Assembly (NCBI GenBank): GCA_947258755.1
Contig: CAMYJO010000004.1
Location: forward strand, 35,550 to 99,549
DNA length: 64,000 nt
Source: an uncultured Gammaproteobacteria bacterium
GTDB lineage: Bacteria; Pseudomonadota; Gammaproteobacteria; JAADHQ01
Reading direction: 5' to 3'
A program made the translations under genes and the position numbers. The notes under the pieces were generated by a model. That model was not told where the DNA came from and did not search any database. It saw nothing but the letters and a program-made list of their open reading frames with translations. Shown here piece after piece: positions 1-64,000 of the stretch; positions within the stretch are counted from its first letter, which is position 1; the number at the start of each line of letters is the position of its first letter.

Positions 1-728
1 TTTTTCATAGCGGGATCCATTTTCCCGGCTGCACCGGGAGGCATGCCTGCGCCCATGGCCTCTTGCATTTTTTGCTGCATAGTGGTGCTACGGTAACCAG
101 ATGGCGGATTAAAACCACCCGCAGGAGGCTTCACATCACTAACGATGCGCAGGACCTTTTCGATGATTTTACCTTGCTTGTTGATCGTCCCGAGCGGCAT
201 TCCAAGTTTCTTCAAACGCTGGGAAAAAACCAGATCTGCGCGATCACATTCGCTCATGTTTTGCGAACCCATCGGATTCATTTCAATCTTGCCCATGGCA
301 TCTAGCATCGGTCCAAGCTTACTGTCTTTCAATGCCTTGGCTGACACCAGGGTCTTACTACAAACGCGGCCATTAACCATCAAGGTGTATTTCTGCGTTG
401 CATAACCGGCGACCTTAGGGCCACCGCCCTCATGCTTTACCCTGACTTTCAGGCCTTTGGCACTATCGGATGTCTCTGTCATAAAATGGCTGATATCAAT
501 CATTTCTTTTTTCGCGGGATCAACAATCAATACTTTCTTGTTGGCGTAATCGGCCAACATATATTCTTTGTCGTTACCGGTCTCCATGCGCATCTTACTC
601 CCTTGCACCCACATCTTCTGCACCCCTCCCTGGTCATCTTCGGATTCAATCAGGGTCGCAGCATTGACCTGCAATGATAGTGTAAACAGCAGCACAGACA
701 GGCTTGAGCCCTTGATGATGGTTTTCAT
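1..728 (-). CDS. secreted protein, DUF4412-like (partial, runs off window start)
   Basis: Not in ORF track; read by hand from ATG 728 with GGAG RBS: MKTIIKGSSLSVLLFTLSLQVNA signal peptide, then KMRMET...KVAGYATQKY...C; open to position 1. Confidence 0.6.
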   Translation of the reverse strand, partial: MKTIIKGSSLSVLLFTLSLQVNAATLIESEDDQGGVQKMWVQGSKMRMETGNDKEYMLADYANKKVLIVDPAKKEMIDISHFMTETSDSAKGLKVRVKHEGGGPKVAGYATQKYTLMVNGRVCSKTLVSAKALKDSKLGPMLDAMGKIEMNPMGSQNMSECDRADLVFSQRLKKLGMPLGTINKQGKIIEKVLRIVSDVKPPAGGFNPPSGYRSTTMQQKMQEAMGAGMPPGAAGKMDPAMK

Positions 729-821
729 TAGCAATCTCCCTATTATATTAAATCAGTGATTTAGCTTGATTATACGAGTGTGCCCCTGGATAAGACAAGA
801 CACAATTGAACAGCAATCTAC

Positions 822-2045
822 TCAAGTAATATAGGGTTTAACTAATTTGAAAATAACAAAGCCCAATGCTGTCAATAGACCCATAACAGGAATAAATACG
901 GGATATACATAGACCCCTTCAGGGGCCGGCTGTCGTTGTTTGATAGCGATCAGCGCCGCATTCACGAGTACAAACACAATCAGGATAACAAAACTGGTAT
1001 TTTCAGCCAATGATGAAATATCAAAGGACAAGGCCAACACCAACACCGCCACCGCGGCAAACAAAGTTGACACTACCGGTGTCCGTGTACGCATGTGCAC
1101 ATCGCCAAAACATTGCGGCAACCAACCCTTACGACTCAGACCATACAACAAACGGGAAACCATAATAATTTGCACCAGCGCACCATTAATAACTGCAAAC
1201 AGGCCAATGGCGGAAATCAGCAAGGGTTCCTTGCCGGTATAGTGTTGATAAATCAGCGCCAGTGGCGCGTCACTGGCCGCAAGCTCCTCAGCCGGGGCAC
1301 CCAGTACGGCCACCAGTGCAACCAGAAAATACAACAATGCCGATACCACCAGTGCAATCAATATAGCCTTCGGTAGTGTTTTTTGTGGTTTGTTTACTTC
1401 CTCGGCGACATTGACCATATCCTCGAAACCGATATAGGCATAAAAGGCCAATAAACCGCCCCAGAATATTCCGATCCAGAGAAAGCTGTCGCCTTGCGGC
1501 AATAACTCCGGCAAGCGCGCTGGTACCGTCATCAGGTCGGAACGTCCAATCCATAAAATCAAAAACAGGCCAAGCAACTCCAGCACGGTCAGCAACGCCG
1601 CGACACGCACAGATTCGACGATGCCCCAGATGGCCAAGGTACATAAGGCCGTGACAACTATAATAATGGTCCATTCACGCGTGGCTGGATAAAATACATT
1701 CACATAACCGACAAATCCCTGAACGATAGCGGCACTGGACAAGACACCGGCGAGTACGATCAGCAAGCCCACACCCAGGGACAAGGCACGTAAACCAAAG
1801 GCTTCCTGCAAATAGACCGATTCACCGGCACTAAAGGGATGACGCGCTGACAGTTCGGCATAAGAGATTGCGCTGAAAGCGGCCAACATCGAGGCCAGCA
1901 GGAATGAAAACGGCGCATACATGCCGGCAACAGCAACAACCTTGCCGACCAAGACATAGATACCGGCACCCAGGATATTACCCAGACCATAGAAGGTCAG
2001 TAAAGACAGGGATAAACTACGTTTCAGACTCGCCTTGTGCTTCAT
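822..2045 (-). CDS. APC-family amino acid permease
   Basis: GNILGAGIY and YAYIGFE motifs, about 12 hydrophobic segments. Confidence 0.9.
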   Translation of the reverse strand: MKHKASLKRSLSLSLLTFYGLGNILGAGIYVLVGKVVAVAGMYAPFSFLLASMLAAFSAISYAELSARHPFSAGESVYLQEAFGLRALSLGVGLLIVLAGVLSSAAIVQGFVGYVNVFYPATREWTIIIVVTALCTLAIWGIVESVRVAALLTVLELLGLFLILWIGRSDLMTVPARLPELLPQGDSFLWIGIFWGGLLAFYAYIGFEDMVNVAEEVNKPQKTLPKAILIALVVSALLYFLVALVAVLGAPAEELAASDAPLALIYQHYTGKEPLLISAIGLFAVINGALVQIIMVSRLLYGLSRKGWLPQCFGDVHMRTRTPVVSTLFAAVAVLVLALSFDISSLAENTSFVILIVFVLVNAALIAIKQRQPAPEGVYVYPVFIPVMGLLTALGFVIFKLVKPYIT

Positions 2046-2086
2046 TCAATAAACCTGGAACCACTGAATAAGCGGAAATATTTTAA

Positions 2087-3451
2087 TTATCGTACCCACA
2101 CGGTCTTGGCATTGACGAACTCACGGATACCATGCGAGGACAACTCACGACCATAGCCGGATGCCTTGACACCGCCGAATGGCAGACGTGGATCACTTTT
2201 GACCATTCCGTTTACAAATGCACAGCCACATTCGAGTTGCCGGGCCAATCGTTCACCACGTTCACTGTCTCTAGTCCAGACACTACCACCGAGCCCATAG
2301 CGACTGCCATTGGCAATGGCTAACGCATCCGCTTCATCACGGGCACGAATAACGATCGCTACCGGGCCAAACAATTCTTCGCCATAGGCACGCATACCCG
2401 GCTTCACATGATCAAGAATCGATGCCTGATAGAAAGCGCCGGGATGGTCTTCCGGCACACAGCCGATCACGGCAGTGGCCCCTGCAGTGATGGTGTCGAT
2501 AACTTGCTGATGCAATTCATCGCGAAGATCATGACGCGCCATCGGTGCAAAGGTAGTGTTCTCATCCATCGGATCTCCCGGTACCAGTTTGCTGACTGCC
2601 TGACGGAAGGATTCAACAAATGTGTCGGCAACTTCATCGACAACAATAAAACGCTTGGCAGCAATGCAGCTCTGGCCACTGTTTAGATAACGGGAGGCCA
2701 CGGCCTGACTGACGGTTAGCTCCAAGTCGGCATCTTCGAGCACAATAAAGGCATCCGATCCGCCCAGTTCAAGCACGGATTTCTTCAAGGACTTGCCGGC
2801 GGTAGAGGCGACCGAGATACCCGCAGGTTCGCTACCGGTCAGTGTCACCGCATGCACACGTGGGTCTTCAATGACCGTCGCCACCATCGAAGCGGGTATC
2901 ATCAGGGTGCGAAAAACATTATCAGGGAAACCGGCCTCACGGAAAACATCCTCTATTGCCAATGCACAGGCCGGCACATTAGATGCGTGCTTGAGTAGGC
3001 CAAGATTACCCGCAACCAGCGCCGGTGCGGCGAAACGAAATACCTGCCAGAACGGATAGTTCCATGGCATCACCGCCAATACAGTACCCATCGGTTGGTA
3101 GGCTACCAGGCTGCGCCCGGCATCGGATTCAATCATTTCATCGGCCAGAAACTTCGGCCCCATATCGGCGTAATATTCACAAACCCCGGCACATTTTTCA
3201 ATTTCAGCCAACGCATCCTTGTATAGTTTACCCATCTCCACCGTAATTGATTTGGCTAATGCCTGCTTACGTTGGCGCAATACACTGGCGGCCTTGCGCA
3301 TCAAATCACAGCGCTCGTCTATTGGCTTTGCGGCCCAAGCGGGACGCGCCTCATGACAGGCCTCCAATACCTGGTGCAGATAAACATTATCCCAGGTATC
3401 GTATTCCTGTACCGTTTCACCATTGGCCGGATTAATTGATCGCATGCTCAT
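2087..3451 (-). CDS. NAD(P)-dependent succinate-semialdehyde dehydrogenase family (Sad/GabD-like)
   Basis: PWNYP, LELGGSD, GQSCIA, EELFGP and PFGGVKASG aldehyde dehydrogenase motifs. Confidence 0.9.
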   Translation of the reverse strand: MSMRSINPANGETVQEYDTWDNVYLHQVLEACHEARPAWAAKPIDERCDLMRKAASVLRQRKQALAKSITVEMGKLYKDALAEIEKCAGVCEYYADMGPKFLADEMIESDAGRSLVAYQPMGTVLAVMPWNYPFWQVFRFAAPALVAGNLGLLKHASNVPACALAIEDVFREAGFPDNVFRTLMIPASMVATVIEDPRVHAVTLTGSEPAGISVASTAGKSLKKSVLELGGSDAFIVLEDADLELTVSQAVASRYLNSGQSCIAAKRFIVVDEVADTFVESFRQAVSKLVPGDPMDENTTFAPMARHDLRDELHQQVIDTITAGATAVIGCVPEDHPGAFYQASILDHVKPGMRAYGEELFGPVAIVIRARDEADALAIANGSRYGLGGSVWTRDSERGERLARQLECGCAFVNGMVKSDPRLPFGGVKASGYGRELSSHGIREFVNAKTVWVR

Positions 3452-3563
3452 TGATTACGTCCCGTTTTAGTCGATTACTTATTGTTACTATATAATTCCT
3501 TAATAGTAATATAGTATAAATCGGACTGTTATAGTGAAAAAAGATCAGGCCAGGCGCATCAAC

Positions 3564-4547
3564 ATGAAATATAAAACCATAGGCATACTGGGAGGCAGCG
3601 GCTTTGTCGGTCAGCACTTGTCAGCCCTACTTGCTGAAAACTCGTATCAGGTTCACATTCTAGTCAGGCAACCACGCCGGTATCCGGAACTGGCCTTAAT
3701 CCCCAACGTGCATATTAGCAAAGGTAATTGCTTTGACATGCCTGAACTGGAGGCCTTTTGTGCTGAGGTCGATGTGCTCATCAATCTAGTCGGCATATTG
3801 AATGAGAAACGTGACAACGGCCAGGGCTTCGATCGCGCCCATGTTGAGCTTGCACACCGAATCGCACAGGCCTGTGAGAAAACCGGGGTAAGGCGTATAT
3901 TGCAAATGAGCGCATTAAATGCCAGCAAGGATGCTCACAGTTACTACCTGCGTAGCAAGGGCGAGGCCGAAGACTGGCTGCACCATGAAGCCAGAAACGG
4001 CCTCGAGGTCACCAGCTTCAGGCCCTCGGTCATCTTTGGCCACAACGACTCCTTTTTTAATCGCTTTGCCGGATTATTGAAACTAATGCCCGGTTTTTTT
4101 CCATTGGCCTGCGCACAAAGTCGTTTTGCACCGGTCTATGTCGGCGATGTCTGCCAGGCCTTTGTCTATGCCTTGCAAAATTCGCATAGCATCGACAAAC
4201 GTTACAGCCTGTGCGGCCCTGAAGTTTACACGCTCAAACAACTCGTCGAATACACGGCGCGTAGCCTGGCATTAAAACGCAAGGTCATCGGCTTGCCCGA
4301 CTTTCTTTCGCGCCTACAAGCACGCATGCTGGGTCTATTACCCGGCAAGCCCTTCAGTATGGACAATTACCGCTCATTACAAACCGACAGCGTTTGTAGC
4401 GAAAATGATCTGGCATTATTGGGTATCAAAGCACACTCCATTGACGCAGTAACGCCGGGCTACCTGAGCAATGACAATCGCAAAGCGCACCTGGATGCAT
4501 ACCGCAAACAACCACCGTTTGCATACAAAAAGAAAACTAATGACTGA
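3564..4547 (+). CDS. NDUFA9-like NAD-dependent epimerase/SDR
   Basis: GGSGFVG Rossmann motif, INLVGIL, YLRSK, RPSVIFG; start moved to ATG 3564. Confidence 0.85.
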   Translation: MKYKTIGILGGSGFVGQHLSALLAENSYQVHILVRQPRRYPELALIPNVHISKGNCFDMPELEAFCAEVDVLINLVGILNEKRDNGQGFDRAHVELAHRIAQACEKTGVRRILQMSALNASKDAHSYYLRSKGEAEDWLHHEARNGLEVTSFRPSVIFGHNDSFFNRFAGLLKLMPGFFPLACAQSRFAPVYVGDVCQAFVYALQNSHSIDKRYSLCGPEVYTLKQLVEYTARSLALKRKVIGLPDFLSRLQARMLGLLPGKPFSMDNYRSLQTDSVCSENDLALLGIKAHSIDAVTPGYLSNDNRKAHLDAYRKQPPFAYKKKTND

Positions 4548-5613
4548 CTATGCCTAGCAGGTAGGTACGTCGCTCAGCTATTTCCATTTTTGTCAGCGCC
4601 TGTATAGCGCGGTAAAACTTCGCCAGATCACCCCCCTGCTGGCGTAATATTTCTCTGAATGCCGGCAGGTAATCATGATAGGTCGCCACCGATTGCACCT
4701 TGGCATTATTCACTCCGGAAAAGATCCATTGATCATAGGCATCATAACCGCCCCATTGTTGACGTAATACCAGGTAGTCACGGCGTAGCTGCCTGAAAAT
4801 ATCCAGCTTGGCGACAAACATACTCTGCTCCGGTTTGCCGGAGCTGTACAACGCCGATAATTTTTCACGTGCAGCCAACACCAGCGCAATAAATTCCTGT
4901 TCGCGTTTGCTTTCCTGCAGGTAACGTTGATAATTCTGACTGTCCTGCTGTTGCGCCATCCATCTGCGCAGCCCCTCTTGTTCGATGGCGCGGGCCAGGG
5001 ATTCATTAAACACGGTATCATCTGGAATATAAAATTTCTGATGCGCAAGCTCATGGAACAGCGTACCGACAAGATCGTAATCCTGCCAGCGCATCATCGT
5101 GTTCAACACCGGATCATCAAACCAACCCAGCGTTGAATAGGCGGACACCCCGGCCACATACACGTCCTGCCCCTGTGCCTGCAAGGTATCAGCGTAGGCC
5201 TGTGCCGGTGATTGCGAAAAGTAATTGCGGTAATTGATACAACCGGCGAAGGGATAACACCATTGCTTGGCTTGTAGCGAATAGGGCGGTGTTGCAAACA
5301 CGTTCCACAGCGCATACGGCCGACCCAGGTCCGCATAATCGCTATAGCTGTCATTATCAGGCAGCAATAGTTCACTGACGGCGAAGACACGCGCCTTTTG
5401 TATCATCTTCAGGCGCTCACGCACCTGCACTTCCACAACAGGGTCTTCAATGACGGTACTTATCGGCCTGCGCTTTTGCAATAATTCCATTTGCCCGCCG
5501 ATGGCCTGGCGATAATAGGACAGGCTTGAACAAGCACTGCTGGCTATCATCACAAGCACTAGCAGCAGCGACCGCGTCACCTTGTTTATTGTGTCTATGT
5601 CTAGAATGTGCAT
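4537..5613 (-). CDS. zinc aminopeptidase-family lipoprotein
   Basis: Lipobox-like SSAC, AYSTLGWFDDP, FHELAH zinc motif, FNES. Confidence 0.8.
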   Translation of the reverse strand: MHILDIDTINKVTRSLLLVLVMIASSACSSLSYYRQAIGGQMELLQKRRPISTVIEDPVVEVQVRERLKMIQKARVFAVSELLLPDNDSYSDYADLGRPYALWNVFATPPYSLQAKQWCYPFAGCINYRNYFSQSPAQAYADTLQAQGQDVYVAGVSAYSTLGWFDDPVLNTMMRWQDYDLVGTLFHELAHQKFYIPDDTVFNESLARAIEQEGLRRWMAQQQDSQNYQRYLQESKREQEFIALVLAAREKLSALYSSGKPEQSMFVAKLDIFRQLRRDYLVLRQQWGGYDAYDQWIFSGVNNAKVQSVATYHDYLPAFREILRQQGGDLAKFYRAIQALTKMEIAERRTYLLGIVSH

Positions 5614-5787
5614 ACTGTGAGCTTTAAATACCCTTTAACCTGCCCTGTTTTTTAAAAAAGTGTACTGACAGGTAAGATCTTGTTATCAATAGTGTACCTT
5701 TTTTATTGATTGAAAAGTAATTTGGCAAAGCATGCTAAAATGGCGGTCATAAACTACAAACAGACATTAAGTTGAGGCGTGAGGTCG

Positions 5788-7032
5788 ATGAAGGTTTATC
5801 TGGTGGGTGGTGCGGTTCGCGACAAGTTACTGGGGCTTAAGCCCAAGGAATTTGACTGGGTCGTTGTCGGTAGTACACCCGAAGAAATGCTGTCCCTTGG
5901 CTACCAACAAGTTGGCAAGGATTTTCCAGTTTTCCTGCACCCACAGACGCACGACGAATATGCGCTGGCGCGAACAGAAAAAAAGACCGGGCCGGGCTAC
6001 ACCGGCTTTGAGGTACATGCCTCGCCGGACATCACTCTGGAACAAGACCTCAAGCGCAGGGACCTGACCATCAATGCCATTGCCGAGGATGAAAACGGTG
6101 ACATCATTGATCCTTTCAATGGTCGCGACGATCTCGATAATGGCCTGCTCAAGCACGTCTCCCCGGCATTCAACGAGGACCCGGTCAGAATTTTACGCAT
6201 TGCGCGCTTCGCTGCACGTTTTGCCCAATGGGGCTTCCGTGTCGCCCATGGCACCAATACCCTGATGCGCAATATGGTCGAGGCCGGTGAAGTCGATGCG
6301 CTGGTGGCGGAAAGGGTCTGGAGCGAAACCGAAAAAGCACTCGGAGAAGATCATGCCGAACGTTTTTTTGAGGTGCTGCGCGGCTGCGGCGCACTGGCCA
6401 GAGTGTTTCCGGAAATCGATGCACTATTCGGCGTACCACAAACAGAAAAATACCACCCTGAAATTGATACCGGCATCCATGTCATGATGGTGCTGCAACA
6501 GGCCTGCCTACTCACCGAGGACAAGCAGGTACGCTTTGCCGCACTGACCCATGATCTTGGCAAGGGTACGACACCTGAAGATATATTGCCGTCCCATCAC
6601 GGTCATGAACAACGCGGGGTTGAATTACTAAAAACCCTTTGTGACAGGATCAAGGTACCGAATGACTATCGCGGCCTGGGTATCGTCACTGCCGACTATC
6701 ACACCCATTGTCATCGCATCGAGGAATTGAGGCCGAGCACTGTCCTGAAAGCACTCGAGGGTCTGGATGCATTTAGGCGTCCGCAACGTTTTGAACAATT
6801 CCTGCTGGCTTGTACCGCCGACGCCAGGGGCCGTACAGGACATGAAGAAGATGAATACCCGCAAGCAGATTTGTTCCGACAATATCTGCAGGCCTGTACA
6901 GTCATCGATAATCAGGAATTTATTCAGCATGGATTGAAGGGGCTGCAGTTTGCAGAAGCATTAAAACAAGAGCGTCTACGCAGAATCAAACAAGTCAAAA
7001 AATCTTATAGCGCAGAAAATAATACCGACTAA
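5788..7032 (+). CDS. cca: multifunctional CCA-adding enzyme with HD domain
   Basis: VGGAVRD, RRDLTINA, EDPVRILR, HD domain (HDLGKG). Confidence 0.95.
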   Translation: MKVYLVGGAVRDKLLGLKPKEFDWVVVGSTPEEMLSLGYQQVGKDFPVFLHPQTHDEYALARTEKKTGPGYTGFEVHASPDITLEQDLKRRDLTINAIAEDENGDIIDPFNGRDDLDNGLLKHVSPAFNEDPVRILRIARFAARFAQWGFRVAHGTNTLMRNMVEAGEVDALVAERVWSETEKALGEDHAERFFEVLRGCGALARVFPEIDALFGVPQTEKYHPEIDTGIHVMMVLQQACLLTEDKQVRFAALTHDLGKGTTPEDILPSHHGHEQRGVELLKTLCDRIKVPNDYRGLGIVTADYHTHCHRIEELRPSTVLKALEGLDAFRRPQRFEQFLLACTADARGRTGHEEDEYPQADLFRQYLQACTVIDNQEFIQHGLKGLQFAEALKQERLRRIKQVKKSYSAENNTD

Positions 7033-7076
7033 CTCATGGATTGAAATAGTGACATGACCGACGTTTGAGCGTCGAC

Positions 7077-7481
7077 TTACGGCTTGCCGAATACCTTGGC
7101 CTCGAACCACAACAGCAGACGGTCCATACCCATCGCTGCAAAAAGCCAACCCAATAACACACCTGCTGTATTGGCGACCATATCAGCGACCTCAAACATA
7201 CGTGTTCCACCCAGGCCTTGCAGGTATTCGAGAGCGACACCCATAGCAATAAACAGACAGGAATAGAACATGCGCGTGCCATTGGCCTTGTAAAATTGTG
7301 CAAACCATAACATCAGGCAAAAATAGCCTAGCATATGAGTAATTTTGTCATTCAATAGTCCACTGACAGCCTCAGCCCCAAGTGTCGATAATGACATATA
7401 GACGACCAAACATACCATCGCCCAGCCTACAAATACCCACGCAGGGTGAAAACGCAATTTTGTTGTTTGCTTACTGTCCAT
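7077..7481 (-). CDS. VanZ-family membrane protein
   Basis: DKITH..GY, EYLQ, R.FEVADMVAN. Confidence 0.8.
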   Translation of the reverse strand: MDSKQTTKLRFHPAWVFVGWAMVCLVVYMSLSTLGAEAVSGLLNDKITHMLGYFCLMLWFAQFYKANGTRMFYSCLFIAMGVALEYLQGLGGTRMFEVADMVANTAGVLLGWLFAAMGMDRLLLWFEAKVFGKP

Positions 7482-8298
7482 GCGCAAAAAACCCAGGATT
7501 AAGGAACACCAGATAAAACAGTATTGCGCCCAATGCAAAACGATAAATAACGAAGGGCAACATACCCATACGATTTAGCAACTTCAGGAAAAAGTGTATA
7601 CACAGATAAGCGGTGATGGCCGAAACCACCACACCGACGGCCATGATATCCCAGGCGATTGCGGTATCGCTTTGCAGTAGCTGCAATGACAGGTAGCCAC
7701 CCGCCATAATGATGATTGGAATAGATAATAAAAAGGAAAAACGTGCAGCCGCTTCACGACTCAGACCCAACATCAAACCTGCAGTCATGGTGATACCCGA
7801 ACGCGACGTCCCCGGAATCAGGGCAATGGCCTGGGCGATACCGATAAACAGAACATCAAACCAACCGACACTGTGCTCATTACGTCGGCGCTTACCGGTC
7901 GCGTCCGCCCACCATAACAAGGCGCCAAACAATACGGTCGTGATCGCAATCACCAGTGGCGAGCGCAAATAGACCTCAATAAAATCTTTCAGGAACAGAC
8001 CCGCCAGCCCTGCCGGTATGGTGCCGAACAAGACAGCCCAGGCCAGTCGACTCTCGCCCTGCAACTGCCGGCTCTTGATCGAAGCCAACCAATCTATCGA
8101 CATCAATTTCAATTCATGACGAAAGTAACTGACGACTGCAATCAAGCTGCCAATATGAACAGCTACATCGAATGCAAGCCCCTGATCCTGCCAACCAAAC
8201 AGGTTCGGCAGCAAAATCAGATGCCCTGAACTCGAAATCGGTAAAAATTCTGTAAACCCTTGCAACAAGGCAAGGTATATCGCCTGCAATTGATCCAT
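7471..8298 (-). CDS. uppP: undecaprenyl-diphosphate phosphatase
   Basis: QGFTEFLPISSSGH and PGTSRSG motifs. Confidence 0.95.
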   Translation of the reverse strand: MDQLQAIYLALLQGFTEFLPISSSGHLILLPNLFGWQDQGLAFDVAVHIGSLIAVVSYFRHELKLMSIDWLASIKSRQLQGESRLAWAVLFGTIPAGLAGLFLKDFIEVYLRSPLVIAITTVLFGALLWWADATGKRRRNEHSVGWFDVLFIGIAQAIALIPGTSRSGITMTAGLMLGLSREAAARFSFLLSIPIIIMAGGYLSLQLLQSDTAIAWDIMAVGVVVSAITAYLCIHFFLKLLNRMGMLPFVIYRFALGAILFYLVFLNPGFFAHGQ

Positions 8299-8329
8299 TA
8301 TGCGTTTATTCTTTCGCCATCAAGTCTAT

Positions 8330-8379
8330 GGAAGCTCTGATTAATTTGTCATTGCAATGACAAATTAATCAGAGCTTCC
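8330..8379. mobile_element. 50-bp perfect palindrome, IS5-like MITE remnant with CTAT target duplication
   Basis: GGAAGCTCTGATTAATTTGTCATTG followed by its exact reverse complement; CTAT at 8326-8329 and 8380-8383. Confidence 0.7.
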
Positions 8380-8444
8380 CTATGTTGTAAAATCCTGTGC
8401 CTACATGATAGCGCAGCTACCCAGGCGTCACTACTTTTTATTTA

Positions 8445-9269
8445 CTAGCAACAGGAATTCTTTTGTGGCTTGCTCGCTTCGATATAAGCGGACATAACAT
8501 AATCTTCGACACCACGGCCCGGTGCCCAGTCCTTGATAAAATCTTTGGACTCATCTTTAGGTATGATGTTGATATCGGTAAAACCGGCCGTAGACATCAT
8601 TTGCTGCAACGCGTCTATAGTGGACGCCCCGGCCATACAGCCTGAATACAGTTGCAGGTCATCGCGTATCTCCTGCGGCAACTCCATACTGGCAACCACA
8701 TCGGAAATAGCCAGTCGCCCGCCCGGCTTCAATGCACGGAAGGCTTCGGTGAACACGCGCGGCTTTTCCGGCGACAGGTTGATAACGCAATTGGAAATGA
8801 TGACATCGACCTCGGCATCGGCTACGGGCAGATATTCTATTTCGCCGAGCCTGAACTCGACATTACTGTGGCCGGCTTTATCGGCATTACTGCGCGCCTT
8901 ACTGATCATGGTCGGAGTCATATCAACGCCAATCACCTTACCGGCCGTACCGACCTCGGCCACCGCCAGGAAGGCATCAAAACCACCACCACTACCCAGG
9001 TCAAGCACGACCTCGCCAGCCACCATGGCAGCAATGGCGCGCGGATTACCGCAACCAAGCCCCATATCCGCGCCTGCCGGCACACTATTCACATCGTCTT
9101 GCGAGTAACCCATGCGTACCGAGTTGACCGCATTGATCTCGGGGTCGGCGGCGACACCACAACAACTCGATTCCACTCCACAACAGTCGCCGGCATTACT
9201 GGCCTCGGCCACCTCGGCATAACTGGCACGCACATTTTGACGAATTTCGTCAGCTTCTTTTTGATTCAT
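8445..9269 (-). CDS. arsM: arsenite S-adenosylmethionine methyltransferase
   Basis: LGCGNP, VLDLGSGGG, SNCVINL, GCMAGA, CC pairs; directly downstream of an ArsR gene. Confidence 0.88.
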   Translation of the reverse strand: MNQKEADEIRQNVRASYAEVAEASNAGDCCGVESSCCGVAADPEINAVNSVRMGYSQDDVNSVPAGADMGLGCGNPRAIAAMVAGEVVLDLGSGGGFDAFLAVAEVGTAGKVIGVDMTPTMISKARSNADKAGHSNVEFRLGEIEYLPVADAEVDVIISNCVINLSPEKPRVFTEAFRALKPGGRLAISDVVASMELPQEIRDDLQLYSGCMAGASTIDALQQMMSTAGFTDINIIPKDESKDFIKDWAPGRGVEDYVMSAYIEASKPQKNSCC

Positions 9270-9603
9270 TACTCGGCTCCTGATTTCCTGTAGCAAAAAA
9301 CGCCGACAAGCTGTGCAGCGTTTGTGGTTCTATCCAACATTCAACATTCTGGCCATTGCGGCGCATATTGATCAGTCCTGCCCGATGCAACTCCTTGATG
9401 TGATGCGATAGGGTCGATGCGGCGACGTCCAGGTTCGAGCCCAAATCACCGACGCAACGCACATTAATATCATCCTCCTGACAGACCGTGCCTGGGGTAC
9501 AGCACTGGGTCAATTGCAGGAAGATCTGCAAACGATTCGGGTTTGAGAGGGCCTTGAACATGGCGGCAAAATCCGGACTGCTTTCATTTCTATAGTTCGA
9601 CAT
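9250..9603 (-). CDS. arsR: ArsR/SmtB-family repressor
   Basis: FKALSNPNRLQI, STLSHHIKEL HTH, Cys cluster CCxxxxVC; start set at ATG 9603. Confidence 0.85.
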   Translation of the reverse strand: MSNYRNESSPDFAAMFKALSNPNRLQIFLQLTQCCTPGTVCQEDDINVRCVGDLGSNLDVAASTLSHHIKELHRAGLINMRRNGQNVECWIEPQTLHSLSAFFATGNQEPSNESKRS

Positions 9604-9639
9604 ATATCGAACTATAGAACGGGAACCGCTGGTAGTCAA
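9588..9639 (-). promoter_or_regulatory. sigma70 promoter with overlapping ArsR operator
   Basis: Minus strand TTGACT (9639-9634), 17 bp, TATAGT (9616-9611); perfect 13-bp inverted repeat TTCTATAGTTCGA-N6-TCGAACTATAGAA at 9588-9619. Confidence 0.8.
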
Positions 9640-9686
9640 GCAGGCCTCCATACGTTTAATGCTTTATAGACAAGCAGCTGTCGATA

Positions 9687-10919
9687 CTAGAGCCGACCGC
9701 GTTGATCCTGCAGGGAAAATCCCGGCAAGCTGGCCTCGACACCCTTACCCAGGGCCATGACCTTGAAGCGCTCGCCCATCTCACCGGGCATGGTCAGGGT
9801 CTTGACCTGCTGCGCGAAGGCCAGCAGCGCCTGCTGCGAGACTTGCTCGGGATCAGGCATCATGTCTTGCAGGCCATTCTCGAGCAGAAATCCGCTCTGC
9901 GTGCCGTAGCCCAATAAATCCATACCCTGCTTGTTCCCGGCCTCGGCCACCGCCGTGAAATCGACATAGGCGGTAATATCCTGCAAGCCGATATAACGCA
10001 AGGGCTCATCATGGGCACGATGACGGAAGTGACACATCAAGGTCCCCCGGTTGCGTTGCGGATGATAATACTCGGGGCGTCCATAGCCATAATCGATCAG
10101 CAACACCACACCCTGATCCATGAATTCAGCCACTGATGCCAACCAGGCCCCTTGCGCCAATGACAACTCGGACTCATAGTCATCCGGCAAGGTCACTGCG
10201 GTAGTTTGCTGGATATGATCAACCGCCTGCCTGAGCGCCGCATCGGCAGCCATTGGCTGCAACACAAATTGCTTCTCGGCCTCAGACCAGGTGACACCCA
10301 GTGCATGGATAGTAGAATCCTCTATGCGAAAGCGTTGCACCGGCATCGCATCCAACAACTCATTGCCCAGGACCATGCCGCGAAAACCCGGCTCGGGTAG
10401 AGTATTCAGCCACTTTACGCGTTCAAGCAGGTGCGGTACCGAGGCCTGCAAGGTCTGGCGCTGACGTTGTTGTAACTCGGCACTGAGCTCCATAATAAAG
10501 TATGCCGACGGCAATGCATTCTGCGCTTCCAACTCCTGCAAAATATCGGCCGCCATGCGGCCACTGCCGGCACCAAACTCGAGGATATTATCGGCGCTGA
10601 TCGCGGTCAGTGCTTGTTTGCAAAAATGTGCCAGGCAGCGCCCGAACAAGGGCGAGATTTCGGGAGCGGTAATAAAATCACCCTGCTCGCCAAATTTACG
10701 CAAGCCGGATGCGTAGTAACCCAGACCAGGCTCATACAAAGCCATTTGCATGAAGTGCTCAAAGCCGATGACACCGTCGTTGGTCGCTATTGCGTCGCGA
10801 ATCACAGCCTGCAGTGCTTCGCTTTGTACTTGCATGCTTTCATCGATCGCCGGCAGTTGCGTACGCTCATGCTCGATGGACGCCAGCCTGCTGCGAAAAT
10901 CTTCTGGTTTATCTGTCAT
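9687..10919 (-). CDS. MidA/NDUFAF7-family SAM-dependent methyltransferase
   Basis: GDFITAPEIS, EFGAGSG, NELLDAMP, IDYG, QDITAYVDF. Confidence 0.9.
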   Translation of the reverse strand: MTDKPEDFRSRLASIEHERTQLPAIDESMQVQSEALQAVIRDAIATNDGVIGFEHFMQMALYEPGLGYYASGLRKFGEQGDFITAPEISPLFGRCLAHFCKQALTAISADNILEFGAGSGRMAADILQELEAQNALPSAYFIMELSAELQQRQRQTLQASVPHLLERVKWLNTLPEPGFRGMVLGNELLDAMPVQRFRIEDSTIHALGVTWSEAEKQFVLQPMAADAALRQAVDHIQQTTAVTLPDDYESELSLAQGAWLASVAEFMDQGVVLLIDYGYGRPEYYHPQRNRGTLMCHFRHRAHDEPLRYIGLQDITAYVDFTAVAEAGNKQGMDLLGYGTQSGFLLENGLQDMMPDPEQVSQQALLAFAQQVKTLTMPGEMGERFKVMALGKGVEASLPGFSLQDQRGRL

Positions 10920-10993
10920 CTGCCTGGACTATCCTGTAACTACCCGCGCATGGATTTTTAAGGTAAAGTGGAGCCAGTGTCCTATTGCGGAGC

Positions 10994-11746
10994 ATGATCT
11001 TGCTTGAACCACTTGAAAATAAAACTGTATTAATCACCGGTGCCGCCCACCGCATCGGCGCGCATATGGCTAAAACCCTGCACCAACAGGGCGCTAATAT
11101 AGTACTTCATTACCGAAACAGCAAAGATACCGCTGAGTTATTACAATCAGAACTGCATGAACTGCGCCCTAACTCTGTATTTCTGGTCCAGGGTGACCTG
11201 CTTGATACTGCCACCATCACTCATATCATTGAACAGACAATACAACAGACCGGACAGCTGGATGTGCTGATCAACAATGCTTCGTCATTTTATCCAACCC
11301 CGGTGGGCAGTGTCAGCGAACAGCAATGGGACGACCTCGTTGGCACCAATATGAAAGCACCGTTCTTCCTGTCCCAGGCAGCCGCACCGTATCTGAAAAA
11401 ATCACAGGGCTGTATCGTCAGTATTGTCGATATCCATGCCGACCGTCCTCTGCGCCAATATCCGGTGTACAGTATGGCCAAGGCCGGCCTGGTGATGATG
11501 ACACGCGCACTGGCCTGCGAACTGGGCCCTGAGGTGCGCGTCAACGCCATCGCCCCGGGTGCTATCATGTGGCCGGACACCGATATGGATGAGGTCACAC
11601 GCGAAAAAATTATTTCCCGCACCTTTCTGAAGAGAAAGGGCGATCCACATGACATCGCCAAGACCGCCTTATTCCTGATCAAAGATGCCACCTATATGAG
11701 TGGCCAGGTACTGACGGTTGATGGCGGCCGCTCACTGAACTCGTAA
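10994..11746 (+). CDS. folM: pteridine reductase (FolM-like SDR)
   Basis: TGAAHRIG, NNAS.F, YSMAK; next to folK/folB. Confidence 0.8.
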   Translation: MILLEPLENKTVLITGAAHRIGAHMAKTLHQQGANIVLHYRNSKDTAELLQSELHELRPNSVFLVQGDLLDTATITHIIEQTIQQTGQLDVLINNASSFYPTPVGSVSEQQWDDLVGTNMKAPFFLSQAAAPYLKKSQGCIVSIVDIHADRPLRQYPVYSMAKAGLVMMTRALACELGPEVRVNAIAPGAIMWPDTDMDEVTREKIISRTFLKRKGDPHDIAKTALFLIKDATYMSGQVLTVDGGRSLNS

Positions 11747-11749
11747 CGA

Positions 11750-12265
11750 ATGATGAATACCCACGATAACCCAATCATACTCGACATCGAAGCCTCCGGC
11801 TTTGGCAAAGGCAGCTATCCCATTGAAATCGGCTTCGCTTTACCAGACAAAAGCGCGCACTGCTATCTGGTCACGCCGCAGGAAGACTGGACCCACTGGA
11901 ATCTGGGTGCAGAAGAAGTGCACGGTATCAGCCGTGACATCCTCCAGGAAAAAGGCCAGGCCGTTGATGAAATCGCTGAACAACTAAATCTCTATCTGGG
12001 TAACAAGACGGTCTATAGCGATGGCTGGGGTTATGACCTGAGTTGGATCTCGTTATTATTTGATGCTGCTAATACGTCGATGAATTTTCATATCGAAACA
12101 CTGTACTCACTGCTACACGATGACCAACTGGTGCTATGGGAGAAGACCCGGCGAGACGTTATCGAAGATCTCGGCATCAAGCGCCACCGCGCCAGCTCGG
12201 ATGCACGCATTATCCAGGAAACCTATATTCGTACACGCAACAAACTCAGGGAACAGTCAGCCTGA
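11750..12265 (+). CDS. DEDDh 3'-5' exonuclease-like protein
   Basis: LDIEASG, YPIEIG, HGI, HRASSDA. Confidence 0.75.
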   Translation: MMNTHDNPIILDIEASGFGKGSYPIEIGFALPDKSAHCYLVTPQEDWTHWNLGAEEVHGISRDILQEKGQAVDEIAEQLNLYLGNKTVYSDGWGYDLSWISLLFDAANTSMNFHIETLYSLLHDDQLVLWEKTRRDVIEDLGIKRHRASSDARIIQETYIRTRNKLREQSA

Positions 12266-12267
12266 TG

Positions 12268-12436
12268 CCTGTAGGAGCGGCGCCCCCGCCGCGATAAACG
12301 AAGCCTCGATAATCAAAACCTCTCGACCGTTTAGTGCATTTGTGATTTTCAGGCATTGATCGAATCGATAGAATGAAAGATACCTTTGGCTGCAAGGCTC
12401 CGTTTTTATCGCGGCGGGGGGCGCCGCTCCTACAGG
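12268..12436. repeat. GTAG-family REP doublet (REPIN)
   Basis: CCTGTAGGAGCGGCGCCCCCGCCGCGATAAA with inverted partner at 12405-12436, between convergent genes. Confidence 0.8.
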
Positions 12437-12469
12437 GGATTAACGATTAAGACAGATTTCAGACCCCAG

Positions 12470-12961
12470 TCAGGCCAAATCCAGATCCACCACCGTCATC
12501 GCCTCCTTCGGCTCAAACTCCTGCCAAAGTTCATGCATGGTTTTGTCTAACTCGGGATGAACAAGATCAGGCACCAATTCAGCCAGTGGCCTGAGCACGA
12601 AAGCATAGCGGGTAATCTCATCACGCGGCACATCGAGCCCCCTATCCTTCAGGATCAAATCGTCATACAACAACAGGTCAACATCCAGGGTACGTGAACT
12701 AAAGCGCTCACCTTCGCGTACCCGACCATGATCGGACTCTATCTGGCGAAAGATCGGCGCCAGATCCTGAGGAGGATGCTCAGTGTGAAAACCAACAACA
12801 AGGTTGTAGAAGTTATCACCACTAAAACCAACCGCTTTGTTTTCATAGACCGCGGATATCTGCAATTCACCAAAACGTTCATGTAAGGCATGCAGACAGG
12901 AAAGGATATTGTTACGTCGATCAACGTTGCTGCCGATGCTGACATAGACCATCGCCATCAT
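12470..12961 (-). CDS. folK: 2-amino-4-hydroxy-6-hydroxymethyldihydropteridine diphosphokinase
   Basis: IGSN, FYN, RTLDVDLL, AFVLRPL. Confidence 0.92.
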   Translation of the reverse strand: MMAMVYVSIGSNVDRRNNILSCLHALHERFGELQISAVYENKAVGFSGDNFYNLVVGFHTEHPPQDLAPIFRQIESDHGRVREGERFSSRTLDVDLLLYDDLILKDRGLDVPRDEITRYAFVLRPLAELVPDLVHPELDKTMHELWQEFEPKEAMTVVDLDLA

Positions 12962-13326
12962 TATGCCTGTTGCGGCCGTGTGCCGCGTTCGATAATGATG
13001 CCGACACCACGGGCACCCGTGATCGCACCGAGTTTGTTCAGGGTCAGCCTGAGCCAGGGCACATCAAATTCCTGCAATATGATTTCGGCGACGCGCTCGG
13101 CCAGCGTTTCAACCAACTCGAACTTGCTGTCTTCAACAAAACCGATAACGCGTTTGGCCACGGCCTTGTAGTTCAGCGTATCATCGATGTGATCACTACT
13201 GGCAGCCTTGCGTATATCAGTAGCCATCTCGATATCAAACACCACCTTTTGCTTGATCTTCTTTTCCCAGTCATAGATGCCGATAACGGTATCGATTTCC
13301 AGAGCTTGTAAAAAAATTATATCCAT
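12961..13326 (-). CDS. folB: dihydroneopterin aldolase
   Basis: IGIYDWE, LNY, LVETLAE, K.GA. Confidence 0.93.
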   Translation of the reverse strand: MDIIFLQALEIDTVIGIYDWEKKIKQKVVFDIEMATDIRKAASSDHIDDTLNYKAVAKRVIGFVEDSKFELVETLAERVAEIILQEFDVPWLRLTLNKLGAITGARGVGIIIERGTRPQQA

Positions 13327-13473
13327 GACGAATCCAGTTGTTATTAATTAATGCCGTCAATAGCGGGTCATATGAACTTTGTTCAGGCAATATAACGATT
13401 TAAGCTCGTCGATGCCAGTTATGCCGACAGATAGGCCTTGACCTGATCTGTGCTTACGGTTCCAATATGCCTC

Positions 13474-14064
13474 ATGCTTTCGATGTTAACAGATCATTAC
13501 TTGTGGTTATTATTTGGTTATTTACTTGGCTCGGTATCGAGTGCCATTATCGCCTGCCACCTGGCCGGACTACCGGACCCACGTACACAAGGTTCCGGCA
13601 ACCCGGGGGCCACCAATGTGCTCAGGGTGGGCGGTAAGAAAATAGCCGCACTGACCTTGGCCGGCGATATGCTCAAAGGGGTGATACCGGTACTGTTAGC
13701 CAAGTGGTATGGCGCCGACCTTGATCTGCAAATCAGCATTGGCCTGTGCACCTTCCTCGGTCACCTGTATCCAATATTCTTCAGGTTCAAGGGCGGCAAG
13801 GGTGTGGCGACCGCAATCGGTGTGCTGGTGACCGCAGCCTGGCCGGTCGGCCTCGGTACCGTAGCGACCTGGTTGTTTGTCGCCAAGGGGATGCGCATTT
13901 CTTCTCTGGCGGCGCTGATAGCGTTCCTGCTAACGCCGTTCTATGCCTGGTGGTGGCAACCGGATCAGGGCTATTTCCTAACCCTGGTCACATTGATGTC
14001 GATCCTGTTGTTCTGGCGTCATCGCAGCAATATCCGCAAACTGCTCGCCGGCACCGAGGCCTGA
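13474..14064 (+). CDS. plsY: glycerol-3-phosphate acyltransferase
   Basis: GSGNPGATN, FKGGKGVAT, HRSNI; start codon approximate. Confidence 0.93.
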   Translation: MLSMLTDHYLWLLFGYLLGSVSSAIIACHLAGLPDPRTQGSGNPGATNVLRVGGKKIAALTLAGDMLKGVIPVLLAKWYGADLDLQISIGLCTFLGHLYPIFFRFKGGKGVATAIGVLVTAAWPVGLGTVATWLFVAKGMRISSLAALIAFLLTPFYAWWWQPDQGYFLTLVTLMSILLFWRHRSNIRKLLAGTEA

Positions 14065-14069
14065 TCCGC

Positions 14070-15083
14070 TTACAGGGCCTCAAGCTCCTGTAGCTTCCAG
14101 CGCGGCCGGGCCTCAATCTCAACATCGGCATGTTGCCCAGCCTGTAGTCGCAGGTGGCCGGCATAGGCGATCATCGCGCCATTATCGGTACAGAATTCCA
14201 GGCGAGGATAATACACTCTGGCCCGCTCATCGGCGCCCAGTTTGTCCAGGCGTTGACGCAGACGGCTATTGGCACTGACGCCCCCCGAAACCACCAGACG
14301 TTGCAGCCCGGTTTGCTGCAGGGCTCGCCGACACTTGATGGCCAGGGTTTCAACCACGGCCTCCTGGAAGGCGTGGGCGATATCGGCTTTGTCCTGATCG
14401 CCCTTGGAGGAGGCATTAAAGGTATTCAGGGCATAGGTCTTGAGGCCACTGAAGCTGAAATCCAGGCCCGGACGGTCGGTCATCGGCCGTGGGAACGTGT
14501 AATGTCCCGGCCGCCCCTGCTCTGCCAACCTCGCCAGTTCCGGCCCACCCGGGTACGGCAAACCAAGCATTTTTGCTGTTTTATCAAAAGCTTCACCAAC
14601 GGCATCATCAACGCTGTCGCCCAACAATTGATATTGGCCGACCGCATCGACCTGGATCAGCATGCTGTGGCCGCCCGAGACCAGCAAGGCAATAAACGGA
14701 AACGCCGGTGGCTCGGCCTCGAGCATCGGCGCCAGCAGATGGCCCTCCATGTGGTGCACCGGAATCGCCGGCAGGCCCAGGGTCCAGGCCAGCGAACGCC
14801 CGATCGAGGCCCCGACCAGCAGCGCACCGACCAACCCGGGACCGGCTGTGTAGGCGACCCCATCGAGATCGCTCAAGGCCAGGCCAGTTTGACTTAAAAG
14901 CTGATTAATCAAAGGGATAGTCTTGCGTATATGGTCGCGAGAGGCGAGCTCGGGGACCACCCCGCCGTAGTCTGCATGCAGCTTGATCTGGCTGTACAAG
15001 ACATGCCCAAGCAGACCGTCCTGGCCATCATAGATCGCCACCCCGGTCTCGTCGCATGATGATTCAATACCTAAAACACGCAT
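14070..15083 (-). CDS. tsaD: tRNA threonylcarbamoyltransferase
   Basis: [36 protein letters not shown]; start moved to ATG 15083. Confidence 0.95.
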
Positions 15084-15214
15084 ATTTGGCCCTATTTTCT
15101 CCAGATTATCAAAAAATTGCTTTAATTTTTGCAGGTGTGGCTGTATTATTGCCTGCTCCGTCCACAAGGGCGGATTTTTTAACGCTATCACAATTAGCCA
15201 AGGTAACTAAGTTT

Positions 15215-15430
15215 ATGCCAAACGTACGAGTCCGTGACAACGAACCTTTTGATATTGCACTGCGTCGCTTCAAACGCGCCTGTGAAAAGGCGGGTGTTCT
15301 TTCCGAAGTTCGCCGTCGTGAATTTTATGAGAAGCCTACTGCAGAACGCAAGCGCAAACAGGCTGCTGCCGTTAAGCGTCACCAGAAAAAGATTTTTCGT
15401 TCCAATGCCCGCAGGGTGCGCATGTATTAA
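15215..15430 (+). CDS. rpsU: 30S ribosomal protein S21
   Basis: [21 protein letters not shown]...REFYEKP, 71 aa from ATG 15215. Confidence 0.96.
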
Positions 15431-15489
15431 GCAATGCCTGGTACGTCGACTGTCGGAGCCTTCCTGCAGTCACAACAGAATACAACGCC

Positions 15490-15939
15490 ATGCCACTTAA
15501 ACAGCAAATTACCGAAGACATGAAAAATGCCATGCGTTCCGGCGACAAGCCGCGCCTGGCTACCGTTCGCCTTATCCTGGCAGCCATCAAACAAATCGAA
15601 GTGGATGAAAGGATCGATGATATCACCGACGAGCGCGTGCTTGCAGTCCTCGATAAGATGGCCAAGCAACGCCGTGAATCCATTAGCCAGTTTGAAAAAG
15701 CCGAGCGAAATGATCTGGTCGACATCGAAAAGGCCGAACTAAAAATCATCCAGGAATTCCTGCCCGCCGCGCTGGATGACAGTGAAATTGCCGACATGAT
15801 TGCCGCGGCCATGAGCGAAACCGGTGCCAGCAGCATCAAGGACATGGGTAAGGTCATGGGCATGCTCAAACCCAAACTGCAAGGCCGCGCCGATATGGGT
15901 AAGGTTAGTGGCCTTATCAAAGCCAAGCTGTCCGCTTGA
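15490..15939 (+). CDS. GatB/YqeY domain protein
   Basis: KQRRESI, KDMGKVMG, GRAD; usual position between rpsU and dnaG. Confidence 0.9.
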   Translation: MPLKQQITEDMKNAMRSGDKPRLATVRLILAAIKQIEVDERIDDITDERVLAVLDKMAKQRRESISQFEKAERNDLVDIEKAELKIIQEFLPAALDDSEIADMIAAAMSETGASSIKDMGKVMGMLKPKLQGRADMGKVSGLIKAKLSA

Positions 15940-15946
15940 CCTTGAT

Positions 15947-16032
15947 GTAGCTGGTTGCTAGTGGCTAGTAGCTAGGAAAATCAACTACCACCTCTGTTTT
16001 TCCCTAGCTACTAGCCACTCGCTACTAGCTAC
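15947..16032. repeat. inverted array of CTAG-containing heptamers
   Basis: TAGCTGG TTGCTAG TGGCTAG TAGCTAG ... CTAGCTA CTAGCCA CTCGCTA CTAGCTA. Confidence 0.7.
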
Positions 16033-16101
16033 GTTCAAAAAGCGAAATAATGTCAAAGCACCCCCCTTGTACCTTTTCCCTTCACCCTTTAATCTGAAGT
16101 T

Positions 16102-17868
16102 ATGGGCCGCATCCCGCAATCATTCATTGATGAACTATTAAACCGTATCGATATCGTTGATGTCATCGATGCGCGTGTGCCGCTGAAAAAGGCCGGTAGT
16201 AACTACAAGGCCTGCTGTCCTTTTCACACCGAAAAAACCCCGTCGTTTACCGTCAGCCAGCCAAAGCAGTTTTATCATTGCTTTGGTTGTGGCGCGCACG
16301 GCACCGCGATCAGCTTCTTGATGGAATATGACCGTCTGGACTTCGTCGATGCGATCGAAGACCTGGCGCAGCAGGCCGGACTTGAAGTCGAGCGTGAGCA
16401 AGGCAGCAGCCAGCCACAACAACGCGAAGATAATCTTTACGACATCATGCAACAGGCTGCAGACTTTTATAAACAACAGCTACGCTCGCATCCACAAGCG
16501 CAGCAGGCGGTAGACTACTTGAAGCAACGCGGCATGAGTGGCGAAATAGCCGCCGAGTTCGGCGTCGGCTATGCGCCACCAGGCTGGGACAATCTGATCA
16601 AGGCCCTGGGTAAGGATGAAGCCGCGCGCAAACAACTGGCGCGCGCCGGCATGGCGATTGAGCATGACAACAAGGGCCCCTACGATCGTTTTCGTGAGCG
16701 CATTATGATCCCGATCACGGACCGGCGCGGGCGCATTATCGCCTTTGGTGGTCGCATTCTGTCCAGCGAAGATGAACACGGACCCAAATACCTGAACTCT
16801 CCGGAAACCCCTATTTTTCACAAGGGGCGTGAATTGTACGGACTGTATGAAGCCCGTAAGGCAATCAGAAACCCGCAAAAACTGCTGGTTGTTGAAGGCT
16901 ATATGGATGTCCTGGCGCTGGCGCAATTCGACATACGTTATGCCGTTGCCACCCTCGGTACGGCGACCACCAAAGAGCACCTGGAAACATTGTTTCGCGT
17001 TGTGCCGCGCATCATCTTTTGTTTTGACGGCGACCGCGCCGGACGTGAGGCCGCCTGGCGCGCGCTGGAAAATGCCCTGCCGGTGATGCACGAGGGGCGC
17101 GAGGCTGCCTTCCTGTTCCTACCCGACGGCGAGGACCCGGATAGCCTGGTCAGGCAGGAGGGGCGTGAGGCCTTCGAGCAACGCGTTGATCAGGCCATGC
17201 CGTTATCACGCTTTTTACTGGATCAACTATCACAACAAGTGGACCTGGATAGTATCGACGGTCGTGCCCGCCTGGTGGAATTGAGCCGGCCCATGCTAAA
17301 CCGCGTGCCGGACAAGGTCTTCCGTCATATGATGTACACCCAGCTCGAACGTACGGTCGGCATGAAGACCGGGCAACTACAACAGCTTGTTGAGCAGGAT
17401 GGCACAGCGCAAACTATTCCTACCCCGAATAGACGCCCCGCCAAACCAGGCAAAAACTCACCCATTCGGCAGGCCATCAACCTGATTGTGCAAAAACCAG
17501 CCTTGGCGGCAAACATAGCAGAGGCGGCCTTTCTGCAGGACCTGGATCTGCCCGGTGCAAAACTCTTACATGAATTGCTTGAAATTGTCCGTAACGATCC
17601 CCAGATTAATACCGCAGCCCTGCTGGAACGATGGCGCGACAAGCCGGAGCAGGTACACCTGATGAAACTGGCTGAAAACCAGCTACCCGGTGATGATCAG
17701 GGGCTGGAAGAAGAGCTGCAAGACATCATTCTTTACCTGCAAAGGCAATTAAAGATGCAGCGTTGGCATTTTCTGCAAGAAAAACTGACCTTCTCTGGGC
17801 TGGATGAAGAGGAACTTATTGAGTGGAATCAATTACTTAATGAAAACAACGCGCCCCAGGACAAATAA
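16102..17868 (+). CDS. dnaG: DNA primase
   Basis: CPFH...CFGC zinc finger, KYLNSPET, VEGYMDV, FDGD Toprim. Confidence 0.97.
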   Translation: MGRIPQSFIDELLNRIDIVDVIDARVPLKKAGSNYKACCPFHTEKTPSFTVSQPKQFYHCFGCGAHGTAISFLMEYDRLDFVDAIEDLAQQAGLEVEREQGSSQPQQREDNLYDIMQQAADFYKQQLRSHPQAQQAVDYLKQRGMSGEIAAEFGVGYAPPGWDNLIKALGKDEAARKQLARAGMAIEHDNKGPYDRFRERIMIPITDRRGRIIAFGGRILSSEDEHGPKYLNSPETPIFHKGRELYGLYEARKAIRNPQKLLVVEGYMDVLALAQFDIRYAVATLGTATTKEHLETLFRVVPRIIFCFDGDRAGREAAWRALENALPVMHEGREAAFLFLPDGEDPDSLVRQEGREAFEQRVDQAMPLSRFLLDQLSQQVDLDSIDGRARLVELSRPMLNRVPDKVFRHMMYTQLERTVGMKTGQLQQLVEQDGTAQTIPTPNRRPAKPGKNSPIRQAINLIVQKPALAANIAEAAFLQDLDLPGAKLLHELLEIVRNDPQINTAALLERWRDKPEQVHLMKLAENQLPGDDQGLEEELQDIILYLQRQLKMQRWHFLQEKLTFSGLDEEELIEWNQLLNENNAPQDK

Positions 17869-17964
17869 CATAGTTCTGGATATAAACGCCTACTTATATT
17901 AGACTGTTAGATTACATTTTTGTTTAATGGCGTACTTTGCCCCCGAACTATGAAGTATTGACTC

Positions 17965-19827
17965 GTGAGTGAAATGAATCAGGAAAAAATCAACGATAAA
18001 GGCCATGATAAGCAGTCCAGGCTTAGGATGCTTATTGCCAAAGGTAAGGAAAAAGGCTTTCTGACCTATCGGGAAGTGAACGATCACTTGCCCAATGAAA
18101 TTGTTGACCCTGACCAGATCGAGGAGATCATCAGCGTCATCACGGAAATGGGTATATCCGTACATGAAACGGCCCCAGATGCCGACACCCTGCTGATGCA
18201 CCAGGGCAATAAAGAAACCGACGAAGATGCGGCTGAAGAAGCTGCGGCCGCCCTGGCCTCGGTAGAAGGCGATTTCGGCCGTACTACCGATCCCGTGCGT
18301 ATGTATATGCGCGAAATGGGCACGGTTGAACTGCTGACCCGTGAAGGCGAGATCAAGATCGCCAAACGTATCGAGGCCGGTCAGAAACAGGTCCTCGAGG
18401 CGCTCGCCAGTTATCCGTCCACAATTACCCATATTCTGGCCGTTTATGACGCCATCATCGCGGAAGAAACCCGTATCACCGACCTGATTACCGGTTTTGT
18501 TGACCCCGATGAAGACGATAATTTTCCACCGCCAGCCGCCCAGGCACCGGCCAAAGATAGCACCGAGGCCGCCGACAGCGATGATGATGAGGAAGAAGAA
18601 GTCGTCGATACCGGTCCAGATCCGGAAGAGGTTGCCAGTCGCTTTGCCGATTTGAAAAAATTATATGGTAAATACCAGACTGTCGCCAAGAAGCATGGCT
18701 CCGCTGACGAACGATCACTGAAACAATTCGACAAGGCCATTGAAGTGTTTATGCAGTTCAAGCTGGCGCCCAAGGTCATCGACAGATTACTGACCGACCT
18801 GCGCAGCATGGTCCAGCGTATCCGCAAGCACGAACGTGTGATCATGGATATCTGCGTGCAAAAGGCACATATGCCGCGCAAGGAATTCATTACCTCGTTC
18901 CCGGACAATGAAACCGATATCAATTGGCTCGACCAACAGATCAAGGCCGGACAGAAATATTCGCCCGTACTGGAAGAATATGCTGACGAGATCCGTATCG
19001 CGCAAAAGAAATTGTTGAAAATACAGGACGAGACCGGCCTCAGTATTAAAGAGATCAAGGACATCAATCGTCGCATGTCAATCGGTGAGGCCAAGTCACG
19101 CCGCGCGAAAAAGGAAATGGTTGAAGCCAATCTGCGACTGGTTATCTCGATCGCAAAGAAATACACCAACCGTGGCCTGCAATTCCTTGACCTGATCCAG
19201 GAAGGTAATATTGGCCTGATGAAGGCCGTCGACAAGTTCGAGTACCGCCGTGGTTACAAGTTCTCGACCTATGCGACCTGGTGGATTCGCCAGGCGATCA
19301 CGCGTTCGATTGCCGACCAGGCGCGCACCATCCGTATCCCGGTACATATGATCGAGACCATCAACAAGCTCAATCGTATCGCCCGCCAGATGCTGCAGGA
19401 AATGGGACGTGAACCCACACCAGAAGAACTGGCCGAACGCATGGAAATGCCGGAAGACAAAATCCGCAAGGTATTAAAGATCGCCAAGGAGCCGATTTCG
19501 ATGGAAACACCGATCGGTGATGACGAAGACTCACATCTGGGTGATTTCATCGAAGACCTGAATGTCATGTCGCCATCCGATTCCGCCAACTCGGAAGGAC
19601 TGCGCGAAGCCACGCATTATGTACTGACCGGCCTGACCCCGCGTGAAGCCAAGGTCCTGCGCATGCGTTTTGGTATCGACATGAATACCGACCATACGCT
19701 GGAAGAGGTCGGCAAACAGTTCGACGTAACCCGTGAGCGTATCCGTCAGATCGAAGCCAAGGCCCTGCGCAAGCTGCGTCATCCTTCGCGTTCAGAAGCA
19801 CTGCGTAGCTTTCTCGACCTGGAATGA
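17965..19827 (+). CDS. rpoD: RNA polymerase sigma factor RpoD
   Basis: [33 protein letters not shown], region 4 TRERIRQIE. Confidence 0.98.
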
Positions 19828-19849
19828 TCTTCGGCTCTAGTATCTGAAA

Positions 19850-19882
19850 AAAAGAAAGGGCGCATAATGCGCCCTTTCTTTT
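19850..19882 (+). terminator. intrinsic terminator after rpoD
   Basis: AAAAGAAAGGGCGCA-TAA-TGCGCCCTTTCTTTT. Confidence 0.8.
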
Positions 19883-19894
19883 CACTCCTCTCAC

Positions 19895-19966
19895 TGTAGG
19901 AGCGGCCCTTGGCCGCGATATGGATTCAGAATCTTGCGGCAATCGCGGCCAAGGGCCGCTCCCACA
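19895..19966. repeat. GTAG-family REP doublet
   Basis: TGTAGGAGCGGCCCTTGGCCGCGAT ... ATCGCGGCCAAGGGCCGCTCCCACA. Confidence 0.8.
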
Positions 19967-20139
19967 ACAGAATTCAACCGTTTAAATTCCCCCTTCACTG
20001 ATAACACAATCCGAGAAAACCCCTATCCTCGCAAGCAACTCGTCCCTAGCCACATGACGGCAGCCACACCCAAGATAGGGGCGGACAAGCCATTATTAAA
20101 CTATCGAAAAAAATATAAATTGTGTAAAATAGCCGTCAT

Positions 20140-20241
20140 CACGGGCCTGTAGCTCGTCGCTCCCGACCATCCGTGGTCTTCGCGCCATAAGGCCATCCAT
20201 GGCCAAAAGTTGGTTAGCAAGGAGTCTGAGCTACAGTCCCG
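20140..20241 (+). repeat. duplicated and inverted fragments of the tRNA 5' end in the tRNA leader
   Basis: CACGGGCCTGTAGCTC (20140-20155), 52-bp insert, AGTTGGTTAG (20208-20217); CTGAGCTACAGTCCCG (20226-20241) is 15/16 complementary to 20249-20264. Confidence 0.85.
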
Positions 20242-20249
20242 AAAAACAC

Positions 20250-20583
20250 GGGCCTGTAGCTCAGTTGGTTAGAGCAGTGGACTCATCAAAATGGTGCGTT
20301 CATATCGAAAGGTATGAAATGAACGGGATGAATTCAGGGAAACCTTAACAGCCATATTATGGTGGGCTGATGGCGATCCTGAGCCAAGCCGAAGGTACAC
20401 CTTCGGAAGGTGCAGAGACTACCTGGGGACTGGTGTAAACCAAGCGTCCTTAATAACAGGCAAGAGCGTCCCGCATCCTAACAAGCCCTCGCGTTGAGGA
20501 TGATGAGATAGTCCGCTCCTGATAGAAATATCCGGAACAAGTGAATCCATTGGTCGAAGGTTCAAGTCCTTCCGGGCCCACCA
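20250..20583 (+). tRNA. tRNA-Ile(CAU), intron-split; exons 20250-20286 and 20544-20583
   Basis: Joined exons give a 77-nt cloverleaf: GGGCCTG/CGGGCCC acceptor stem, GTGGA-CTCATAA-TCCAT anticodon arm, TTCAAGT loop, ACCA end; ileX-like sequence and position after rpoD. Confidence 0.92.
20287..20543 (+). ncRNA. group I intron (IC3-like), 257 nt, no ORF
   Basis: P1 CAU/GUG with U-G at the splice site; P2 with GAAA loop; P3 CGGGATG/CGTCCCG; P4 TTCAGG/CCTGAG; P7 GACTA (20417-21)/TAGTC (20509-13); P8; P9 GATA-GAAA-TATC; terminal G at 20543. Confidence 0.92.
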
Positions 20584-20606
20584 AATTACCCTTTTCGTAT
20601 ACAAAT

Positions 20607-20772
20607 TGTGCATGAAAGCATAGTTTGGCCGATACCGGCCTGAAGCGGTCCTACATTAACCTTGTCATTGCGAACGTAGTGAAGCAATCTGTCAAATCAC
20701 ATATCCGACTTACATGCAGCCTGGAAAGTTAAGTTAACAGATCGCCGCGGGAAAAAAACGCCTCGCGATGAC
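20607..20772. repeat. composite intergenic repeat, copy 1
   Basis: 25 bp identical to 35898-35922, then GTCATTGCGAAC..GAAGCAATC ... GATCGCCGCG..CTCGCGATGAC palindromic element. Confidence 0.75.
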
Positions 20773-21003
20773 TGGTTGTTTTGATTGACCTGAACGTCTT
20801 CTAAGGGTCGTTAGCGGCCAGACTATGCGTAAAAAAACGGCCAAACTATGTTCGCAGGGACACATCTGTGTGCATGTAACCAAAATTTGGCCATTTTGAC
20901 CAATAGCGGCCAGTCAGAGCTGTAAACAGTAGATTACTATCACTGCCCGACTCAGCTTTTATATTTATCGGACAGTGATATAGCACTATTTAATTACCTT
21001 AAA

Positions 21004-24000
21004 CTATTGGCAAGCACCTAAATCTTCGAGATTAAACGCCGTAGTTTTTAGCAGCTTGTCACGACCGACATACATCTGCGCACCCACCGGCATCACCTCA
21101 AGATCAAAACATGTTGTACTGTTCGCAGGGATAGTAATATCAATTCCATCAACACCCTTGTTTGCAACGCTGAGGATATAATCCAGGCCGTTGTCCCCCA
21201 ATGTTGCATCGATCGTATCACCGCTGGGCTCGAGCAGAACACCGGTAGCTGTTACAGGATTCGTTGAAGTCAGATAACCACTGTAAGGTGACCAGCTAAG
21301 TCCTCCACCAACAACACGCAATAACCACTGTGCATCTGGCCCAGCCGCACTACAATCTTTCCAAAGATATAAACCTGGATCAGTGGCATTATCATATACA
21401 GGCTGACCGCATTCGGCTGGCTCCGGTGCAATGTTACAACTAGCCAGGGTATCAAGATTCAATGGCGCAGTGACGAGCTGCTTACCTTCACCAAGGTAAA
21501 CAGGCAAAGTACTATCCTGGATAAAGCAGGCATTGGCTGCTGATGGCGTAAACCCAAACCCATCTTGCGCAGCATTCCAGACTCTCAATTCATAAATTAT
21601 CTCATTGATATTAGTAACATTATCAACTATATCACCACCTTCCAGGCTAACGGTCGTCAGGTTGGTAAAACCAGTATCTGAAGTCACTTTACCACCTGCA
21701 AACACGCCGCCGGGATCACCGCCACCACTCAAGCGTACTTCCCACTGACCGGTTACGCAATCCTTCCACAGGAAAATACCCTGCTCTGTTGCAAGATCAT
21801 AAGCAGGCTCACCGCATTCTGCTGAAGGCGGTACGACATCACATGCAGCCAGTGTTGTCAGGTTGAAAGGGCTATCGACCATGATGCGATTTTGCCCTAA
21901 ATAGATAGGAACATTCGGTGCTGTTGTGGTCAAGCAGGCATCAGCAGCTGGCACAAAGTTCAAGCCATCTTCGCCCCCGCCCCATACTTTCATTGCATAG
22001 CTCAAAATATCCGGATTGGTGTTATCAATCACATCATTGGGTTCAAAACTGTATTCAGTGTAGGTTAGACCGCCGACAGATTCGATATAGCCATCGTAGA
22101 AAACACCATTATTATCACCACCGCCCGTAACACGCATTCTCCACTCGCCACTGCCATCACATAGCTTCCAGATGAATACGCCTTTCTCGGTAGACCGATC
22201 ATAGACTGGTTCAAAACAGGCATCCGTCACAGTACTACTATCGTTATCCTGGATTGTCACTGTCGCAGTACTGGTAGCCAATGTCAGGTTCGACGGACCA
22301 CTCAAATCAACAGTAAAACTTTCAGTTGCTTCAGGTGTAGCATCCTCGATAATCGGTATCAACACCGACTTACTAGTTTCACCGATCGCGTAGGTCAATG
22401 TCATGTTGACTGCCGTGTAGTCACTACCACTTAAGGCACTATCATCAGTCGTACTAATCACAATAGACGCTGGTTTGCGTGGCAACGTGGACAGGTCAAC
22501 GCTAAGCAGCGCATTACCGGCATTTTCCAGAACGGTAACATCGGCCACAGAAACAGATGGTACTGTGCGCGTGACATCGTTCGGATAAGCATCTTCAGTA
22601 TCCGGCACACCATCACCATCGCTGTCTGTTGGCGCAGGTCCACCACCCGGTTGATTCGGATTGGTATCGACCGAATCATCAATACCATCGCTATCTGCAT
22701 CAACGCCACCATTACTGTCAGCGCTACCGATCATGCCATCGCCATTGGTATCAAGAGCGGCATTAACCGTTGTATCAATATCGTAGGCGGTACCATCATT
22801 GGCCGCATTATTAGACTCGACATCCAGGAAGTCCGGGATACCATCACCATCGCTATCCGGTGGAGTTGTAACACTACCCTGGTCATTAATCAGGTCATCG
22901 ACCAGATAATTGCCATCAGCATCAATCAAACCTGCCTCAACAACATCAGGGATCGTGTCATTATCACTATCCAGATCATTCTCATTAACGACACCATCAC
23001 CATCCGCATCATTCGAACTCAACGTAGTTACGCTTATAGATATATCATCAACAGCGGCCTCTACGAGTGAGCCGGAGCCTGCATCGGCAGCCTCAACCAG
23101 CAGTCGAATCGTCTGACCCGCATAAGAAGAGACATCGACACTGAAGGCCGTCCAGCTTGCTGCACGGTTGGTACCGTTACCAAGCTGTGACAGAATGGTT
23201 TGCTGGTTAGTACCGGAGCGGATTGAAACACGGAAGAAATCAGCGCTGCTTGCGTTGCTACGATGGGCGAAGTAATAGTTGAACTTCAACGTCGTCACAC
23301 CTGCCGGCAAATTTATCGAAGGCGAGAGCGCGGAGGTCACACCATTGTCAATATCATATGTACCCGCACCACTACCCGCTGCAGCTTGTGTTACCAACGC
23401 ATTCGAACCACTTGTGGTGTTGTTTAACTGCATTGCATACCCACTGCTGGACGTTGCTTCCGGATTAGCGACTTCCCATTGACCAGTTGTCGCGGTGTCC
23501 GTGTTAAACGGGTTAGTAGCCCACCCCTGGTTAGTCTCAAAATCATCCAGCAATTGATCGCTCGGCTGCCCCGCCACGAATTCCGCTGCATTAGTTATAC
23601 CATCATTATCAGCATCGATATCACTATTATCACCAATGCCGTCACCATCTGTATCCGTTGTTTCTGTAGCATCATTCGGGAAAGCATCCGCATTATCGCC
23701 TACGCCATCACCGTCACTGTCAGCCGTCTCATTCGGATTATTCGGGAAGGCATCCGCATTATCACCCACACCATCATTATCACTGTCAACTGATTCAGTA
23801 GGATCATTAGGGAATACATCGGCATTATCACCAACGCCATCACCATCACTATCGACTGATTCATTTGGGTTATATGGGAAGGCATCATTGATATCTGGAA
23901 CACCATCGTTATCATCATCCAGATCAACATCATCTGTTAAGCCATCACCATCAAAGTCAAGGACACAAGGACCTAATGTGGTCAGGTCAAATGGCACGTT

Positions 24001-26112
24001 GATTCGTTTTCCTGTATTACCCAGGTATACCTGCTCAAAATCATTTCCTTCAAGTGTGAAACAGGTTCTTGACTGCCCCGCGGTACTGAAATTGATGCCT
24101 TTACTATTACCGATATCCTGTTGTACGCCTATAGAGAAATCAATAATCGCAGCAACAGAGTTGTCGACAATATCACCGGCACCGGCTGAAATCGGATTTA
24201 CATAACCAAAATTAGAATCACCGACTATCTGACCGACAGCCATCTGCACGCGACCTTCTGTCAAACGACCAAGACCACCTTTTGCACGCATACGCCAGTT
24301 ATCTGTACCGCACTCACGCCAGATCAGCATTGCTGGACCTAATGTGGGGGTGTAAACAGGTTGGCCACACTCATCACCAGGCTGAAATGTCACATGCACC
24401 GGTGTGCCTGCACCTACTACGTTAAGGCTTCCACCTTCAGTTGCAGTATAGAGTGTGTCGGCAGTGACGTTATTGAATGTATCAACTTGACCTGAAGGCC
24501 ACTCAATTCGTACCTGATCAACCGTTGTATTGGCTGCCAGTCCAAAATGGATTCTGGTGTGATTTTGCGACCATCGATGATAACCACCGCTTTGCTCACG
24601 CAGCTGAATCACACCGCCAGCAGTCACATAAACCTTGGCACCAATTGCCGCACGTGGACTTGTTGTACCAACCAGATCCATCTGGATCCAGTGATTGCCA
24701 TTACCCTTGTTACGTATCAGGGTATCAGGGCCACCAAAACTATATGGCCAAAAAAGTAAACCATTAGATACAGCCAGGTCCATAAATCCATCGACATCGT
24801 AATCAGCAGTAATGACTGAATCTGATAGACCAAACTGAATACCTGCACCGATTGGACCTTCAGCACCATGCGACTGCACTTCTACAAAAGTACCATCACC
24901 CTGATTATCGAAATATCGATTGGCAAGATTTTCAACGCCGTCACGACATGCCATATAAAGGTCAAGATCCATATCATTATCAAAATCTGCGGCAACGACA
25001 CTGACACAGGATTTAAGGCCACTTAGTCCGATCCCGGAAACCCACTCGATTCCAGACGCGGTATTGACACCATACATTGTCGCTTGCGGCTCATCGGCAG
25101 TTTGCAGACCATTCATAACTGGATCGCTCACGGTATTTTCAGCAATGACACGAACATAGGCGGCACGGTTATCAGTATCAGATACAGTCCATAAGCCTGT
25201 CTGTGAACTGTACCTGATTGAAACCCCGCGATCACTATCAGCTGTGTTAGGCCCATTCGTATTTAATACAAATTCTTGCTCCAGATCAAACGCACCGCCA
25301 TATTTACCATCCACCAGAAATTTTACTTCGCCTGGAGCGGAAAAAGTGAAAGATGTGCCAGTGCCTGCACGGAACCAGGCTTCAATGCGATTATCATTTA
25401 TTTTACTTGCGCCTGCAGGACGTAATGCGCCTCTCGTTACGACAATATCTGTTCGCAGGTCATTATTAAAATCACCCAGTGCTGCATCGTTAGAAAGGCC
25501 AATCGCAGGAATTAAACTACTGGAGGCACCGGTAACAGATTTAGGGAATGTACCTTCATCTCCACATATTTCTTCTAAATCACCATTCGCATCTAGATCG
25601 AATAGCAGAATATATTGACCATTACAGCTGACGTCACTTTCGAGCGCGCGGTCACTGTCAGTATTATTCCATGCAGAATAATTTTGAGCCGTTAAGAGGC
25701 TGCTTTTTGTGAAGTAACCACCGCTGTCAGTGTTATTAATAAATAACTCATTTTCATCGCCTACAATAATGTCATCGTCGCCATCATTATCGTAATCGCC
25801 CCAGGCCCCGCCGTGCACATCAAACTGTGTGTTACCAATCCAGTAGCCATTCATATTAACGTCATAGATCATCGTCACATCATCAAAATCACCATCACCG
25901 GTGTTTCGGTACATTCTTGGAAAATCTCTGTGCCCTGAGTTCCAGATATCCGGCCATTTGTCGCCATTAAGATTGCCCCACGCAATACCCCAGGTTTCCG
26001 TGCCTCGTGTAAAACCAAGCTTGTCAGATTTATCTTCAAACTGAACTGGTGATGCATAGCCCAGTGAACTGAATGTCATGGAAAGAAGAACGGACAATAT
26101 TCGAATGTTCAT
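21004..26112 (-). CDS. large secreted Ca-binding adhesin-like protein (FG-GAP/ASPIC-UnbV, TSP3-like repeats, Calx-beta, four 4-Cys repeats)
   Basis: Signal peptide; GDYDNDGDDD/DFDNDMDLD motifs; HFGL...RIEWPSG; DSDGDGVGDNADAFP repeats; SGSDY...ESFTVDLS. Confidence 0.8.
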   Translation of the reverse strand: MNIRILSVLLSMTFSSLGYASPVQFEDKSDKLGFTRGTETWGIAWGNLNGDKWPDIWNSGHRDFPRMYRNTGDGDFDDVTMIYDVNMNGYWIGNTQFDVHGGAWGDYDNDGDDDIIVGDENELFINNTDSGGYFTKSSLLTAQNYSAWNNTDSDRALESDVSCNGQYILLFDLDANGDLEEICGDEGTFPKSVTGASSSLIPAIGLSNDAALGDFNNDLRTDIVVTRGALRPAGASKINDNRIEAWFRAGTGTSFTFSAPGEVKFLVDGKYGGAFDLEQEFVLNTNGPNTADSDRGVSIRYSSQTGLWTVSDTDNRAAYVRVIAENTVSDPVMNGLQTADEPQATMYGVNTASGIEWVSGIGLSGLKSCVSVVAADFDNDMDLDLYMACRDGVENLANRYFDNQGDGTFVEVQSHGAEGPIGAGIQFGLSDSVITADYDVDGFMDLAVSNGLLFWPYSFGGPDTLIRNKGNGNHWIQMDLVGTTSPRAAIGAKVYVTAGGVIQLREQSGGYHRWSQNHTRIHFGLAANTTVDQVRIEWPSGQVDTFNNVTADTLYTATEGGSLNVVGAGTPVHVTFQPGDECGQPVYTPTLGPAMLIWRECGTDNWRMRAKGGLGRLTEGRVQMAVGQIVGDSNFGYVNPISAGAGDIVDNSVAAIIDFSIGVQQDIGNSKGINFSTAGQSRTCFTLEGNDFEQVYLGNTGKRINVPFDLTTLGPCVLDFDGDGLTDDVDLDDDNDGVPDINDAFPYNPNESVDSDGDGVGDNADVFPNDPTESVDSDNDGVGDNADAFPNNPNETADSDGDGVGDNADAFPNDATETTDTDGDGIGDNSDIDADNDGITNAAEFVAGQPSDQLLDDFETNQGWATNPFNTDTATTGQWEVANPEATSSSGYAMQLNNTTSGSNALVTQAAAGSGAGTYDIDNGVTSALSPSINLPAGVTTLKFNYYFAHRSNASSADFFRVSIRSGTNQQTILSQLGNGTNRAASWTAFSVDVSSYAGQTIRLLVEAADAGSGSLVEAAVDDISISVTTLSSNDADGDGVVNENDLDSDNDTIPDVVEAGLIDADGNYLVDDLINDQGSVTTPPDSDGDGIPDFLDVESNNAANDGTAYDIDTTVNAALDTNGDGMIGSADSNGGVDADSDGIDDSVDTNPNQPGGGPAPTDSDGDGVPDTEDAYPNDVTRTVPSVSVADVTVLENAGNALLSVDLSTLPRKPASIVISTTDDSALSGSDYTAVNMTLTYAIGETSKSVLIPIIEDATPEATESFTVDLSGPSNLTLATSTATVTIQDNDSSTVTDACFEPVYDRSTEKGVFIWKLCDGSGEWRMRVTGGGDNNGVFYDGYIESVGGLTYTEYSFEPNDVIDNTNPDILSYAMKVWGGGEDGLNFVPAADACLTTTAPNVPIYLGQNRIMVDSPFNLTTLAACDVVPPSAECGEPAYDLATEQGIFLWKDCVTGQWEVRLSGGGDPGGVFAGGKVTSDTGFTNLTTVSLEGGDIVDNVTNINEIIYELRVWNAAQDGFGFTPSAANACFIQDSTLPVYLGEGKQLVTAPLNLDTLASCNIAPEPAECGQPVYDNATDPGLYLWKDCSAAGPDAQWLLRVVGGGLSWSPYSGYLTSTNPVTATGVLLEPSGDTIDATLGDNGLDYILSVANKGVDGIDITIPANSTTCFDLEVMPVGAQMYVGRDKLLKTTAFNLEDLGACQ

Positions 26113-26437
26113 ATAAAACGACCTTAAGATTCTATTTTGAATGATTTACAGTTTTAAAAGATGCCGCAAACATCACAATTAAAAAGTTAAATAGTATTTC
26201 AATCAGTATTACTGATCACCGAGCAAAAGGCTCATGACATCAGTAAACCAACTACTCAATAAAAATTGCGGGATTCAGAAATAAATAGAACTTAATGACA
26301 TTTAGAAAAAATGTACTGGCATAGATTGTTAATCATTATCTCACTCCGCAAATTATTTTTAATTTATTCTGTAATTATATTTTACATGCCATCAATATTG
26401 CCGCATTTCGATCAATGTTTAACAATGATTAACATAA

Positions 26438-26533
26438 AGCAGAATCCATGCCAGGAGCAATTAATACAATGTTTATAGTCACTTAGAACAAGTCTCAAAA
26501 CCTGTTACACAGAAAGTGTAAAAATTCCCGACA
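26438..26533 (-). promoter_or_regulatory. sigma54 -24/-12 promoter with upstream TGT-N11-ACA enhancer
   Basis: Minus strand CTGGCATGGATTCTGCT (26454-26438); TGTAAAAATTCCCGACA at 26517-26533. Confidence 0.65.
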
Positions 26534-26625
26534 TGAAAACAACCAGCGTAAAGCTTCCACTTTATAGTGACATCCTAAAACCAGCGTTTCCTATTTAGCA
26601 TAAAAATATATATCGTTGCGGTCAA

Positions 26626-26655
26626 TAAAAAGGCCACCCTGAAGTGGCCTTTTTA
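26626..26655 (-). terminator. intrinsic terminator (bidirectional shape)
   Basis: TAAAAAGGCCAC-CCTGAA-GTGGCCTTTTTA downstream of the 26683-27636 gene. Confidence 0.75.
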
Positions 26656-26682
26656 CTACGTCTGACACTGAATTAATCTGGC

Positions 26683-27636
26683 CTATTGTACGATTTCCCA
26701 GCTACCGTCCGCCCTTCGGCAAGCAGTACCATAAGCCACTTCAGTGCTGTTACCAACAGTGACTTCATGTTGATATTCACGGCAATACTGCCCTTTATCA
26801 CTGGGCCCTTCCCACACTGGCGTGACAGATCCGCTAACATCTCCTTCACTCCAGGAATGTGTCTGCCCAAGCGGTGATGTGGTTGCGCGATACATAGCGC
26901 GCTCGTGCGCACGTTGCTGTTCATCATTCAGATAGTCAATGATCTGTAGTGTAATCGCAGTAAAGGCCAGCCATCCCCAGAAGTCATCGTCATGATACAG
27001 GCGTTTATACCTGGGATAGCCATAATGAAAAGGCCGGACCTGTATATAGTGACGATGGTGACGGCGTGATGGGATAACAATCACCCTGCCAGGCTTGCGG
27101 TGTTTGTATTTTTTGCTTGAATGCTTTCGGTCATAATAACGATAATCGTAACGTCGTCTATCATCACGTCGCGTTGAATCCCGGTGACGTGGAAAGTAGT
27201 GATAATAATCCCTACGCTCGGGTCTTGCCCTGTGTTCGGGTCTTGCCCTGTGTTCGGGTCTTGCCCTGTGTTCGGGTCTTGCCTTGTGTTCAGGCCGTGC
27301 CCTGTGCTCGGGTCTTGCCTTGCGTTCAGGCCGTGCCCTGTGTTCGGGTCTCGCCTTGCGTTCAGGCCGTGCCCTGTGTTCGGCTCTTGCCGGGCGTTCG
27401 GGTCGCTTATATCTCTGAAAAGTTGGCTGTTGTTGCCGGCTCGGTTGACCATAAAACTTATTATCTGATTTTTTATTAGCTTTCTGTCTGTGCTGTTCTT
27501 TGTAATTTCTATCACGTTGTTCAGATGCAGCAACGGCTGACGTCATCGAGAAAATGGACAGCATCAGGATAGATGATAGTAATATTGCAATCTTGACATA
27601 TATTCGCATGATCAGGTCTCTCCCCTGTAGATTCAT
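26683..27636 (-). CDS. secreted Arg/His-rich repeat protein with C-terminal 17-kDa surface antigen-like domain
   Basis: Signal peptide; RPEHRA repeats; C-terminal GQYCREYQHEVTVG...YGTACRRADGSWEI. Confidence 0.75.
   Translation of the reverse strand: MNLQGRDLIMRIYVKIAILLSSILMLSIFSMTSAVAASEQRDRNYKEQHRQKANKKSDNKFYGQPSRQQQPTFQRYKRPERPARAEHRARPERKARPEHRARPERKARPEHRARPEHKARPEHRARPEHRARPEHRARPERRDYYHYFPRHRDSTRRDDRRRYDYRYYDRKHSSKKYKHRKPGRVIVIPSRRHHRHYIQVRPFHYGYPRYKRLYHDDDFWGWLAFTAITLQIIDYLNDEQQRAHERAMYRATTSPLGQTHSWSEGDVSGSVTPVWEGPSDKGQYCREYQHEVTVGNSTEVAYGTACRRADGSWEIVQ
27208..27405 (-). repeat. 18-bp coding tandem repeat, about 11 units
   Basis: TCGGGTCTTGCCCTGTGT-type units encoding RPE(H/R)(R/K)A. 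Confidence 0.9.
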
Positions 27637-27761
27637 ACAGCAGATACTATCAGAAAGAGGATATACCTAAACGGTATCATTGTGCGCAAGATTGCTTAAA
27701 ATCTATTGAAGAATTGATCTCGATCAAGCCATCAACTTTCGATGCTCAATTTGAGCGCCTT

Positions 27762-28062
27762 GTTAGTTTTTATTATATTTATTTTATGGTTTTCAGTCGT
27801 CGGGTAATGCATCGAACTCCTTTCGCTTGTCTTCAAACCAGGCTGTCATAGCGGCCGGAGTTTTCATCAACTCTTGTATTCTACCCATTGCCTCGAGATG
27901 TTCTTTGTCTTGTTTTTGAAACATCTCCATGCCATGCGCTTTACTAAGTTCTGCAATTTCTTCAAACGTGTCGGCATGAAATGCTTTATCGCATGCGCCA
28001 CCAAGCTGTCTACAATTCATTGTTTTCATGGGCTCTCCTTTTCCTGATTTAATCAAGCTAAC
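27762..28062 (-). mobile_element. solitary integron-type cassette with truncated attC
   Basis: Minus strand core GTTAGCT (28062-28056) before the gene; AACTAAC-AAGGC-GCTCAAAT after it (from 27768); no distal L'/R' found. Confidence 0.5.
27793..28029 (-). CDS. DUF1059-like small protein
   Basis: MKTMNCRQLGGACD...HG; AGGAG RBS. Confidence 0.75.
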   Translation of the reverse strand: MKTMNCRQLGGACDKAFHADTFEEIAELSKAHGMEMFQKQDKEHLEAMGRIQELMKTPAAMTAWFEDKRKEFDALPDD

Positions 28063-28325
28063 AGATAGTGCATGTGACTATACCATTAAATCTATCTCTT
28101 CATCTGTCAGCGCTTGGCGCGATAACTTTTATGACAACCCTTGCAGGCATCAAGCAATGGTTTGAAGCCTGCCCCTATCTTAGCGACATCGCCTGTTCCA
28201 GTCACATTCGCGGGTTTATTGAAATATTCCGATTTAACACGCGTATTTTTATATCCTTAAAAAATTCTCTTAATATACCTATCATAGGTAACAATGACTT
28301 AAAACCTACTCCCTTACAGCATACT

Positions 28326-29300
28326 CTACAACCACTTCATCCTTCTGAAGATCAAGTATTGCCCATAGACTACGCCTACTAAAATCATGCAAAAAAGATA
28401 AAACGCCCATTTGTTTTCCGCACCAGGTATGCCACCAACATTGATCCCAAGTAAGCCGGTTAAAAAACCTAATGGTAAGAAAATAGCGGCAACGATAGAC
28501 AGCACATACATACGTTTATCCATTTGTTCGGATATACGACTCATCAATTCTTCCTGAATGACAATGGCTCTTTCCCGGGCAGCATCCAGGTCTTCAATAT
28601 AACGCATGGTTCTGTCAGCCACTTCCCGCAAGCGCATACGGTCCATGTCATCCAGCCAGGGAACACGCTCATTATATAATCGGGACATGGCTTCACGCTG
28701 AGGGGCCAGATAGCGACGTAAACTTATTGCCTCACGTCTGAGCTCAGAAATTTGCGGCCTTAGTTGATGACTTTGCACGGTCAAGACCTGGTCTTCCAGC
28801 AAATCGGTACGGTCATCGATATCGCTGATGACATCTGCCATACGTTCGACAAGGCTTTCTGCAATACTGATTAAAAACTCACCCGGAGATGTCGGCCCGC
28901 GTCCTTGCTCAATGGCAGCACTCAAGTCACTGATGGATAATATTCTTCGTCTTCTGGTACTGATAATACGTTTACTATTGATCCACATTCGCAAGGAAAC
29001 CATATCTTCCGGATCTGCCCCCGGATTCATGTTAACACCGCGTAACATGACCAATAAACCTTCCTGCATAACGACGCTACGAGGCCTCGGGTCTTCGCTC
29101 ATCAAAGCGGCGATGACCACCTCGTCCAGACCGCTTTCATCAGTCAGCCATTTCTCGGCATCCGCAGACGTATAATCAAGATGCACCCACAATATGCCGT
29201 CATCCTCGGACCAGTCACAAATTTCCGTCCAACTGATCGCCCTCCCACCGCCATGCTCATCAAGAATATAGGCTGCAATCAAACTGTCATTATCGTCCAT
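28326..29300 (-). CDS. zntB: CorA-family zinc transporter
   Basis: WVHLDY, LRGVNMNPG, GINVGGIPG signature, two C-terminal TM helices. Confidence 0.85.
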   Translation of the reverse strand: MDDNDSLIAAYILDEHGGGRAISWTEICDWSEDDGILWVHLDYTSADAEKWLTDESGLDEVVIAALMSEDPRPRSVVMQEGLLVMLRGVNMNPGADPEDMVSLRMWINSKRIISTRRRRILSISDLSAAIEQGRGPTSPGEFLISIAESLVERMADVISDIDDRTDLLEDQVLTVQSHQLRPQISELRREAISLRRYLAPQREAMSRLYNERVPWLDDMDRMRLREVADRTMRYIEDLDAARERAIVIQEELMSRISEQMDKRMYVLSIVAAIFLPLGFLTGLLGINVGGIPGAENKWAFYLFCMILVGVVYGQYLIFRRMKWL

Positions 29301-29643
29301 AAATTCTCCCGAGAATAAATATCAGGTTCAGTATAGCACCCGTTATCAAACCGGTAGAAAAACCCTACGGGAAGGGACATTCCCAGTTATCAAACTCACC
29401 GTAATACCCGCTAATTATTTCACTGAGTAATACCGAACAAATTGCCGCCCCATGACACAAAATATACTTAGAGCGTTTATTTAACCGTGGAAAAACTTTC
29501 CAGTCATTTTATAGTCTATATGTATCAACAATAATAACACTGCAGTTAATAGGTCAATAATACTTCCCACTATCAGATTCAGATGATATATACTTTGTTA
29601 CTAATTTAAACATTACCATAGTAAACAAGCAGATAAGAGGCAT

Positions 29644-30759
29644 ATGAATAATAGAGTCCTGCAAATTGCCACGTTAATCCATAATGGGTGCCGACCGCTA
29701 TTATTCGTGCCTGTCCTACTGGCAGCCTTATTTATGACTGCTTGTACTGATACCTCTGATTCCAATGCTAAGACTAAAAAGAGGAAGCCATCAGCACACC
29801 TGGTCGCCATCGACAAAAGCAAAAGCATGAACCTGAGTACCCCGAGTACGCGCGCCGGCACCTTACTCGCCTTGCGCCAGGTCAGGGTCTTTAATCAGGA
29901 AGAAGGTAAAATTACCGCACTACCATTTCATCCAGGTGATAAATTCACGAAAGGAAAGCTACTTGTCTCCCTGGATGGCAGCCTGCTGCGCGCGCAACAG
30001 GACAAGGCCCTGGCCACGCGTAAGCAGGCCGAACAGGACCTGCGACGTACCACCAGCCTGGTTAAAAAACGACTGGCGGCAGAGGATGAACGCGCTCGCT
30101 TTGAAACCGAGCTGCGCGTGGCGAAAGCGGAGGAACAGTTGTTAAGGACGCGACTGGCATACACGACCATAAAAGCACCGTTTGACGGCACCGTCACCGA
30201 ACGCCTACTGGAACCTGGCGATATTGCACCAAGGCATACGCACATACTGACCATCATCGACCCCGAGTCGATGATCACGCGCGTACATGTATCCGAATTA
30301 TTACTTGCGCGGCTAAAGACCGGCGATCCTGCTGACATCACCATCGATGCATTGGGTAAACAGGTTTTCCGCGGCAAGATCTCGCGCATTTATCCTGCGA
30401 TCAACCCAAAGACACGCCTGGGCACGATCGAGGTTACCTTTGATAAGATCCCGGCACAGGCACAAGCAGGCTCACTCTGTCGCGTACGCCTGATGCCACC
30501 TGCGCAGTCGTATTTAATGATACCGTTTACCGCACTACGCCGTGATGAACAGGGCGAGTTTGTATTTACCATCAACGACAAACAGCAGGCCTCGAAACAA
30601 TATGTCAGCACCGGGCTGCGTCATCAAAATCTGATCGCCGTCAACAGTGGTCTTGAAGCAGATACCGTTATTATCACAAAAGGCTTTCTTGGTTTGAAGG
30701 AAGGCAAAAAAGTGCGCAGCAATCTAAAACCGAAACAGGCCTCGCAGACCCCCTCCTGA
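29644..30759 (+). CDS. RND efflux periplasmic adaptor
   Basis: Lipobox MTAC, coiled hairpin, IKAPFDG. Confidence 0.9.
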   Translation: MNNRVLQIATLIHNGCRPLLFVPVLLAALFMTACTDTSDSNAKTKKRKPSAHLVAIDKSKSMNLSTPSTRAGTLLALRQVRVFNQEEGKITALPFHPGDKFTKGKLLVSLDGSLLRAQQDKALATRKQAEQDLRRTTSLVKKRLAAEDERARFETELRVAKAEEQLLRTRLAYTTIKAPFDGTVTERLLEPGDIAPRHTHILTIIDPESMITRVHVSELLLARLKTGDPADITIDALGKQVFRGKISRIYPAINPKTRLGTIEVTFDKIPAQAQAGSLCRVRLMPPAQSYLMIPFTALRRDEQGEFVFTINDKQQASKQYVSTGLRHQNLIAVNSGLEADTVIITKGFLGLKEGKKVRSNLKPKQASQTPS

Positions 30760-30775
30760 CAGGAACTGATAACAC

Positions 30776-33700
30776 GTGAGCAGAAGATCCATTCATGAGC
30801 GATTAAGTAGCGGCGGTGGCGGCATGGCGGCCTGGTCGATCAGACATCCGATCGGCGTCATTATGATCACACTGGCGATTGTCATGCTCGGTCTGTTTTC
30901 ACTCGGGCGCCTGTCTGTCGACCTGTTGCCACAGATTATCTACCCGGACATCAGGGTACGTATCAGCAACCCGGGTGTGCCGGCGAAGATCATGGAAGAC
31001 CAGGTCACCCGGCAGCTGGAAGAACAACTGGCCATTACCGAAGATGTGGTTAGCATTGAGTCCAGCAGCGCCGAAGGCAGAAGTCGAGTCAACCTGTCTT
31101 TCCAGTATGGCAAGGACATCGACATCGCACTACGTGATGCCAGCACCCGACTCGATCGTGCCAAACGCTTTTTGCCCGATGGTATCGAACCACCGATTAT
31201 TTACAAACGCGACCCTTCACAACGCCCGGTCGCGGAATTTATTGTCAGCTCGGCAACGCGTGGTCCAATTGAGCTACGAAACTGGGTAGATGACGTATTC
31301 AGCAAATGGTTGCTGACCCTGCCCGGTGTCGCCGCCGCCGAAGTCGGTGGCGGCCTGGTACGCGAGATACAAGTCTTGCCGGACCAGCAGCGCCTGGCCG
31401 GACTCAGCCTGACCACGGACGATGTTATCCAAGCCTTACAGGAGGGCAACCGGGAAGAATCCGCGGGCCGTATCAAACTCGAACGACGGGAATTGAGCGG
31501 CCGCATTGCCGCGCGCTTTGAATCGGTCGAGGAGATTGCCAACCTGCCGATCCCGCTGGCCGATGGCGCCCATATTTACCTTAAAGATATCGCCCGAGTC
31601 ATAGATACCAACGAGGACGAACGTCTACGTGTACGCCTGAATGGAACGCCCGGCGTCAAGCTGTCCATACAAAAGCAACCCAATGCCAACTCGGTGACCC
31701 TGGTCGATACGGTCAAACAACGACTGCGTGAACTGGCTGAACAACAGGTCATACCCGATGATATCGAGGTAAACATTGTTGGCGACCAGTCGATCTATGT
31801 GCGCAACTCACTCAATCATGCAGCACTGGCGGCCATCTCCGGCGCGACGTTGGCCATGCTGGTTGTCTACTTGTTCCTCGGCAACCTTAAACGCACACTT
31901 ATAATAGGTAGCGCGATCCCAATCGCGATCACCGTGACCTTCCTGATCATGGAACTGGGCGGCCTGAGCCTTAATATTATGACGCTGGGTGGACTGGCGG
32001 TCGGTGTCGGTATGCTGGTCGATAGCACCATTGTCATGCTGGAAAACATATACCGCCACCAGACCGAAGGCGAGGACAGCTTTGAGGCCGGCACGCATGC
32101 GGCGCGCGAGGTCAATAGCGCTATAGTCGCCTCAACCAGCACCAACCTGGCCGCGATTATTCCCTTTCTTTTTATTGGCGGACTGACCGGCCTGTTTTTC
32201 CGCGAACTGATTTTCACCATCACCGCCGCCATTATTGCCGCCATGCTGGTTGCACTGACCCTGGTACCGGCACTGGCAACACGCCTAAGACAATCTGTGC
32301 AACAGACCGAAAGCAGTTTGATGGAAAGGCTCATCCACAGACTGAGACAGAAATACCGTAACAGCGTGCATTTTTTTATGCGCAAACCGTTTGCCCGATT
32401 CGGTCTAATGGCGACCTTTCTGGCGGCCATCGCTGTCAGCTGGGTTGCCTTTGACAGTGAATCAAGGGTGTTCCTGCCCGATATGGATGACGGCAGGATC
32501 GGTATACGCATCAGCGCCGACCCCGGCGTCAAACTCGATGTCACCGATGAAGCGACACACAAGATCGAAAACCTGATCAATCAAATGCCACATGTCGAGA
32601 CCGTGTTTACCATCAGCGGTGGTTTTATTTTTGGTCGCACCGAAGTGGAAGCCCGCAACAAGGCACGCCTCGATATCCAGTTAGCGCCCAGGTCTACACG
32701 TGACCTGAGCCGGGACGACTGGGTCAAACAATTCAAGGCACTGCTGGCTAAAAACAAAACCCCGGGTGTGCGCGTACGCGTTAGTAAGCTACGTATACCT
32801 GGCACCTATTTTCATCGCGGCAGCAACGATGTCGCCCTGCATGTCAGCGGCCCTGACATCGACACATTGGACCAGATCGGTTATGAACTGATGGATACTC
32901 TGCGACCCGTCGAGGGCCTGGGCAATATCGAGCATTCATCTGAAGAAAGTGAACAAGAGCTGTCTATCAACATCGACCGCGAACGTGCCATTGATCTCGG
33001 CTTTTCGGTTGAGCAAATCAGCCGCGTTATTCGCACAGCCATTGGCGGCGAGATCGCCGGCGACTACCTGGAAGGCGATCGGTCTTACAAAATACGTGTA
33101 CGTCTACCCGACGTAAACACCTCGAGCCTGAGTGATCTCGAGTCACTGTTGCTCGGCAAGGTCAGCGATAATCAGTCCTCTATCTATCTCGCCGATGTCG
33201 CTCGGGTTGAACTAATTCAGGCACCCGCCACTATACTCAGGGACAACCAACAGCGCATTATCAAGGTCACCGCCAGGGTCAATGAGGGTTACACCAGTGG
33301 CACGGTACTGGATGCGGTAGCGAAACGCCTGCAGGACTTTGAGTTGCCAGACGGTTACCAGATCTATGATGCCGGTATCTCGGATGTTCTGGAGAGTAGC
33401 CAGAACACCGTCTGGCAATTACTGGGCATGGCCCTATTCCTGGTGCTGGTAGTCATGGCCGTTCAATATGAATCATTGCGCAATCCGTTAATCATCATGC
33501 TCGGCGTGCCCTTCGCCGCTATTGGTGTTGCGATTGCTATTCATTTGGCTGAATTACCACTGTCGATGCCGCTTTGGCTCGGCATGATTATGCTCGCCGG
33601 TATTGTCGTCAACAATGCAATAGTCATGGTCGAGTACATCGAGATATTACGCAAGGAAGGGAAAGCACTCGAAGCGGCCATTACCGAGGCCGCCGGCCTG

Positions 33701-33901
33701 CGCCTGCGGCCGATCCTGATGACCTCACTGACCACCATTATCGGCCTGACACCACTGGCGATCGGTCTGGGTGAAGGCGCCGAAATGCTGGAACCACTGG
33801 CACTGACGATTATTTCCGGCTTGAGTTTTTCACTGATCGTCAGCCTTTACCTGATACCGGTGTTGTACAGGCTGTTTCATAGCCGAGATCTAGTAAAATA
33901 A
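30776..33901 (+). CDS. RND efflux permease (AcrB/AcrD/AcrF family)
   Basis: 1041 aa; GMLVDSTIVMLENI, GIVVNNAI, RLRPILMTS. Confidence 0.92.
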   Translation: MSRRSIHERLSSGGGGMAAWSIRHPIGVIMITLAIVMLGLFSLGRLSVDLLPQIIYPDIRVRISNPGVPAKIMEDQVTRQLEEQLAITEDVVSIESSSAEGRSRVNLSFQYGKDIDIALRDASTRLDRAKRFLPDGIEPPIIYKRDPSQRPVAEFIVSSATRGPIELRNWVDDVFSKWLLTLPGVAAAEVGGGLVREIQVLPDQQRLAGLSLTTDDVIQALQEGNREESAGRIKLERRELSGRIAARFESVEEIANLPIPLADGAHIYLKDIARVIDTNEDERLRVRLNGTPGVKLSIQKQPNANSVTLVDTVKQRLRELAEQQVIPDDIEVNIVGDQSIYVRNSLNHAALAAISGATLAMLVVYLFLGNLKRTLIIGSAIPIAITVTFLIMELGGLSLNIMTLGGLAVGVGMLVDSTIVMLENIYRHQTEGEDSFEAGTHAAREVNSAIVASTSTNLAAIIPFLFIGGLTGLFFRELIFTITAAIIAAMLVALTLVPALATRLRQSVQQTESSLMERLIHRLRQKYRNSVHFFMRKPFARFGLMATFLAAIAVSWVAFDSESRVFLPDMDDGRIGIRISADPGVKLDVTDEATHKIENLINQMPHVETVFTISGGFIFGRTEVEARNKARLDIQLAPRSTRDLSRDDWVKQFKALLAKNKTPGVRVRVSKLRIPGTYFHRGSNDVALHVSGPDIDTLDQIGYELMDTLRPVEGLGNIEHSSEESEQELSINIDRERAIDLGFSVEQISRVIRTAIGGEIAGDYLEGDRSYKIRVRLPDVNTSSLSDLESLLLGKVSDNQSSIYLADVARVELIQAPATILRDNQQRIIKVTARVNEGYTSGTVLDAVAKRLQDFELPDGYQIYDAGISDVLESSQNTVWQLLGMALFLVLVVMAVQYESLRNPLIIMLGVPFAAIGVAIAIHLAELPLSMPLWLGMIMLAGIVVNNAIVMVEYIEILRKEGKALEAAITEAAGLRLRPILMTSLTTIIGLTPLAIGLGEGAEMLEPLALTIISGLSFSLIVSLYLIPVLYRLFHSRDLVK

Positions 33902-33902
33902 T

Positions 33903-35756
33903 CTATTTCTTATCACCACTCAAAGCCAGCGCCTCAGTCATCGCCAGGATATGAGTCGCATACCAGAAGTTGTCTGTTTTCAGGGTATTATGCCCGCGAT
34001 TCAGGGCACTGCGGGCCTGCGCCAACATCGGCTCATCATTCTTTATCCGCGCCAGCGCCAGCGTGACCCGTATCAGTGTCGCCGAAGCCGATGGCATCGG
34101 CCCGTCAGCAATAATGGCCTCGCGTGATGAGATCCCGGCGATCATGTCTTCAGATAATAACCATCCCTGCTCATTATAAAAGCGTTTCCATGCCTGCCCC
34201 ACTACAGCTGCTACTAAACTTATATCTTCCTTTTTACCGGTATGTTTGGCCCAGGCAAGCAGACCTGCAGCGACATAGGAATAATCTTCCAGCGTGGCAT
34301 TACCGAGGTATTGATCATCGGCAATCGCCCTTTTCAGGCTCTGGCCGTCCCATAATCGTTGCACGATAAAATCACGTAAGACCTGCGCCTTTTTCATGTA
34401 TGCCTTGTTGTATCGACCGGCCCGCGTCAACGCATCCAGGGCCAGACCATTCCATGCAGCGAGCAACTTGTCATCGCGCGGTAATATCCTGCGTTGTTGC
34501 CTTTTTAGCAACTTTGTCTTGGCTGTAGCGATCGACTGCTTGATTACCGCAACAGGCTTATTCATCTCTTTTGCCAGCTCGTCTACTGACATGGCTATTT
34601 GCGCATGATGACCATCCTCCAGGCTGGGTGCATGCTGCATACCCCAATGCAACGTCATCAACTCAAGCTCGGCAGGTGTGAGCAATGCCTTCAATTCCTG
34701 ATCCGACCATAAATAATAACCACCCTCGACATTCTTGTTATCGATCGCAGACAGACTACTTATCAGACCACCCGCGGGCTCTGATAACTCCTTCAACATA
34801 AAGTCAACGGTCTGTGTCGCGATAATCTGGTATTCGCTTTTACCCAATAACTCAGCCGCTTCAACATACAGACTGACCAGCTGGGCATTGTCATAAAGCA
34901 TTTTTTCAAAATGCGGAATTTTCCAGCCGGGGTCGACGACATAGCGGTAAAAGCCACCTCGCAACTGGTCATTCATACCCTGCAGTGCCATTTTATCCAG
35001 GGTCAGGATCAGGAAATCACGCAGAGACTTGTCTTTTGTCTCTCGATATAGATCCAACAATAGAGTCAGCTGCGGCACCAACGGAAATTTATTGCCCTCA
35101 CCAAAGCCTCCCTGGAAATGATCAGCCTGCTGCATCGCCAATGTCATATAGGCCTTACGATAGGCCTCGATCTGACGCATATCCAGGTCGGGGCCTGCGG
35201 AACGATCGGTTTTGTCATTCACCATTGCTGCCGCTTCGGCCATCACTTTCATACCCGGCCTGTCCGCCACCCAGGCCTGCTGGATATTCAGCAACAATTC
35301 GTTGAAATCTTTCGGGGGTAAATACACAAGACCCAACAACGGGTAACCTTCGGGGGTAATAAAGACATTCAAAGGCCAACCGGCATAACCACGTGTCCTT
35401 TCGACAAATTCGATCAGGCGTGCATCCAATGCCGGTTGCAACTCCCGATCGACCTTGACCGGAATAAAGTCACGGTTCAGCATCTTGGCAATGTCGGCAT
35501 TTTGATAAGACTCACGCTGCATCACATGGCACCAGTGACAGGCAAAATAGCCAATGGACACAAACACCAGCTTGTTTTCCTTGCGCGCGCGTTCAAATAC
35601 CTTTTTATCCCAGCTTTGCCAGTGCACCGGATCGTTTCCATGCATGGCCAGATAAGGAGATGGATGGTCTTTCAGACTGTTGCTACCGGCTGCCAGGCAA
35701 TGAGCCGATAATGCAACTAAGCATATCGATGTGAACAGGTAGTTTAAGATTTTCAT
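33903..35756 (-). CDS. thioredoxin-domain YyaL/DUF255 protein with signal peptide
   Basis: SPYL..H..DPVHW, CHWCHVM, GWPLN, PHFEKMLYDNAQ; start moved to ATG 35756. Confidence 0.88.
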   Translation of the reverse strand: MKILNYLFTSICLVALSAHCLAAGSNSLKDHPSPYLAMHGNDPVHWQSWDKKVFERARKENKLVFVSIGYFACHWCHVMQRESYQNADIAKMLNRDFIPVKVDRELQPALDARLIEFVERTRGYAGWPLNVFITPEGYPLLGLVYLPPKDFNELLLNIQQAWVADRPGMKVMAEAAAMVNDKTDRSAGPDLDMRQIEAYRKAYMTLAMQQADHFQGGFGEGNKFPLVPQLTLLLDLYRETKDKSLRDFLILTLDKMALQGMNDQLRGGFYRYVVDPGWKIPHFEKMLYDNAQLVSLYVEAAELLGKSEYQIIATQTVDFMLKELSEPAGGLISSLSAIDNKNVEGGYYLWSDQELKALLTPAELELMTLHWGMQHAPSLEDGHHAQIAMSVDELAKEMNKPVAVIKQSIATAKTKLLKRQQRRILPRDDKLLAAWNGLALDALTRAGRYNKAYMKKAQVLRDFIVQRLWDGQSLKRAIADDQYLGNATLEDYSYVAAGLLAWAKHTGKKEDISLVAAVVGQAWKRFYNEQGWLLSEDMIAGISSREAIIADGPMPSASATLIRVTLALARIKNDEPMLAQARSALNRGHNTLKTDNFWYATHILAMTEALALSGDKK

Positions 35757-35897
35757 GAATTCCCCGATTGCTGGCAGTGATTCTATATAGAACGTCTTTA
35801 CAGTGAAAAAATTCCATTTATTTTCGGTTTTATGGGTAGTTTCTTCACTTGGGCTTTGAATGGTATACACAGACAATCTACCGAATGAGGGTCGAGA

Positions 35898-36091
35898 TGT
35901 GCATGAAAGCATAGTTTGGCCGTATTAGCCTGACTATAGGTACTTAAAGGGGCAGTTAGGCCGCTACCGACCAGCATCGGTCTTACAAGAACATTGTCAT
36001 TGCGAACGCCGTGAAGCAATCCGTCAAACTATTTATCCGGCTTGTTTTCTGTCTGGGTAGCTTCACAAGCAGATCGCCGCGGCAAAAAAAA
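35898..36091. repeat. composite intergenic repeat, copy 2 (3'-truncated)
   Basis: TGTGCATGAAAGCATAGTTTGGCCG; TTGTCATTGCGAACG..GTGAAGCAATC.GTCAAA; CAGATCGCCGCGG; lacks the closing CTCGCGATGAC. Confidence 0.75.
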
Positions 36092-36121
36092 GACAGCTTA
36101 TTTATGCGTCAAATGCTGGCC

Positions 36122-37672
36122 CTATTGGTCCATTGAATTAACAAAACCCGAGTATCTAACACCAGACAACAATGCCATTTCATGATGCCAGGTCGCAAGA
36201 TCATCCTTATTGAATTGATTTAATGCATCATGACCACAGGCTCGCGCCATCACTTGCATGAGTGATTGAGAAGCAGTGAAAAAATTATTCAATTGAGATG
36301 CTGATTTTTCTACATCCAGTTTTTTACGTAGCTCCTCTTTTTGAGTAGCTATACCTGCTGGACAGTTATTGGTATTACACATACGAGCAGCCACACAACC
36401 AATGGCTTGCATCGCACTATTTGATATTGCAATACCATCAGCACCCAGCGCCATTGCTTTTACAAAATCAATTGGCACGCGTAACCCGCCGGTTATAATT
36501 AGGGTGACACGACCACTGGCACCCTGCTCATCTAAGTATCGACGTGCTCGCGCAAGTGCAGGGATAGTTGGCACACTAATATGATTCCTGAATATTTCAG
36601 GCGCAGCTCCAGTGCCCCCACCTCGACCATCTAATATGATGTAGTCAGCGCTCGCATCAAGTGCAAACTGAATATCTCTTTCAATATGATTAGCACTTAG
36701 TTTGAATCCAATAGGAATGCCGCCTGTAATTTCTCTGACACGATCTGCAAAACGTTTAAAATCTGATGCTGTAGAAAGATCTTTAAAAGTAGGTGGTGAT
36801 ATTGCAGGCTGACCTTCTGGTATATTTCTAACTTGAGAAATTTTTCCTATATTCTTGCTTCCGGGAAGGTGGCCACCAGTCCCCGTTTTCGCACCTTGCC
36901 CACCCTTGAAGTGAAAGGCTTGAACCTTTTGTAGCAATTCTTCCCTGTAACCGAATTGAGCACTGGCTAATTCGTAAAAATAACGTGAATTCTCTGCTTG
37001 CTCCTCAGGTAACATCCCGCCCTCACCAGAACAAATGCCGGTACCTGAAAGCTCAGCCCCTCGCGCCAAAGCGACTTTCGCTTCTTCTGACAAGGAACCA
37101 AAACTCATGTCGGATACAAATAAGGGAATCTGCAACGTTAAAGGCTTTTTTGTTTCCGGCCCTATAACGAGCTCAGTAGACACATTATGATCTTCCATCA
37201 GGGGCTTGGTTGCCATCTGCGCTACCATTAATTGAAGATCATCCCAATGGGGTAATTCATGACGAGGCACACCCATAGAGGTCATCGGGCCGTGATGACC
37301 GATATTCTTCAGCCCTTCTTTTGCTAACTGATGAATGAATTCAACGGTAGGTTCCTCAGTCGTAGCAACTGCAATGGGAATATCCGTTTTCTGTGTTTCT
37401 ATACCTGGACCTTCTTTACCCACTTGATCATCGCTAAACTTTTGATGCGTACCATCACAAAAAGGCCTATTCCCACTATGCTTACATGCACATAAATAAG
37501 CATCACCATCTTCTTCGGAAACGATTACCTTCGGATTAAATGATGTTCCAGCATGTGAGCCATCGCAAAATGGCTGACTTTTAGATCGCCCGCAAGTACA
37601 AAAATGATATTCCTGACCTTTTGAAAGAGTCACTTTAACTGGTTTATTATCTGCAATGATGGGATTACTCAT
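36122..37672 (-). CDS. FMN-binding glutamate synthase-family protein with two N-terminal CDGSH Fe-S domains
   Basis: CTCGRSKSQPFCDGSH and CACKHSGNRPFCDGTH; MSFGSLS, SGEGG, QGAK.G.GG.LPG, DGRGGGTGA, C..ARMC.TNNCPAGIATQ. Confidence 0.88.
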   Translation of the reverse strand: MSNPIIADNKPVKVTLSKGQEYHFCTCGRSKSQPFCDGSHAGTSFNPKVIVSEEDGDAYLCACKHSGNRPFCDGTHQKFSDDQVGKEGPGIETQKTDIPIAVATTEEPTVEFIHQLAKEGLKNIGHHGPMTSMGVPRHELPHWDDLQLMVAQMATKPLMEDHNVSTELVIGPETKKPLTLQIPLFVSDMSFGSLSEEAKVALARGAELSGTGICSGEGGMLPEEQAENSRYFYELASAQFGYREELLQKVQAFHFKGGQGAKTGTGGHLPGSKNIGKISQVRNIPEGQPAISPPTFKDLSTASDFKRFADRVREITGGIPIGFKLSANHIERDIQFALDASADYIILDGRGGGTGAAPEIFRNHISVPTIPALARARRYLDEQGASGRVTLIITGGLRVPIDFVKAMALGADGIAISNSAMQAIGCVAARMCNTNNCPAGIATQKEELRKKLDVEKSASQLNNFFTASQSLMQVMARACGHDALNQFNKDDLATWHHEMALLSGVRYSGFVNSMDQ

Positions 37673-37691
37673 ATTTCCACTCTCATAGGAT

Positions 37692-37757
37692 GCATAACGT
37701 TTGAGTTAAAAGGCGCTGCGCTTTATGCGACGTCCATTTTTGAACGACTTGTTATGT
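37692..37757 (-). other. attC site
   Basis: Minus strand ACATAAC-AAGTCGTTCAA...TTAACTCAAAC-GTTATGC. Confidence 0.88.
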
Positions 37758-38082
37758 GATTTTGCTTTATTACAACAACTAATAATCCCATTGCTATTAA
37801 TGTAACAGCTGAAACCGCATAGTTACCCTCTAAAATAAGTAATATTAGAGATATACCAAATGTTACGATAACCGTAATTGCACCATAGACGCGTGTTTTG
37901 AGAATAACCATTAGGATACCGCCGACAACTTGAATAACCCCAAAGATAATTAACATTAAATTATTGAAGCCATATTTACCAAAGAAATCGAGATCTTGTG
38001 GCATAAGCATAATTTTTGTAATTCCAGATGAGATAGCTAAGAAAACTAAAAGGCCTATAATTATTTTAATTGCGATTTTCAT
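37723..38082 (-). CDS. DoxX-like membrane protein (cassette)
   Basis: SGITKI, FGKYG, four hydrophobic segments; reads into its attC. Confidence 0.7.
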   Translation of the reverse strand: MKIAIKIIIGLLVFLAISSGITKIMLMPQDLDFFGKYGFNNLMLIIFGVIQVVGGILMVILKTRVYGAITVIVTFGISLILLILEGNYAVSAVTLIAMGLLVVVIKQNHITSRSKMDVA

Positions 38083-38113
38083 TTCACCTCCATGTTTATC
38101 AATTTTTATTTAC

Positions 38114-38174
38114 ACATAACGCCTAGTTAAGGGGCGCACGTTGTTTTGCGTCCCGTTTAAACGCCTTGTTGGGT
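38114..38174 (-). other. attC site
   Basis: Minus strand ACCCAAC-AAGGCGTTTAAACGGGACGC...GCGCCCCTTAACTAGGC-GTTATGT. Confidence 0.88.
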
Positions 38175-38180
38175 TGTTAA

Positions 38181-38720
38181 TTATAAACTCACGGTTGAGG
38201 CAGATGCCATTAGCCGTATGTTACCATCCTGTGAATTATCACTATTCGTAGTTAACTTAAAAAGCAGCCCCCTTTGTGTGCCCGCCTTGTACCACTGGTA
38301 GGTGATACTTCTAAGGTTAGCACTGTTTGGACCATGATTAAGCCTCTCAGAAATTAGAGGTGACGGTGCATTACCTACTAATTTTATAAAGCTTTTTTCT
38401 GCTGTGTCTAATTTACCTTGCTTAGAAAAGACAGCGCAAAAATTACTTTCTTTGTGTAATGAAAGAACATAATTTCCATGATTGGATGGAATTGGCCAAG
38501 CATTTCCTTCTTTACCACTTAAGAATAAAGCTGCTTTATCTGGAGGGAATTGAGGGGCTTTGGATAATTTATTTCTTAATGTTTCTATTTTATATAGATG
38601 CTTAAGGCATAAAGAAGAGTAAAGCTTTATAAACTCATTAGATTGTGCTGTGGAACTGGAAGCAAGCGAAGTGCTTATAGACGAAAAGAAAAATGCTATA
38701 TATATCAGAGTGTATTTCAT
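38181..38720 (-). CDS. secreted hypothetical protein, possibly NMCC_0638-like (cassette)
   Basis: Signal peptide, two Cys, FL.GKEGNAW, FCAVF; family recalled from memory. Confidence 0.6.
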   Translation of the reverse strand: MKYTLIYIAFFFSSISTSLASSSTAQSNEFIKLYSSLCLKHLYKIETLRNKLSKAPQFPPDKAALFLSGKEGNAWPIPSNHGNYVLSLHKESNFCAVFSKQGKLDTAEKSFIKLVGNAPSPLISERLNHGPNSANLRSITYQWYKAGTQRGLLFKLTTNSDNSQDGNIRLMASASTVSL

Positions 38721-38734
38721 TCTTTTCCTTTTAA

Positions 38735-38786
38735 ACCTAACAGTATGATAACCGAGACCCCGGGGTCTCGTTATTATGTTTTAGAA
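38735..38786 (-). other. atypical palindromic cassette recombination site A
   Basis: ACCTAAC-AGTATGATAAC-CGAGACCCCGGGGTCTCG-TTATTATGT-TTTAGAA. Confidence 0.75.
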
Positions 38787-38789
38787 GCT

Positions 38790-39074
38790 TTATTCACTTT
38801 TCGCTTCTTTGGCACGTTTTTCAGTATATTCAATGCATTTAGTTATTTCTTCTTTATCTAATTCCCCACCATTTTTTGATTTAAGATGCAGCTTTATATT
38901 TTTGTCATTTTCTTCAATTTGTAATGATTCTATTTTGTTGTATTCTTCTGTAGGGCATGAGCAACGCCCTTCCTTACACTCTTGAAATGCCTCAAGTAAT
39001 TCTTTCTTTTTGCTCTTTACATCGTTAATTGAAATATCAAGACCGCTATCATTTATATCGATTTTGTATTTCAT
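38790..39074 (-). CDS. hypothetical protein with CxxGxCxC motif (cassette)
   Basis: AFQECKEGRCSCP; AGGA RBS. Confidence 0.7.
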   Translation of the reverse strand: MKYKIDINDSGLDISINDVKSKKKELLEAFQECKEGRCSCPTEEYNKIESLQIEENDKNIKLHLKSKNGGELDKEEITKCIEYTEKRAKEAKSE

Positions 39075-39093
39075 GATTTTTTCCTTTGTGTAC

Positions 39094-39218
39094 TTCTAAC
39101 GTTGCCTTAAGCAGCCCGCGATCGAACGATAAGGGCTGCATTAATTATTATTGTTAATGTACTAGCATTTTCCGAAAGCGCTATGTCCCTGCGGGTCTGA
39201 TTGAAGACCTTGTTAGGC
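39094..39218 (-). other. attC site (125 bp)
   Basis: Minus strand GCCTAAC-AAGGTCTTCAATCAGACCCGC...CGCGGGCTGCTTAAGGCAAC-GTTAGAA. Confidence 0.85.
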
Positions 39219-39222
39219 GGTT

Positions 39223-39558
39223 TTACAATAAATTGATAATAATTGCTACCAAATTTAGAAGAAGAATAAGTAGCAATGTAGCCCTCGCTAACCTTAACGA
39301 TAATGCAGAAAATGCCATAGCTGCCAATATTTGTGCAAATTTTCCTATGAAAACACCGGGAAGTATTCCAAATGTGGATGCCAGCCATTGAACAACATAA
39401 TTTCTTTCAAACTGAATACCGTCTTGTTGCATAAATAATAGTGTTGTAACAAAGTCAAAAAAGCCAGTTACAAGAAGAATCAGCCATAAATACCAATACT
39501 GATGAAACGATGCCTTTAGATTATCTTTGAGCGGTATTTCTTCATCTAGAATGCGCAC
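39223..39558 (-). CDS. small membrane protein, DUF5658-like (cassette)
   Basis: DFVTT...ERN pattern with hydrophobic helices. Confidence 0.6.
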   Translation of the reverse strand: MRILDEEIPLKDNLKASFHQYWYLWLILLVTGFFDFVTTLLFMQQDGIQFERNYVVQWLASTFGILPGVFIGKFAQILAAMAFSALSLRLARATLLLILLLNLVAIIINLL

Positions 39559-39568
39559 TATCTATGCA

Positions 39569-39626
39569 ACCTAACGTTTGAGTTCAGCCGCCGGCCCAGC
39601 CGGTCGGCTGGAATGGCTTGTTAGGC
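39569..39626 (-). other. attC site (58 bp)
   Basis: Minus strand GCCTAAC-AAGCCATTCCAGCCGACCGG...CCGGCGGCTGAACTCAAAC-GTTAGGT. Confidence 0.9.
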
Positions 39627-40055
39627 GAAAATTTTATTTCCGTTTTCATTCATCCACTGCTCATATATTTGACCTGATTCCGGCGTTAACTCTTGCCCCA
39701 CTTCTTTGATTAAATCATCTTCAATCATATATCGTGCTTCTCCTTCTACGACAAGATCTGGCGCACCAGTTAATGTATATATAGCGCGCCATTTTCGATT
39801 TAGCCGATTACCTTCCACTCTAGGATCAGTCAAAGCAATTAGTGTTCTTGATCTAAATTTTCGATCAGTATTTTCCACACTCTCTTTTAAATGGTTGATA
39901 ATGTTTGCTGGGCCTTTCAACTTTCCTTTCTGTTCTCCTACGTCGAGATAGGTTGCATCGTCTGCAAAGTACTTTTCGAGCCTTGTCCAATCATCATCCA
40001 CGATTGTACGCTCAAAATCTGCCGCAAAATTTTCAAAGACTACTTTAATGTCCAT
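39621..40055 (-). CDS. NTF2/SnoaL-like protein (cassette)
   Basis: DW..LEKYFADDATY, G...I; stop codon lies inside attC R''. Confidence 0.7.
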   Translation of the reverse strand: MDIKVVFENFAADFERTIVDDDWTRLEKYFADDATYLDVGEQKGKLKGPANIINHLKESVENTDRKFRSRTLIALTDPRVEGNRLNRKWRAIYTLTGAPDLVVEGEARYMIEDDLIKEVGQELTPESGQIYEQWMNENGNKIFA

Positions 40056-40071
40056 AATTTCTATATTGTGC

Positions 40072-40155
40072 GCCTAACGCGCTAATAAGTGGCCGCCGCT
40101 TTTTGGCGGTCCAAGCCCACGCCTTTTGTGGGCGGACTTAATTTAATTGTTAGGC
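40072..40155 (-). other. attC site (84 bp, branched terminal structure)
   Basis: Minus strand GCCTAAC-AATTAAATTAAGT...ACTTATTAGCGC-GTTAGGC with two internal hairpins. Confidence 0.82.
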
Positions 40156-40157
40156 TT

Positions 40158-40511
40158 TTATATACTTTTTCCATCGAATATATCAATATGTAGTTCATTA
40201 GTATCTATGTTATCAATACAGCCTAAGTTTACCCTATAGTTGCCAGGTATACGCATAGTTTCATGGAATGGGTAGATTCCACATGTATTACAAAAATAAT
40301 GTTTGGCAACCTTTGTATCAAATTGATATACACTTAATACGTCTTGTTTAGCTTTTATTTCAATTTCTGCTGGTGTTAGAGTAAATTCGGACATAACAGC
40401 ACCTTTACGCCTGCATATTGAGCAATTACATCTTAAGCCGCTTTCGATTTTGTTATGTTCAAAAGAAAAATTGATATTTCCGCAATGACAGTTTCCCTTG
40501 TATTTGATCAT
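40158..40511 (-). CDS. GFA/CENP-V family zinc protein (cassette)
   Basis: GNCHCG, CNCSICRRKG, HYFCNTCG, VNLGC. Confidence 0.88.
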   Translation of the reverse strand: MIKYKGNCHCGNINFSFEHNKIESGLRCNCSICRRKGAVMSEFTLTPAEIEIKAKQDVLSVYQFDTKVAKHYFCNTCGIYPFHETMRIPGNYRVNLGCIDNIDTNELHIDIFDGKSI

Positions 40512-40528
40512 TATTTTTCCTTTAATGA

Positions 40529-40580
40529 GACTAAAAGTATGATAACCGAGACCCCGGGGTCTCGTTATCGTGTTTTAGGG
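40529..40580 (-). other. atypical palindromic cassette recombination site B
   Basis: GACTAAA-AGTATGATAAC-CGAGACCCCGGGGTCTCG-TTATCGTGT-TTTAGGG, nearly identical to site A. Confidence 0.75.
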
Positions 40581-40991
40581 ATTGTTTTCCCCAATGCACG
40601 TTGCACATTCCATTACCGATGGATCGTTGCTCCATGCGAGGATCTTTTTCCGCCCTTCTTCAAGAAGTACAAACAGCTGTTCCGAGAACTCTGGGATTGG
40701 GCGATTCTTAATGAGATTTTCTTGTTTCCAGTACCTGTCTCTGCCGCGATCCTGAGAAGCGCACAACCATAGATTAAACGTGAGCAGGTCCTCGGACGCT
40801 AGATAGAGTTGGATTAGACAGCGGACATTATTGTTATTCCAGAGCATAGACCTTTCAGGCCAATCCTTTTGGTTTCGGGTTACCTCCAAGCCGTTAGATG
40901 CCGCGAATTCGCTTATTATTGAATCCACAGCAAGCAATGGCATTTCCATCTTTTGCCACTGTTGTTCATTGAAGTAGCCGCAGTTTGCCAT
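40575..40991 (-). CDS. hypothetical protein (first cassette)
   Basis: 138-aa ORF between core GTTAGGG (41008-41002) and inverse core CCCTAAA. Confidence 0.7.
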   Translation of the reverse strand: MANCGYFNEQQWQKMEMPLLAVDSIISEFAASNGLEVTRNQKDWPERSMLWNNNNVRCLIQLYLASEDLLTFNLWLCASQDRGRDRYWKQENLIKNRPIPEFSEQLFVLLEEGRKKILAWSNDPSVMECATCIGENNP

Positions 40992-41001
40992 TCTTTTTTA
41001 C

Positions 41002-41119
41002 CCCTAACAGTTGCATTAACGAGACCCCTTGTCTCGTTATACATTTTATCGAGACCTCGATGTACCATTATTTTCTATTGTATTTAAATAATATAACCAT
41101 TTTCTGTCCCGTTATACAT
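41002..41119 (-). other. attI-like site at the array head with four TAACGAGAC-like boxes
   Basis: CCCTAAC-AGTTGCATTAAC-GAGACCCCTTGTCTCGTTATACATTTTA; further boxes at 41047-41056 and 41106-41119. Confidence 0.6.
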
Positions 41120-41317
41120 CTCAGGAAAACGTGACAGGTCAAACTTATGATTTTTTTATATAAATATGTGAATATCGGCGATTAAGCACATATGCCGAGT
41201 GTAGCTTCGGGTCAAATACCGCGACATCATATTTCAATATAAACGAACACTTTCAGTATTGTCGGCCATAATCTTTGTGCAAAATTGCCACGCTATGGTT
41301 ACAAACACAGATAGAAT

Positions 41318-42307
41318 TTAGCCCTTCAGCAAATACTCCAATGCCGGCTGCATACGCTTGACACAAGCATAGCCTTCATCGATTGCGACACCGGCCTCAT
41401 CAAAATCCATCAGCCCCATTGTCGACAGCCTTGGCGCTATAATGATATCCGGCGGGTCTCCTGCCATGCGACTGCGGGTGATGCGGTCCTGCATGATATT
41501 GATCGAGCTTGCCAGCACATCAAACAAACCGGGTGAATCCGCATTTTCGCCAAACAGGCGAGATAACAGGATGTCCTTATGATTACTCAGACTAGTCTTT
41601 AATTGTGATGACACCCTGTCCCATAGCGCGCTGCCTTGCTGCACATCTGTTTCCGTTGTACTTTCCGTTGATGCATCATCATCGCGAAAGTGTTTACCAA
41701 CAATTTCACCATTCAGGTTAACGGCAATGACGACATCGGCCCCCATCGCCCGACATAGGGATACCGGCACCGGGTTAGACAGGCCTCCGTCCACCAACCA
41801 CTGCTCGTGCATCTTGAACGGGGTAAACACACCCGGCAAGGCGACCGATGCACGCACAGCATCCAGCACGGGCCCATCCTGAAACCAAACCTCTTGGCCG
41901 CTTTGTAAATTAGTAGCGACGGCACCGAAACGCCGAGGTAATGCATCGATGCTATCTATATTGATATAGTGCCGGGCAAGTTCAACCAATTTATCGCCAT
42001 GGATAAATCCGCCGCCAAGCACAGACAGGTCGATGTAATTGATGATCTCCTTCCATTGGAGAGTACGCGCCCATTGCTCCATTGCATCGATTTGTTCGCA
42101 GGCATAGGCCGCACCGATAAAAGCCCCTACCGAACTGCCGGCAACAACATGCGGCTCTATACCAATATTCTTCAGCGCCTGGATAACCCCGATATGCGCC
42201 CAGCCACGCGCCGAGCCGCTACCCAGGGCAAGTCCGATACAACGACCTTCGCTTTTACATTTTTCAAGTTGCATCGTTTTAAGCTTACCTGAGTGTTGAT
42301 TATTCAA
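41318..42307 (-). CDS. patatin-like phospholipase (RssA family)
   Basis: LGSGSARGWAHIG, GSSVG, VDGG. Confidence 0.9.
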   Translation of the reverse strand: MNNQHSGKLKTMQLEKCKSEGRCIGLALGSGSARGWAHIGVIQALKNIGIEPHVVAGSSVGAFIGAAYACEQIDAMEQWARTLQWKEIINYIDLSVLGGGFIHGDKLVELARHYINIDSIDALPRRFGAVATNLQSGQEVWFQDGPVLDAVRASVALPGVFTPFKMHEQWLVDGGLSNPVPVSLCRAMGADVVIAVNLNGEIVGKHFRDDDASTESTTETDVQQGSALWDRVSSQLKTSLSNHKDILLSRLFGENADSPGLFDVLASSINIMQDRITRSRMAGDPPDIIIAPRLSTMGLMDFDEAGVAIDEGYACVKRMQPALEYLLKG

Positions 42308-42361
42308 TGATACGGCATATGAAAAATGCGTCTTAGATAAATCGAGGCGCAGCCATATGCT

Positions 42362-43936
42362 CTATATAGCCGGCATCAGCATGCCCCGAATGGTAAAAAA
42401 TATCATGGCAGCCATCAGTGCTGATGCCGGCACCGTAATAACCCAGGCCAGTACAATTTTCAACAAACTGGTTCGCTTGACCAGCTCCATGCGGTAGGCG
42501 CGGCGTAGCCCCTTGCGTTCACGATTAGTGATGCCGGTACTCTCAGATGTTTGCTTCAGTTCCTTTAGCATGACACCTTTGTCTACAACTGAAGCCTGTT
42601 CGAACTTAAGCAAAAAGCTGTCGACCGCCTCTTTGTTCTGACCTTCATGGTGATGACGAATTTCAGCGAGCATCTGTGCGTAGTTGCTCTTGATAAATTC
42701 GCGCAAAAAGCCGACGCCAAATATACCGCCCACTGCTATGTGGGTAGAACTGACCGGTAGGCCGAGCTGACTGGCTATAATAACCGTTATAGCGGCCGCC
42801 ATGGCGACACAGAAGGCACGACTCTTATCAAGCTCTGTGATTTGAGAGCCTACCGTCCGTATCAATCTGGGTCCATACAGCGCCAGCCCGATTGCAATAC
42901 CGATTGCACCTATCAACATCACCCAAATAGGTATGGCTGCTTTTTTGGCAATGCCACCACTCTGGATTGCATCGTTGATGGCAGCCAGCGGCCCGACGGC
43001 GTTGGCCACATCATTGGCGCCATGGGCAAAACTAAGCAGGGCTGCTGCAAAAATCAGTGGGATCGTGAACAGACTGTTGACGGCTGATTTGCTATTGGGC
43101 AATGTATGCTGACGTCGCTTGATCCAATATTGAACCGCAAAATAAACCACTACTGCGACAGCAAAGCCAACTATCAGCGCTTCGCTGAAGCCGAATTTCC
43201 AAAGTTTCTTCAAACCCTTCAGCATTAGATAAGTACTAAAGGTCCAGGCCATCAAACCGACCAGTATAGGCACCATGCGTTTTGCCGCCAGCTTCATATC
43301 CTGTCGATACATGATGGTGCGTTTGATGATAAACAGAAACAACGCGGCGATGATGCCGCCCAGGACAGGTGATATTACCCAGCTGGCTGCGATGGCACCC
43401 ATCGTTTTCCATTCCGCGATCGCAAATCCACCTGCGGCTATTCCGGCACCCAGAACACCGCCAACGATGGAATGCGTTGTCGACACCGGAGCACTCAGGT
43501 AGGTTGCGATATTCAGCCAGATAGCGGCAGCCAGTAAAGCGGCAAGCATAAGCCAGATAAACGTGTCCTGATCACCGATTTGCGCCGGATCGATAATATC
43601 CTTTTTAATCGTACCAACGACATCGCCCCCGGCTATCAATGCACCTGACGCTTCGAATATCGCAGCAATAATAATCGCGCCGGTCATGGTCAGCGCCTTG
43701 GAGCCCACTGCAGGACCAACATTATTGGCGACATCGTTGGCGCCGATATTCATGGCCATGTATCCACCGATGACAGCCGCAACAATTAATATCGTATGAC
43801 CGGATATACTACTGGCACTCATCGTGGTAAATAATATGATGCCCAGCATGAACAGCATCCCTACGCCTATGCGATAAAGATCACTGCGCTCAAAGCCTGT
43901 GGCTTTCTTTTTTCTACGGGGATTTATTATTTTCAT
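42362..43936 (-). CDS. PiT-family inorganic phosphate transporter
   Basis: Two GANDVAN motifs and two PVS(T/S)TH motifs. Confidence 0.92.
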   Translation of the reverse strand: MKIINPRRKKKATGFERSDLYRIGVGMLFMLGIILFTTMSASSISGHTILIVAAVIGGYMAMNIGANDVANNVGPAVGSKALTMTGAIIIAAIFEASGALIAGGDVVGTIKKDIIDPAQIGDQDTFIWLMLAALLAAAIWLNIATYLSAPVSTTHSIVGGVLGAGIAAGGFAIAEWKTMGAIAASWVISPVLGGIIAALFLFIIKRTIMYRQDMKLAAKRMVPILVGLMAWTFSTYLMLKGLKKLWKFGFSEALIVGFAVAVVVYFAVQYWIKRRQHTLPNSKSAVNSLFTIPLIFAAALLSFAHGANDVANAVGPLAAINDAIQSGGIAKKAAIPIWVMLIGAIGIAIGLALYGPRLIRTVGSQITELDKSRAFCVAMAAAITVIIASQLGLPVSSTHIAVGGIFGVGFLREFIKSNYAQMLAEIRHHHEGQNKEAVDSFLLKFEQASVVDKGVMLKELKQTSESTGITNRERKGLRRAYRMELVKRTSLLKIVLAWVITVPASALMAAMIFFTIRGMLMPAI

Positions 43937-44029
43937 TATTTGCCTTTTTATACGAGGCCTCTGGCCTCAGAGAAAAAGCATACGGACTTAAACGTTACTA
44001 CTACTTATTATATTTACAACGGTTAAGAA

Positions 44030-45085
44030 TTATTTATCTTTGCTGTCTTCAGATTCTGACTTATCGTCTTTGCGCTCGATATCCTCTTCGTCAGCTTCAG
44101 ATTCCATGGCCTCCATTTCGGCCTCGATACGGTCGATCTCGGCATCCATTTCTTCTTCGCTCATGGCCAGAAAGTCTTTGTCATCGGCTGGATCATATTC
44201 CTGGTGACCTGATTCATTCACTGTTTCATCTGCATCATCCACATGGCCGTCATCCTGGGTCTCTGCATTTGCAGTCGCAGTTGCTGTCGCCGCGACCACA
44301 CCGGCACCAATACTATGGTCTTCGTCTTCCTCTTCTTCCTCATCGCGGACCGGGACATAAATGCGCGCAAAGATAACGCCTAACTCAAACAGTATCCACA
44401 TCGGGATTGCCAATAGTGTTTGCGAAATAATATCGGGAGGCGTCAGCAGCATGCCGATGACAAAGGCGCCGACAATGATATACGGGCGCTTGGTCGTAAG
44501 ACGCTCCGGTGTGGTAGCGCCACTCCACACTAGCAAGATGGTAGCCACCGGCACCTGGAATGCCAGACCGAAGGCAAAGAAAATGGTTAATACAAAATCC
44601 AGGTAGCGACTGATATCGGTCATGACCGACACCCCTTCAGGTGCCGCCCCGGTTAAGAAGCCAAACACCAGCGGGAATACAACGTAGTAGGCGAATAACA
44701 TGCCGAGGTAAAATAATATTGAACTAGCGATGACCAGGGGGCCTGCCATTTTTCTTTCATGTCCATACAAGCCCGGCGCAACAAAGCTCCATAACTGATA
44801 AAGAATAAATGGCATGGACAGAAATATAGAGGCCATCATCGACAACTTGAATGGCGTCAGGAACGGTGATGCCACATCGATGGCAATCATCTGACTGCCT
44901 TCCGGCATATGTTTCATCAATGGCCCGGCGACGTAGGAATACAGGTCGTTAGAGAAATAAAATAAACCGAGGAAGATAAAGATGACACACAGAACTATAC
45001 GCAACAGGCGGTCGCGCAGTTCAAGTAGATGAGCAATAAACCCCATCTCTTCATCGTTGCTATTATTGTTTTCGGGTTCCGTCAT
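44030..45085 (-). CDS. tatC: Tat translocase subunit TatC with acidic C-terminal tail
   Basis: [22 protein letters not shown]. Confidence 0.95.
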
Positions 45086-45428
45086 CTTTGTCGGGCTTTT
45101 GTACGGATTTTTCTATTGAGTTGACCTGCTGCTCAATTTCGTCTTTATTTTTGACCAGGTATTCCTGCTTGGCCTCATGCAAGGCATCCTTGGTTTCCTC
45201 AATGATGTCATGCAAACCGGTGGAGTCCTGTTGTTCTTTGAGAATTCGCTTGAGCTCATCGGCTGCGAATTCTTTATTGATATCATCTTTAACCGAGGAT
45301 ACGAAGCGACGCGCCTTGCCCAGATAGAGGCCCAGCTTGCGTGCCACGCCGGGCAGGCGTTCCGGACCGATAACCAGCAAGGCCACTACCATGATTATCG
45401 CAAGTTCCCAGAAACCTATATCAAACAT
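45063..45428 (-). CDS. tatB: Tat translocase subunit TatB
   Basis: [15 protein letters not shown]. Confidence 0.95.
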
Positions 45429-45488
45429 AACGGGGTAACCAAAAGATAACGAATAGCGTATTCAGCCTATCCGTCAGTTGAGTGGCAA

Positions 45489-45716
45489 TCAAACCTTGTC
45501 TTTATCCTTTTCGCTACTGGTGACTTCACCTTCAATCACATTGGATTGTTTGTTTTCTTCCAGTTTTTCAGCATCGGTTTCACCGTCCTTGACCGACTTT
45601 TTGAAACCCTTGATGGCCCCACCCAGATCCGAACCCAGGTTCTTCAGTTTCTTCGATCCGAACAATAACAATACGATTGCAAGGATGATTAATAATTGCC
45701 AAATACCAATACCCAT
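45489..45716 (-). CDS. tatA: Tat translocase subunit TatA
   Basis: [21 protein letters not shown]. Confidence 0.95.
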
Positions 45717-45782
45717 AATTTAATGCTCCAACAAATTTTCTTTTAATACTGCCAATCAATACCAGCGCAGGCCGGTGGCTTG

Positions 45783-46106
45783 CTACTGTGTACGGCCGGC
45801 CTTTTCATCAATACCGGAAATGCCAAACCTTTTATCCAGTTCCTGCAATACATCATCCGGACCCAGTCCCTGACTCGCCAGCAACACCAGGGTGTGAAAC
45901 CACAGGTCTGCTGTTTCGTGAACGATCTTGTCGGCCTGCCCGTCCTTCGCGGCCATGACCGTCTCGGTCGCCTCTTCACCGATTTTCTTTAAAATCGCAT
46001 CCAGGCCCTTGCTGTATAAACCGGCGACATAGGAACTCTCCGGGTCAGCCTGCTTGCGCGCCTCGAGAATCTCGGCCAGCTTGTTAAGTATATCACTCAT
46101 CGACAT
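45783..46106 (-). CDS. hisE: phosphoribosyl-ATP diphosphatase
   Basis: [22 protein letters not shown]. Confidence 0.95.
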
Positions 46107-46280
46107 GCCTCACAGACTGTTAAATTATATAATAATCAATATGTTAATACTTGATCCCGCGGAATAAGGGCAACCGGCCCTGTCAAGCGGGTAAAACGCA
46201 GCCTAGCTTAGCATTTTGTGACTAAGCAATATAGCCGTATCGCCTTGATTTCTGACCAAAATGACTAGCACCCAGCGCGA

Positions 46281-46667
46281 CTATTTATAGATGTCTTTCG
46301 GGTCCTTGATGACTGCCTCGACCTCGCGCCATTCACCATCCTGTAATTGTTTAAAAAAGCAGTTATGCCGACCGGTATGACAGGCAATGCCACCCCGTTG
46401 TTCAACTGAAATCAGGATGACGTCATTATCGCAGTCAAGACGAATGTCCTTGATCACTTGCTGGTTACCGGACTCCTCGCCTTTATGCCAGAGCCTGTTA
46501 CGCGAACGTGACCAATAGACGGCATGACCGGTCTCTACGGTCAATTGTAGCGATTCCCGGTTCATCCACGCAAACATCAGCACCTTGCCGCTATCGGCTT
46601 CCTGCGCAATCACCGGCACCAAGCCATCGCTGGTCCATTTGATGTCGTCTAACCATTTTTCAGACAT
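46281..46667 (-). CDS. hisI: phosphoribosyl-AMP cyclohydrolase
   Basis: [27 protein letters not shown]. Confidence 0.95.
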
Positions 46668-46703
46668 ATATTACCTATCGCTTTTAGTGAGCTAGTACTA
46701 ACT

Positions 46704-46808
46704 CGCGAGTAGCTGGTTGCTAGTAGCGAGTAGCTAGGTCTAGGTATTTTTACCTCGCTACTAGCCACTAGATCCTAGCCACTGTTCTTTCGCCACTAGC
46801 AACTCGTT
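46704..46808. repeat. inverted array of CTAG-containing heptamers
   Basis: GAGTAGCTGGTTGCTAGTAGCGAGTAGCTAG ... CTCGCTACTAGCCACTAG; same family as 15947-16032 and 47595-47622. Confidence 0.7.
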
Positions 46809-47580
46809 ACTTTCTAATCTCGATACCTTGCCCAGCCATAAACTGTTTGGCTTCGCCGACGCTGTATTCTGCAAAATGAAAAATACTGGCGGCCAGTACG
46901 GCATCAGCCCCGCCCTTGGTGACACCATCGGCGAGATGCTGCAGGTTACCAACACCGCCCGAGGCGATCACCGGGATATTAACGGCCTCACAAACGGCAT
47001 GGGTCAGATCCAGGTCAAATCCGATTTTCGTGCCGTCACGATCCATGCTGGTCAACAATATTTCACCGGCACCATAGGACTGCATACGTTGCGCCCACTC
47101 TATGGCATCGATACCGGTCGGTTTGCGTCCACCGTGGGTAAATATTTCCCAGCGTTTTTCCTCGCCCTCGGCACTGACCTGTTTGGCATCGATGGCAACG
47201 ACAATACACTGCGAGCCGACCTTGTCGGCGGCCTCTTTGACGAATTCGGGATTGAATACTGCCGCGGTATTAATAGCCACTTTGTCGGCACCGGCATTCA
47301 ACATACGGCGGATATCATCTACCTTGCGGATACCGCCACCGACCGTGAGCGGGATAAACACCTCGCTGGCCACGGCCTCGACCACGTGCACAATCGTTTC
47401 GCGGTCGTCTGAACTGGCGGTGATATCCAGAAAGGTAATCTCATCGGCACCTTCCTTATCATAACGCCGGGCAACCTCGACCGGGTCGCCGGCATCGCGT
47501 ATATCGACAAACTGCACGCCTTTAACTACGCGACCATTGTCGACATCAAGACAGGGTATGATTCTTTTTGCCAGAGCCAT
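46807..47580 (-). CDS. hisF: imidazole glycerol phosphate synthase cyclase subunit
   Basis: [29 protein letters not shown]. Confidence 0.97.
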
Positions 47581-47650
47581 GTCTAACAGACCCGTTGCTT
47601 GTAGCTAGTGGCTAGTGGCGAGGAAAGGCCTGACAGACAAATATTATTGT

Positions 47651-48391
47651 TCATTTGTTGGCTAGCTCGTCGGACAGTTTCTGGCCTGCGGCAAAATCGA
47701 GGGTGCCTTCATAGATGGCGCGGCCGGTGATGGCGCCCATAATGCCCTCTTCTTCAACCGCACACAGCGCCTTGATATCTTCGAGATTGGTAATACCACC
47801 GGAAGCAATCACCGGTATATGGATCGCCTGCGCCAGGGCGACAGTGGAATCCACATTGACGCCGGTCATCATGCCATCGCGACCGATATCGGTATATACA
47901 ATCGCTTCGACACCGTCGGCCTCAAAACGTTGCGCCATATCGATGACATCATGATTGGAAAGCTTTGACCAACCATCGACGGCCACTTTGCCGTCTTTTG
48001 CATCCAGACCGACGATCACATGGCCCGGAAATTCAACACACAGATCACCAATGAAATGTGGCTCATTAACGGCCTTGGTGCCGATAATCACATATTGCAC
48101 GCCGGCATTGAGATAGGCCTGCACGGTTTCTTCGTCGCGAATTCCACCGCCCACCTGAATCGGTAGATCGGGGAAGCGCTCGGCAATACGATGGATGACT
48201 TCGGCATTGACAGGCTTGCCTGCAAAGGCACCGTTCAGGTCCACCAGGTGCAAGCGTCGGGCGCCGGCATCAACCCACCTGGCCGCTACTTCAACCGGGT
48301 CATCGGAAAAAATGGTTTCATCGTCCATTTTACCCTGTCGTAATCTGACACATTTTCCATCTTTCAGATCGATGGCAGGTATCAATAACAT
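47651..48391 (-). CDS. hisA: ProFAR isomerase
   Basis: [27 protein letters not shown]. Confidence 0.97.
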
Positions 48392-48426
48392 TACTCTATC
48401 CTCGTTGACTTAGAACAAATTAAAAA

Positions 48427-49077
48427 CTAATCCACGCGGCCATCCCATTGCAAAAAATTCTGCAACAGCTTGAGGCCTGATTGCGCACTCTTTTCAGGGT
48501 GGAACTGCACTGCAAACATATTATCCCTGCAAGCTGCGGCCACAAATGGCAAACCATAATCACAGGTTCCAGCGACCTCATCGGGATCCTCGGTCGTCAC
48601 ATAGTAACTATGCACAAAATAGAAACGACTGTCCTGAGCGATTCCCTGCCAGAGTGGATGCGGCCGTGCCTGGTGCAACTGGTTCCAACCCATATGCGGA
48701 ACCTTCAGGCGTTCATTGCTGATCGGATCGATATGCGGATCGGGGAAACGCTTGACCTGACCAGGCAATAAACCTAGGCCGGCTGTACCACCATCTTCTT
48801 CGCTGAAGTCCATCATCACTTGCAGGCCCAGACAAATGCCGAGAAAGGGCTTGTGCCCCATTTGCTGCAACAGGATCTGATCTAGATTGCGTTGTTTCAA
48901 TGCTTCCATGGCATGGCCGATCGCCCCCTGGCCGGGGAAGACGATATGATCGGCCGCCTTGATGTCGGCGGCCTCATCGGTGATCTTTATGCGCGCACGC
49001 GGATCAACGTGTTCGAGTGCCTTGGCAACCGAACGTAGATTCCCCATTCCATAATCAATGACAGCAACCAGGCTCAT
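48427..49077 (-). CDS. hisH: imidazole glycerol phosphate synthase glutaminase subunit
   Basis: DYGMGNL, GICLG, FVHSY, QFHPEKS. Confidence 0.97.
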   Translation of the reverse strand: MSLVAVIDYGMGNLRSVAKALEHVDPRARIKITDEAADIKAADHIVFPGQGAIGHAMEALKQRNLDQILLQQMGHKPFLGICLGLQVMMDFSEEDGGTAGLGLLPGQVKRFPDPHIDPISNERLKVPHMGWNQLHQARPHPLWQGIAQDSRFYFVHSYYVTTEDPDEVAGTCDYGLPFVAAACRDNMFAVQFHPEKSAQSGLKLLQNFLQWDGRVD

Positions 49078-49095
49078 ACTTCAATCACTCGAAAA

Positions 49096-49689
49096 TTAAA
49101 GACTGCCTTTGGTGGAAGGTAGCTTATCACCCATACGGACATCATGCTCCAATGCCGAACGCACTGCACGACCAAAGGCCTTGAAAATAGTTTCGGCAAT
49201 GTGATGGGCGTTAACGCCACGCAGACTATCAATGTGCAAGGTCGCCTGAGCATGATTAACGAAACCTTGAAAAAATTCGTGCAGCAGGTCGACATCAAAG
49301 TCACCAATGCGCGCACGCGGGTAACTGACATGGTATTCGAGCCCGGGTCGGCCGGAAAAATCGATGACCACCCGTGACAAGGCTTCGTCCAATGGCACAT
49401 AGGCGTGACCATAACGACGAATACCCTTCTTGTCGCCAATCGCCTCGCTAAAGGCCTGGCCCAAGGTGATACCCACATCCTCGACGGTGTGATGGGCATC
49501 GATATGTAAATCACCTTCAGCAACGACATCCAGATCGATCATGCCATGACGGGCGACCTGATCGAGCATGTGCTCCAGGAAGGGCACTCCGGTTTTGAAT
49601 GTTGACTGACCACTGCCATCAAGATTGATACTGACCTTGATTTTGGTTTCCAGAGTGTCGCGGCTAATAGAGGCCTTACGCTCGGACAT
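49096..49689 (-). CDS. hisB: imidazoleglycerol-phosphate dehydratase
   Basis: [21 protein letters not shown]. Confidence 0.97.
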
Positions 49690-49923
49690 GCAATTTACTC
49701 CAATTCCTCACCCTGTATTCTACTGAATTACCAAGGTTATTACAGATAGGTTCATAATTCTGCATAGAATAACCGGATATCGGCATGGATTAAACAATGA
49801 ATTTGATAAAAATAGCCCGAGAATAAGGCTTTACAGAAAAATTGTGTATTTTTGTCAATCATTATTGATTAATCTGCCAGCATTTGCTGAAATAGAATAC
49901 CTATCCTGATTAGTTGCTGACTT

Positions 49924-50685
49924 ATGATGAAGAACGATACCGATAAAATAGTCACGCTGTCGAAGATCAAGGTCGCTTGCCAAAGCTGCAACCTGTACGA
50001 ACTGTGTCTGCCGCTTGGTCTGCATGGTGAGGATCTTGATCAGCTGGAAAAGATCATCAAGCGCGCCCATCCACTGAAGAAAAACGAATCGCCTTTCCAG
50101 CAGGGTGACAAATTCCAGTCTATTTATGCAATCCGCTCGGGCTCGGTCAAGACCTACACGATCGCCGATGACGGTAGTGAACAAATCACCGGTTTTTATC
50201 TACCTGGTGAGCTGGTCGGCCTCGATGCCATTAGTGATGACTGCCATCCATGCACGGCCAAGGCACTGGAGACTACCAGTTATTGCGAGATTCCGTATAC
50301 TGCGCTGGAACAGTTATCCGGAGAGTTACCCAGCCTACGCCATCAACTGCTGAAAATAATGAGCAAGGAAATCACTCATGATGCCAACCTGTTGATGTTG
50401 CTAGGTAAAAAAGCGGCCGATGAACGCCTCGCCTCGTTACTGCTGAGCCTGTCCTCGCGCTTGAAGAACCGCGGTTTTTCAGCCACCGAGTTCCATCTGA
50501 GCATGTCGCGTAATGATATTGCCAACTACCTTGGCCTTGCAGTTGAGACCGTTAGCCGCCTGTTTACCCGCTTTCAGGATCAGGGGCTGATCCAGGTCGA
50601 AGGGAAATTTGTGCAAATTATAAAACTCGAAGAGCTCAAGGCCATGACCAAAGAATGCACCTGCGAAAATCCGAAAATGGCTTAG
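49924..50685 (+). CDS. fnr: FNR/ANR oxygen-sensing regulator
   Basis: CQSC...ELC N-terminal Cys cluster, fourth Cys in YCEIP, ETVSR HTH. Confidence 0.93.
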   Translation: MMKNDTDKIVTLSKIKVACQSCNLYELCLPLGLHGEDLDQLEKIIKRAHPLKKNESPFQQGDKFQSIYAIRSGSVKTYTIADDGSEQITGFYLPGELVGLDAISDDCHPCTAKALETTSYCEIPYTALEQLSGELPSLRHQLLKIMSKEITHDANLLMLLGKKAADERLASLLLSLSSRLKNRGFSATEFHLSMSRNDIANYLGLAVETVSRLFTRFQDQGLIQVEGKFVQIIKLEELKAMTKECTCENPKMA

Positions 50686-50750
50686 TTAACAAACGCCGCA
50701 AAAAGAAGTTCCCTCCAGCACGACACTAAAACCTGTATTCAAGACTTTTC

Positions 50751-50764
50751 TTGATACAGGTCAA
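50751..50764 (+). promoter_or_regulatory. FNR box
   Basis: TTGATACAGGTCAA versus consensus TTGAT-N4-ATCAA, upstream of ompW-ccoN. Confidence 0.8.
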
Positions 50765-50860
50765 TGAAAACCTCTCAAAACATTTGCATATTAACACCTA
50801 CTTATGCACGCGTGTGCAAACATATTTCTATCGCGTAAAAATCTAAGCGTGGAGTTGATA

Positions 50861-51505
50861 ATGAGCATTAAAAACAGTACGTTACCTATAGCGGCAGCCA
50901 TTGCTGCCATTTTCACAGTCAGCGCACCGGCACTGGCACTCGATCAGGGTGACTGGATAGCACGTGTTGGTGTCAGCCAGGTAAAACCGGATACAGATAG
51001 TGACACCGCACCTATATCGGGTGGCCAGGTCGATGTAGATGACGGCACAAGCCTGTCTATCAACGTCGGCTATATGTTGACCAATAATATCGCCATCGAT
51101 GTACTGGCCGCATGGCCATTTAAACACGATATAACTGGTGTGGGCGCACTCGCACCTGCCGGCAAGGTCGCGGAAACCAAGCAACTTCCTCCAACGGTCA
51201 GCCTGCAGTATCACTTCCAGCCAAAGGCCAGTATTCGTCCCTATGTTGGCGCAGGCATCAACTACACCAAGTTCTTTTCCATCAAGGAAACCGCTTCTTT
51301 GGGTGGCGCTAAGCTGACCCTGGATGATTCCTGGGGCCTTGCCGCACAGGCCGGTGTTGATTTCGATATCAACAAAAAATGGTTTGCTAATGTCGATGTA
51401 CGCTATATCCAGATCGAGACTGAGGCCAACAGTACGGTGACCGGCACATTCGACGTGCAAATCGATCCCTGGGTCGTCGGTCTGCACATCGGTACGACAT
51501 TTTAA
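50861..51505 (+). CDS. ompW: OmpW-family outer membrane protein
   Basis: Signal peptide, LPPT, RPYVGAGINY, C-terminal F. Confidence 0.9.
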   Translation: MSIKNSTLPIAAAIAAIFTVSAPALALDQGDWIARVGVSQVKPDTDSDTAPISGGQVDVDDGTSLSINVGYMLTNNIAIDVLAAWPFKHDITGVGALAPAGKVAETKQLPPTVSLQYHFQPKASIRPYVGAGINYTKFFSIKETASLGGAKLTLDDSWGLAAQAGVDFDINKKWFANVDVRYIQIETEANSTVTGTFDVQIDPWVVGLHIGTTF

Positions 51506-51622
51506 TGTAATCAACTGAAATTCGATCTACACTAATACGATCGGTAGCCGGGATAATCTTTGCACCCGGCTATCCATTTACAAAAAATAATTAACAACTA
51601 CCAAAAATTAGCGAGGAAATCC

Positions 51623-53038
51623 ATGGATACGCAGACCACCTATAATTACAAGGTCGTGCGCCAGTTTGCCGTGATGACCGTTGTCTGGGGCATCGTCGGT
51701 ATGTTGGTCGGTGTGATTATCGCCGCACAACTTGTCTGGCCACAGCTGAACTTTGACCTGCCCTGGCTCACTTACAGTCGCTTGCGACCCTTACACACCA
51801 ACGCGGTCATCTTCGCCTTTGGCGGCTCGGCCCTGTTCACGACATCCTATTATGTCGTACAGCGAACCTGCCAGGTCAGATTGATCAGCGACAAGTTAGC
51901 AGCCTTTACGTTCTGGGGCTGGACCCTGATCATTTTACTGGCCGCCATTACCCTGCCGCTGGGCATCACCACCAGTAAGGAATATGCCGAACTGGAATGG
52001 CCTATCGACATCCTGATCGCCGTGGTCTGGGTAACCTATGCAATTGTCTTCTTTGGTACAGTACTAAAACGCAAAACGCCGCATATCTATGTCGCCAACT
52101 GGTTTTTCGGTGCCTTTATTATCACTGTTGCGATATTGCATATCGTCAATAGTGCCGCACTGCCGATCAGCATGACCAAGTCCTACTCGGTCTATGCCGG
52201 TACTATCGATGCGATGGTTCAGTGGTGGTACGGCCATAACGCGGTCGGCTTTTTCCTGACTGCGGGCTTCCTCGGCATTATGTATTACTTTGTACCGAAA
52301 CAGGCAGGTCGACCGGTATTCTCATACCGCTTGAGCGTGGTGCATTTCTGGTCACTGATCTCGATCTATATGTGGGCCGGTCCCCATCACTTGCATTACA
52401 CTGCCCTACCTGACTGGACACAGTCCTTGGGCATGGCCTTCTCGATCCTGCTGCTGGCACCTTCCTGGGGTGGCATGATCAACGGCATCATGACCCTGTC
52501 CGGGGCCTGGCATAAACTGCGCACCGATCCGATCCTGAAATTTCTGATCGTGTCGCTGTCATTCTATGGCATGTCTACGTTTGAAGGGCCGATGATGTCA
52601 ATCAAAACTGTTAATGCCCTGTCACACTACACCGACTGGACCATTGGTCATGTACATTCCGGAGCGCTCGGTTGGGTCGCGATGGTTTCAATTGGCGCTA
52701 TCTATGCCTTGATCCCGCACTTGTTTGGTCGCAAGCAAATGTACAGCATCAAACTGATTGATACTCACTTCTGGATCTCAACTATTGGCGTGGTCCTGTA
52801 CATCGTCTCGATGTGGATCGCCGGTGTTATGCAAGGTTTGATGTGGCGCGCCGTCAATGCCGATGGCACCCTGACCTACAGTTTCGTAGAAAGCCTCGAA
52901 CGTATGTATCCGTATTACATTGTTCGACTATTGGGTGGCGCGATGTTTTTCGTCGGCATGCTGATCATGGCCTACAACATGTGGAAGACCATAGCCGGTA
53001 GTGAACCTGCCGACGATGCCATTCCACAAACTGCATAA
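51623..53038 (+). CDS. ccoN: cbb3-type cytochrome c oxidase subunit I
   Basis: [28 protein letters not shown]; ATG 51623 after GAGG. Confidence 0.97.
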
Positions 53039-53052
53039 TCAGGAGAGCCAAC

Positions 53053-53661
53053 ATGAGTCATGAAAAAGTCGAAAAAAATATTGGACTGATGATGCTACTG
53101 ATTGTAATCGTCATCAGCTTTGGTGGACTGGTGGAAATCATCCCGCTGTTTTTCCTGAAGGAAACCACGGAACCGGTCAAGGGCCTGAAGCCTTATACTG
53201 CACTACAACTTGAAGGGCGTGATGTCTATATACGTGAAGGTTGCTATGTCTGTCACTCACAGATGATTCGTCCATTCCGCGCAGAGACCGAGCGTTATGG
53301 TCACTACTCGGTAGCAGGCGAGTTTGTCTACGACCATCCCTTTCAATGGGGCTCAAAACGTACCGGGCCAGACCTGGCACGTGTCGGTGGTCGCTACAGT
53401 GATGACTGGCACCGGGTGCATTTAATCAACCCTCGCGATGTCGTACCGGAATCGAATATGCCGGCCTACCCCTGGTTACAGGAAAACCTGCTCGACGAGC
53501 AGCAAACACCGACTAAATTACAGGCCATGCGTACCCTCGGCGTTCCCTACACCGAAGCGGACATCGCGGCTGCAGCCGATGCTGTCAAAGGCAAGAACGA
53601 ACTCGATGCACTGGTGGCCTATCTGCAGGTCCTGGGTACCAGCATCAAGAACAGGAGGTAA
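53053..53661 (+). CDS. ccoO: cbb3 oxidase subunit II
   Basis: [20 protein letters not shown]. Confidence 0.97.
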
Positions 53662-53666
53662 TAACA

Positions 53667-53858
53667 ATGAACATAATTAACTTTCATTCAGTTTACACCC
53701 TGTTGATGCTGATCGTTTTTGTCGGTATTTGTTTCTGGGCCTGGAGCAGCAAACGCAAGAAATTTTTTTCCGATGCTGCCAACCTGCCTTTTGCCGATGA
53801 CGATATAGCAGCCCATTCCGCGCAGAAACTCCAGGAAGAGGAGAACAAACATGAGTAA
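53667..53858 (+). CDS. ccoQ: cbb3 oxidase subunit IV
   Basis: One TM helix, WAW, AANLPF. Confidence 0.9.
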   Translation: MNIINFHSVYTLLMLIVFVGICFWAWSSKRKKFFSDAANLPFADDDIAAHSAQKLQEEENKHE

Positions 53859-54744
53859 TTTCCTGCACTGGTTTATCATTATTATTTCCGTCGGTAGTTT
53901 TCTCGGTTGTGTATGGCTAATCTGGTGGTCCAGCAGACCCCGTCCGGGTGAAGCGTCCTCTGGCGAAGAAACCGGTCACACCTGGGACGGTGACCTGGCT
54001 GAATACAACAACCCATTGCCACGCTGGTGGCTGTGGATGTTTTATCTGTCAATCGTGATCGGACTGGGCTATATGGTCTTCTACCCGGCGCTCGGTAACT
54101 TCGCCGGTACCAGCAAATGGACCCAGGTAAAACAATACGAAGAAGAGATGCAACGTGCCGATGAAAAATATGGCGCGCTGTTTAAACAGTATGCACAGCA
54201 GCCTATACCGCAATTGGCCGGTGATACTGCCGCAATGAAGACTGGTCAGCGCCTGTTCATCAACCATTGCTCCACCTGTCACGGCTCTGATGCCGGTGGC
54301 GCTACCGGTTTTCCCAGCCTGAAGGACCGCGACTGGTTATACGGTAGTAGCCCGGAAACGATCAAGGCCAGCATCCTAAATGGCCGTAATGGTGTCATGC
54401 CGCCCTTTGCCGCTGCTGTCGGTGGCGAGCAAGGTGTTGACGAGGTCGCCAACTATGTCATGAGTCTGAGTGGTGCACCGCATGACGCCGGCAAAGCACT
54501 AGCAGGAAAAGCCAAGTTTGCTGTCTGTGCCGGCTGCCATGGTCCCGAAGGTAAAGGCAACCAGGCTATCGGCGCGCCTAACCTGACCGATGATATCTGG
54601 TTGTATCGCGGCTCGATCGGTGCGGTCAAGAAGGCCATCAATGAAGGCCGTAACGGTGTGATGCCGGCCCAACTGGAGTATCTTGGCGAGCAAAAGGTAC
54701 ACTTGTTGGCTGCCTATATTTACAGCCTGTCGCAAGCGCAATAG
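53851..54744 (+). CDS. ccoP: cbb3 oxidase subunit III
   Basis: GHTWDG, NPLPRWW, two CxxCH motifs. Confidence 0.97.
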   Translation: MSNFLHWFIIIISVGSFLGCVWLIWWSSRPRPGEASSGEETGHTWDGDLAEYNNPLPRWWLWMFYLSIVIGLGYMVFYPALGNFAGTSKWTQVKQYEEEMQRADEKYGALFKQYAQQPIPQLAGDTAAMKTGQRLFINHCSTCHGSDAGGATGFPSLKDRDWLYGSSPETIKASILNGRNGVMPPFAAAVGGEQGVDEVANYVMSLSGAPHDAGKALAGKAKFAVCAGCHGPEGKGNQAIGAPNLTDDIWLYRGSIGAVKKAINEGRNGVMPAQLEYLGEQKVHLLAAYIYSLSQAQ

Positions 54745-54772
54745 GTTTAACATAAATACGGAGAAAGGAAAG

Positions 54773-55060
54773 ATGGCAGATCACCCAAAACGTCGCAAAT
54801 CTGATATAACTAACACACAACGACTTATTGCGGTGTTCTGGCCTTCTTTCCTGACTGCGGGTGTTGCCACCGCGCTGTTTTTCACCGCCTTCAATCCTGA
54901 GGAAATATCTTTATGCATGGGTCACCAGAAGCCCATCAGTAATATTGGCGCCTATACCATAGGCTTCTTTCTGTTCTGGATACTGACCTCATCTACCTGT
55001 GCATTAACATGTTACTTCCAACGCCCCTGTCATCAACCCGCCAAAGGCGAAAACGACTAG
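54773..55060 (+). CDS. small cco-associated membrane protein
   Basis: WPSFL.AG...YTIGFFLFW; ATG 54773 after AGGA. Confidence 0.7.
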   Translation: MADHPKRRKSDITNTQRLIAVFWPSFLTAGVATALFFTAFNPEEISLCMGHQKPISNIGAYTIGFFLFWILTSSTCALTCYFQRPCHQPAKGEND

Positions 55061-55079
55061 AAGGCTTTACACCTATATC

Positions 55080-56501
55080 ATGAGCAAGCCACAAACCAAG
55101 TCCGCTGCTAACGGTCAGGATGCCTCTGCGCCTGAGGCTGAGTCACTTTATGCCAAGCACAAGAAGGTTTACCCACGCGAGGTCCACGGCTTATTCGCGA
55201 ATTTGCGTACTACCGGAGTGCTGGCACTCCTCGGGCTATATTACGGTTTACCCTGGTTTCGATGGGATGATCGCCAGGCGGTATTGCTTGACCTACCGCA
55301 GCGACAATTTCACATTTTCGGCCTGACTTTCTGGCCCCAGGACTTCTTTTACTTTGCCGTACTGCTGATTATTGCCGGCTTAGCACTGTTTTTCTTCACT
55401 GCGCTTGCCGGCCGCCTGTGGTGTGGCTATGCCTGCCCGCAAACTGTCTGGACCGAGGTCTTTCTATGGATCGAACGTAAGGTTGAAGGATCACGCGCGC
55501 AACAGATGAAACTGGATAAGGCTGATTTCAGTAAACGAAAATTATACAAGAAGGGATTAAAACATGCGATCTGGATAAGCTTCTCTGCCTTTACCGGTTT
55601 TACTTTTGTCGGCTATTTCACCCCGGTAGACGTACTCTGGCAAGGACTAATAAGCCTTGACCTCGGGCCCTGGGAGACTTTTTGGATCATATTTTACAGC
55701 CTTGCCACATATGGCAATGCCGGATGGCTACGCGAACAGGTATGCATTTACATGTGCCCTTACGCACGCTTCCAGAGTGCCATGTTCGACAAGGACACAC
55801 TGATCATTTCCTATGATGAACAACGTGGCGACCCACGAGGCTCACGCAAAAAAAGTGCCAAACCAGGTGAACTCGGACTCGGGGACTGTATTGACTGCAC
55901 CCTCTGTGTCCAGGTCTGCCCAACTGGAATCGATATACGTGATGGGCTGCAATACCAATGTATTGGCTGTGCCGCCTGCGTCGATGTCTGCAATGAAGTC
56001 ATGGATAAAATGGGATACCAGAAAGGCCTGGTACGCTATACGACTGAACACGAGCTAGAGGGTGGTAAAACTCACCTGTTCAGACCACGCATCGTCATAT
56101 ACGCCACCATCATTGCACTTATTTTCGCGGCATTGGTGGTTGCGATTATAAACCGGGTGCCGGTCGAGCTGGATATTATTCGTGATCGCAACGCACTGTT
56201 CCGCGAGGTCAAGGGTGGTTTGGTCGAGAACATCTACAACCTGCGCATCGTCAACATGTCGAACATGGAACAACGCTATCGTTTGTCTGCCGATGGCTTA
56301 GAAGGCATGCAATTGATCAATCCTCGTGGCAACTTCGACGTCAAATCAGGTGAAATATACAGCCTAACCGTCCAGGTCCGACTTGACCCGGTCACGCTTA
56401 AGCGCCCCAGCAATGAAATTTTCTTTAATTTAGACTCGGTCAGCGGTGATAAAATATCGATAAAGGAAAAAGCACGCTTTATCGGCCCACTGGTACGCTA
56501 A
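55080..56501 (+). CDS. ccoG: cytochrome c oxidase accessory protein CcoG
   Basis: CGYACPQT, CIDC..CVQVCPTGID, CIGCAACVDVC. Confidence 0.95.
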   Translation: MSKPQTKSAANGQDASAPEAESLYAKHKKVYPREVHGLFANLRTTGVLALLGLYYGLPWFRWDDRQAVLLDLPQRQFHIFGLTFWPQDFFYFAVLLIIAGLALFFFTALAGRLWCGYACPQTVWTEVFLWIERKVEGSRAQQMKLDKADFSKRKLYKKGLKHAIWISFSAFTGFTFVGYFTPVDVLWQGLISLDLGPWETFWIIFYSLATYGNAGWLREQVCIYMCPYARFQSAMFDKDTLIISYDEQRGDPRGSRKKSAKPGELGLGDCIDCTLCVQVCPTGIDIRDGLQYQCIGCAACVDVCNEVMDKMGYQKGLVRYTTEHELEGGKTHLFRPRIVIYATIIALIFAALVVAIINRVPVELDIIRDRNALFREVKGGLVENIYNLRIVNMSNMEQRYRLSADGLEGMQLINPRGNFDVKSGEIYSLTVQVRLDPVTLKRPSNEIFFNLDSVSGDKISIKEKARFIGPLVR

Positions 56502-56527
56502 AATAATTCACCTACTAAAAGGCAATT

Positions 56528-57019
56528 ATGAAAGAACAAAAAACTTTAGCATGGTACAAACAATTCTGGCCCTGGTTCTTGATTGCATTACCTGGTTCAG
56601 TCGTGATTGCCTCAGTTATTACTATCATACTTGCCGTACAGAATGCTGATACTATTGTCGTTGATGATTACTACAAGGCTGGACTTGCGATCAACCGCGA
56701 CCTGTCCAGCGAAATAAGAGCGAACGAACTCAATATAAAAAGCAGCATCCAGTTCCACCCTGATCAAGCAAGCATCATCATTGAAAACACGCAATTAACT
56801 AGGCCACAGCAATTACAGCTGAAGTTGATCCATCCTACATTGGCTGAGAAAGACCAATCCATCGTCTTGTTACCCACAGATGGTTTACGCTATAGCGGCA
56901 AAATAAAGCCTGTTTCAACCGGGACATGGGATATCATCATCATCGCTGATGCGAACTCCTGGCGCATCCAACGCCGAATTAAAGTAGACGATATCCATGG
57001 GCGCTATCGGCTACGTTAA
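56528..57019 (+). CDS. ccoH: FixH/CcoH family protein
   Basis: WYKQFWPWFLI, DDYYKAGLAIN. Confidence 0.9.
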   Translation: MKEQKTLAWYKQFWPWFLIALPGSVVIASVITIILAVQNADTIVVDDYYKAGLAINRDLSSEIRANELNIKSSIQFHPDQASIIIENTQLTRPQQLQLKLIHPTLAEKDQSIVLLPTDGLRYSGKIKPVSTGTWDIIIIADANSWRIQRRIKVDDIHGRYRLR

Positions 57020-57165
57020 TCTACGCTCCTGATTTATTTTCCTAATTTACAATTGATTACAAGTCCGGCAAGCCGCGTACTTGTAAATCGATAAAAAATC
57101 CGTACTCTTTACTCATCACGAATAATATTCAACAAGACATCCCTCAAACCGATTAAGGAGCTGCT

Positions 57166-57552
57166 ATGTTTCATCCGATTACAATACCCTTTGGCTGCGT
57201 CATGTTATTTAATGTCGTCAAACTAAAAGATGGTGTTACCGTCCAGGATGTAGAATTAACCCTGGGCGAAATGTGCAATGTAGTTAAAAACACCTATGGT
57301 GATGATAACGGTGGTTTTATTGGCGGCCAGGTCTATAAATATACCGGCTTTGTTTCAGATGAAGGCTCATTCGATTCAAAGAAAATGACCGAAGACCACA
57401 TCGTCATCATGACTTACTGGCAGTCATTTGAACAACATGAGAAATCGCATGCCGATAAGGCGTTCCTGGAAAAGTTTAATGAACTGGCCGAATTCTGCGA
57501 AGAAACCTATGAGTTAGGTTATGAGATGTTGTGGCAGGGTGTACCTGAGTAA
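57166..57552 (+). CDS. hypothetical alpha+beta barrel protein with SOR-like HxxxH...E motif
   Basis: AAGGAG RBS; TYWQSFEQHEKSH...YELGYE. Confidence 0.65.
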   Translation: MFHPITIPFGCVMLFNVVKLKDGVTVQDVELTLGEMCNVVKNTYGDDNGGFIGGQVYKYTGFVSDEGSFDSKKMTEDHIVIMTYWQSFEQHEKSHADKAFLEKFNELAEFCEETYELGYEMLWQGVPE

Positions 57553-57569
57553 GCAGCTTAAACTCAATT

Positions 57570-57642
57570 GCCTGTAGGAGCGGCCCTTGGCCGCGATTTA
57601 ATATTTGAGGTTTTTTCGCGGCCAAAGGCCGCTCCTACAGGC
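57570..57642. repeat. GTAG-family REP doublet
   Basis: GCCTGTAGGAGCGGCCCTTGGCCGCGA ... TCGCGGCCAAAGGCCGCTCCTACAGGC between convergent genes. Confidence 0.8.
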
Positions 57643-57683
57643 TGGTTTTAAAAAATAACCCAGCTATCCGATCAGGCCTCCTG

Positions 57684-58502
57684 CTAGCCCAACTCCTCAT
57701 CACGAATTCGCTTGGACTGCAGGCATGACAAGATTCTTGATTTCAGGATCAGCGCGTTGAAGGGTTTGGTAATATAATCTTCCGCCCCCGTCGTCAGACA
57801 CTCTTCGATAGTACCTTGATCATCCAGTGCTGAAATCATGATCACTGAAGTCTGTTTATGACTGTCATCATTCTTAATTTGCTGCAGTACCTCGATACCA
57901 CTCATGCCCGGCATCATGATATCCAGCAAGATCAGGTCAAAAGATTGACTGGAAATTTTCTCAATCGCGGCGTGGCCATCGGCAACTGCTGCCACATTGT
58001 AGCCTGCACGGCTAACACGCTTCTGCAATAGGTCGCGACTCATATCATCGTCTTCGACGATCAATACTTCGGGCACCTGACCAGACTGCCAATGCACGTC
58101 ACCGCTAACATCCTCGCGAATACGTCGGTTCAATAAACAGCGCGTGATACGATTACGCAAGACCACCAAATCAAAAGGCTTGACTAGGTAATCATTAGCG
58201 CCAAGCTCTATACAGTGAATCACATTGCTGGACTCATCATCAGAAGTTAAGACGATCACCGGCAGGGAGTTTAACTTAGGATCCTGACGCATCGCCTTAA
58301 GGACTTCGTATCCATCCTTGGCTGGCATCATGATATCCAGCAATAACAGATCAAAATCCTCAAGGGCCATCATATCCAGGGCCTGCTGACCATCATTAGC
58401 AATAGCGACTGTATATCCCTGACCCTCTAAATGCCGCGACAGCGAGTCGCGGTTGGCCTCGTTATCATCTGCAATCAATATAGAATTATGCGTGTGCATC
58501 AT
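57684..58502 (-). CDS. tandem receiver-domain (REC-REC) protein
   Basis: Two DD...LLDIMMP...KPF modules, no output domain. Confidence 0.88.
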   Translation of the reverse strand: MMHTHNSILIADDNEANRDSLSRHLEGQGYTVAIANDGQQALDMMALEDFDLLLLDIMMPAKDGYEVLKAMRQDPKLNSLPVIVLTSDDESSNVIHCIELGANDYLVKPFDLVVLRNRITRCLLNRRIREDVSGDVHWQSGQVPEVLIVEDDDMSRDLLQKRVSRAGYNVAAVADGHAAIEKISSQSFDLILLDIMMPGMSGIEVLQQIKNDDSHKQTSVIMISALDDQGTIEECLTTGAEDYITKPFNALILKSRILSCLQSKRIRDEELG

Positions 58503-59794
58503 GTTGTTTCACACTTTATTTCATTGGTTGTTGTTGGTTTTATATTGCCGCTTATCGGCAACCTGGCACGGAAACTTGAACCACTTTGTGCCTGGCTAAT
58601 ATATGTAAGATCCCCGCCCATCATTCTACAGTAACTGCGACTGATAGATAATCCCAGGCCAGTACCACCGAATTCCCGAGTAGTCGAACTATCCACCTGA
58701 GTGAAGGGCATAAACAGGTTACCCGACTGACCCTTCGGGATGCCGATACCATCATCCTTGACATCGAAAATAACATATTCTTGGCCTGCATCCACTTCAG
58801 TGCTAACAATCAGATCAATCCGGCCATTTTTTGTAAACTTGGCGGCATTACCAAGTAAATTAATCAATACCTGCTTCAGCTTCAGTTCATCGGTAATGAT
58901 TTCTTCGGGTGTGCCATCATATCGCAGTGTATAGTCATTACCGCCGTACTCAATCAGAGTGCGGACTGTCGCCTCCACCTGAGTCATCATTTCTTTAACA
59001 TTAACCGGCTTCAGGGAGACCCCCATCTTGCCTGCCTCTATCTTCGACAGATCCAGTACATTTGAAATCAAAGACAGCAAATGCTGGCCGGACATATGTA
59101 TCTTTTGCAGGTCCGCACTGAATTCCTCCATGCCCATGGCCTTGGTGTCCTCAACCAGCATATCGCTGTAACCGATAATGGCGTTCAAGGGGGTGCGCAA
59201 TTCATGACTCATATTGGCCAGAAACGCAGACTTGGCCTGATTAGCTTCATCGGCCTCGCGCTTGGCAATATTCAGCTTCTTCAACATTAAATCGATATAG
59301 ACCGGTAAAATCAGCAAACAGACGACTAGGAAAATAGCCTCGAAGGTCTTCTGCGACCAATGCTGCTCATATATTATTACTGTGATAAAGCCCAGCAGGC
59401 TGAGTGCAGCTGATATATAGAGATGGATTCTGCCAAAGCGCACCGCCTGACTGACAAAGATCCAAACATACATAATATACAGCGGACTTGCAGCACCACC
59501 CGTTAATAAAATACAAAATGTGATCGCACACAAATCCAGGAACAGGGTGACATAGGTTCTGTTTTTCAAGTTTGGATATTGCACGACGTGCCAGAAAGTG
59601 ACCAGCAAATAAGTCAGGAACAGACTTGCGAAAATATAATAGGTTAATTTTGGAATTGGATAATAATTGGAATACGAACCCAGACCAATATAGGTGATGC
59701 CAAAGATAAAAAAAGCGGCACGCACGATGACCTGCTGAAACTCAGGGTGTTTGCTATTTTCTCTGAAGATAGTTATTAATGACATTGGATACAA
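58499..59794 (-). CDS. membrane sensor histidine kinase
   Basis: SHELRTPLNAI, NLLGNAAKFT, DDGIG, GGTGLGL; multi-TM N-terminus. Confidence 0.92.
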   Translation of the reverse strand: MYPMSLITIFRENSKHPEFQQVIVRAAFFIFGITYIGLGSYSNYYPIPKLTYYIFASLFLTYLLVTFWHVVQYPNLKNRTYVTLFLDLCAITFCILLTGGAASPLYIMYVWIFVSQAVRFGRIHLYISAALSLLGFITVIIYEQHWSQKTFEAIFLVVCLLILPVYIDLMLKKLNIAKREADEANQAKSAFLANMSHELRTPLNAIIGYSDMLVEDTKAMGMEEFSADLQKIHMSGQHLLSLISNVLDLSKIEAGKMGVSLKPVNVKEMMTQVEATVRTLIEYGGNDYTLRYDGTPEEIITDELKLKQVLINLLGNAAKFTKNGRIDLIVSTEVDAGQEYVIFDVKDDGIGIPKGQSGNLFMPFTQVDSSTTREFGGTGLGLSISRSYCRMMGGDLTYISQAQSGSSFRARLPISGNIKPTTTNEIKCETT

Positions 59795-59831
59795 TTAAGC
59801 TTGTACGTGAAATGCATACAAGCGATTGTGC

Positions 59832-60194
59832 TCATGCTATTAATGAATTGATTTTTTCAAGCAGTCTGGGTAAATCAATTGGCTTGGTATCATAATCATC
59901 ACAGCCGACCTCCAATGCCTTTTCTCGGTCTCCTGACATTGCATGTGCTGTCAGCGCTATTATCGGAATATTCGCAGTCTCACTATTGCCCTTGATTTGT
60001 TTCGTGGCTTCCCATCCGTCCAGAACCGGCAAACTCATATCCATGAGGATAAGATCTGGTAACTCGCTTGCCGAAATTGCGATACCTTCATTTCCATCTT
60101 TGGCGATGAGCAGATCAAAGCCTTCACGTTCCAGTCTGCGACTGAGCATATCCCTATTAAATTCATTATCTTCGACCAGCAAGATCTTTCCCAT
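59832..60194 (-). CDS. single-domain response regulator
   Basis: VEDN, LMDMSLP, TAHA, KP. Confidence 0.9.
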   Translation of the reverse strand: MGKILLVEDNEFNRDMLSRRLEREGFDLLIAKDGNEGIAISASELPDLILMDMSLPVLDGWEATKQIKGNSETANIPIIALTAHAMSGDREKALEVGCDDYDTKPIDLPRLLEKINSLIA

Positions 60195-60324
60195 ACCTTT
60201 TATTTCCCTCTACTGCAAAATTGCACTCAATTCTACTTGATTTTTCTATAAGTCCAAGAACAATAACGACAGCTGACAAAAAAAATGAAGTCATGGCCAC
60301 TATTCTTAGCTCATTCACACGAAC

Positions 60325-60765
60325 TCAGTCACATCGCAAATAAAAGGTCGCCGGGCCATCATTAACAAGGCGCACCTGCATGTCGGCAGAGAATTTCCCT
60401 TTTTCAACAATAGGGTATTGTTCAACTGCATGCTGACACAGCTCAGTAAACATACGTTCGCCATGCGCTGGAGATGCTGCCGAAGAAAAACCCGGACGCA
60501 TTCCCTGTGAGGTATCGGCTACCAGCGTAAACTGGGGGACCAATAACAATCCACCCTGGATATCCTTCAGGCCAAGGTTCATCTTACCGTCAGCATCAGC
60601 AAAAATTCTGTAACCGATAAGGCGCTGCAACAGCCTGTCGCATTGTTTTTTTCCATCTTCCTTCTCAATACCTACCAGGGCCAGTATCCCCTGCCCTATC
60701 TCGGCGATAGTTTGATTGTCAACATCGACGCGGGCAGAAGTCACGCGCTGAATAACCGCAATCAC
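60325..60765 (-). CDS. dtd: D-aminoacyl-tRNA deacylase
   Basis: GTG start overlapping the pip stop; IQRV, PQFTL, NDGP. Confidence 0.9.
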   Translation of the reverse strand: MIAVIQRVTSARVDVDNQTIAEIGQGILALVGIEKEDGKKQCDRLLQRLIGYRIFADADGKMNLGLKDIQGGLLLVPQFTLVADTSQGMRPGFSSAASPAHGERMFTELCQHAVEQYPIVEKGKFSADMQVRLVNDGPATFYLRCD

Positions 60766-61712
60766 GTCAACGAAACACCCAGAGCATGCGTGGCCGACAC
60801 CAGCGCATCGACAGTACCGGCTTCGAAGGCAGAATGCCCAGCATCGGCAACTACGCTCAGCGCAGCTTCCGGCCACGCTTTTTTCAGATCAAAGGCCTGC
60901 TGGATTGGACACACCATATCATAACGGCCATGAACGATCATGGCAGGGATATGCTGAATGCGATCCATATTATCCAAGATCTCGTTTGGCTGCAGAAAGG
61001 CATCATGGATAAAGTAATGGCACTCTATGCGCGCCATGCTTAATGCCGTATGCGGCTCCGACAGGCTTGAGACCAGCTCGGCACTCGGACGCAAACTGGC
61101 GCAGCGTGCCTCCCACTTTGACCAGGCCTTGGCCGCGGCCATGCGCGCCAGCTCATCGTCACCGAATAGGCGCCGGGAATAGGCCTGTACAAGATTATCA
61201 CGTTCATTTTCAGGGATAGGGTCAATAAAATCCTGCCAGTAATCCGGGAATACCTGGCTCGCTCCGTGCTGATAGAACCAGTGGATATCCTGCTGTCGGC
61301 ACAGGAAAATACCACGTAGTACCAACCCCGATACTCTTTCAGGATGGGCCTGGGCATACAAAAGTCCCAGTGTTGAACCCCAGGAGCCACCGAACACCAC
61401 CCATCGATCGATCGTCAGATGTTCACGAATATGTTCAATATCGGCGATCAGCGCCGCGGTATTATTTGCTTCCAGACTCGCATGTGGTCGCGACTGGCCG
61501 CAGCCACGCTGATCAAACAGGATGATCCTGTAGATATCGGGATCAAAGAAACGACGGTGACTAGGGTCGCAACCGGCACCCGGTCCACCGTGCAAAAAAA
61601 CCACCGGGATACCGGACGGGTTGCCACATTCCTCAACATACAATACGTGCGGTTTGTCTACCGCGAGACTATGTTTCACATAGGGTTTTAGAGCCGGATA
61701 GAGTTTTTTCAT
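60762..61712 (-). CDS. pip: prolyl aminopeptidase
   Basis: HGGPG, FDQRGCG, GGSWG, GRYD, AGHS. Confidence 0.93.
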   Translation of the reverse strand: MKKLYPALKPYVKHSLAVDKPHVLYVEECGNPSGIPVVFLHGGPGAGCDPSHRRFFDPDIYRIILFDQRGCGQSRPHASLEANNTAALIADIEHIREHLTIDRWVVFGGSWGSTLGLLYAQAHPERVSGLVLRGIFLCRQQDIHWFYQHGASQVFPDYWQDFIDPIPENERDNLVQAYSRRLFGDDELARMAAAKAWSKWEARCASLRPSAELVSSLSEPHTALSMARIECHYFIHDAFLQPNEILDNMDRIQHIPAMIVHGRYDMVCPIQQAFDLKKAWPEAALSVVADAGHSAFEAGTVDALVSATHALGVSLT

Positions 61713-61795
61713 GCAGGTCTCTTGTTATTGTGGGCTGCGCATAGATCAGCCTGCTGACGTGCAACGCCGATACATTATTCAAGCCGGACGTGCTA

Positions 61796-62353
61796 TCAAT
61801 CCCTGACCGTTTCTGGTCGTAACCAGATCGCCGCCGCTATACCCATCAGCAACAAGGCCAATAACACCAACCACGGACCAAAGTATAATAGCTTGCCAGC
61901 AAACGCGATATCAAATGCACGCAGGTACAACATACCAGAATGTAACAATGCGCCCAGAATAAATAACCAGCTAATCAGCTGTTTAACCAGTATCGGTGCA
62001 GCCAGAAAACACAACGTCAGGCCGGCGATAATATTGAGAACGGCCTCGAGGTTACCATGCGCATGCGGCCCGCCCTTCATGTCGTTGATCGGTGCGCGCA
62101 CATTCTCAAGCATACTCAATGCCAGGATGCCGCGGGTATTGGCTTGGGCGAGCTGCTCGGCTGTCAGCGGCTCCATGGTTTCCGGGTTTTCATAATCACT
62201 GCCGGCCAGTTGTTGTAAAAAACCGACATCTTTCTGCTTGGTCTGCATGGCCCCGCTGACATCCGGAAACATGGTCTCGATCATGTACGGACCCAGGGCG
62301 GCCGTAAATACCAGATAGATAAAACCAAAAACGATATTTTTTTTACCAATCAT
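61796..62353 (-). CDS. hypothetical four-TM membrane protein with His motifs
   Basis: GGAG RBS; PHAHGNLE and LLHSGMLY. Confidence 0.7.
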   Translation of the reverse strand: MIGKKNIVFGFIYLVFTAALGPYMIETMFPDVSGAMQTKQKDVGFLQQLAGSDYENPETMEPLTAEQLAQANTRGILALSMLENVRAPINDMKGGPHAHGNLEAVLNIIAGLTLCFLAAPILVKQLISWLFILGALLHSGMLYLRAFDIAFAGKLLYFGPWLVLLALLLMGIAAAIWLRPETVRD

Positions 62354-62450
62354 GATCTTCTCCAGGCAGGCAATAATGATGCGCTAAGGCATTAATATGA
62401 CATAGTTTACATCAAGTATATAGAGCCTTCGAGGCCGAAAACGGACGATT

Positions 62451-62518
62451 TGTAAGAATCATCCTACAAAATAAACCGTGTTTCACCGACTTTTTATACG
62501 CGTTAAATATGGCAGAAT
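62451..62518 (+). promoter_or_regulatory. GacA/UvrY-type upstream box and promoter 1
   Basis: TGTAAG-AATCAT-CCTACA (62451-68), CCGACT (62486-91), CAGAAT (62513-18). Confidence 0.7.
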
Positions 62519-62524
62519 ACTGCA

Positions 62525-62680
62525 CATGAATCATTAATCACCAGGATGGTGGTTATTCAAGGAGTATAAAAGTCTATGGATCAGACGCCTGTCAGCGGAT
62601 AAGGATTTTCAATGACTGGCTCAATCACCTCTAGCCAGGTTTTGGCGCGATAGGCCCCGGTTATTCCGGGGCTTTTTTTT
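62525..62680 (+). ncRNA. CsrB/RsmY/RsmZ-like sRNA candidate 1
   Basis: Five GGA motifs, two in hairpin loops (AATCACC-AGGAT-GGTGGTT; GTCT-ATGGATC-AGAC); terminator GCCCCGG-TTATT-CCGGGGC-T8; 5' end inferred. Confidence 0.7.
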
Positions 62681-62705
62681 CGCCGCATTGCCCACTGAGC
62701 AAGCA

Positions 62706-62773
62706 TTTCGGATTAATCCTACAAGGACATGTGCCATTGTCCGACTACATTACAACATGATATCCATCATAAT
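62706..62773 (+). promoter_or_regulatory. GacA/UvrY-type upstream box and promoter 2
   Basis: TTTCGG-ATTAAT-CCTACA (62706-23), CCGACT (62741-46), CATAAT (62768-73); same spacing as promoter 1. Confidence 0.65.
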
Positions 62774-62779
62774 GGACGC

Positions 62780-62938
62780 ATAGACTGATTGCCGGATAGC
62801 AATCACTACAAGGAAAGATCGCTTTATTTCCATGGAGCGGAGATCAGCCACAGAGAAGGACCCTTCTGGCTGGTTGCTGTCAAACGGACTGCGTTAGCAG
62901 CAATAAAAAACCCGGCATCTGTGTCCGGGTTTTTTATT
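62780..62938 (+). ncRNA. CsrB/RsmY/RsmZ-like sRNA candidate 2
   Basis: Six GGA motifs including the TGATTGC-CGGATA-GCAATCA hairpin; ends at the terminator shared with typA. Confidence 0.68.
62902..62938. terminator. bidirectional intrinsic terminator
   Basis: AATAAAAAACCCGG-CATCTGTGT-CCGGGTTTTTTATT. Confidence 0.8.
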
Positions 62939-62968
62939 GCTCAGGATTCGGCGCTTAGGCCCATCCTT

Positions 62969-64000
62969 TTAATCATTGGCCGCACGTGCCGCTTTTTTAC
63001 GTTCATGTTCGAGCAGGAATTTCTTGCGTAAACGAATAAAATGCGGCGTCACCTCGACCAACTCATCATCATCAATGAATTCCAGCGCTTGTTCCAGCGA
63101 CTGTTTAATCGGTGGCGTCAACACCACGTTTTCATCCGTACCCGATGCACGCACATTGGTCAGCTGCTTACCCTTGAGCGGGTTAACGACCAGATCATTG
63201 TCGCGCGCGTGGATACCGATCACCATGCCTTCGTAAAGCTCATCACCGTGACTGACAAACAAACGCCCGCGTTCCTGCAAGGTGAACAAGGAATAACCCA
63301 CGGCCTTACCGGCACCATTGGAAATCAGTACACCGTTGATGCGCTTGCCATAATCACCCTTCTTCACCGGGCCGTAATGATCAAATACACTATAAATAAG
63401 ACCCGTACCCTGGGTGGCAGTCATAAACTCGGTGCGGAAACCGATTAGTCCTCGTGCTGGCATTATATAATCCAGACGCACACGACCCTTACCATCCGGC
63501 ATCATGTTCTTCAGATCGCCACCACGCAGGCCCAGTTTTTCCATGACTCCGCCCTGGTGTTGTTCTTCAACATCCACGGTAAGCTGCTCAAAGGGCTCCT
63601 GTTTCTCACCATCGACCTCGCGAACGATAACCTCGGGGCGCGACACACCTAATTCGTAACCTTCACGGCGCATGGTCTCTATCAGTACCGACAGGTGTAA
63701 TTCACCGCGGCCTGAAACCCTGAATTTATCGGGATCATCGGTCGGCTCGACCCGCAGCGCGACGTTATGTACCAGCTCACGCTCCAGTCGGTCCTTGATT
63801 TGCCGCGAGGTGACAAACTTGCCGTCTTTGCCGGCCAGTGGTGACTTGTTGACCTGGAAGGTCATGCTCACTGTCGGCTCATCAACAGACAGGGCTGGCA
63901 ATGCTTCGACATTGGCGGGATCGCACAGTGTGTCAGAGATGCCCAGGTTCTCGATACCGGTAAACGCAATGATGTCGCCCGCTTGAGCCTCTTCCACTTC
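62969..64000 (-). CDS. typA: translational GTPase TypA/BipA (partial, C-terminal half)
   Basis: VSGRGELHL..LIETMRREG, KQLTNVRASG, DELVEVTP. Confidence 0.96.
   Translation of the reverse strand, partial: EVEEAQAGDIIAFTGIENLGISDTLCDPANVEALPALSVDEPTVSMTFQVNKSPLAGKDGKFVTSRQIKDRLERELVHNVALRVEPTDDPDKFRVSGRGELHLSVLIETMRREGYELGVSRPEVIVREVDGEKQEPFEQLTVDVEEQHQGGVMEKLGLRGGDLKNMMPDGKGRVRLDYIMPARGLIGFRTEFMTATQGTGLIYSVFDHYGPVKKGDYGKRINGVLISNGAGKAVGYSLFTLQERGRLFVSHGDELYEGMVIGIHARDNDLVVNPLKGKQLTNVRASGTDENVVLTPPIKQSLEQALEFIDDDELVEVTPHFIRLRKKFLLEHERKKAARAAND

Follow-up and report, generated by a model that had tools for sequence, protein, structure and literature searches.

A group I intron with a conserved hairpin between P7 and P3 in the predicted tRNA-Ile2 gene of an uncultured gammaproteobacterium

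A tRNA(CAU) gene on the forward strand of an uncultured gammaproteobacterial genome (20250-20583 of the 64-kb stretch of DNA analysed here, referred to below as the window) is interrupted directly 3' of its anticodon by 257 nt that we identify as a group I intron. A preliminary description of this DNA had already placed a 257-nt group I intron right after the CAU, and its coordinates proved exact. The assignment of the interruption as a group I intron in a tRNA-Ile(CAU) gene follows from the match to a covariance model (83.2 bits with the Rfam model RF00028), from the covariation of the helices in 28 homologues and from the identity of the host gene as ileX. Within the intron, an additional hairpin with an A-rich bulge separates the 5' strand of P7 from the 3' strand of P3. 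Comparison with other genomes indicates that this hairpin is the hallmark of a large clade of introns and is not peculiar to the source genome.

When joined in silico, the two exons gave a 77-nt cloverleaf for which ARAGORN called the anticodon as CAT, with the intron positioned between the anticodon and position 37 of the tRNA. Immediate upstream neighbours on the same strand are the DNA primase gene dnaG (16102-17868) and the sigma-70 gene rpoD (17965-19827). This dnaG-rpoD-tRNA order matches the conserved ileX neighbourhood of E. coli K-12, where the order is dnaG-rpoD-mug-ileX and ileX is annotated as tRNA-Ile(CAU). The joined exons are identical to E. coli ileX at 63 of 77 positions, and to either of the other two CAT tRNAs in the genome at 54 of 77. 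The genome has three CAT tRNAs, the intron-split gene included. One of the remaining two has a 1-72 mismatch and a GGG/CCC anticodon stem, which we take to be the marks of an initiator tRNA, and the other resembles elongator tRNA-Met, whose features we likewise assume to be those of the elongator type. A 456-aa open frame elsewhere in the genome contains a TilS N-domain (TIGR02432, 186.1 bits; cut-off 93.6). Judged by the upstream dnaG and rpoD genes, its resemblance to E. coli ileX, the existence of distinct Met tRNAs of initiator and elongator type and the presence of TilS, the split gene is, as far as sequence and gene order can tell, the ileX (tRNA-Ile2) orthologue. Charging with isoleucine and a lysidine at position 34 are predicted for the split tRNA, and its CAU anticodon would read AUA once modified by TilS. 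The tRNA-Lys genes of the source genome (G000) are very similar to ileX in sequence. The leader of the split gene contains many repeats, including a partial duplicate of the 5' end of the gene.

RF00028 (Intron_gpI) aligns end to end (model positions 1-253 of 253) with 20275-20535 of the forward strand at an E-value of 1.1e-19, so a check proposed in the preliminary description, a search with a group I covariance model, returned a match above threshold (gathering score 50). It is the sole Rfam family above threshold in the window, and a scan of the 3.2-Mb genome with the same model returned the ileX intron as its only group I intron. A 64-aa open reading frame on the minus strand (20419-20613) has no Pfam match. 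The features of the split gene are collected in Table 1.

TABLE 1. Features of the split tRNA gene and its intron, numbered by position in the window
Feature	Positions	Strand	Remarks
5' exon of tRNA-Ile2	20250-20286	+	37 nt, 3' end CTCAT; acceptor 5' strand, D arm, anticodon stem 5' strand, loop C-U, anticodon CAU
Group I intron	20287-20543	+	257 nt, no ORF of its own, last base G
P1	20284-20296	+	exon CAU and first intron C pair with guide G-GUG; U.G wobble 20286.20294 at splice site
P2	20299-20318	+	8 bp, GAAA tetraloop; two-sided changes in 8/8 pairs
P3 5' strand	20324-20330	+	pairs with 20467-20473; 100% paired, 2 compensatory pairs
P4-P5-P5a-P6-P6a domain	20334-20411	+	covariation count; thermodynamic fold recovers P4, P6a
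P7 5' strand	20415-20421	+	GAGACUA with bulged A; partner 20509-20514; invariant 28/28
P7.1-like hairpin	20422-20460	+	39 nt; outer CCUG/CAGG, inner GGGAC/GUCCU, distal UGGU-GUAA-ACCA
A-rich 3' bulge of hairpin	20451-20456	+	UAAUAA; family consensus UAAUNA
P3 3' strand	20467-20473	+	covariation count
P8	20476-20500	+	AA bulge
P7 3' strand	20509-20514	+	UAGUCC
P9	20518-20535	+	GAAA tetraloop; U.C mismatch 20520/20533 in this genome
Terminal guanosine (omega-G)	20543	+	3' splice site; invariant 28/28
3' exon of tRNA-Ile2	20544-20583	+	40 nt, begins AATCC, finishes CCA; A37 A38, anticodon stem 3' strand, variable loop, T arm, acceptor 3' strand, CCA

A secondary structure of 92 pairs, comprising four tRNA stems, P1-P9 and the two hairpin stems, was written from the sequence of the source genome and compared with an alignment of 28 homologues found by BLAST. 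Standard pairs occupied 98.2% of the cells, against 35-47% when the 3' partner was slid by 1-3 columns; a structure derived from one of the aligned sequences is favoured over such slid controls, whereas the compensatory changes are independent of this effect. Two-sided changes were seen in 44 of the 92 pairs, and none of 500 shuffles matched any of the observed pairing measures. Compensatory pairs numbered three in P4, four in P5a and five in P6a, and the invariance of P7 in all 28 homologues makes it uninformative for covariation. The pairs of P1 are kept in 27-28 of the 28 homologues and the splice-site U.G in every one. The internal guide G-U-G is invariant in the BLAST alignment, the exception being a GAG guide in one genome (G018). 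There an intron of the same type lies in a Lys-like tRNA with the anticodon CUU, and by our reading of the sequences the guide has changed to match the exon. A thermodynamic fold of the whole intron recovers P2, P3, P4, P6a, P8 and P9 together with the inner part of the hairpin. G003 and G001 likewise have a mismatch at the P9 pair that is mismatched here. Covariation thus bears out the P1-P9 core pairings that had been drawn from the single sequence, apart from the invariant P7, and the terminal G noted there is conserved (28/28). We take the Azoarcus intron likewise to have GAAA loops on P2 and P9 and a CAU/GUG P1.

In the RF00028 alignment, the residues from 20422 onward form an insertion that follows the conserved GACUA of P7 (5' strand) and precedes the 3' strand of P3. 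When folded alone, 20422-20460 gave a 4-bp stem, a 6-nt 3' bulge, a 5-bp stem, a 3-nt bulge, a 4-bp stem and a GUAA loop, which is the 39-nt stem-loop that the preliminary description had placed at this site. The hairpin adjoins P7 without a linker and six bases separate it from P3'; presumably P7.1 of the subgroup IA introns also sits directly after the P7 5' strand. The search pattern with which 110 unique hairpin sequences were collected prescribed two bases of the inner stem and part of the bulge. In these sequences the outer stem never departs from CCUG/CAGG and is paired in all 110, and the inner stem is paired in 109-110, its fourth pair being GC in 47, AU in 56 and GU in 7. Across the same set the bulge reads UAAUNA, where N is A in 51 sequences, G in 39, C in 15 and U in 5. 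We assume this bulge to be alike in sequence to that of Tetrahymena P5abc. The distal part ranges from a 6-nt loop up to about 40 nt; the 6-nt loop has the form U-N-N-A-G-Y in 63 of the 110, and longer loops hold an extra helix between the U and the AGY. Independently of the motif pattern, the hairpin is present in all 28 of the BLAST-found homologues, and its bulge is near-invariant in them. Mutual information reached 0.70 for the fourth inner pair and 0.43 for the fifth. A long-range covariation partner was not found for the variable bulge and loop positions (mutual information ≤0.22), and the invariant residues are uninformative in this respect. The base, bulge and loop of the hairpin are conserved like the catalytic core, whereas P2, P5a, P6a, P8 and P9 drift by compensation. 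Covariation supports the hairpin as a real structural element.

A pattern composed of the P7 and P3 strands with the bulge motif between them, scanned against one genome per species, matched at least 120 loci among the species representatives. The record titles of the listed matches are mostly those of gammaproteobacterial MAGs (Woeseiaceae, Steroidobacteraceae, Lysobacterales, Pseudomonadales, Thiohalomonadales and others), together with a single isolate, Luteimonas panaciterrae Gsoil 068, and a few MAGs that bear the labels of other phyla. At 112 of the 120 listed loci the intron is flanked by two tRNA halves, recognised by C-U-C-A-U, a T loop and complementarity in the anticodon stem; the other eight comprise six cut by a contig end and two without a clear assignment. 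Intron lengths among the listed loci run from 223 to 393 nt with a median of 242.5, so 257 nt is ordinary for the clade. When 400 genomes sampled evenly from the class were searched by BLAST, 27 gave a full-length match (E ≤1e-13), namely the source genome and 26 others. These carriers, which include the one Lys case described above, represent 24 of 320 genera. The extra P7-P3 hairpin had been described for this one intron: its existence stands, but it is clade-wide and extends to phages.

In 151 genomes of the class scanned with RF00028, 26 had matches at E ≤1e-5. Reading the flanks by eye assigned the matches outside the ileX clade to tRNA-Leu(UAA) introns, one tRNA-Arg(CCU) intron and 23S rRNA introns, with two further introns in an apparent tmRNA T loop, one different intron 5' of a CAU anticodon and one 3' of a UGU anticodon. 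Brute-force joining of the flanks followed by ARAGORN was tried at these loci and rejected in favour of reading by eye, as it returned many ambiguous solutions. The Leu and Arg introns from the same class sample are, like the present one, small and ORF-less with similar P3-P8 core strings, those around P4, P6 and P7 being the same by eye. However, they have no hairpin, the P7 strand reaching the P3 strand within about three bases, and the Leu intron is inserted after the first base of the anticodon. The UGU-anticodon intron (G034) has a different hairpin at the P7-P3' site. No ileX introns of Azoarcus size (186-216 nt) were detected by pattern in 401 sampled genomes of the class.

The Azoarcus ileX intron shares with the present one the type of host gene, the insertion in the anticodon loop and a small ORF-less ribozyme with P2-P9 (PMC13168695). 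A 3' exon of 40 nt is common to both, and the 5' exon is 37 nt here versus 39 nt in the published construct (PMC13168695). The Azoarcus intron is 205 nt long, compared with 257 nt here, and its published helix list gives P2-P9 and P9.0 with no P7.1, from which we judge that it has no helix between P7 and P3' (PMC13168695); the earlier statement that it measures about 205 nt and lacks the insertion agrees with that list. With respect to subgroup IC3, host gene type and anticodon-loop insertion match, and the extra hairpin departs from the Azoarcus helix list (PMC13168695; compared with the description only). Group I introns are also noted in the tRNA-Ile2 genes of Acidovorax and Burkholderia, betaproteobacterial hosts in which the consequence is the same, namely that tRNA finders miss the gene (PMC8450103, the account of tRNAscan-SE 2.0).

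An extra helix in domain 7 is described for introns of subgroup IA (phage T4 td, Twort, IStrons; PMC4227781), and in the Twort intron P7.1 and P7.2 are described as encircling and stabilising the guanosine pocket (PMC1995217). Subgroup IA2 is characterised by two hairpins (P7.1, P7.2) and an extended P9 with P9.0-P9.2, whereas the present intron has one hairpin only, distinguished by its A-rich 3' bulge, and its P9 consists of a single hairpin, which places it outside IA2 as so described (PMC4227781). In Tetrahymena P5abc, an A-rich bulge (the "metal core") is described as folding around Mg2+ and packing against the core, which provides a precedent for the docking of an adenosine-rich bulge from a peripheral helix (PMC5894117). 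Nevertheless, the Tetrahymena bulge belongs to P5a and to another intron subgroup, whereas the bulge described here belongs to P7.1 and is not accompanied by a three-way junction.

The hairpin pattern also matches 39 viral contigs of IMG/VR, none of which has flanking tRNA halves by a filter accepting any anticodon ending in T. Six of the viral introns were inspected by eye; some contain internal ORF-like sequence, and one is followed by a tRNA-like 3' half. The outer stem varies among the viral hairpins but always with compensation, and all nine pairs are paired in each of 17 unique sequences. A BLAST search with the intron against phage records matched 12 of them (5 Klebsiella, 2 Escherichia, 2 Vibrio, 2 Synechococcus and 1 uncultured phage). 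The match in Klebsiella phage Muenster falls in an unannotated gap of a tRNA cluster and scores 104 bits with RF00028. Its flanks read as an ileX-like gene with a 231-nt interruption after the CAT, and a hairpin with a UAAUA bulge follows the GACUA. ARAGORN made no call on the joined Muenster exons, and their D loop is unusually long. From these flanks we regard the Klebsiella jumbo phages as carrying a candidate ileX-like split gene.

ARAGORN found 36 uninterrupted tRNAs in the source genome, among which there was neither a second Ile2-like gene nor a tRNA with a TAT anticodon; the search for an intron-free copy proposed in the preliminary description thus yielded none. The split gene is the only tRNA-Ile2 gene in this draft assembly, which is scored as 100% complete and consists of 49 contigs. 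The claim that it is the sole tRNA-Ile2 holds as well for two relatives assembled in a single contig (G116, 99% complete; G125, 89% complete), where the intron-bearing ileX is the only Ile2-like copy. A further single-contig carrier (G165) has one additional exon-like pair, with the match pattern of tRNA-Lys(UUU) of the source genome. Within the same genus the intron is present in G003 and G001, and no ileX was seen in G002 (95% complete) or G004 (79% complete), an observation that is informative neither way. Degenerate copies occur elsewhere, as a second copy in G001 and a fragment in G006. In 720 ORFs of at least 400 codons each, ATA makes up 11.7 per 1000 codons and 17.6% of the Ile codons, and 706 of the 720, including rpoD, contain it. 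Because the only tRNA-Ile2 gene of the assembly is split and AUA is a common codon, splicing must work and the cell must depend on it, provided that no other Ile2 copy is hidden in the draft. Such a copy may lie in the unassembled part, since the assembly is in 49 contigs and its tRNA list is incomplete, with no His anticodon and without tRNA-Ile(GAT) and tRNA-Ala(TGC).

No run contained at least half of the words sampled from the split gene, and six RNA runs contained small shares. Four RNA runs, all consisting of contigs, were compared with the locus, and intron-like pieces as well as contigs bridging exon and intron were found; DNA carry-over or other organisms are possible sources of these contigs, and parts left uncovered are uninformative. 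In one metatranscriptome (X15, 85% likeness) contigs span the boundary of the 5' exon and the intron. One contig from X15 (depth 28, side 30) joins 20286 to 20544 and so skips precisely the 257 nt of the intron. Given the near-identity of ileX exons in many organisms, this joint is no proof of splicing and could equally represent the uninterrupted ileX of another organism. Indeed, loose ends in the X15 output show uninterrupted ileX genes.

The explanation that we consider highly probable is that ileX is split by an ORF-less group I ribozyme whose additional hairpin serves as a P7.1-type peripheral element that stabilises the core. The precursor would fold so that the exon end CAU and the intron guide GUG form P1, with the U.G wobble where the cut is made. 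A free guanosine, bound in P7, would attack the 5' splice site; the terminal G would then take the place of the free guanosine, and the 5' exon would attack the 3' splice site, releasing the 77-nt tRNA and the free intron. We infer that these steps would take place without protein help and, by analogy with known peripheral helices, that the hairpin would act as a core stabiliser. It would stack on P7, and the A-rich bulge would dock on the P3-P7 core and stabilise the guanosine-binding pocket, the site of docking being a guess. That introns in different host genes share the hairpin suggests a function in the ribozyme as such rather than a tRNA-specific one. An RNA-intrinsic peripheral element on P3-P7 fits because the hairpin joins P7 without a linker, is conserved like the core and is present across host genes. 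As a tentative extension, which we hold to be possible rather than probable, the UAAUNA-bulge hairpin may be an undescribed, self-contained tertiary module that clamps the P7-P3 junction and defines a distinct and very widespread subgroup. Members of such a subgroup would pass from one similar tRNA to another (Ile2, Lys-CUU, possibly Thr) when the guide re-pairs, and phages would carry them from host to host, phage-borne ileX-like genes included.

Conservation of the outer stem, bulge and loop beyond the need for pairing (CCUG/CAGG in 110 of 110) and the failure to find an RNA covariation partner would also suit a real intron in which the hairpin is a binding site for a protein, such as a splicing helper, chaperone or processing enzyme, or a regulatory switch, instead of an RNA-RNA tertiary element. 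We think this unlikely. The hairpin is found in bacteria of many families, in viral contigs and in jumbo phages, which makes a common protein partner less likely, and no neighbouring gene is conserved, the upstream flanks of six homologues being unrelated except in a pair from the same genus. Moreover, the related Azoarcus intron is described as splicing alone in vitro (PMC13168695). The tolerance of the tip for insertions, from a 6-nt loop to about 40 nt, and, by eye, ORF-like sequence elsewhere in one viral intron (L215) could instead mean that the hairpin is a neutral remnant of an insertion at a permissive site, for instance what is left of a homing-endonuclease ORF or of a small mobile repeat. 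This is scarcely credible: the 110 unique sequences retain the basal stems, the bulge and the U...AGY loop residues, whereas other helices vary freely through compensation, and none of the 28 BLAST-found homologues has lost the hairpin.

A dead or dispensable copy, with AUA read by a tRNA that is absent from the draft, would make splicing of the intron unnecessary. The incomplete tRNA list of the assembly, the mismatch in P9, the repeat-laden leader with its partial duplicate of the 5' end and the degenerate copies in G001 and G006 can be cited in favour of such a copy. Nevertheless, the exons and core are intact with all invariant residues of the family in place, the gene is the sole copy in the two single-contig relatives, no tRNA with a TAT anticodon was found and TilS is retained, and compensatory changes across the clade make purifying selection evident; we therefore regard a dead copy as very improbable.

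Group I introns in ileX are already known from Azoarcus, Acidovorax and Burkholderia, as is the failure of tRNA finders to detect the gene (PMC8450103). In a literature search that covered few subscription journals, we found no published account of the gammaproteobacterial clade, of P7.1 in tRNA-type introns or of phage tRNA introns. The large gammaproteobacterial clade, the conserved P7.1-like module with its A-rich bulge and the occurrence in phages thus appear to be new. The Azoarcus ribozyme is a main model of RNA folding, and the introns described here provide an abundant natural relative with one added conserved module, a clean system in which to determine the contribution of the module to stability, Mg2+ dependence and rate. 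The presence of the module in bacterial tRNA introns and phage introns, together with a Lys homologue with a matched guide, offers material on how ORF-less introns spread.

The preliminary description had warned that annotation pipelines may miss the gene, and both ARAGORN with default settings and the Rfam tRNA model do so. The suggested run of ARAGORN in intron mode succeeded in part: the gene was found, but its boundaries were wrong, a 242-nt "intron" being placed at position 39. These boundaries differ from those of the group I intron and were rejected, and in homologues the same mode mis-assigned anticodons. The essential tRNA that decodes AUA is consequently invisible to standard finders in about one in fifteen of the sampled genomes of the class, and such genomes will seem to be without tRNA-Ile2. 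The deposited Klebsiella jumbo phage record shows the same gap.

The P7.1-like hairpin of the intron in the tRNA-Ile2 gene ileX also occurs in introns of a few other bacterial tRNAs and in viral introns. A Lys-like tRNA (L008), adjacent to tRNAs for His, Arg, and Pro, contains a homologous intron. The guide of this intron, the strand that pairs with the end of the 5' exon in P1, is GAG as against GUG in the ileX introns and agrees with its own exon. A putative ileX-like gene of Klebsiella phage Muenster (L207) is split by a 231-nt group I intron after CAT (RF00028, 104 bits); where the window intron has its hairpin, this intron likewise has one, bulged with UAAUA. ARAGORN made no call on the joined exons of this gene, which have a long D loop. 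The BLAST search of phage records with the window intron that matched Muenster also matched four other records from Klebsiella phages and two from Escherichia phages. Group I introns with the same hairpin-and-bulge module were present on 39 IMG/VR viral contigs (L208 to L246), two of these copies (L228 and L229) lying ∼780 nt apart on a single contig. A flank filter found no tRNA halves beside the introns of these 39 contigs, and inspection by eye showed ORF-like sequence within some of them.

Features related to ileX and its intron, and other group I introns (L, individual loci; G001, same genus as the source genome; other G, sampled class genomes)
Feature	Locus	Position	Strand	Remarks
Unannotated ileX-like gene	L207, MT708547.1	528-838		Within phage tRNA cluster
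Homologous intron with hairpin	L008 (G018:C40)	1501-1814	minus	Lys-like tRNA, anticodon CUU
Intron after anticodon read as UGU	L181 (G034:C36)	∼1500-1745		Thr-like tRNA; RF00028, 83 bits
Unrelated group I intron	L202 (G026:C46)		minus	CAU-anticodon tRNA
Group I intron	L198 (G093:C100)			RF00028, 37 bits (under Rfam threshold)
Group I intron	L199 (G150:C1)			RF00028, 36 bits (under Rfam threshold)
Degenerate second copy of intron-bearing gene	L032 (G001:C21)	513-833		tRNA-like sequence in place of P2
Separate fragment at contig end	L033/L175 (G006:C149)			Matches 249-334 of 334-nt query (exons + intron)
∼53-nt repeat	Window	20155-20208		Between cacgggcctgtagctc copies; at least 18 further copies in genome
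Degenerate copy of tRNA positions ∼14-35	Window	Within 20140-20249		Between cacgggcctgtagctc copies
Inverted copy of tRNA positions 1-13	Window	Within 20140-20249		Between cacgggcctgtagctc copies

In the Thr-like intron (L181) the site between P7 and the 3' strand of P3 is occupied by a different hairpin, GGGGG...CCCCC. The intron of L202 appears to precede the anticodon (33/34) instead of following it. The flanks of L198 and L199 resemble the T arm and 3' terminus of tmRNA.

Partial copies of the intron-bearing gene recur (L032 and L033/L175), the latter comprising the 3' end of the intron and the 3' exon. In the window, the 16-nt sequence cacgggcctgtagctc occurs upstream of ileX (20140) and again where the gene starts (20247). 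The leader stretch 20140-20249 has a folding energy of -52.5 kcal/mol (z = -4.65). It is absent from G003 and G001, two genomes of the same genus, where the counterpart of window ∼20100-20142 directly adjoins the tRNA. The stretch looks like an insertion into the leader that partially duplicated the ileX 5' exon.

Downstream of ileX, the minus strand encodes a 1702-residue ORF (window 21004-26112) with ASPIC/UnbV, FG-GAP, and Calx-beta domains. Elsewhere in the source genome, position 1 of an initiator-like tRNA (G000:C11:47305-47381) is a U facing U72; the usual 1-72 mismatch of bacterial initiator tRNAs is C-A.

Follow-up and report, generated by a model that had tools for sequence, protein, structure and literature searches.

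Integron biology has yet to settle how gene cassettes come by their attC sites, and cassette genesis is treated as the work of an unknown native mechanism in the section of PMC8352920 that deals with it. Among the closest described systems are the delta-attI cassettes known from integrons of classes 1 and 2, functional cassettes for which a secondary-crossover model has been published (the account of these cassettes in PMC12901181, where Partridge 2000/2009 are cited for them). Such a cassette has, in the place of its attC, the 3' end of attI as far as the crossover G; it occurs in mixed arrays, and its proposed origin is a secondary crossover of attI with the R'' of an attC. The passages of PMC12901181 on these cassette ends describe mostly attI fragments of 14-18 nt, with one of 244 nt and one case flanked by full attI1 sites, in 110 of 1742 clinical integrons, and cassette ends derived from attI are so far known only as rare oddities of such clinical integrons.

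The window analyzed here is a 64,000-nt stretch of contig CAMYJO010000004.1 (assembly GCA_947258755.1), and all coordinates are positions in it. Region 37692-41150 is an integron cassette array without an integrase gene, and the original prediction of eight sites in it was borne out: five canonical attC sites, two sites of a different build, which we call P1 and P2, and the head site H (Table 1). We conclude, with a probability of about 75%, that P1 and P2 are attI-derived substitutes for attC, similar to delta-attI ends, which belong to a distinct IntI lineage and sit in a wrecked integron; seven cassettes remain in this integron. Sites of this kind (P-type) would share with delta-attI cassettes the replaced attC, the mixed arrays and the proposed origin. 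They differ in that the attI-derived part is a hairpin-containing module of about 45 nt, in that they form a whole family found in many environmental genomes, in that they often make up half of an array, and in that the complementarity of the boxes is kept.

Table 1. Recombination sites, selected cassette ORFs and platform remnant of the array, with scores from covariance models R1 (family sites) and R2 (canonical attCs); a slash marks a crossover point
Feature	Position	Strand	Remarks
Canonical attC 'a'	37692-37757	-	R2 53.4 bits; TAAC...GTTA boxes; downstream of DoxX-like ORF 37723-38082
Canonical attC 'b'	38114-38174	-	R2 39.2 bits; cassette orf179, 38181-38720
P1, attI-like cassette site of 52 bp, type A	38735-38786	-	3' of orf94; R1 34.5 bits; no R2 match
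orf94, cassette ORF served by P1	38790-39074	-	No Pfam family
Canonical attC 'c'	39094-39218	-	R2 35.3 bits; cassette orf111
Canonical attC 'd'	39569-39626	-	R2 46.1 bits; folded; SnoaL-like cassette 39621-40055
Canonical attC 'e'	40072-40155	-	R2 59.4 bits; GFA-family (Pfam) cassette 40158-40511
P2, attI-like cassette site of 52 bp, type A	40529-40580	-	3' of orf138; R1 26.2 bits; no R2 match
orf138, first cassette ORF, served by P2	40575-40991	-	No Pfam family
H, attI core of the apparently lost integron platform, type B hairpin site	41002-41053	-	R1 64.0 bits; primary crossover 41007/41008
Remainder of platform	41054-41150	+	Conserved AGACCTC block; second half-site copy GTCCCGTTATACAT at 41106-41119; ATG 41147-41149

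As predicted, P1 and P2 occupy places where attC sites are expected and are nearly identical (94% over 48 nt, 38737-38784 compared with 40531-40578). Each contains the same 18-bp perfect palindrome, of which the window holds exactly two copies (38753-38770 and 40547-40564) against 0.02 expected by chance, and none of 100 shuffled sequences gave two. A third, more diverged copy of the P1/P2 repeat lies at 40996-41028 (repeat families D3 and D1). The arms TAACGAGAC and GTCTCGTTA, together with the flanks AACAG.. and ..ACATTTT, are common to H, P1 and P2, in agreement with the claim that the head site is related to the two internal ones.

The ends of P1 are ACCTAAC (38735-38741) and TTTAGAA (38780-38786), and those of P2 are GACTAAA (40529-40535) and TTTAGGG (40574-40580). 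Read in the sense of the ORFs (minus strand), each site begins with ..TAAA, and the substitution of TAAA for TAAC that had been reported for both can be read directly. The match between the 5' core and the 3' inverse core of the two cassettes was also confirmed: the TTTAGAA box of P1 complements TTCTAAC, the left box of attC 'c' (39094-39100), and the TTTAGGG box of P2 complements CCCTAAC, the left box of H (41002-41008), at six of six positions in both cases. On the crossover side P1 carries GTTAGGT, which fits the R' core GTTRRRY, and its crossover is expected on the plus strand at 38740/38741 (AA/C). P2 carries TTTAGTC there in ORF sense, with T at the place of the conserved G (A at 40535, where C is conserved). 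The fold of P2 was calculated at -12 kcal/mol (z -4.0).

H and the roughly 100 bp to its right are homologous, along their entire length, to the stretch that in other genomes separates the last cassette from the start codon of intI. Region 40994-41150 aligns over its full length with 16 terminal-site (attI-type) regions of other genomes, and the platform homology begins at the AAC of the left box. The matching attI/promoter regions adjoin intI in MAGs of Ca. Thiodiazotropha and Sedimenticolaceae and on a plasmid of Ca. Tenderia electrophaga. A 336-aa IntI (TIGR02249, 384 bits) begins about 110 nt past the site in locus L082. L035 and L076 also have a full-length intI past the site, and on plasmid CP013100.1 it is the annotated integrase ALP54998.1 that comes next. 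Truncated or remnant intI genes follow the site in L027, L107, L131, L133, L111 and L142, and intI pseudogenes adjoin H-homologous regions in L027 and L168.

In the window, the ATG at 41147-41149 stands where intI starts in relatives, and tblastn with the lineage IntI gave no match anywhere in the 64,000 nt. Homology with regions that adjoin intI in other genomes identifies H as a probable attI, and sequence comparison indicates that the intI of this integron is deleted, with the attI (H and the rest of the platform) left behind. The array resembles a CALIN in having no intI inside, but it still has a recognizable attI and promoter region and would therefore be a once complete integron in decay, not a cluster that became detached; it is orphaned and probably frozen, with an attI relic. 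A blastn search of 35000-44000 against the genus loci matched only the sites and gave no synteny by which the loss of intI could be dated. The platform region had no match in the phage collection, no public sequencing run was listed for 38000-41300, and an Rfam scan of 36000-42000 matched no family.

The attI1 site of class 1 integrons (a simple site with L and R boxes, plus DR1 and DR2) is comparable with the attI of this lineage in its place between the cassettes and a divergent intI, in its GTTRRRY R box and in extra repeated motifs upstream, and its L box, CCCTAAA, has the TAAA end seen in the inner box of our family. The lineage attI has no sequence similarity to attI1 and differs from it in plan: a foldable 9-bp inverted repeat (TAACGAGAC / GTCTCGTTA) with a loop of 4-5 nt, plus one more copy of the half-site on the intI side at a distance of about 75 bp, all of them putative IntI-binding motifs.

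The IntIs of this lineage are 72-95% identical among themselves and 42-48% identical to three IntIs of genus g1, among them the only one encoded in this genome. The product of that sole intI, on contig C41, has a double N-terminal domain and shares 43% identity with the lineage IntI, and the attI next to the gene is unrelated; no lineage IntI was found in the genome, and no overlap was found between the contig ends of C41 and the array contig C25. The attI sites of the genus-g1 IntIs are without the hairpin motif. The attI of the site family is conserved within its integron lineage and diverges from others along with intI. The original prediction had considered a different tyrosine recombinase sharing the array, which holds in so far as another IntI lineage is concerned, but the enzyme is still an integron integrase: as far as the sequences tell, the cognate enzyme of P1, P2 and H is an integron integrase of another lineage.

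Sites were scored with two covariance models of our own, R1 from 81 family sites of other genomes and R2 from 19 canonical attCs, instead of three home-made regex/fold attC finders that were noisy or missed known sites. The records compared are mostly MAG contigs, whose arrays often run off the contig ends. R2 recovers canonical attCs outside its training set at 23-61 bits, and at E<=10 it gave no match at P1, P2 or H, which do not score as ordinary attC sites.

Like a canonical attC, the P-type site lies 3' of a promoterless ORF, has outer boxes that are complementary once the cassette is circular, has a GTTRRRY crossover box with the boundary at G/TT (AA/C on the bottom strand), has the form of an imperfect hairpin whose spacer is unpaired, and shares arrays and swaps neighbours with ordinary attCs. 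In contrast to canonical attCs, it measures 51-52 bp (P1 and P2 52 bp, type B 51 bp; the published attC range is 57-141 bp), and its stem sequence is conserved across hosts. Its inner box reads TAAA instead of TAAC, ending in A in ORF sense in 81 of 83 family sites, P1, P2 and H alike; the crossover box keeps its C (bottom strand) in 80 of the 83. No extrahelical G is conserved in the family. A single bulge stands on the opposite arm, the 5' arm of the bottom strand (C in P1 and P2; T, A or absent in relatives), whereas the canonical attCs of the window array show an extra G, CTT(G)A. Three supposed rules for attC are broken in this way, namely a conserved AAC in R'', an extrahelical G and a minimum length of 57 bp, and integron finders based on attC models may therefore miss such sites, undercount cassettes or split arrays in these marine sulfur-oxidising bacteria. 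Since the top strand has AAA, only the bottom strand offers a cleavable AAC, so that it could be the sequence, and not extrahelical bases, that fixes the orientation.

The predicted fold of family sites has a 9-bp stem with a small loop, joined to the R box through an internal loop that is asymmetric. It is favourable, with z of -4 to -6, and the sites may be recombined by IntI as a folded bottom strand. Changes in the stem are one-sided, with seven one-mismatch variants and no alternative stem in the flank-anchored scan and 16 variants among model matches. No compensated base-pair change was seen in the 9-bp stem in either set, so that covariation gives the folding no support.

P-type sites behave as cassette sites. 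The 6-nt box has an exact complement 100-1500 nt upstream at 32 of 42 internal sites, which involves 16 different boxes, as against 7 of 42 on the wrong side and 365 of 2527 (14%) with permuted boxes. In 38 of the 45 right flanks and 41 of the 45 left ones, the longest frame runs antisense to the TAAC-to-TTTA reading of the site. An orthologous cassette in loci L040 and L134 (81-85% identity) has core, box and ORF in common, and its homology ends at ..TAA/C of the next site, which is a canonical attC in one of the two records and a P-type site in the other; the cassette boundary at AA/C is taken from this one pair. A reversed orientation, with the crossover at the TTTA box and the hairpin upstream of the ORF, was rejected from the same pair, in which the core lies 3' of the ORF and, in one record, a canonical attC stands upstream of the cassette. 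Arrays that adjoin the lineage attI mix P-type sites and canonical attCs. The family recalls the homogeneous attCs of sedentary chromosomal integrons, such as the Vibrio repeats, where near-identical sites follow unrelated ORFs in a single array or host, but here the homogeneous family includes the attI itself and shares its arrays with heterogeneous canonical attCs.

When internal sites were compared with attI sites, 17 of 21, from seven arrays, best matched the attI of their own array, and the 41-nt cores of 13 of the 21 were at least 98% (98-100%) identical to it. One of the seven arrays is of type A, with four internal sites compared, and ends on a metagenome contig in a type-A attI beside an intI pseudogene; the Tenderia plasmid carries another. 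From this identity the 41-nt core of the P1/P2 family appears to be a copy from attI. P1 and P2 themselves are exceptions to the matching within arrays. Their cores share 79% (P1) and 74% (P2) identity with H, the head site of the array in which they stand, as against 93% and 90% with the type-A attI found elsewhere. The proposal that a palindromic attI doubles as a cassette-borne site is thus upheld by the platform homology and the site family, and fails where it would make P1 and P2 copies of their own H: because they are unlike H, the link from attI to attC in the window is one of family and not of local descent. A whole family of cassette sites that can be recognized as attI copies and that tracks the attI of its own array bears on cassette genesis.

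Under the attI-derived reading, each P site would consist of a 6-nt box that differs from cassette to cassette (NNNTAA when read with the ORF), complementary to the first six bases of the cassette, and a module of about 45 nt copied from the last 45 nt or so of the lineage attI and ending at the crossover G. Lineage IntI would recombine such sites at the canonical G/TT. The origin would follow the route proposed for the class 1 delta-attI cassettes, in which IntI crosses a secondary site inside attI (T/ATAG.. or T/GTAG.., plus strand) with R'' of the ordinary attC of the first cassette, and in the excised circle the attI core would then stand in place of the attC body. Such a route would explain TAAA (the old R'' giving NNNTAA and attI the A that follows), an inherited box complementarity and the mixed arrays, and also why internal sites are nearly identical to the attI of the array that holds them. 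The junctions fit such a crossover, with T/TTANNN at internal sites and T/ATAGCA, T/GTAGCT or T/GTAGTT in attI. Box complementarity may be inherited only. Among the loci compared, tblastx gave no pair of cassettes that share an ORF but end in a canonical attC in one case and in a P-type site in the other. P1 and P2 would have arisen at a type-A attI elsewhere and then moved into the window array.

We suggest more tentatively, at somewhat less than even odds, that attI acts as a template, with IntI re-tailing the newest cassette with a 45-nt attI copy and attI and cassette sites evolving in concert within each array. If so, this would be a natural, sequence-traceable genesis of cassette recombination sites, with the choice of strand coded by AAC versus AAA. 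As the family tracks attI in mixed arrays, a defined integrase, attI and cassette would be enough for a direct test of the proposed genesis step.

The direction could also be the reverse. P-type sites would then be an old, self-standing attC family, one member of which became fixed beside intI as the lineage attI, and the array-specific identity would come from gene conversion or host-specific cassette genesis instead of attI copying. The predicted fold, the box complementarity and the AA/C boundary are indeed attC traits, homogeneous attCs within one host are well known, and the second half-site copy in the platform looks as if it had been duplicated. We nevertheless consider this direction unlikely. 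It leaves unexplained the A in place of the conserved attC C, exactly where cassette-specific sequence meets attI-like sequence, and the stem has no compensatory change; the bulge, which varies, is not on the arm of the canonical extrahelical G but on the other one. Identity of at least 98% at 13 of 21 sites would in addition need very efficient conversion over just 41 nt.

Another possibility concerns the substrate: P-type sites might stay unfolded and be recombined double-stranded and in a sequence-specific manner, as in an attI x attI reaction, and the cassettes of an integron would then move by a classical duplex pathway. Both stem arms are invariant across distant hosts and decay only on one side, the platform has a third copy of the motif comparable to the extra IntI-binding repeats of attI1, and class 1 cassettes with attI1 on both sides excise at >97%, according to the excision results given in PMC12901181. 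The invariance of the stem is, however, partly imposed by the search pattern, since the stem pattern of the collection scans biases which sequences were retrieved. An inverted repeat with loops of 4-5 nt and this fold z has the look of a hairpin substrate, and P sites reside and exchange neighbours with ordinary attCs, which requires attC x P reactions. Recombination as duplex is doubtful for these reasons.

That the palindromes have nothing to do with integrons, being a REP-like element, an operator of a dimeric regulator or a terminator between cassettes, is highly improbable: a perfect 18-bp palindrome is typical of operators and a T-rich run follows the hairpin on the plus strand, but the family has just six copies in the 3.2-Mb genome (three on contig C4, two on C25 and one on C14), all within cassette arrays, and such a rare and confined family is not a dispersed REP independent of cassette boundaries; moreover, orientation to the ORFs is fixed, the outer boxes obey the cassette rule, homologues adjoin intI, and the T-rich run stands on the antisense strand with respect to the ORFs. 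Across the genomes compared, P-type sites stand beside ordinary attCs in at least seven arrays, and one of these is carried by a complete mobilizable plasmid.

Between 36122 and 40991 of the window every ORF is on the minus strand, and eight short sites lie among these ORFs of the array: five ordinary integron cassette sites (attC), two 52-bp palindromic cassette-borne sites (P1 and P2) and the head site (H). On the right of H, about 270 non-coding bases precede a patatin-like gene in convergent orientation, followed by housekeeping genes (PHO4, TatC, His). On the left of the array are a glutamate-synthase-like/CDGSH gene and a DUF255 thioredoxin-like gene. The former (36122-37672, minus), coding a 516-aa glutamate-synthase-domain/CDGSH protein, lies immediately past the last canonical attC, with no attC detected further downstream. 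This gene either is a terminal cassette of unusual size whose site was lost or marks the array's chromosomal edge. No integrase gene was found within or adjoining the array.

Coordinates of the eight short sites of the window array
Site	Coordinates
Ordinary attC	37692-37757
Ordinary attC	38114-38174
Ordinary attC	39094-39218
Ordinary attC	39569-39626
Ordinary attC	40072-40155
P1, 52-bp palindromic site	38735-38786
P2, 52-bp palindromic site	40529-40580
H, head site	41002-41053

The original prediction, made from the window alone, counted these eight sites and described P1 and P2 as nearly identical, built on a perfect 18-bp palindrome and related to the head site. All of this was borne out: the palindrome was exact in both sites with no other copy in the window (0.02 expected by chance), P1 and P2 showed 94% identity across 48 nt, and H was a third, diverged copy. 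We concluded that P1/P2 are genuine, and a new variation on integron sites already known.

A stem-pattern scan of one genome per species gave at least 129 stretches, leading to at least 135 distinct contexts. Among the matches listed, 83 contexts with an AACAG-type left flank were retained, and 52 were discarded as unrelated (e.g. Mycolicibacterium) or too near contig ends. The retained sites among these matches came mainly from Ca. Thiodiazotropha, Sedimenticolaceae, Ectothiorhodospiraceae, Thiogranum and other gammaproteobacterial MAGs, frequently with several per locus at a spacing of 430-1200 bp. A family covariance model trained exclusively on other genomes' sites scored H, P1 and P2 at 64.0, 34.5 and 26.2 bits; its only further match in the window was the reverse strand of the stem-loop of H (21.4 bits). 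Another model, trained on 19 canonical attCs, found all five canonical sites of the window and many untrained sites elsewhere, but gave no match at E<=10 for P1, P2 or H. P1 and P2 are members of one family with H and are not ordinary attCs.

Read in the ORF sense, a family site has NNNTAAA at one end and GTTANNN at the other; between them, two 9-bp arms enclose a loop of 4-5 nt, with spacers of 5-6 nt on the NNNTAAA side and 6-8 nt on the GTTANNN side. Among the matches listed, the inner box ended in A, and not in the conserved C, at 81 of 83 sites, and the C of the crossover box (bottom strand) was retained in 80 of 83. The family sites are 51-52 bp long, whereas the published range of attC is 57-141 bp. 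Their single bulge (C, T, A or absent) is on the arm opposite the extrahelical G of canonical attC, and canonical sites in the same arrays carry the usual extra G. Predicted folds showed a short R box, an asymmetric internal loop and a tight hairpin. In some loci (L068 1481-1539 versus 2672-2730; L061, L104, L117, L149), the loop or the whole hairpin was inverted with unchanged flanks, for example CCGCT versus AGCGG within one array, and it looks as if the palindrome of some family members flips.

The cassette-borne members of the family (P-type sites) behaved as cassette ends. ORFs were antisense to the TAAC-to-TTTA reading in 38/45 right flanks and 41/45 left flanks. For 32 of 42 internal sites, with 16 different box sequences among them, a box that exactly complements the 6-nt box beside the ORF stop lay 100-1500 nt upstream, compared with 7/42 on the wrong side, 14% with permuted boxes and 2/66 within the same site. 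P1 and P2 both fit this rule, in line with the earlier claim that they close cassettes with matching 5' and 3' cores. One orthologous cassette was present in two contexts (L040 and L134, 81-85% identity), and the common unit was core, box and ORF, ending between TAA and C of the next site. One record has a canonical attC as that next site, the other a P-type site; what lies downstream is unrelated between the two. The pair thus places the P-type site 3' of its ORF and the crossover at the canonical position. It disfavours the alternative in which the hairpin moves on the upstream side of the ORF.

The right flank was common to sites of many different genomes and resembled the sequence right of H. 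Window positions 40994-41150 aligned over the full length with 16 such regions among the matches listed, with the hairpin, AGACCTC, TATA.CAC, a second half-site copy and CGTGACA as conserved blocks. In L082, a 336-aa ORF starting about 110 nt past the site scored 384 bits with the integron-integrase model, and by tblastn the integrase gene (intI) following the site is full-length in L035 and L076, cut down to a 160-aa stump in L027 and reduced to short remnants in five further loci. The same arrangement, adjoining an annotated 'integrase', was found on CP013100.1, a complete mobilizable plasmid of Ca. Tenderia electrophaga. The original proposal was to see whether the palindrome lies beside an intI or another recombinase gene; regions of the attI (docking site) type homologous to H adjoin intI in L082, L035, L076 and the plasmid. 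In the window, tblastn gave no match to intI; the ATG position is kept at 41147-41149 and the gene itself is gone. Judged by sequence homology, H is a predicted attI. The integrases adjoining H-type attI shared 72-95% identity among themselves and 42-48% with those of the genus of the window genome.

In the independent records L027, L107, L131, L133, L142, L168 and the window, intI of the H lineage was truncated, frameshifted or deleted with the attI region retained, which suggests that the integrase decays often while the platform stays. The distal half-site copy of the window (41104-41119) is CTGT-N8-ACAT, located about 30-45 nt upstream of the intI start in relatives, and resembles the SOS (LexA) box pattern. 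The same 14-16 nt form the right arm of the hairpin and the spacer (41029-41044 in H), and therefore cassette-borne copies would carry the LexA-like pattern too.

Arrays attached to H-type attI were mixed: four P-type and four or five canonical sites in genome G064, and three P-type and one canonical on the Tenderia plasmid. The latter (CP013100.1 76104-88160) is a complete integron of the H lineage with integrase and hairpin attI, interleaved with transposase genes and annotated only as 'integrase' and hypothetical proteins. When the 41-nt attI-like cores of 21 internal sites from seven arrays were compared, the attI of the own array was the best match in 17, and the identity to it was 98-100% in 13. 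Core variants differed from array to array, and the two arrays of genome G063 each had their own matching pair. A metagenome contig carried an array of the perfect-palindrome type (type A) with five internal sites, four of them in the identity comparison, which terminates in a type-A attI adjoining a frameshifted, truncated intI. The cores of P1 and P2 were 93% and 90% identical to this type-A attI versus 79% and 74% to H, and therefore these two cassettes were imported.

The sole integron integrase of the window genome is on contig C41 (455 bits, cut-off 265). Comparison of upstream regions showed that its attI, and those beside intI in the other four congeneric genomes, are different and have no palindrome. 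The palindrome is not genome-wide: the family is rare, with six sites in 3.2 Mb (three in the window array, two in an array on C25 and one on C14). Among 60 sampled relatives, the stem pattern was found only in two of these four congeners, where the sites lay between cassette ORFs. One of them was mid-array with canonical attCs on either side, so the H-type variant is not confined to array heads. The C25 array (55800-60228) has canonical attCs besides its two P-type sites, extends off the contig end and contains two small neighbouring ORFs that look toxin-antitoxin-like; C14:118615-119816 has one P-type and one canonical site, and C20:88-1127 and C28:41301-43500 have three canonical sites apiece. 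The integrases of the genus (C41:11000-12392, i.e. L001 1498-2892, minus; L020; L021) are open frames of 464-486 aa, whose extra ~150 N-terminal residues resemble a second Phage_int_SAM_4 core-binding domain (E 5e-6 in G003, 0.047 in the window genome). If this reading holds, they would have a tandem N-terminal domain.

A full-text literature search showed that delta-attI is known from clinical integrons. It gave no account of an attI-homologous attC family, of integrons in Ca. Tenderia or of P-type sites in sulfur-oxidising symbionts. The P-type family is of interest because cassette-site genesis becomes testable through it. On the plus strand, the final T of the core is followed by TTANNN in internal sites and by ATAGCA, GTAGCT or GTAGTT in attIs; therefore the junction between cassette-specific and attI-like sequence falls right behind NNNTAA, and the odd A is the base of attI. 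Such a junction is what secondary crossover, as modelled for delta-attI cassettes (Partridge 2000, cited by PMC12901181), predicts: in the model, attI recombines at an internal site with the R'' box of the first cassette's attC, and in the excised circle the attI end takes the place of the attC body. We regard secondary crossover as the likeliest origin of P-type sites, with a probability of about 0.4-0.5: a site inside attI would recombine with the R'' box of the first cassette's ordinary attC, and the circle would be excised with the attI end standing in place of the attC body.

The sites may react either in folded single-stranded form or as duplexes. Stem changes were one-sided only, with no compensated pairs. 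This leans toward sequence-specific recognition, as weak evidence because the collection scans required the stem. On the basis of the 'identical first nucleotide' rule published by Frumerie et al., the top strand, with its AAA, would be a poor partner for AAC sites, and strand choice might be encoded in the sequence. The left box of P2 (40529-40535) is GACTAAA, with A at the crossover C that is conserved in 80/83 family sites among the matches listed. By the same rule, P2 may be a poor recombination partner, and it could lock the first cassette in place.
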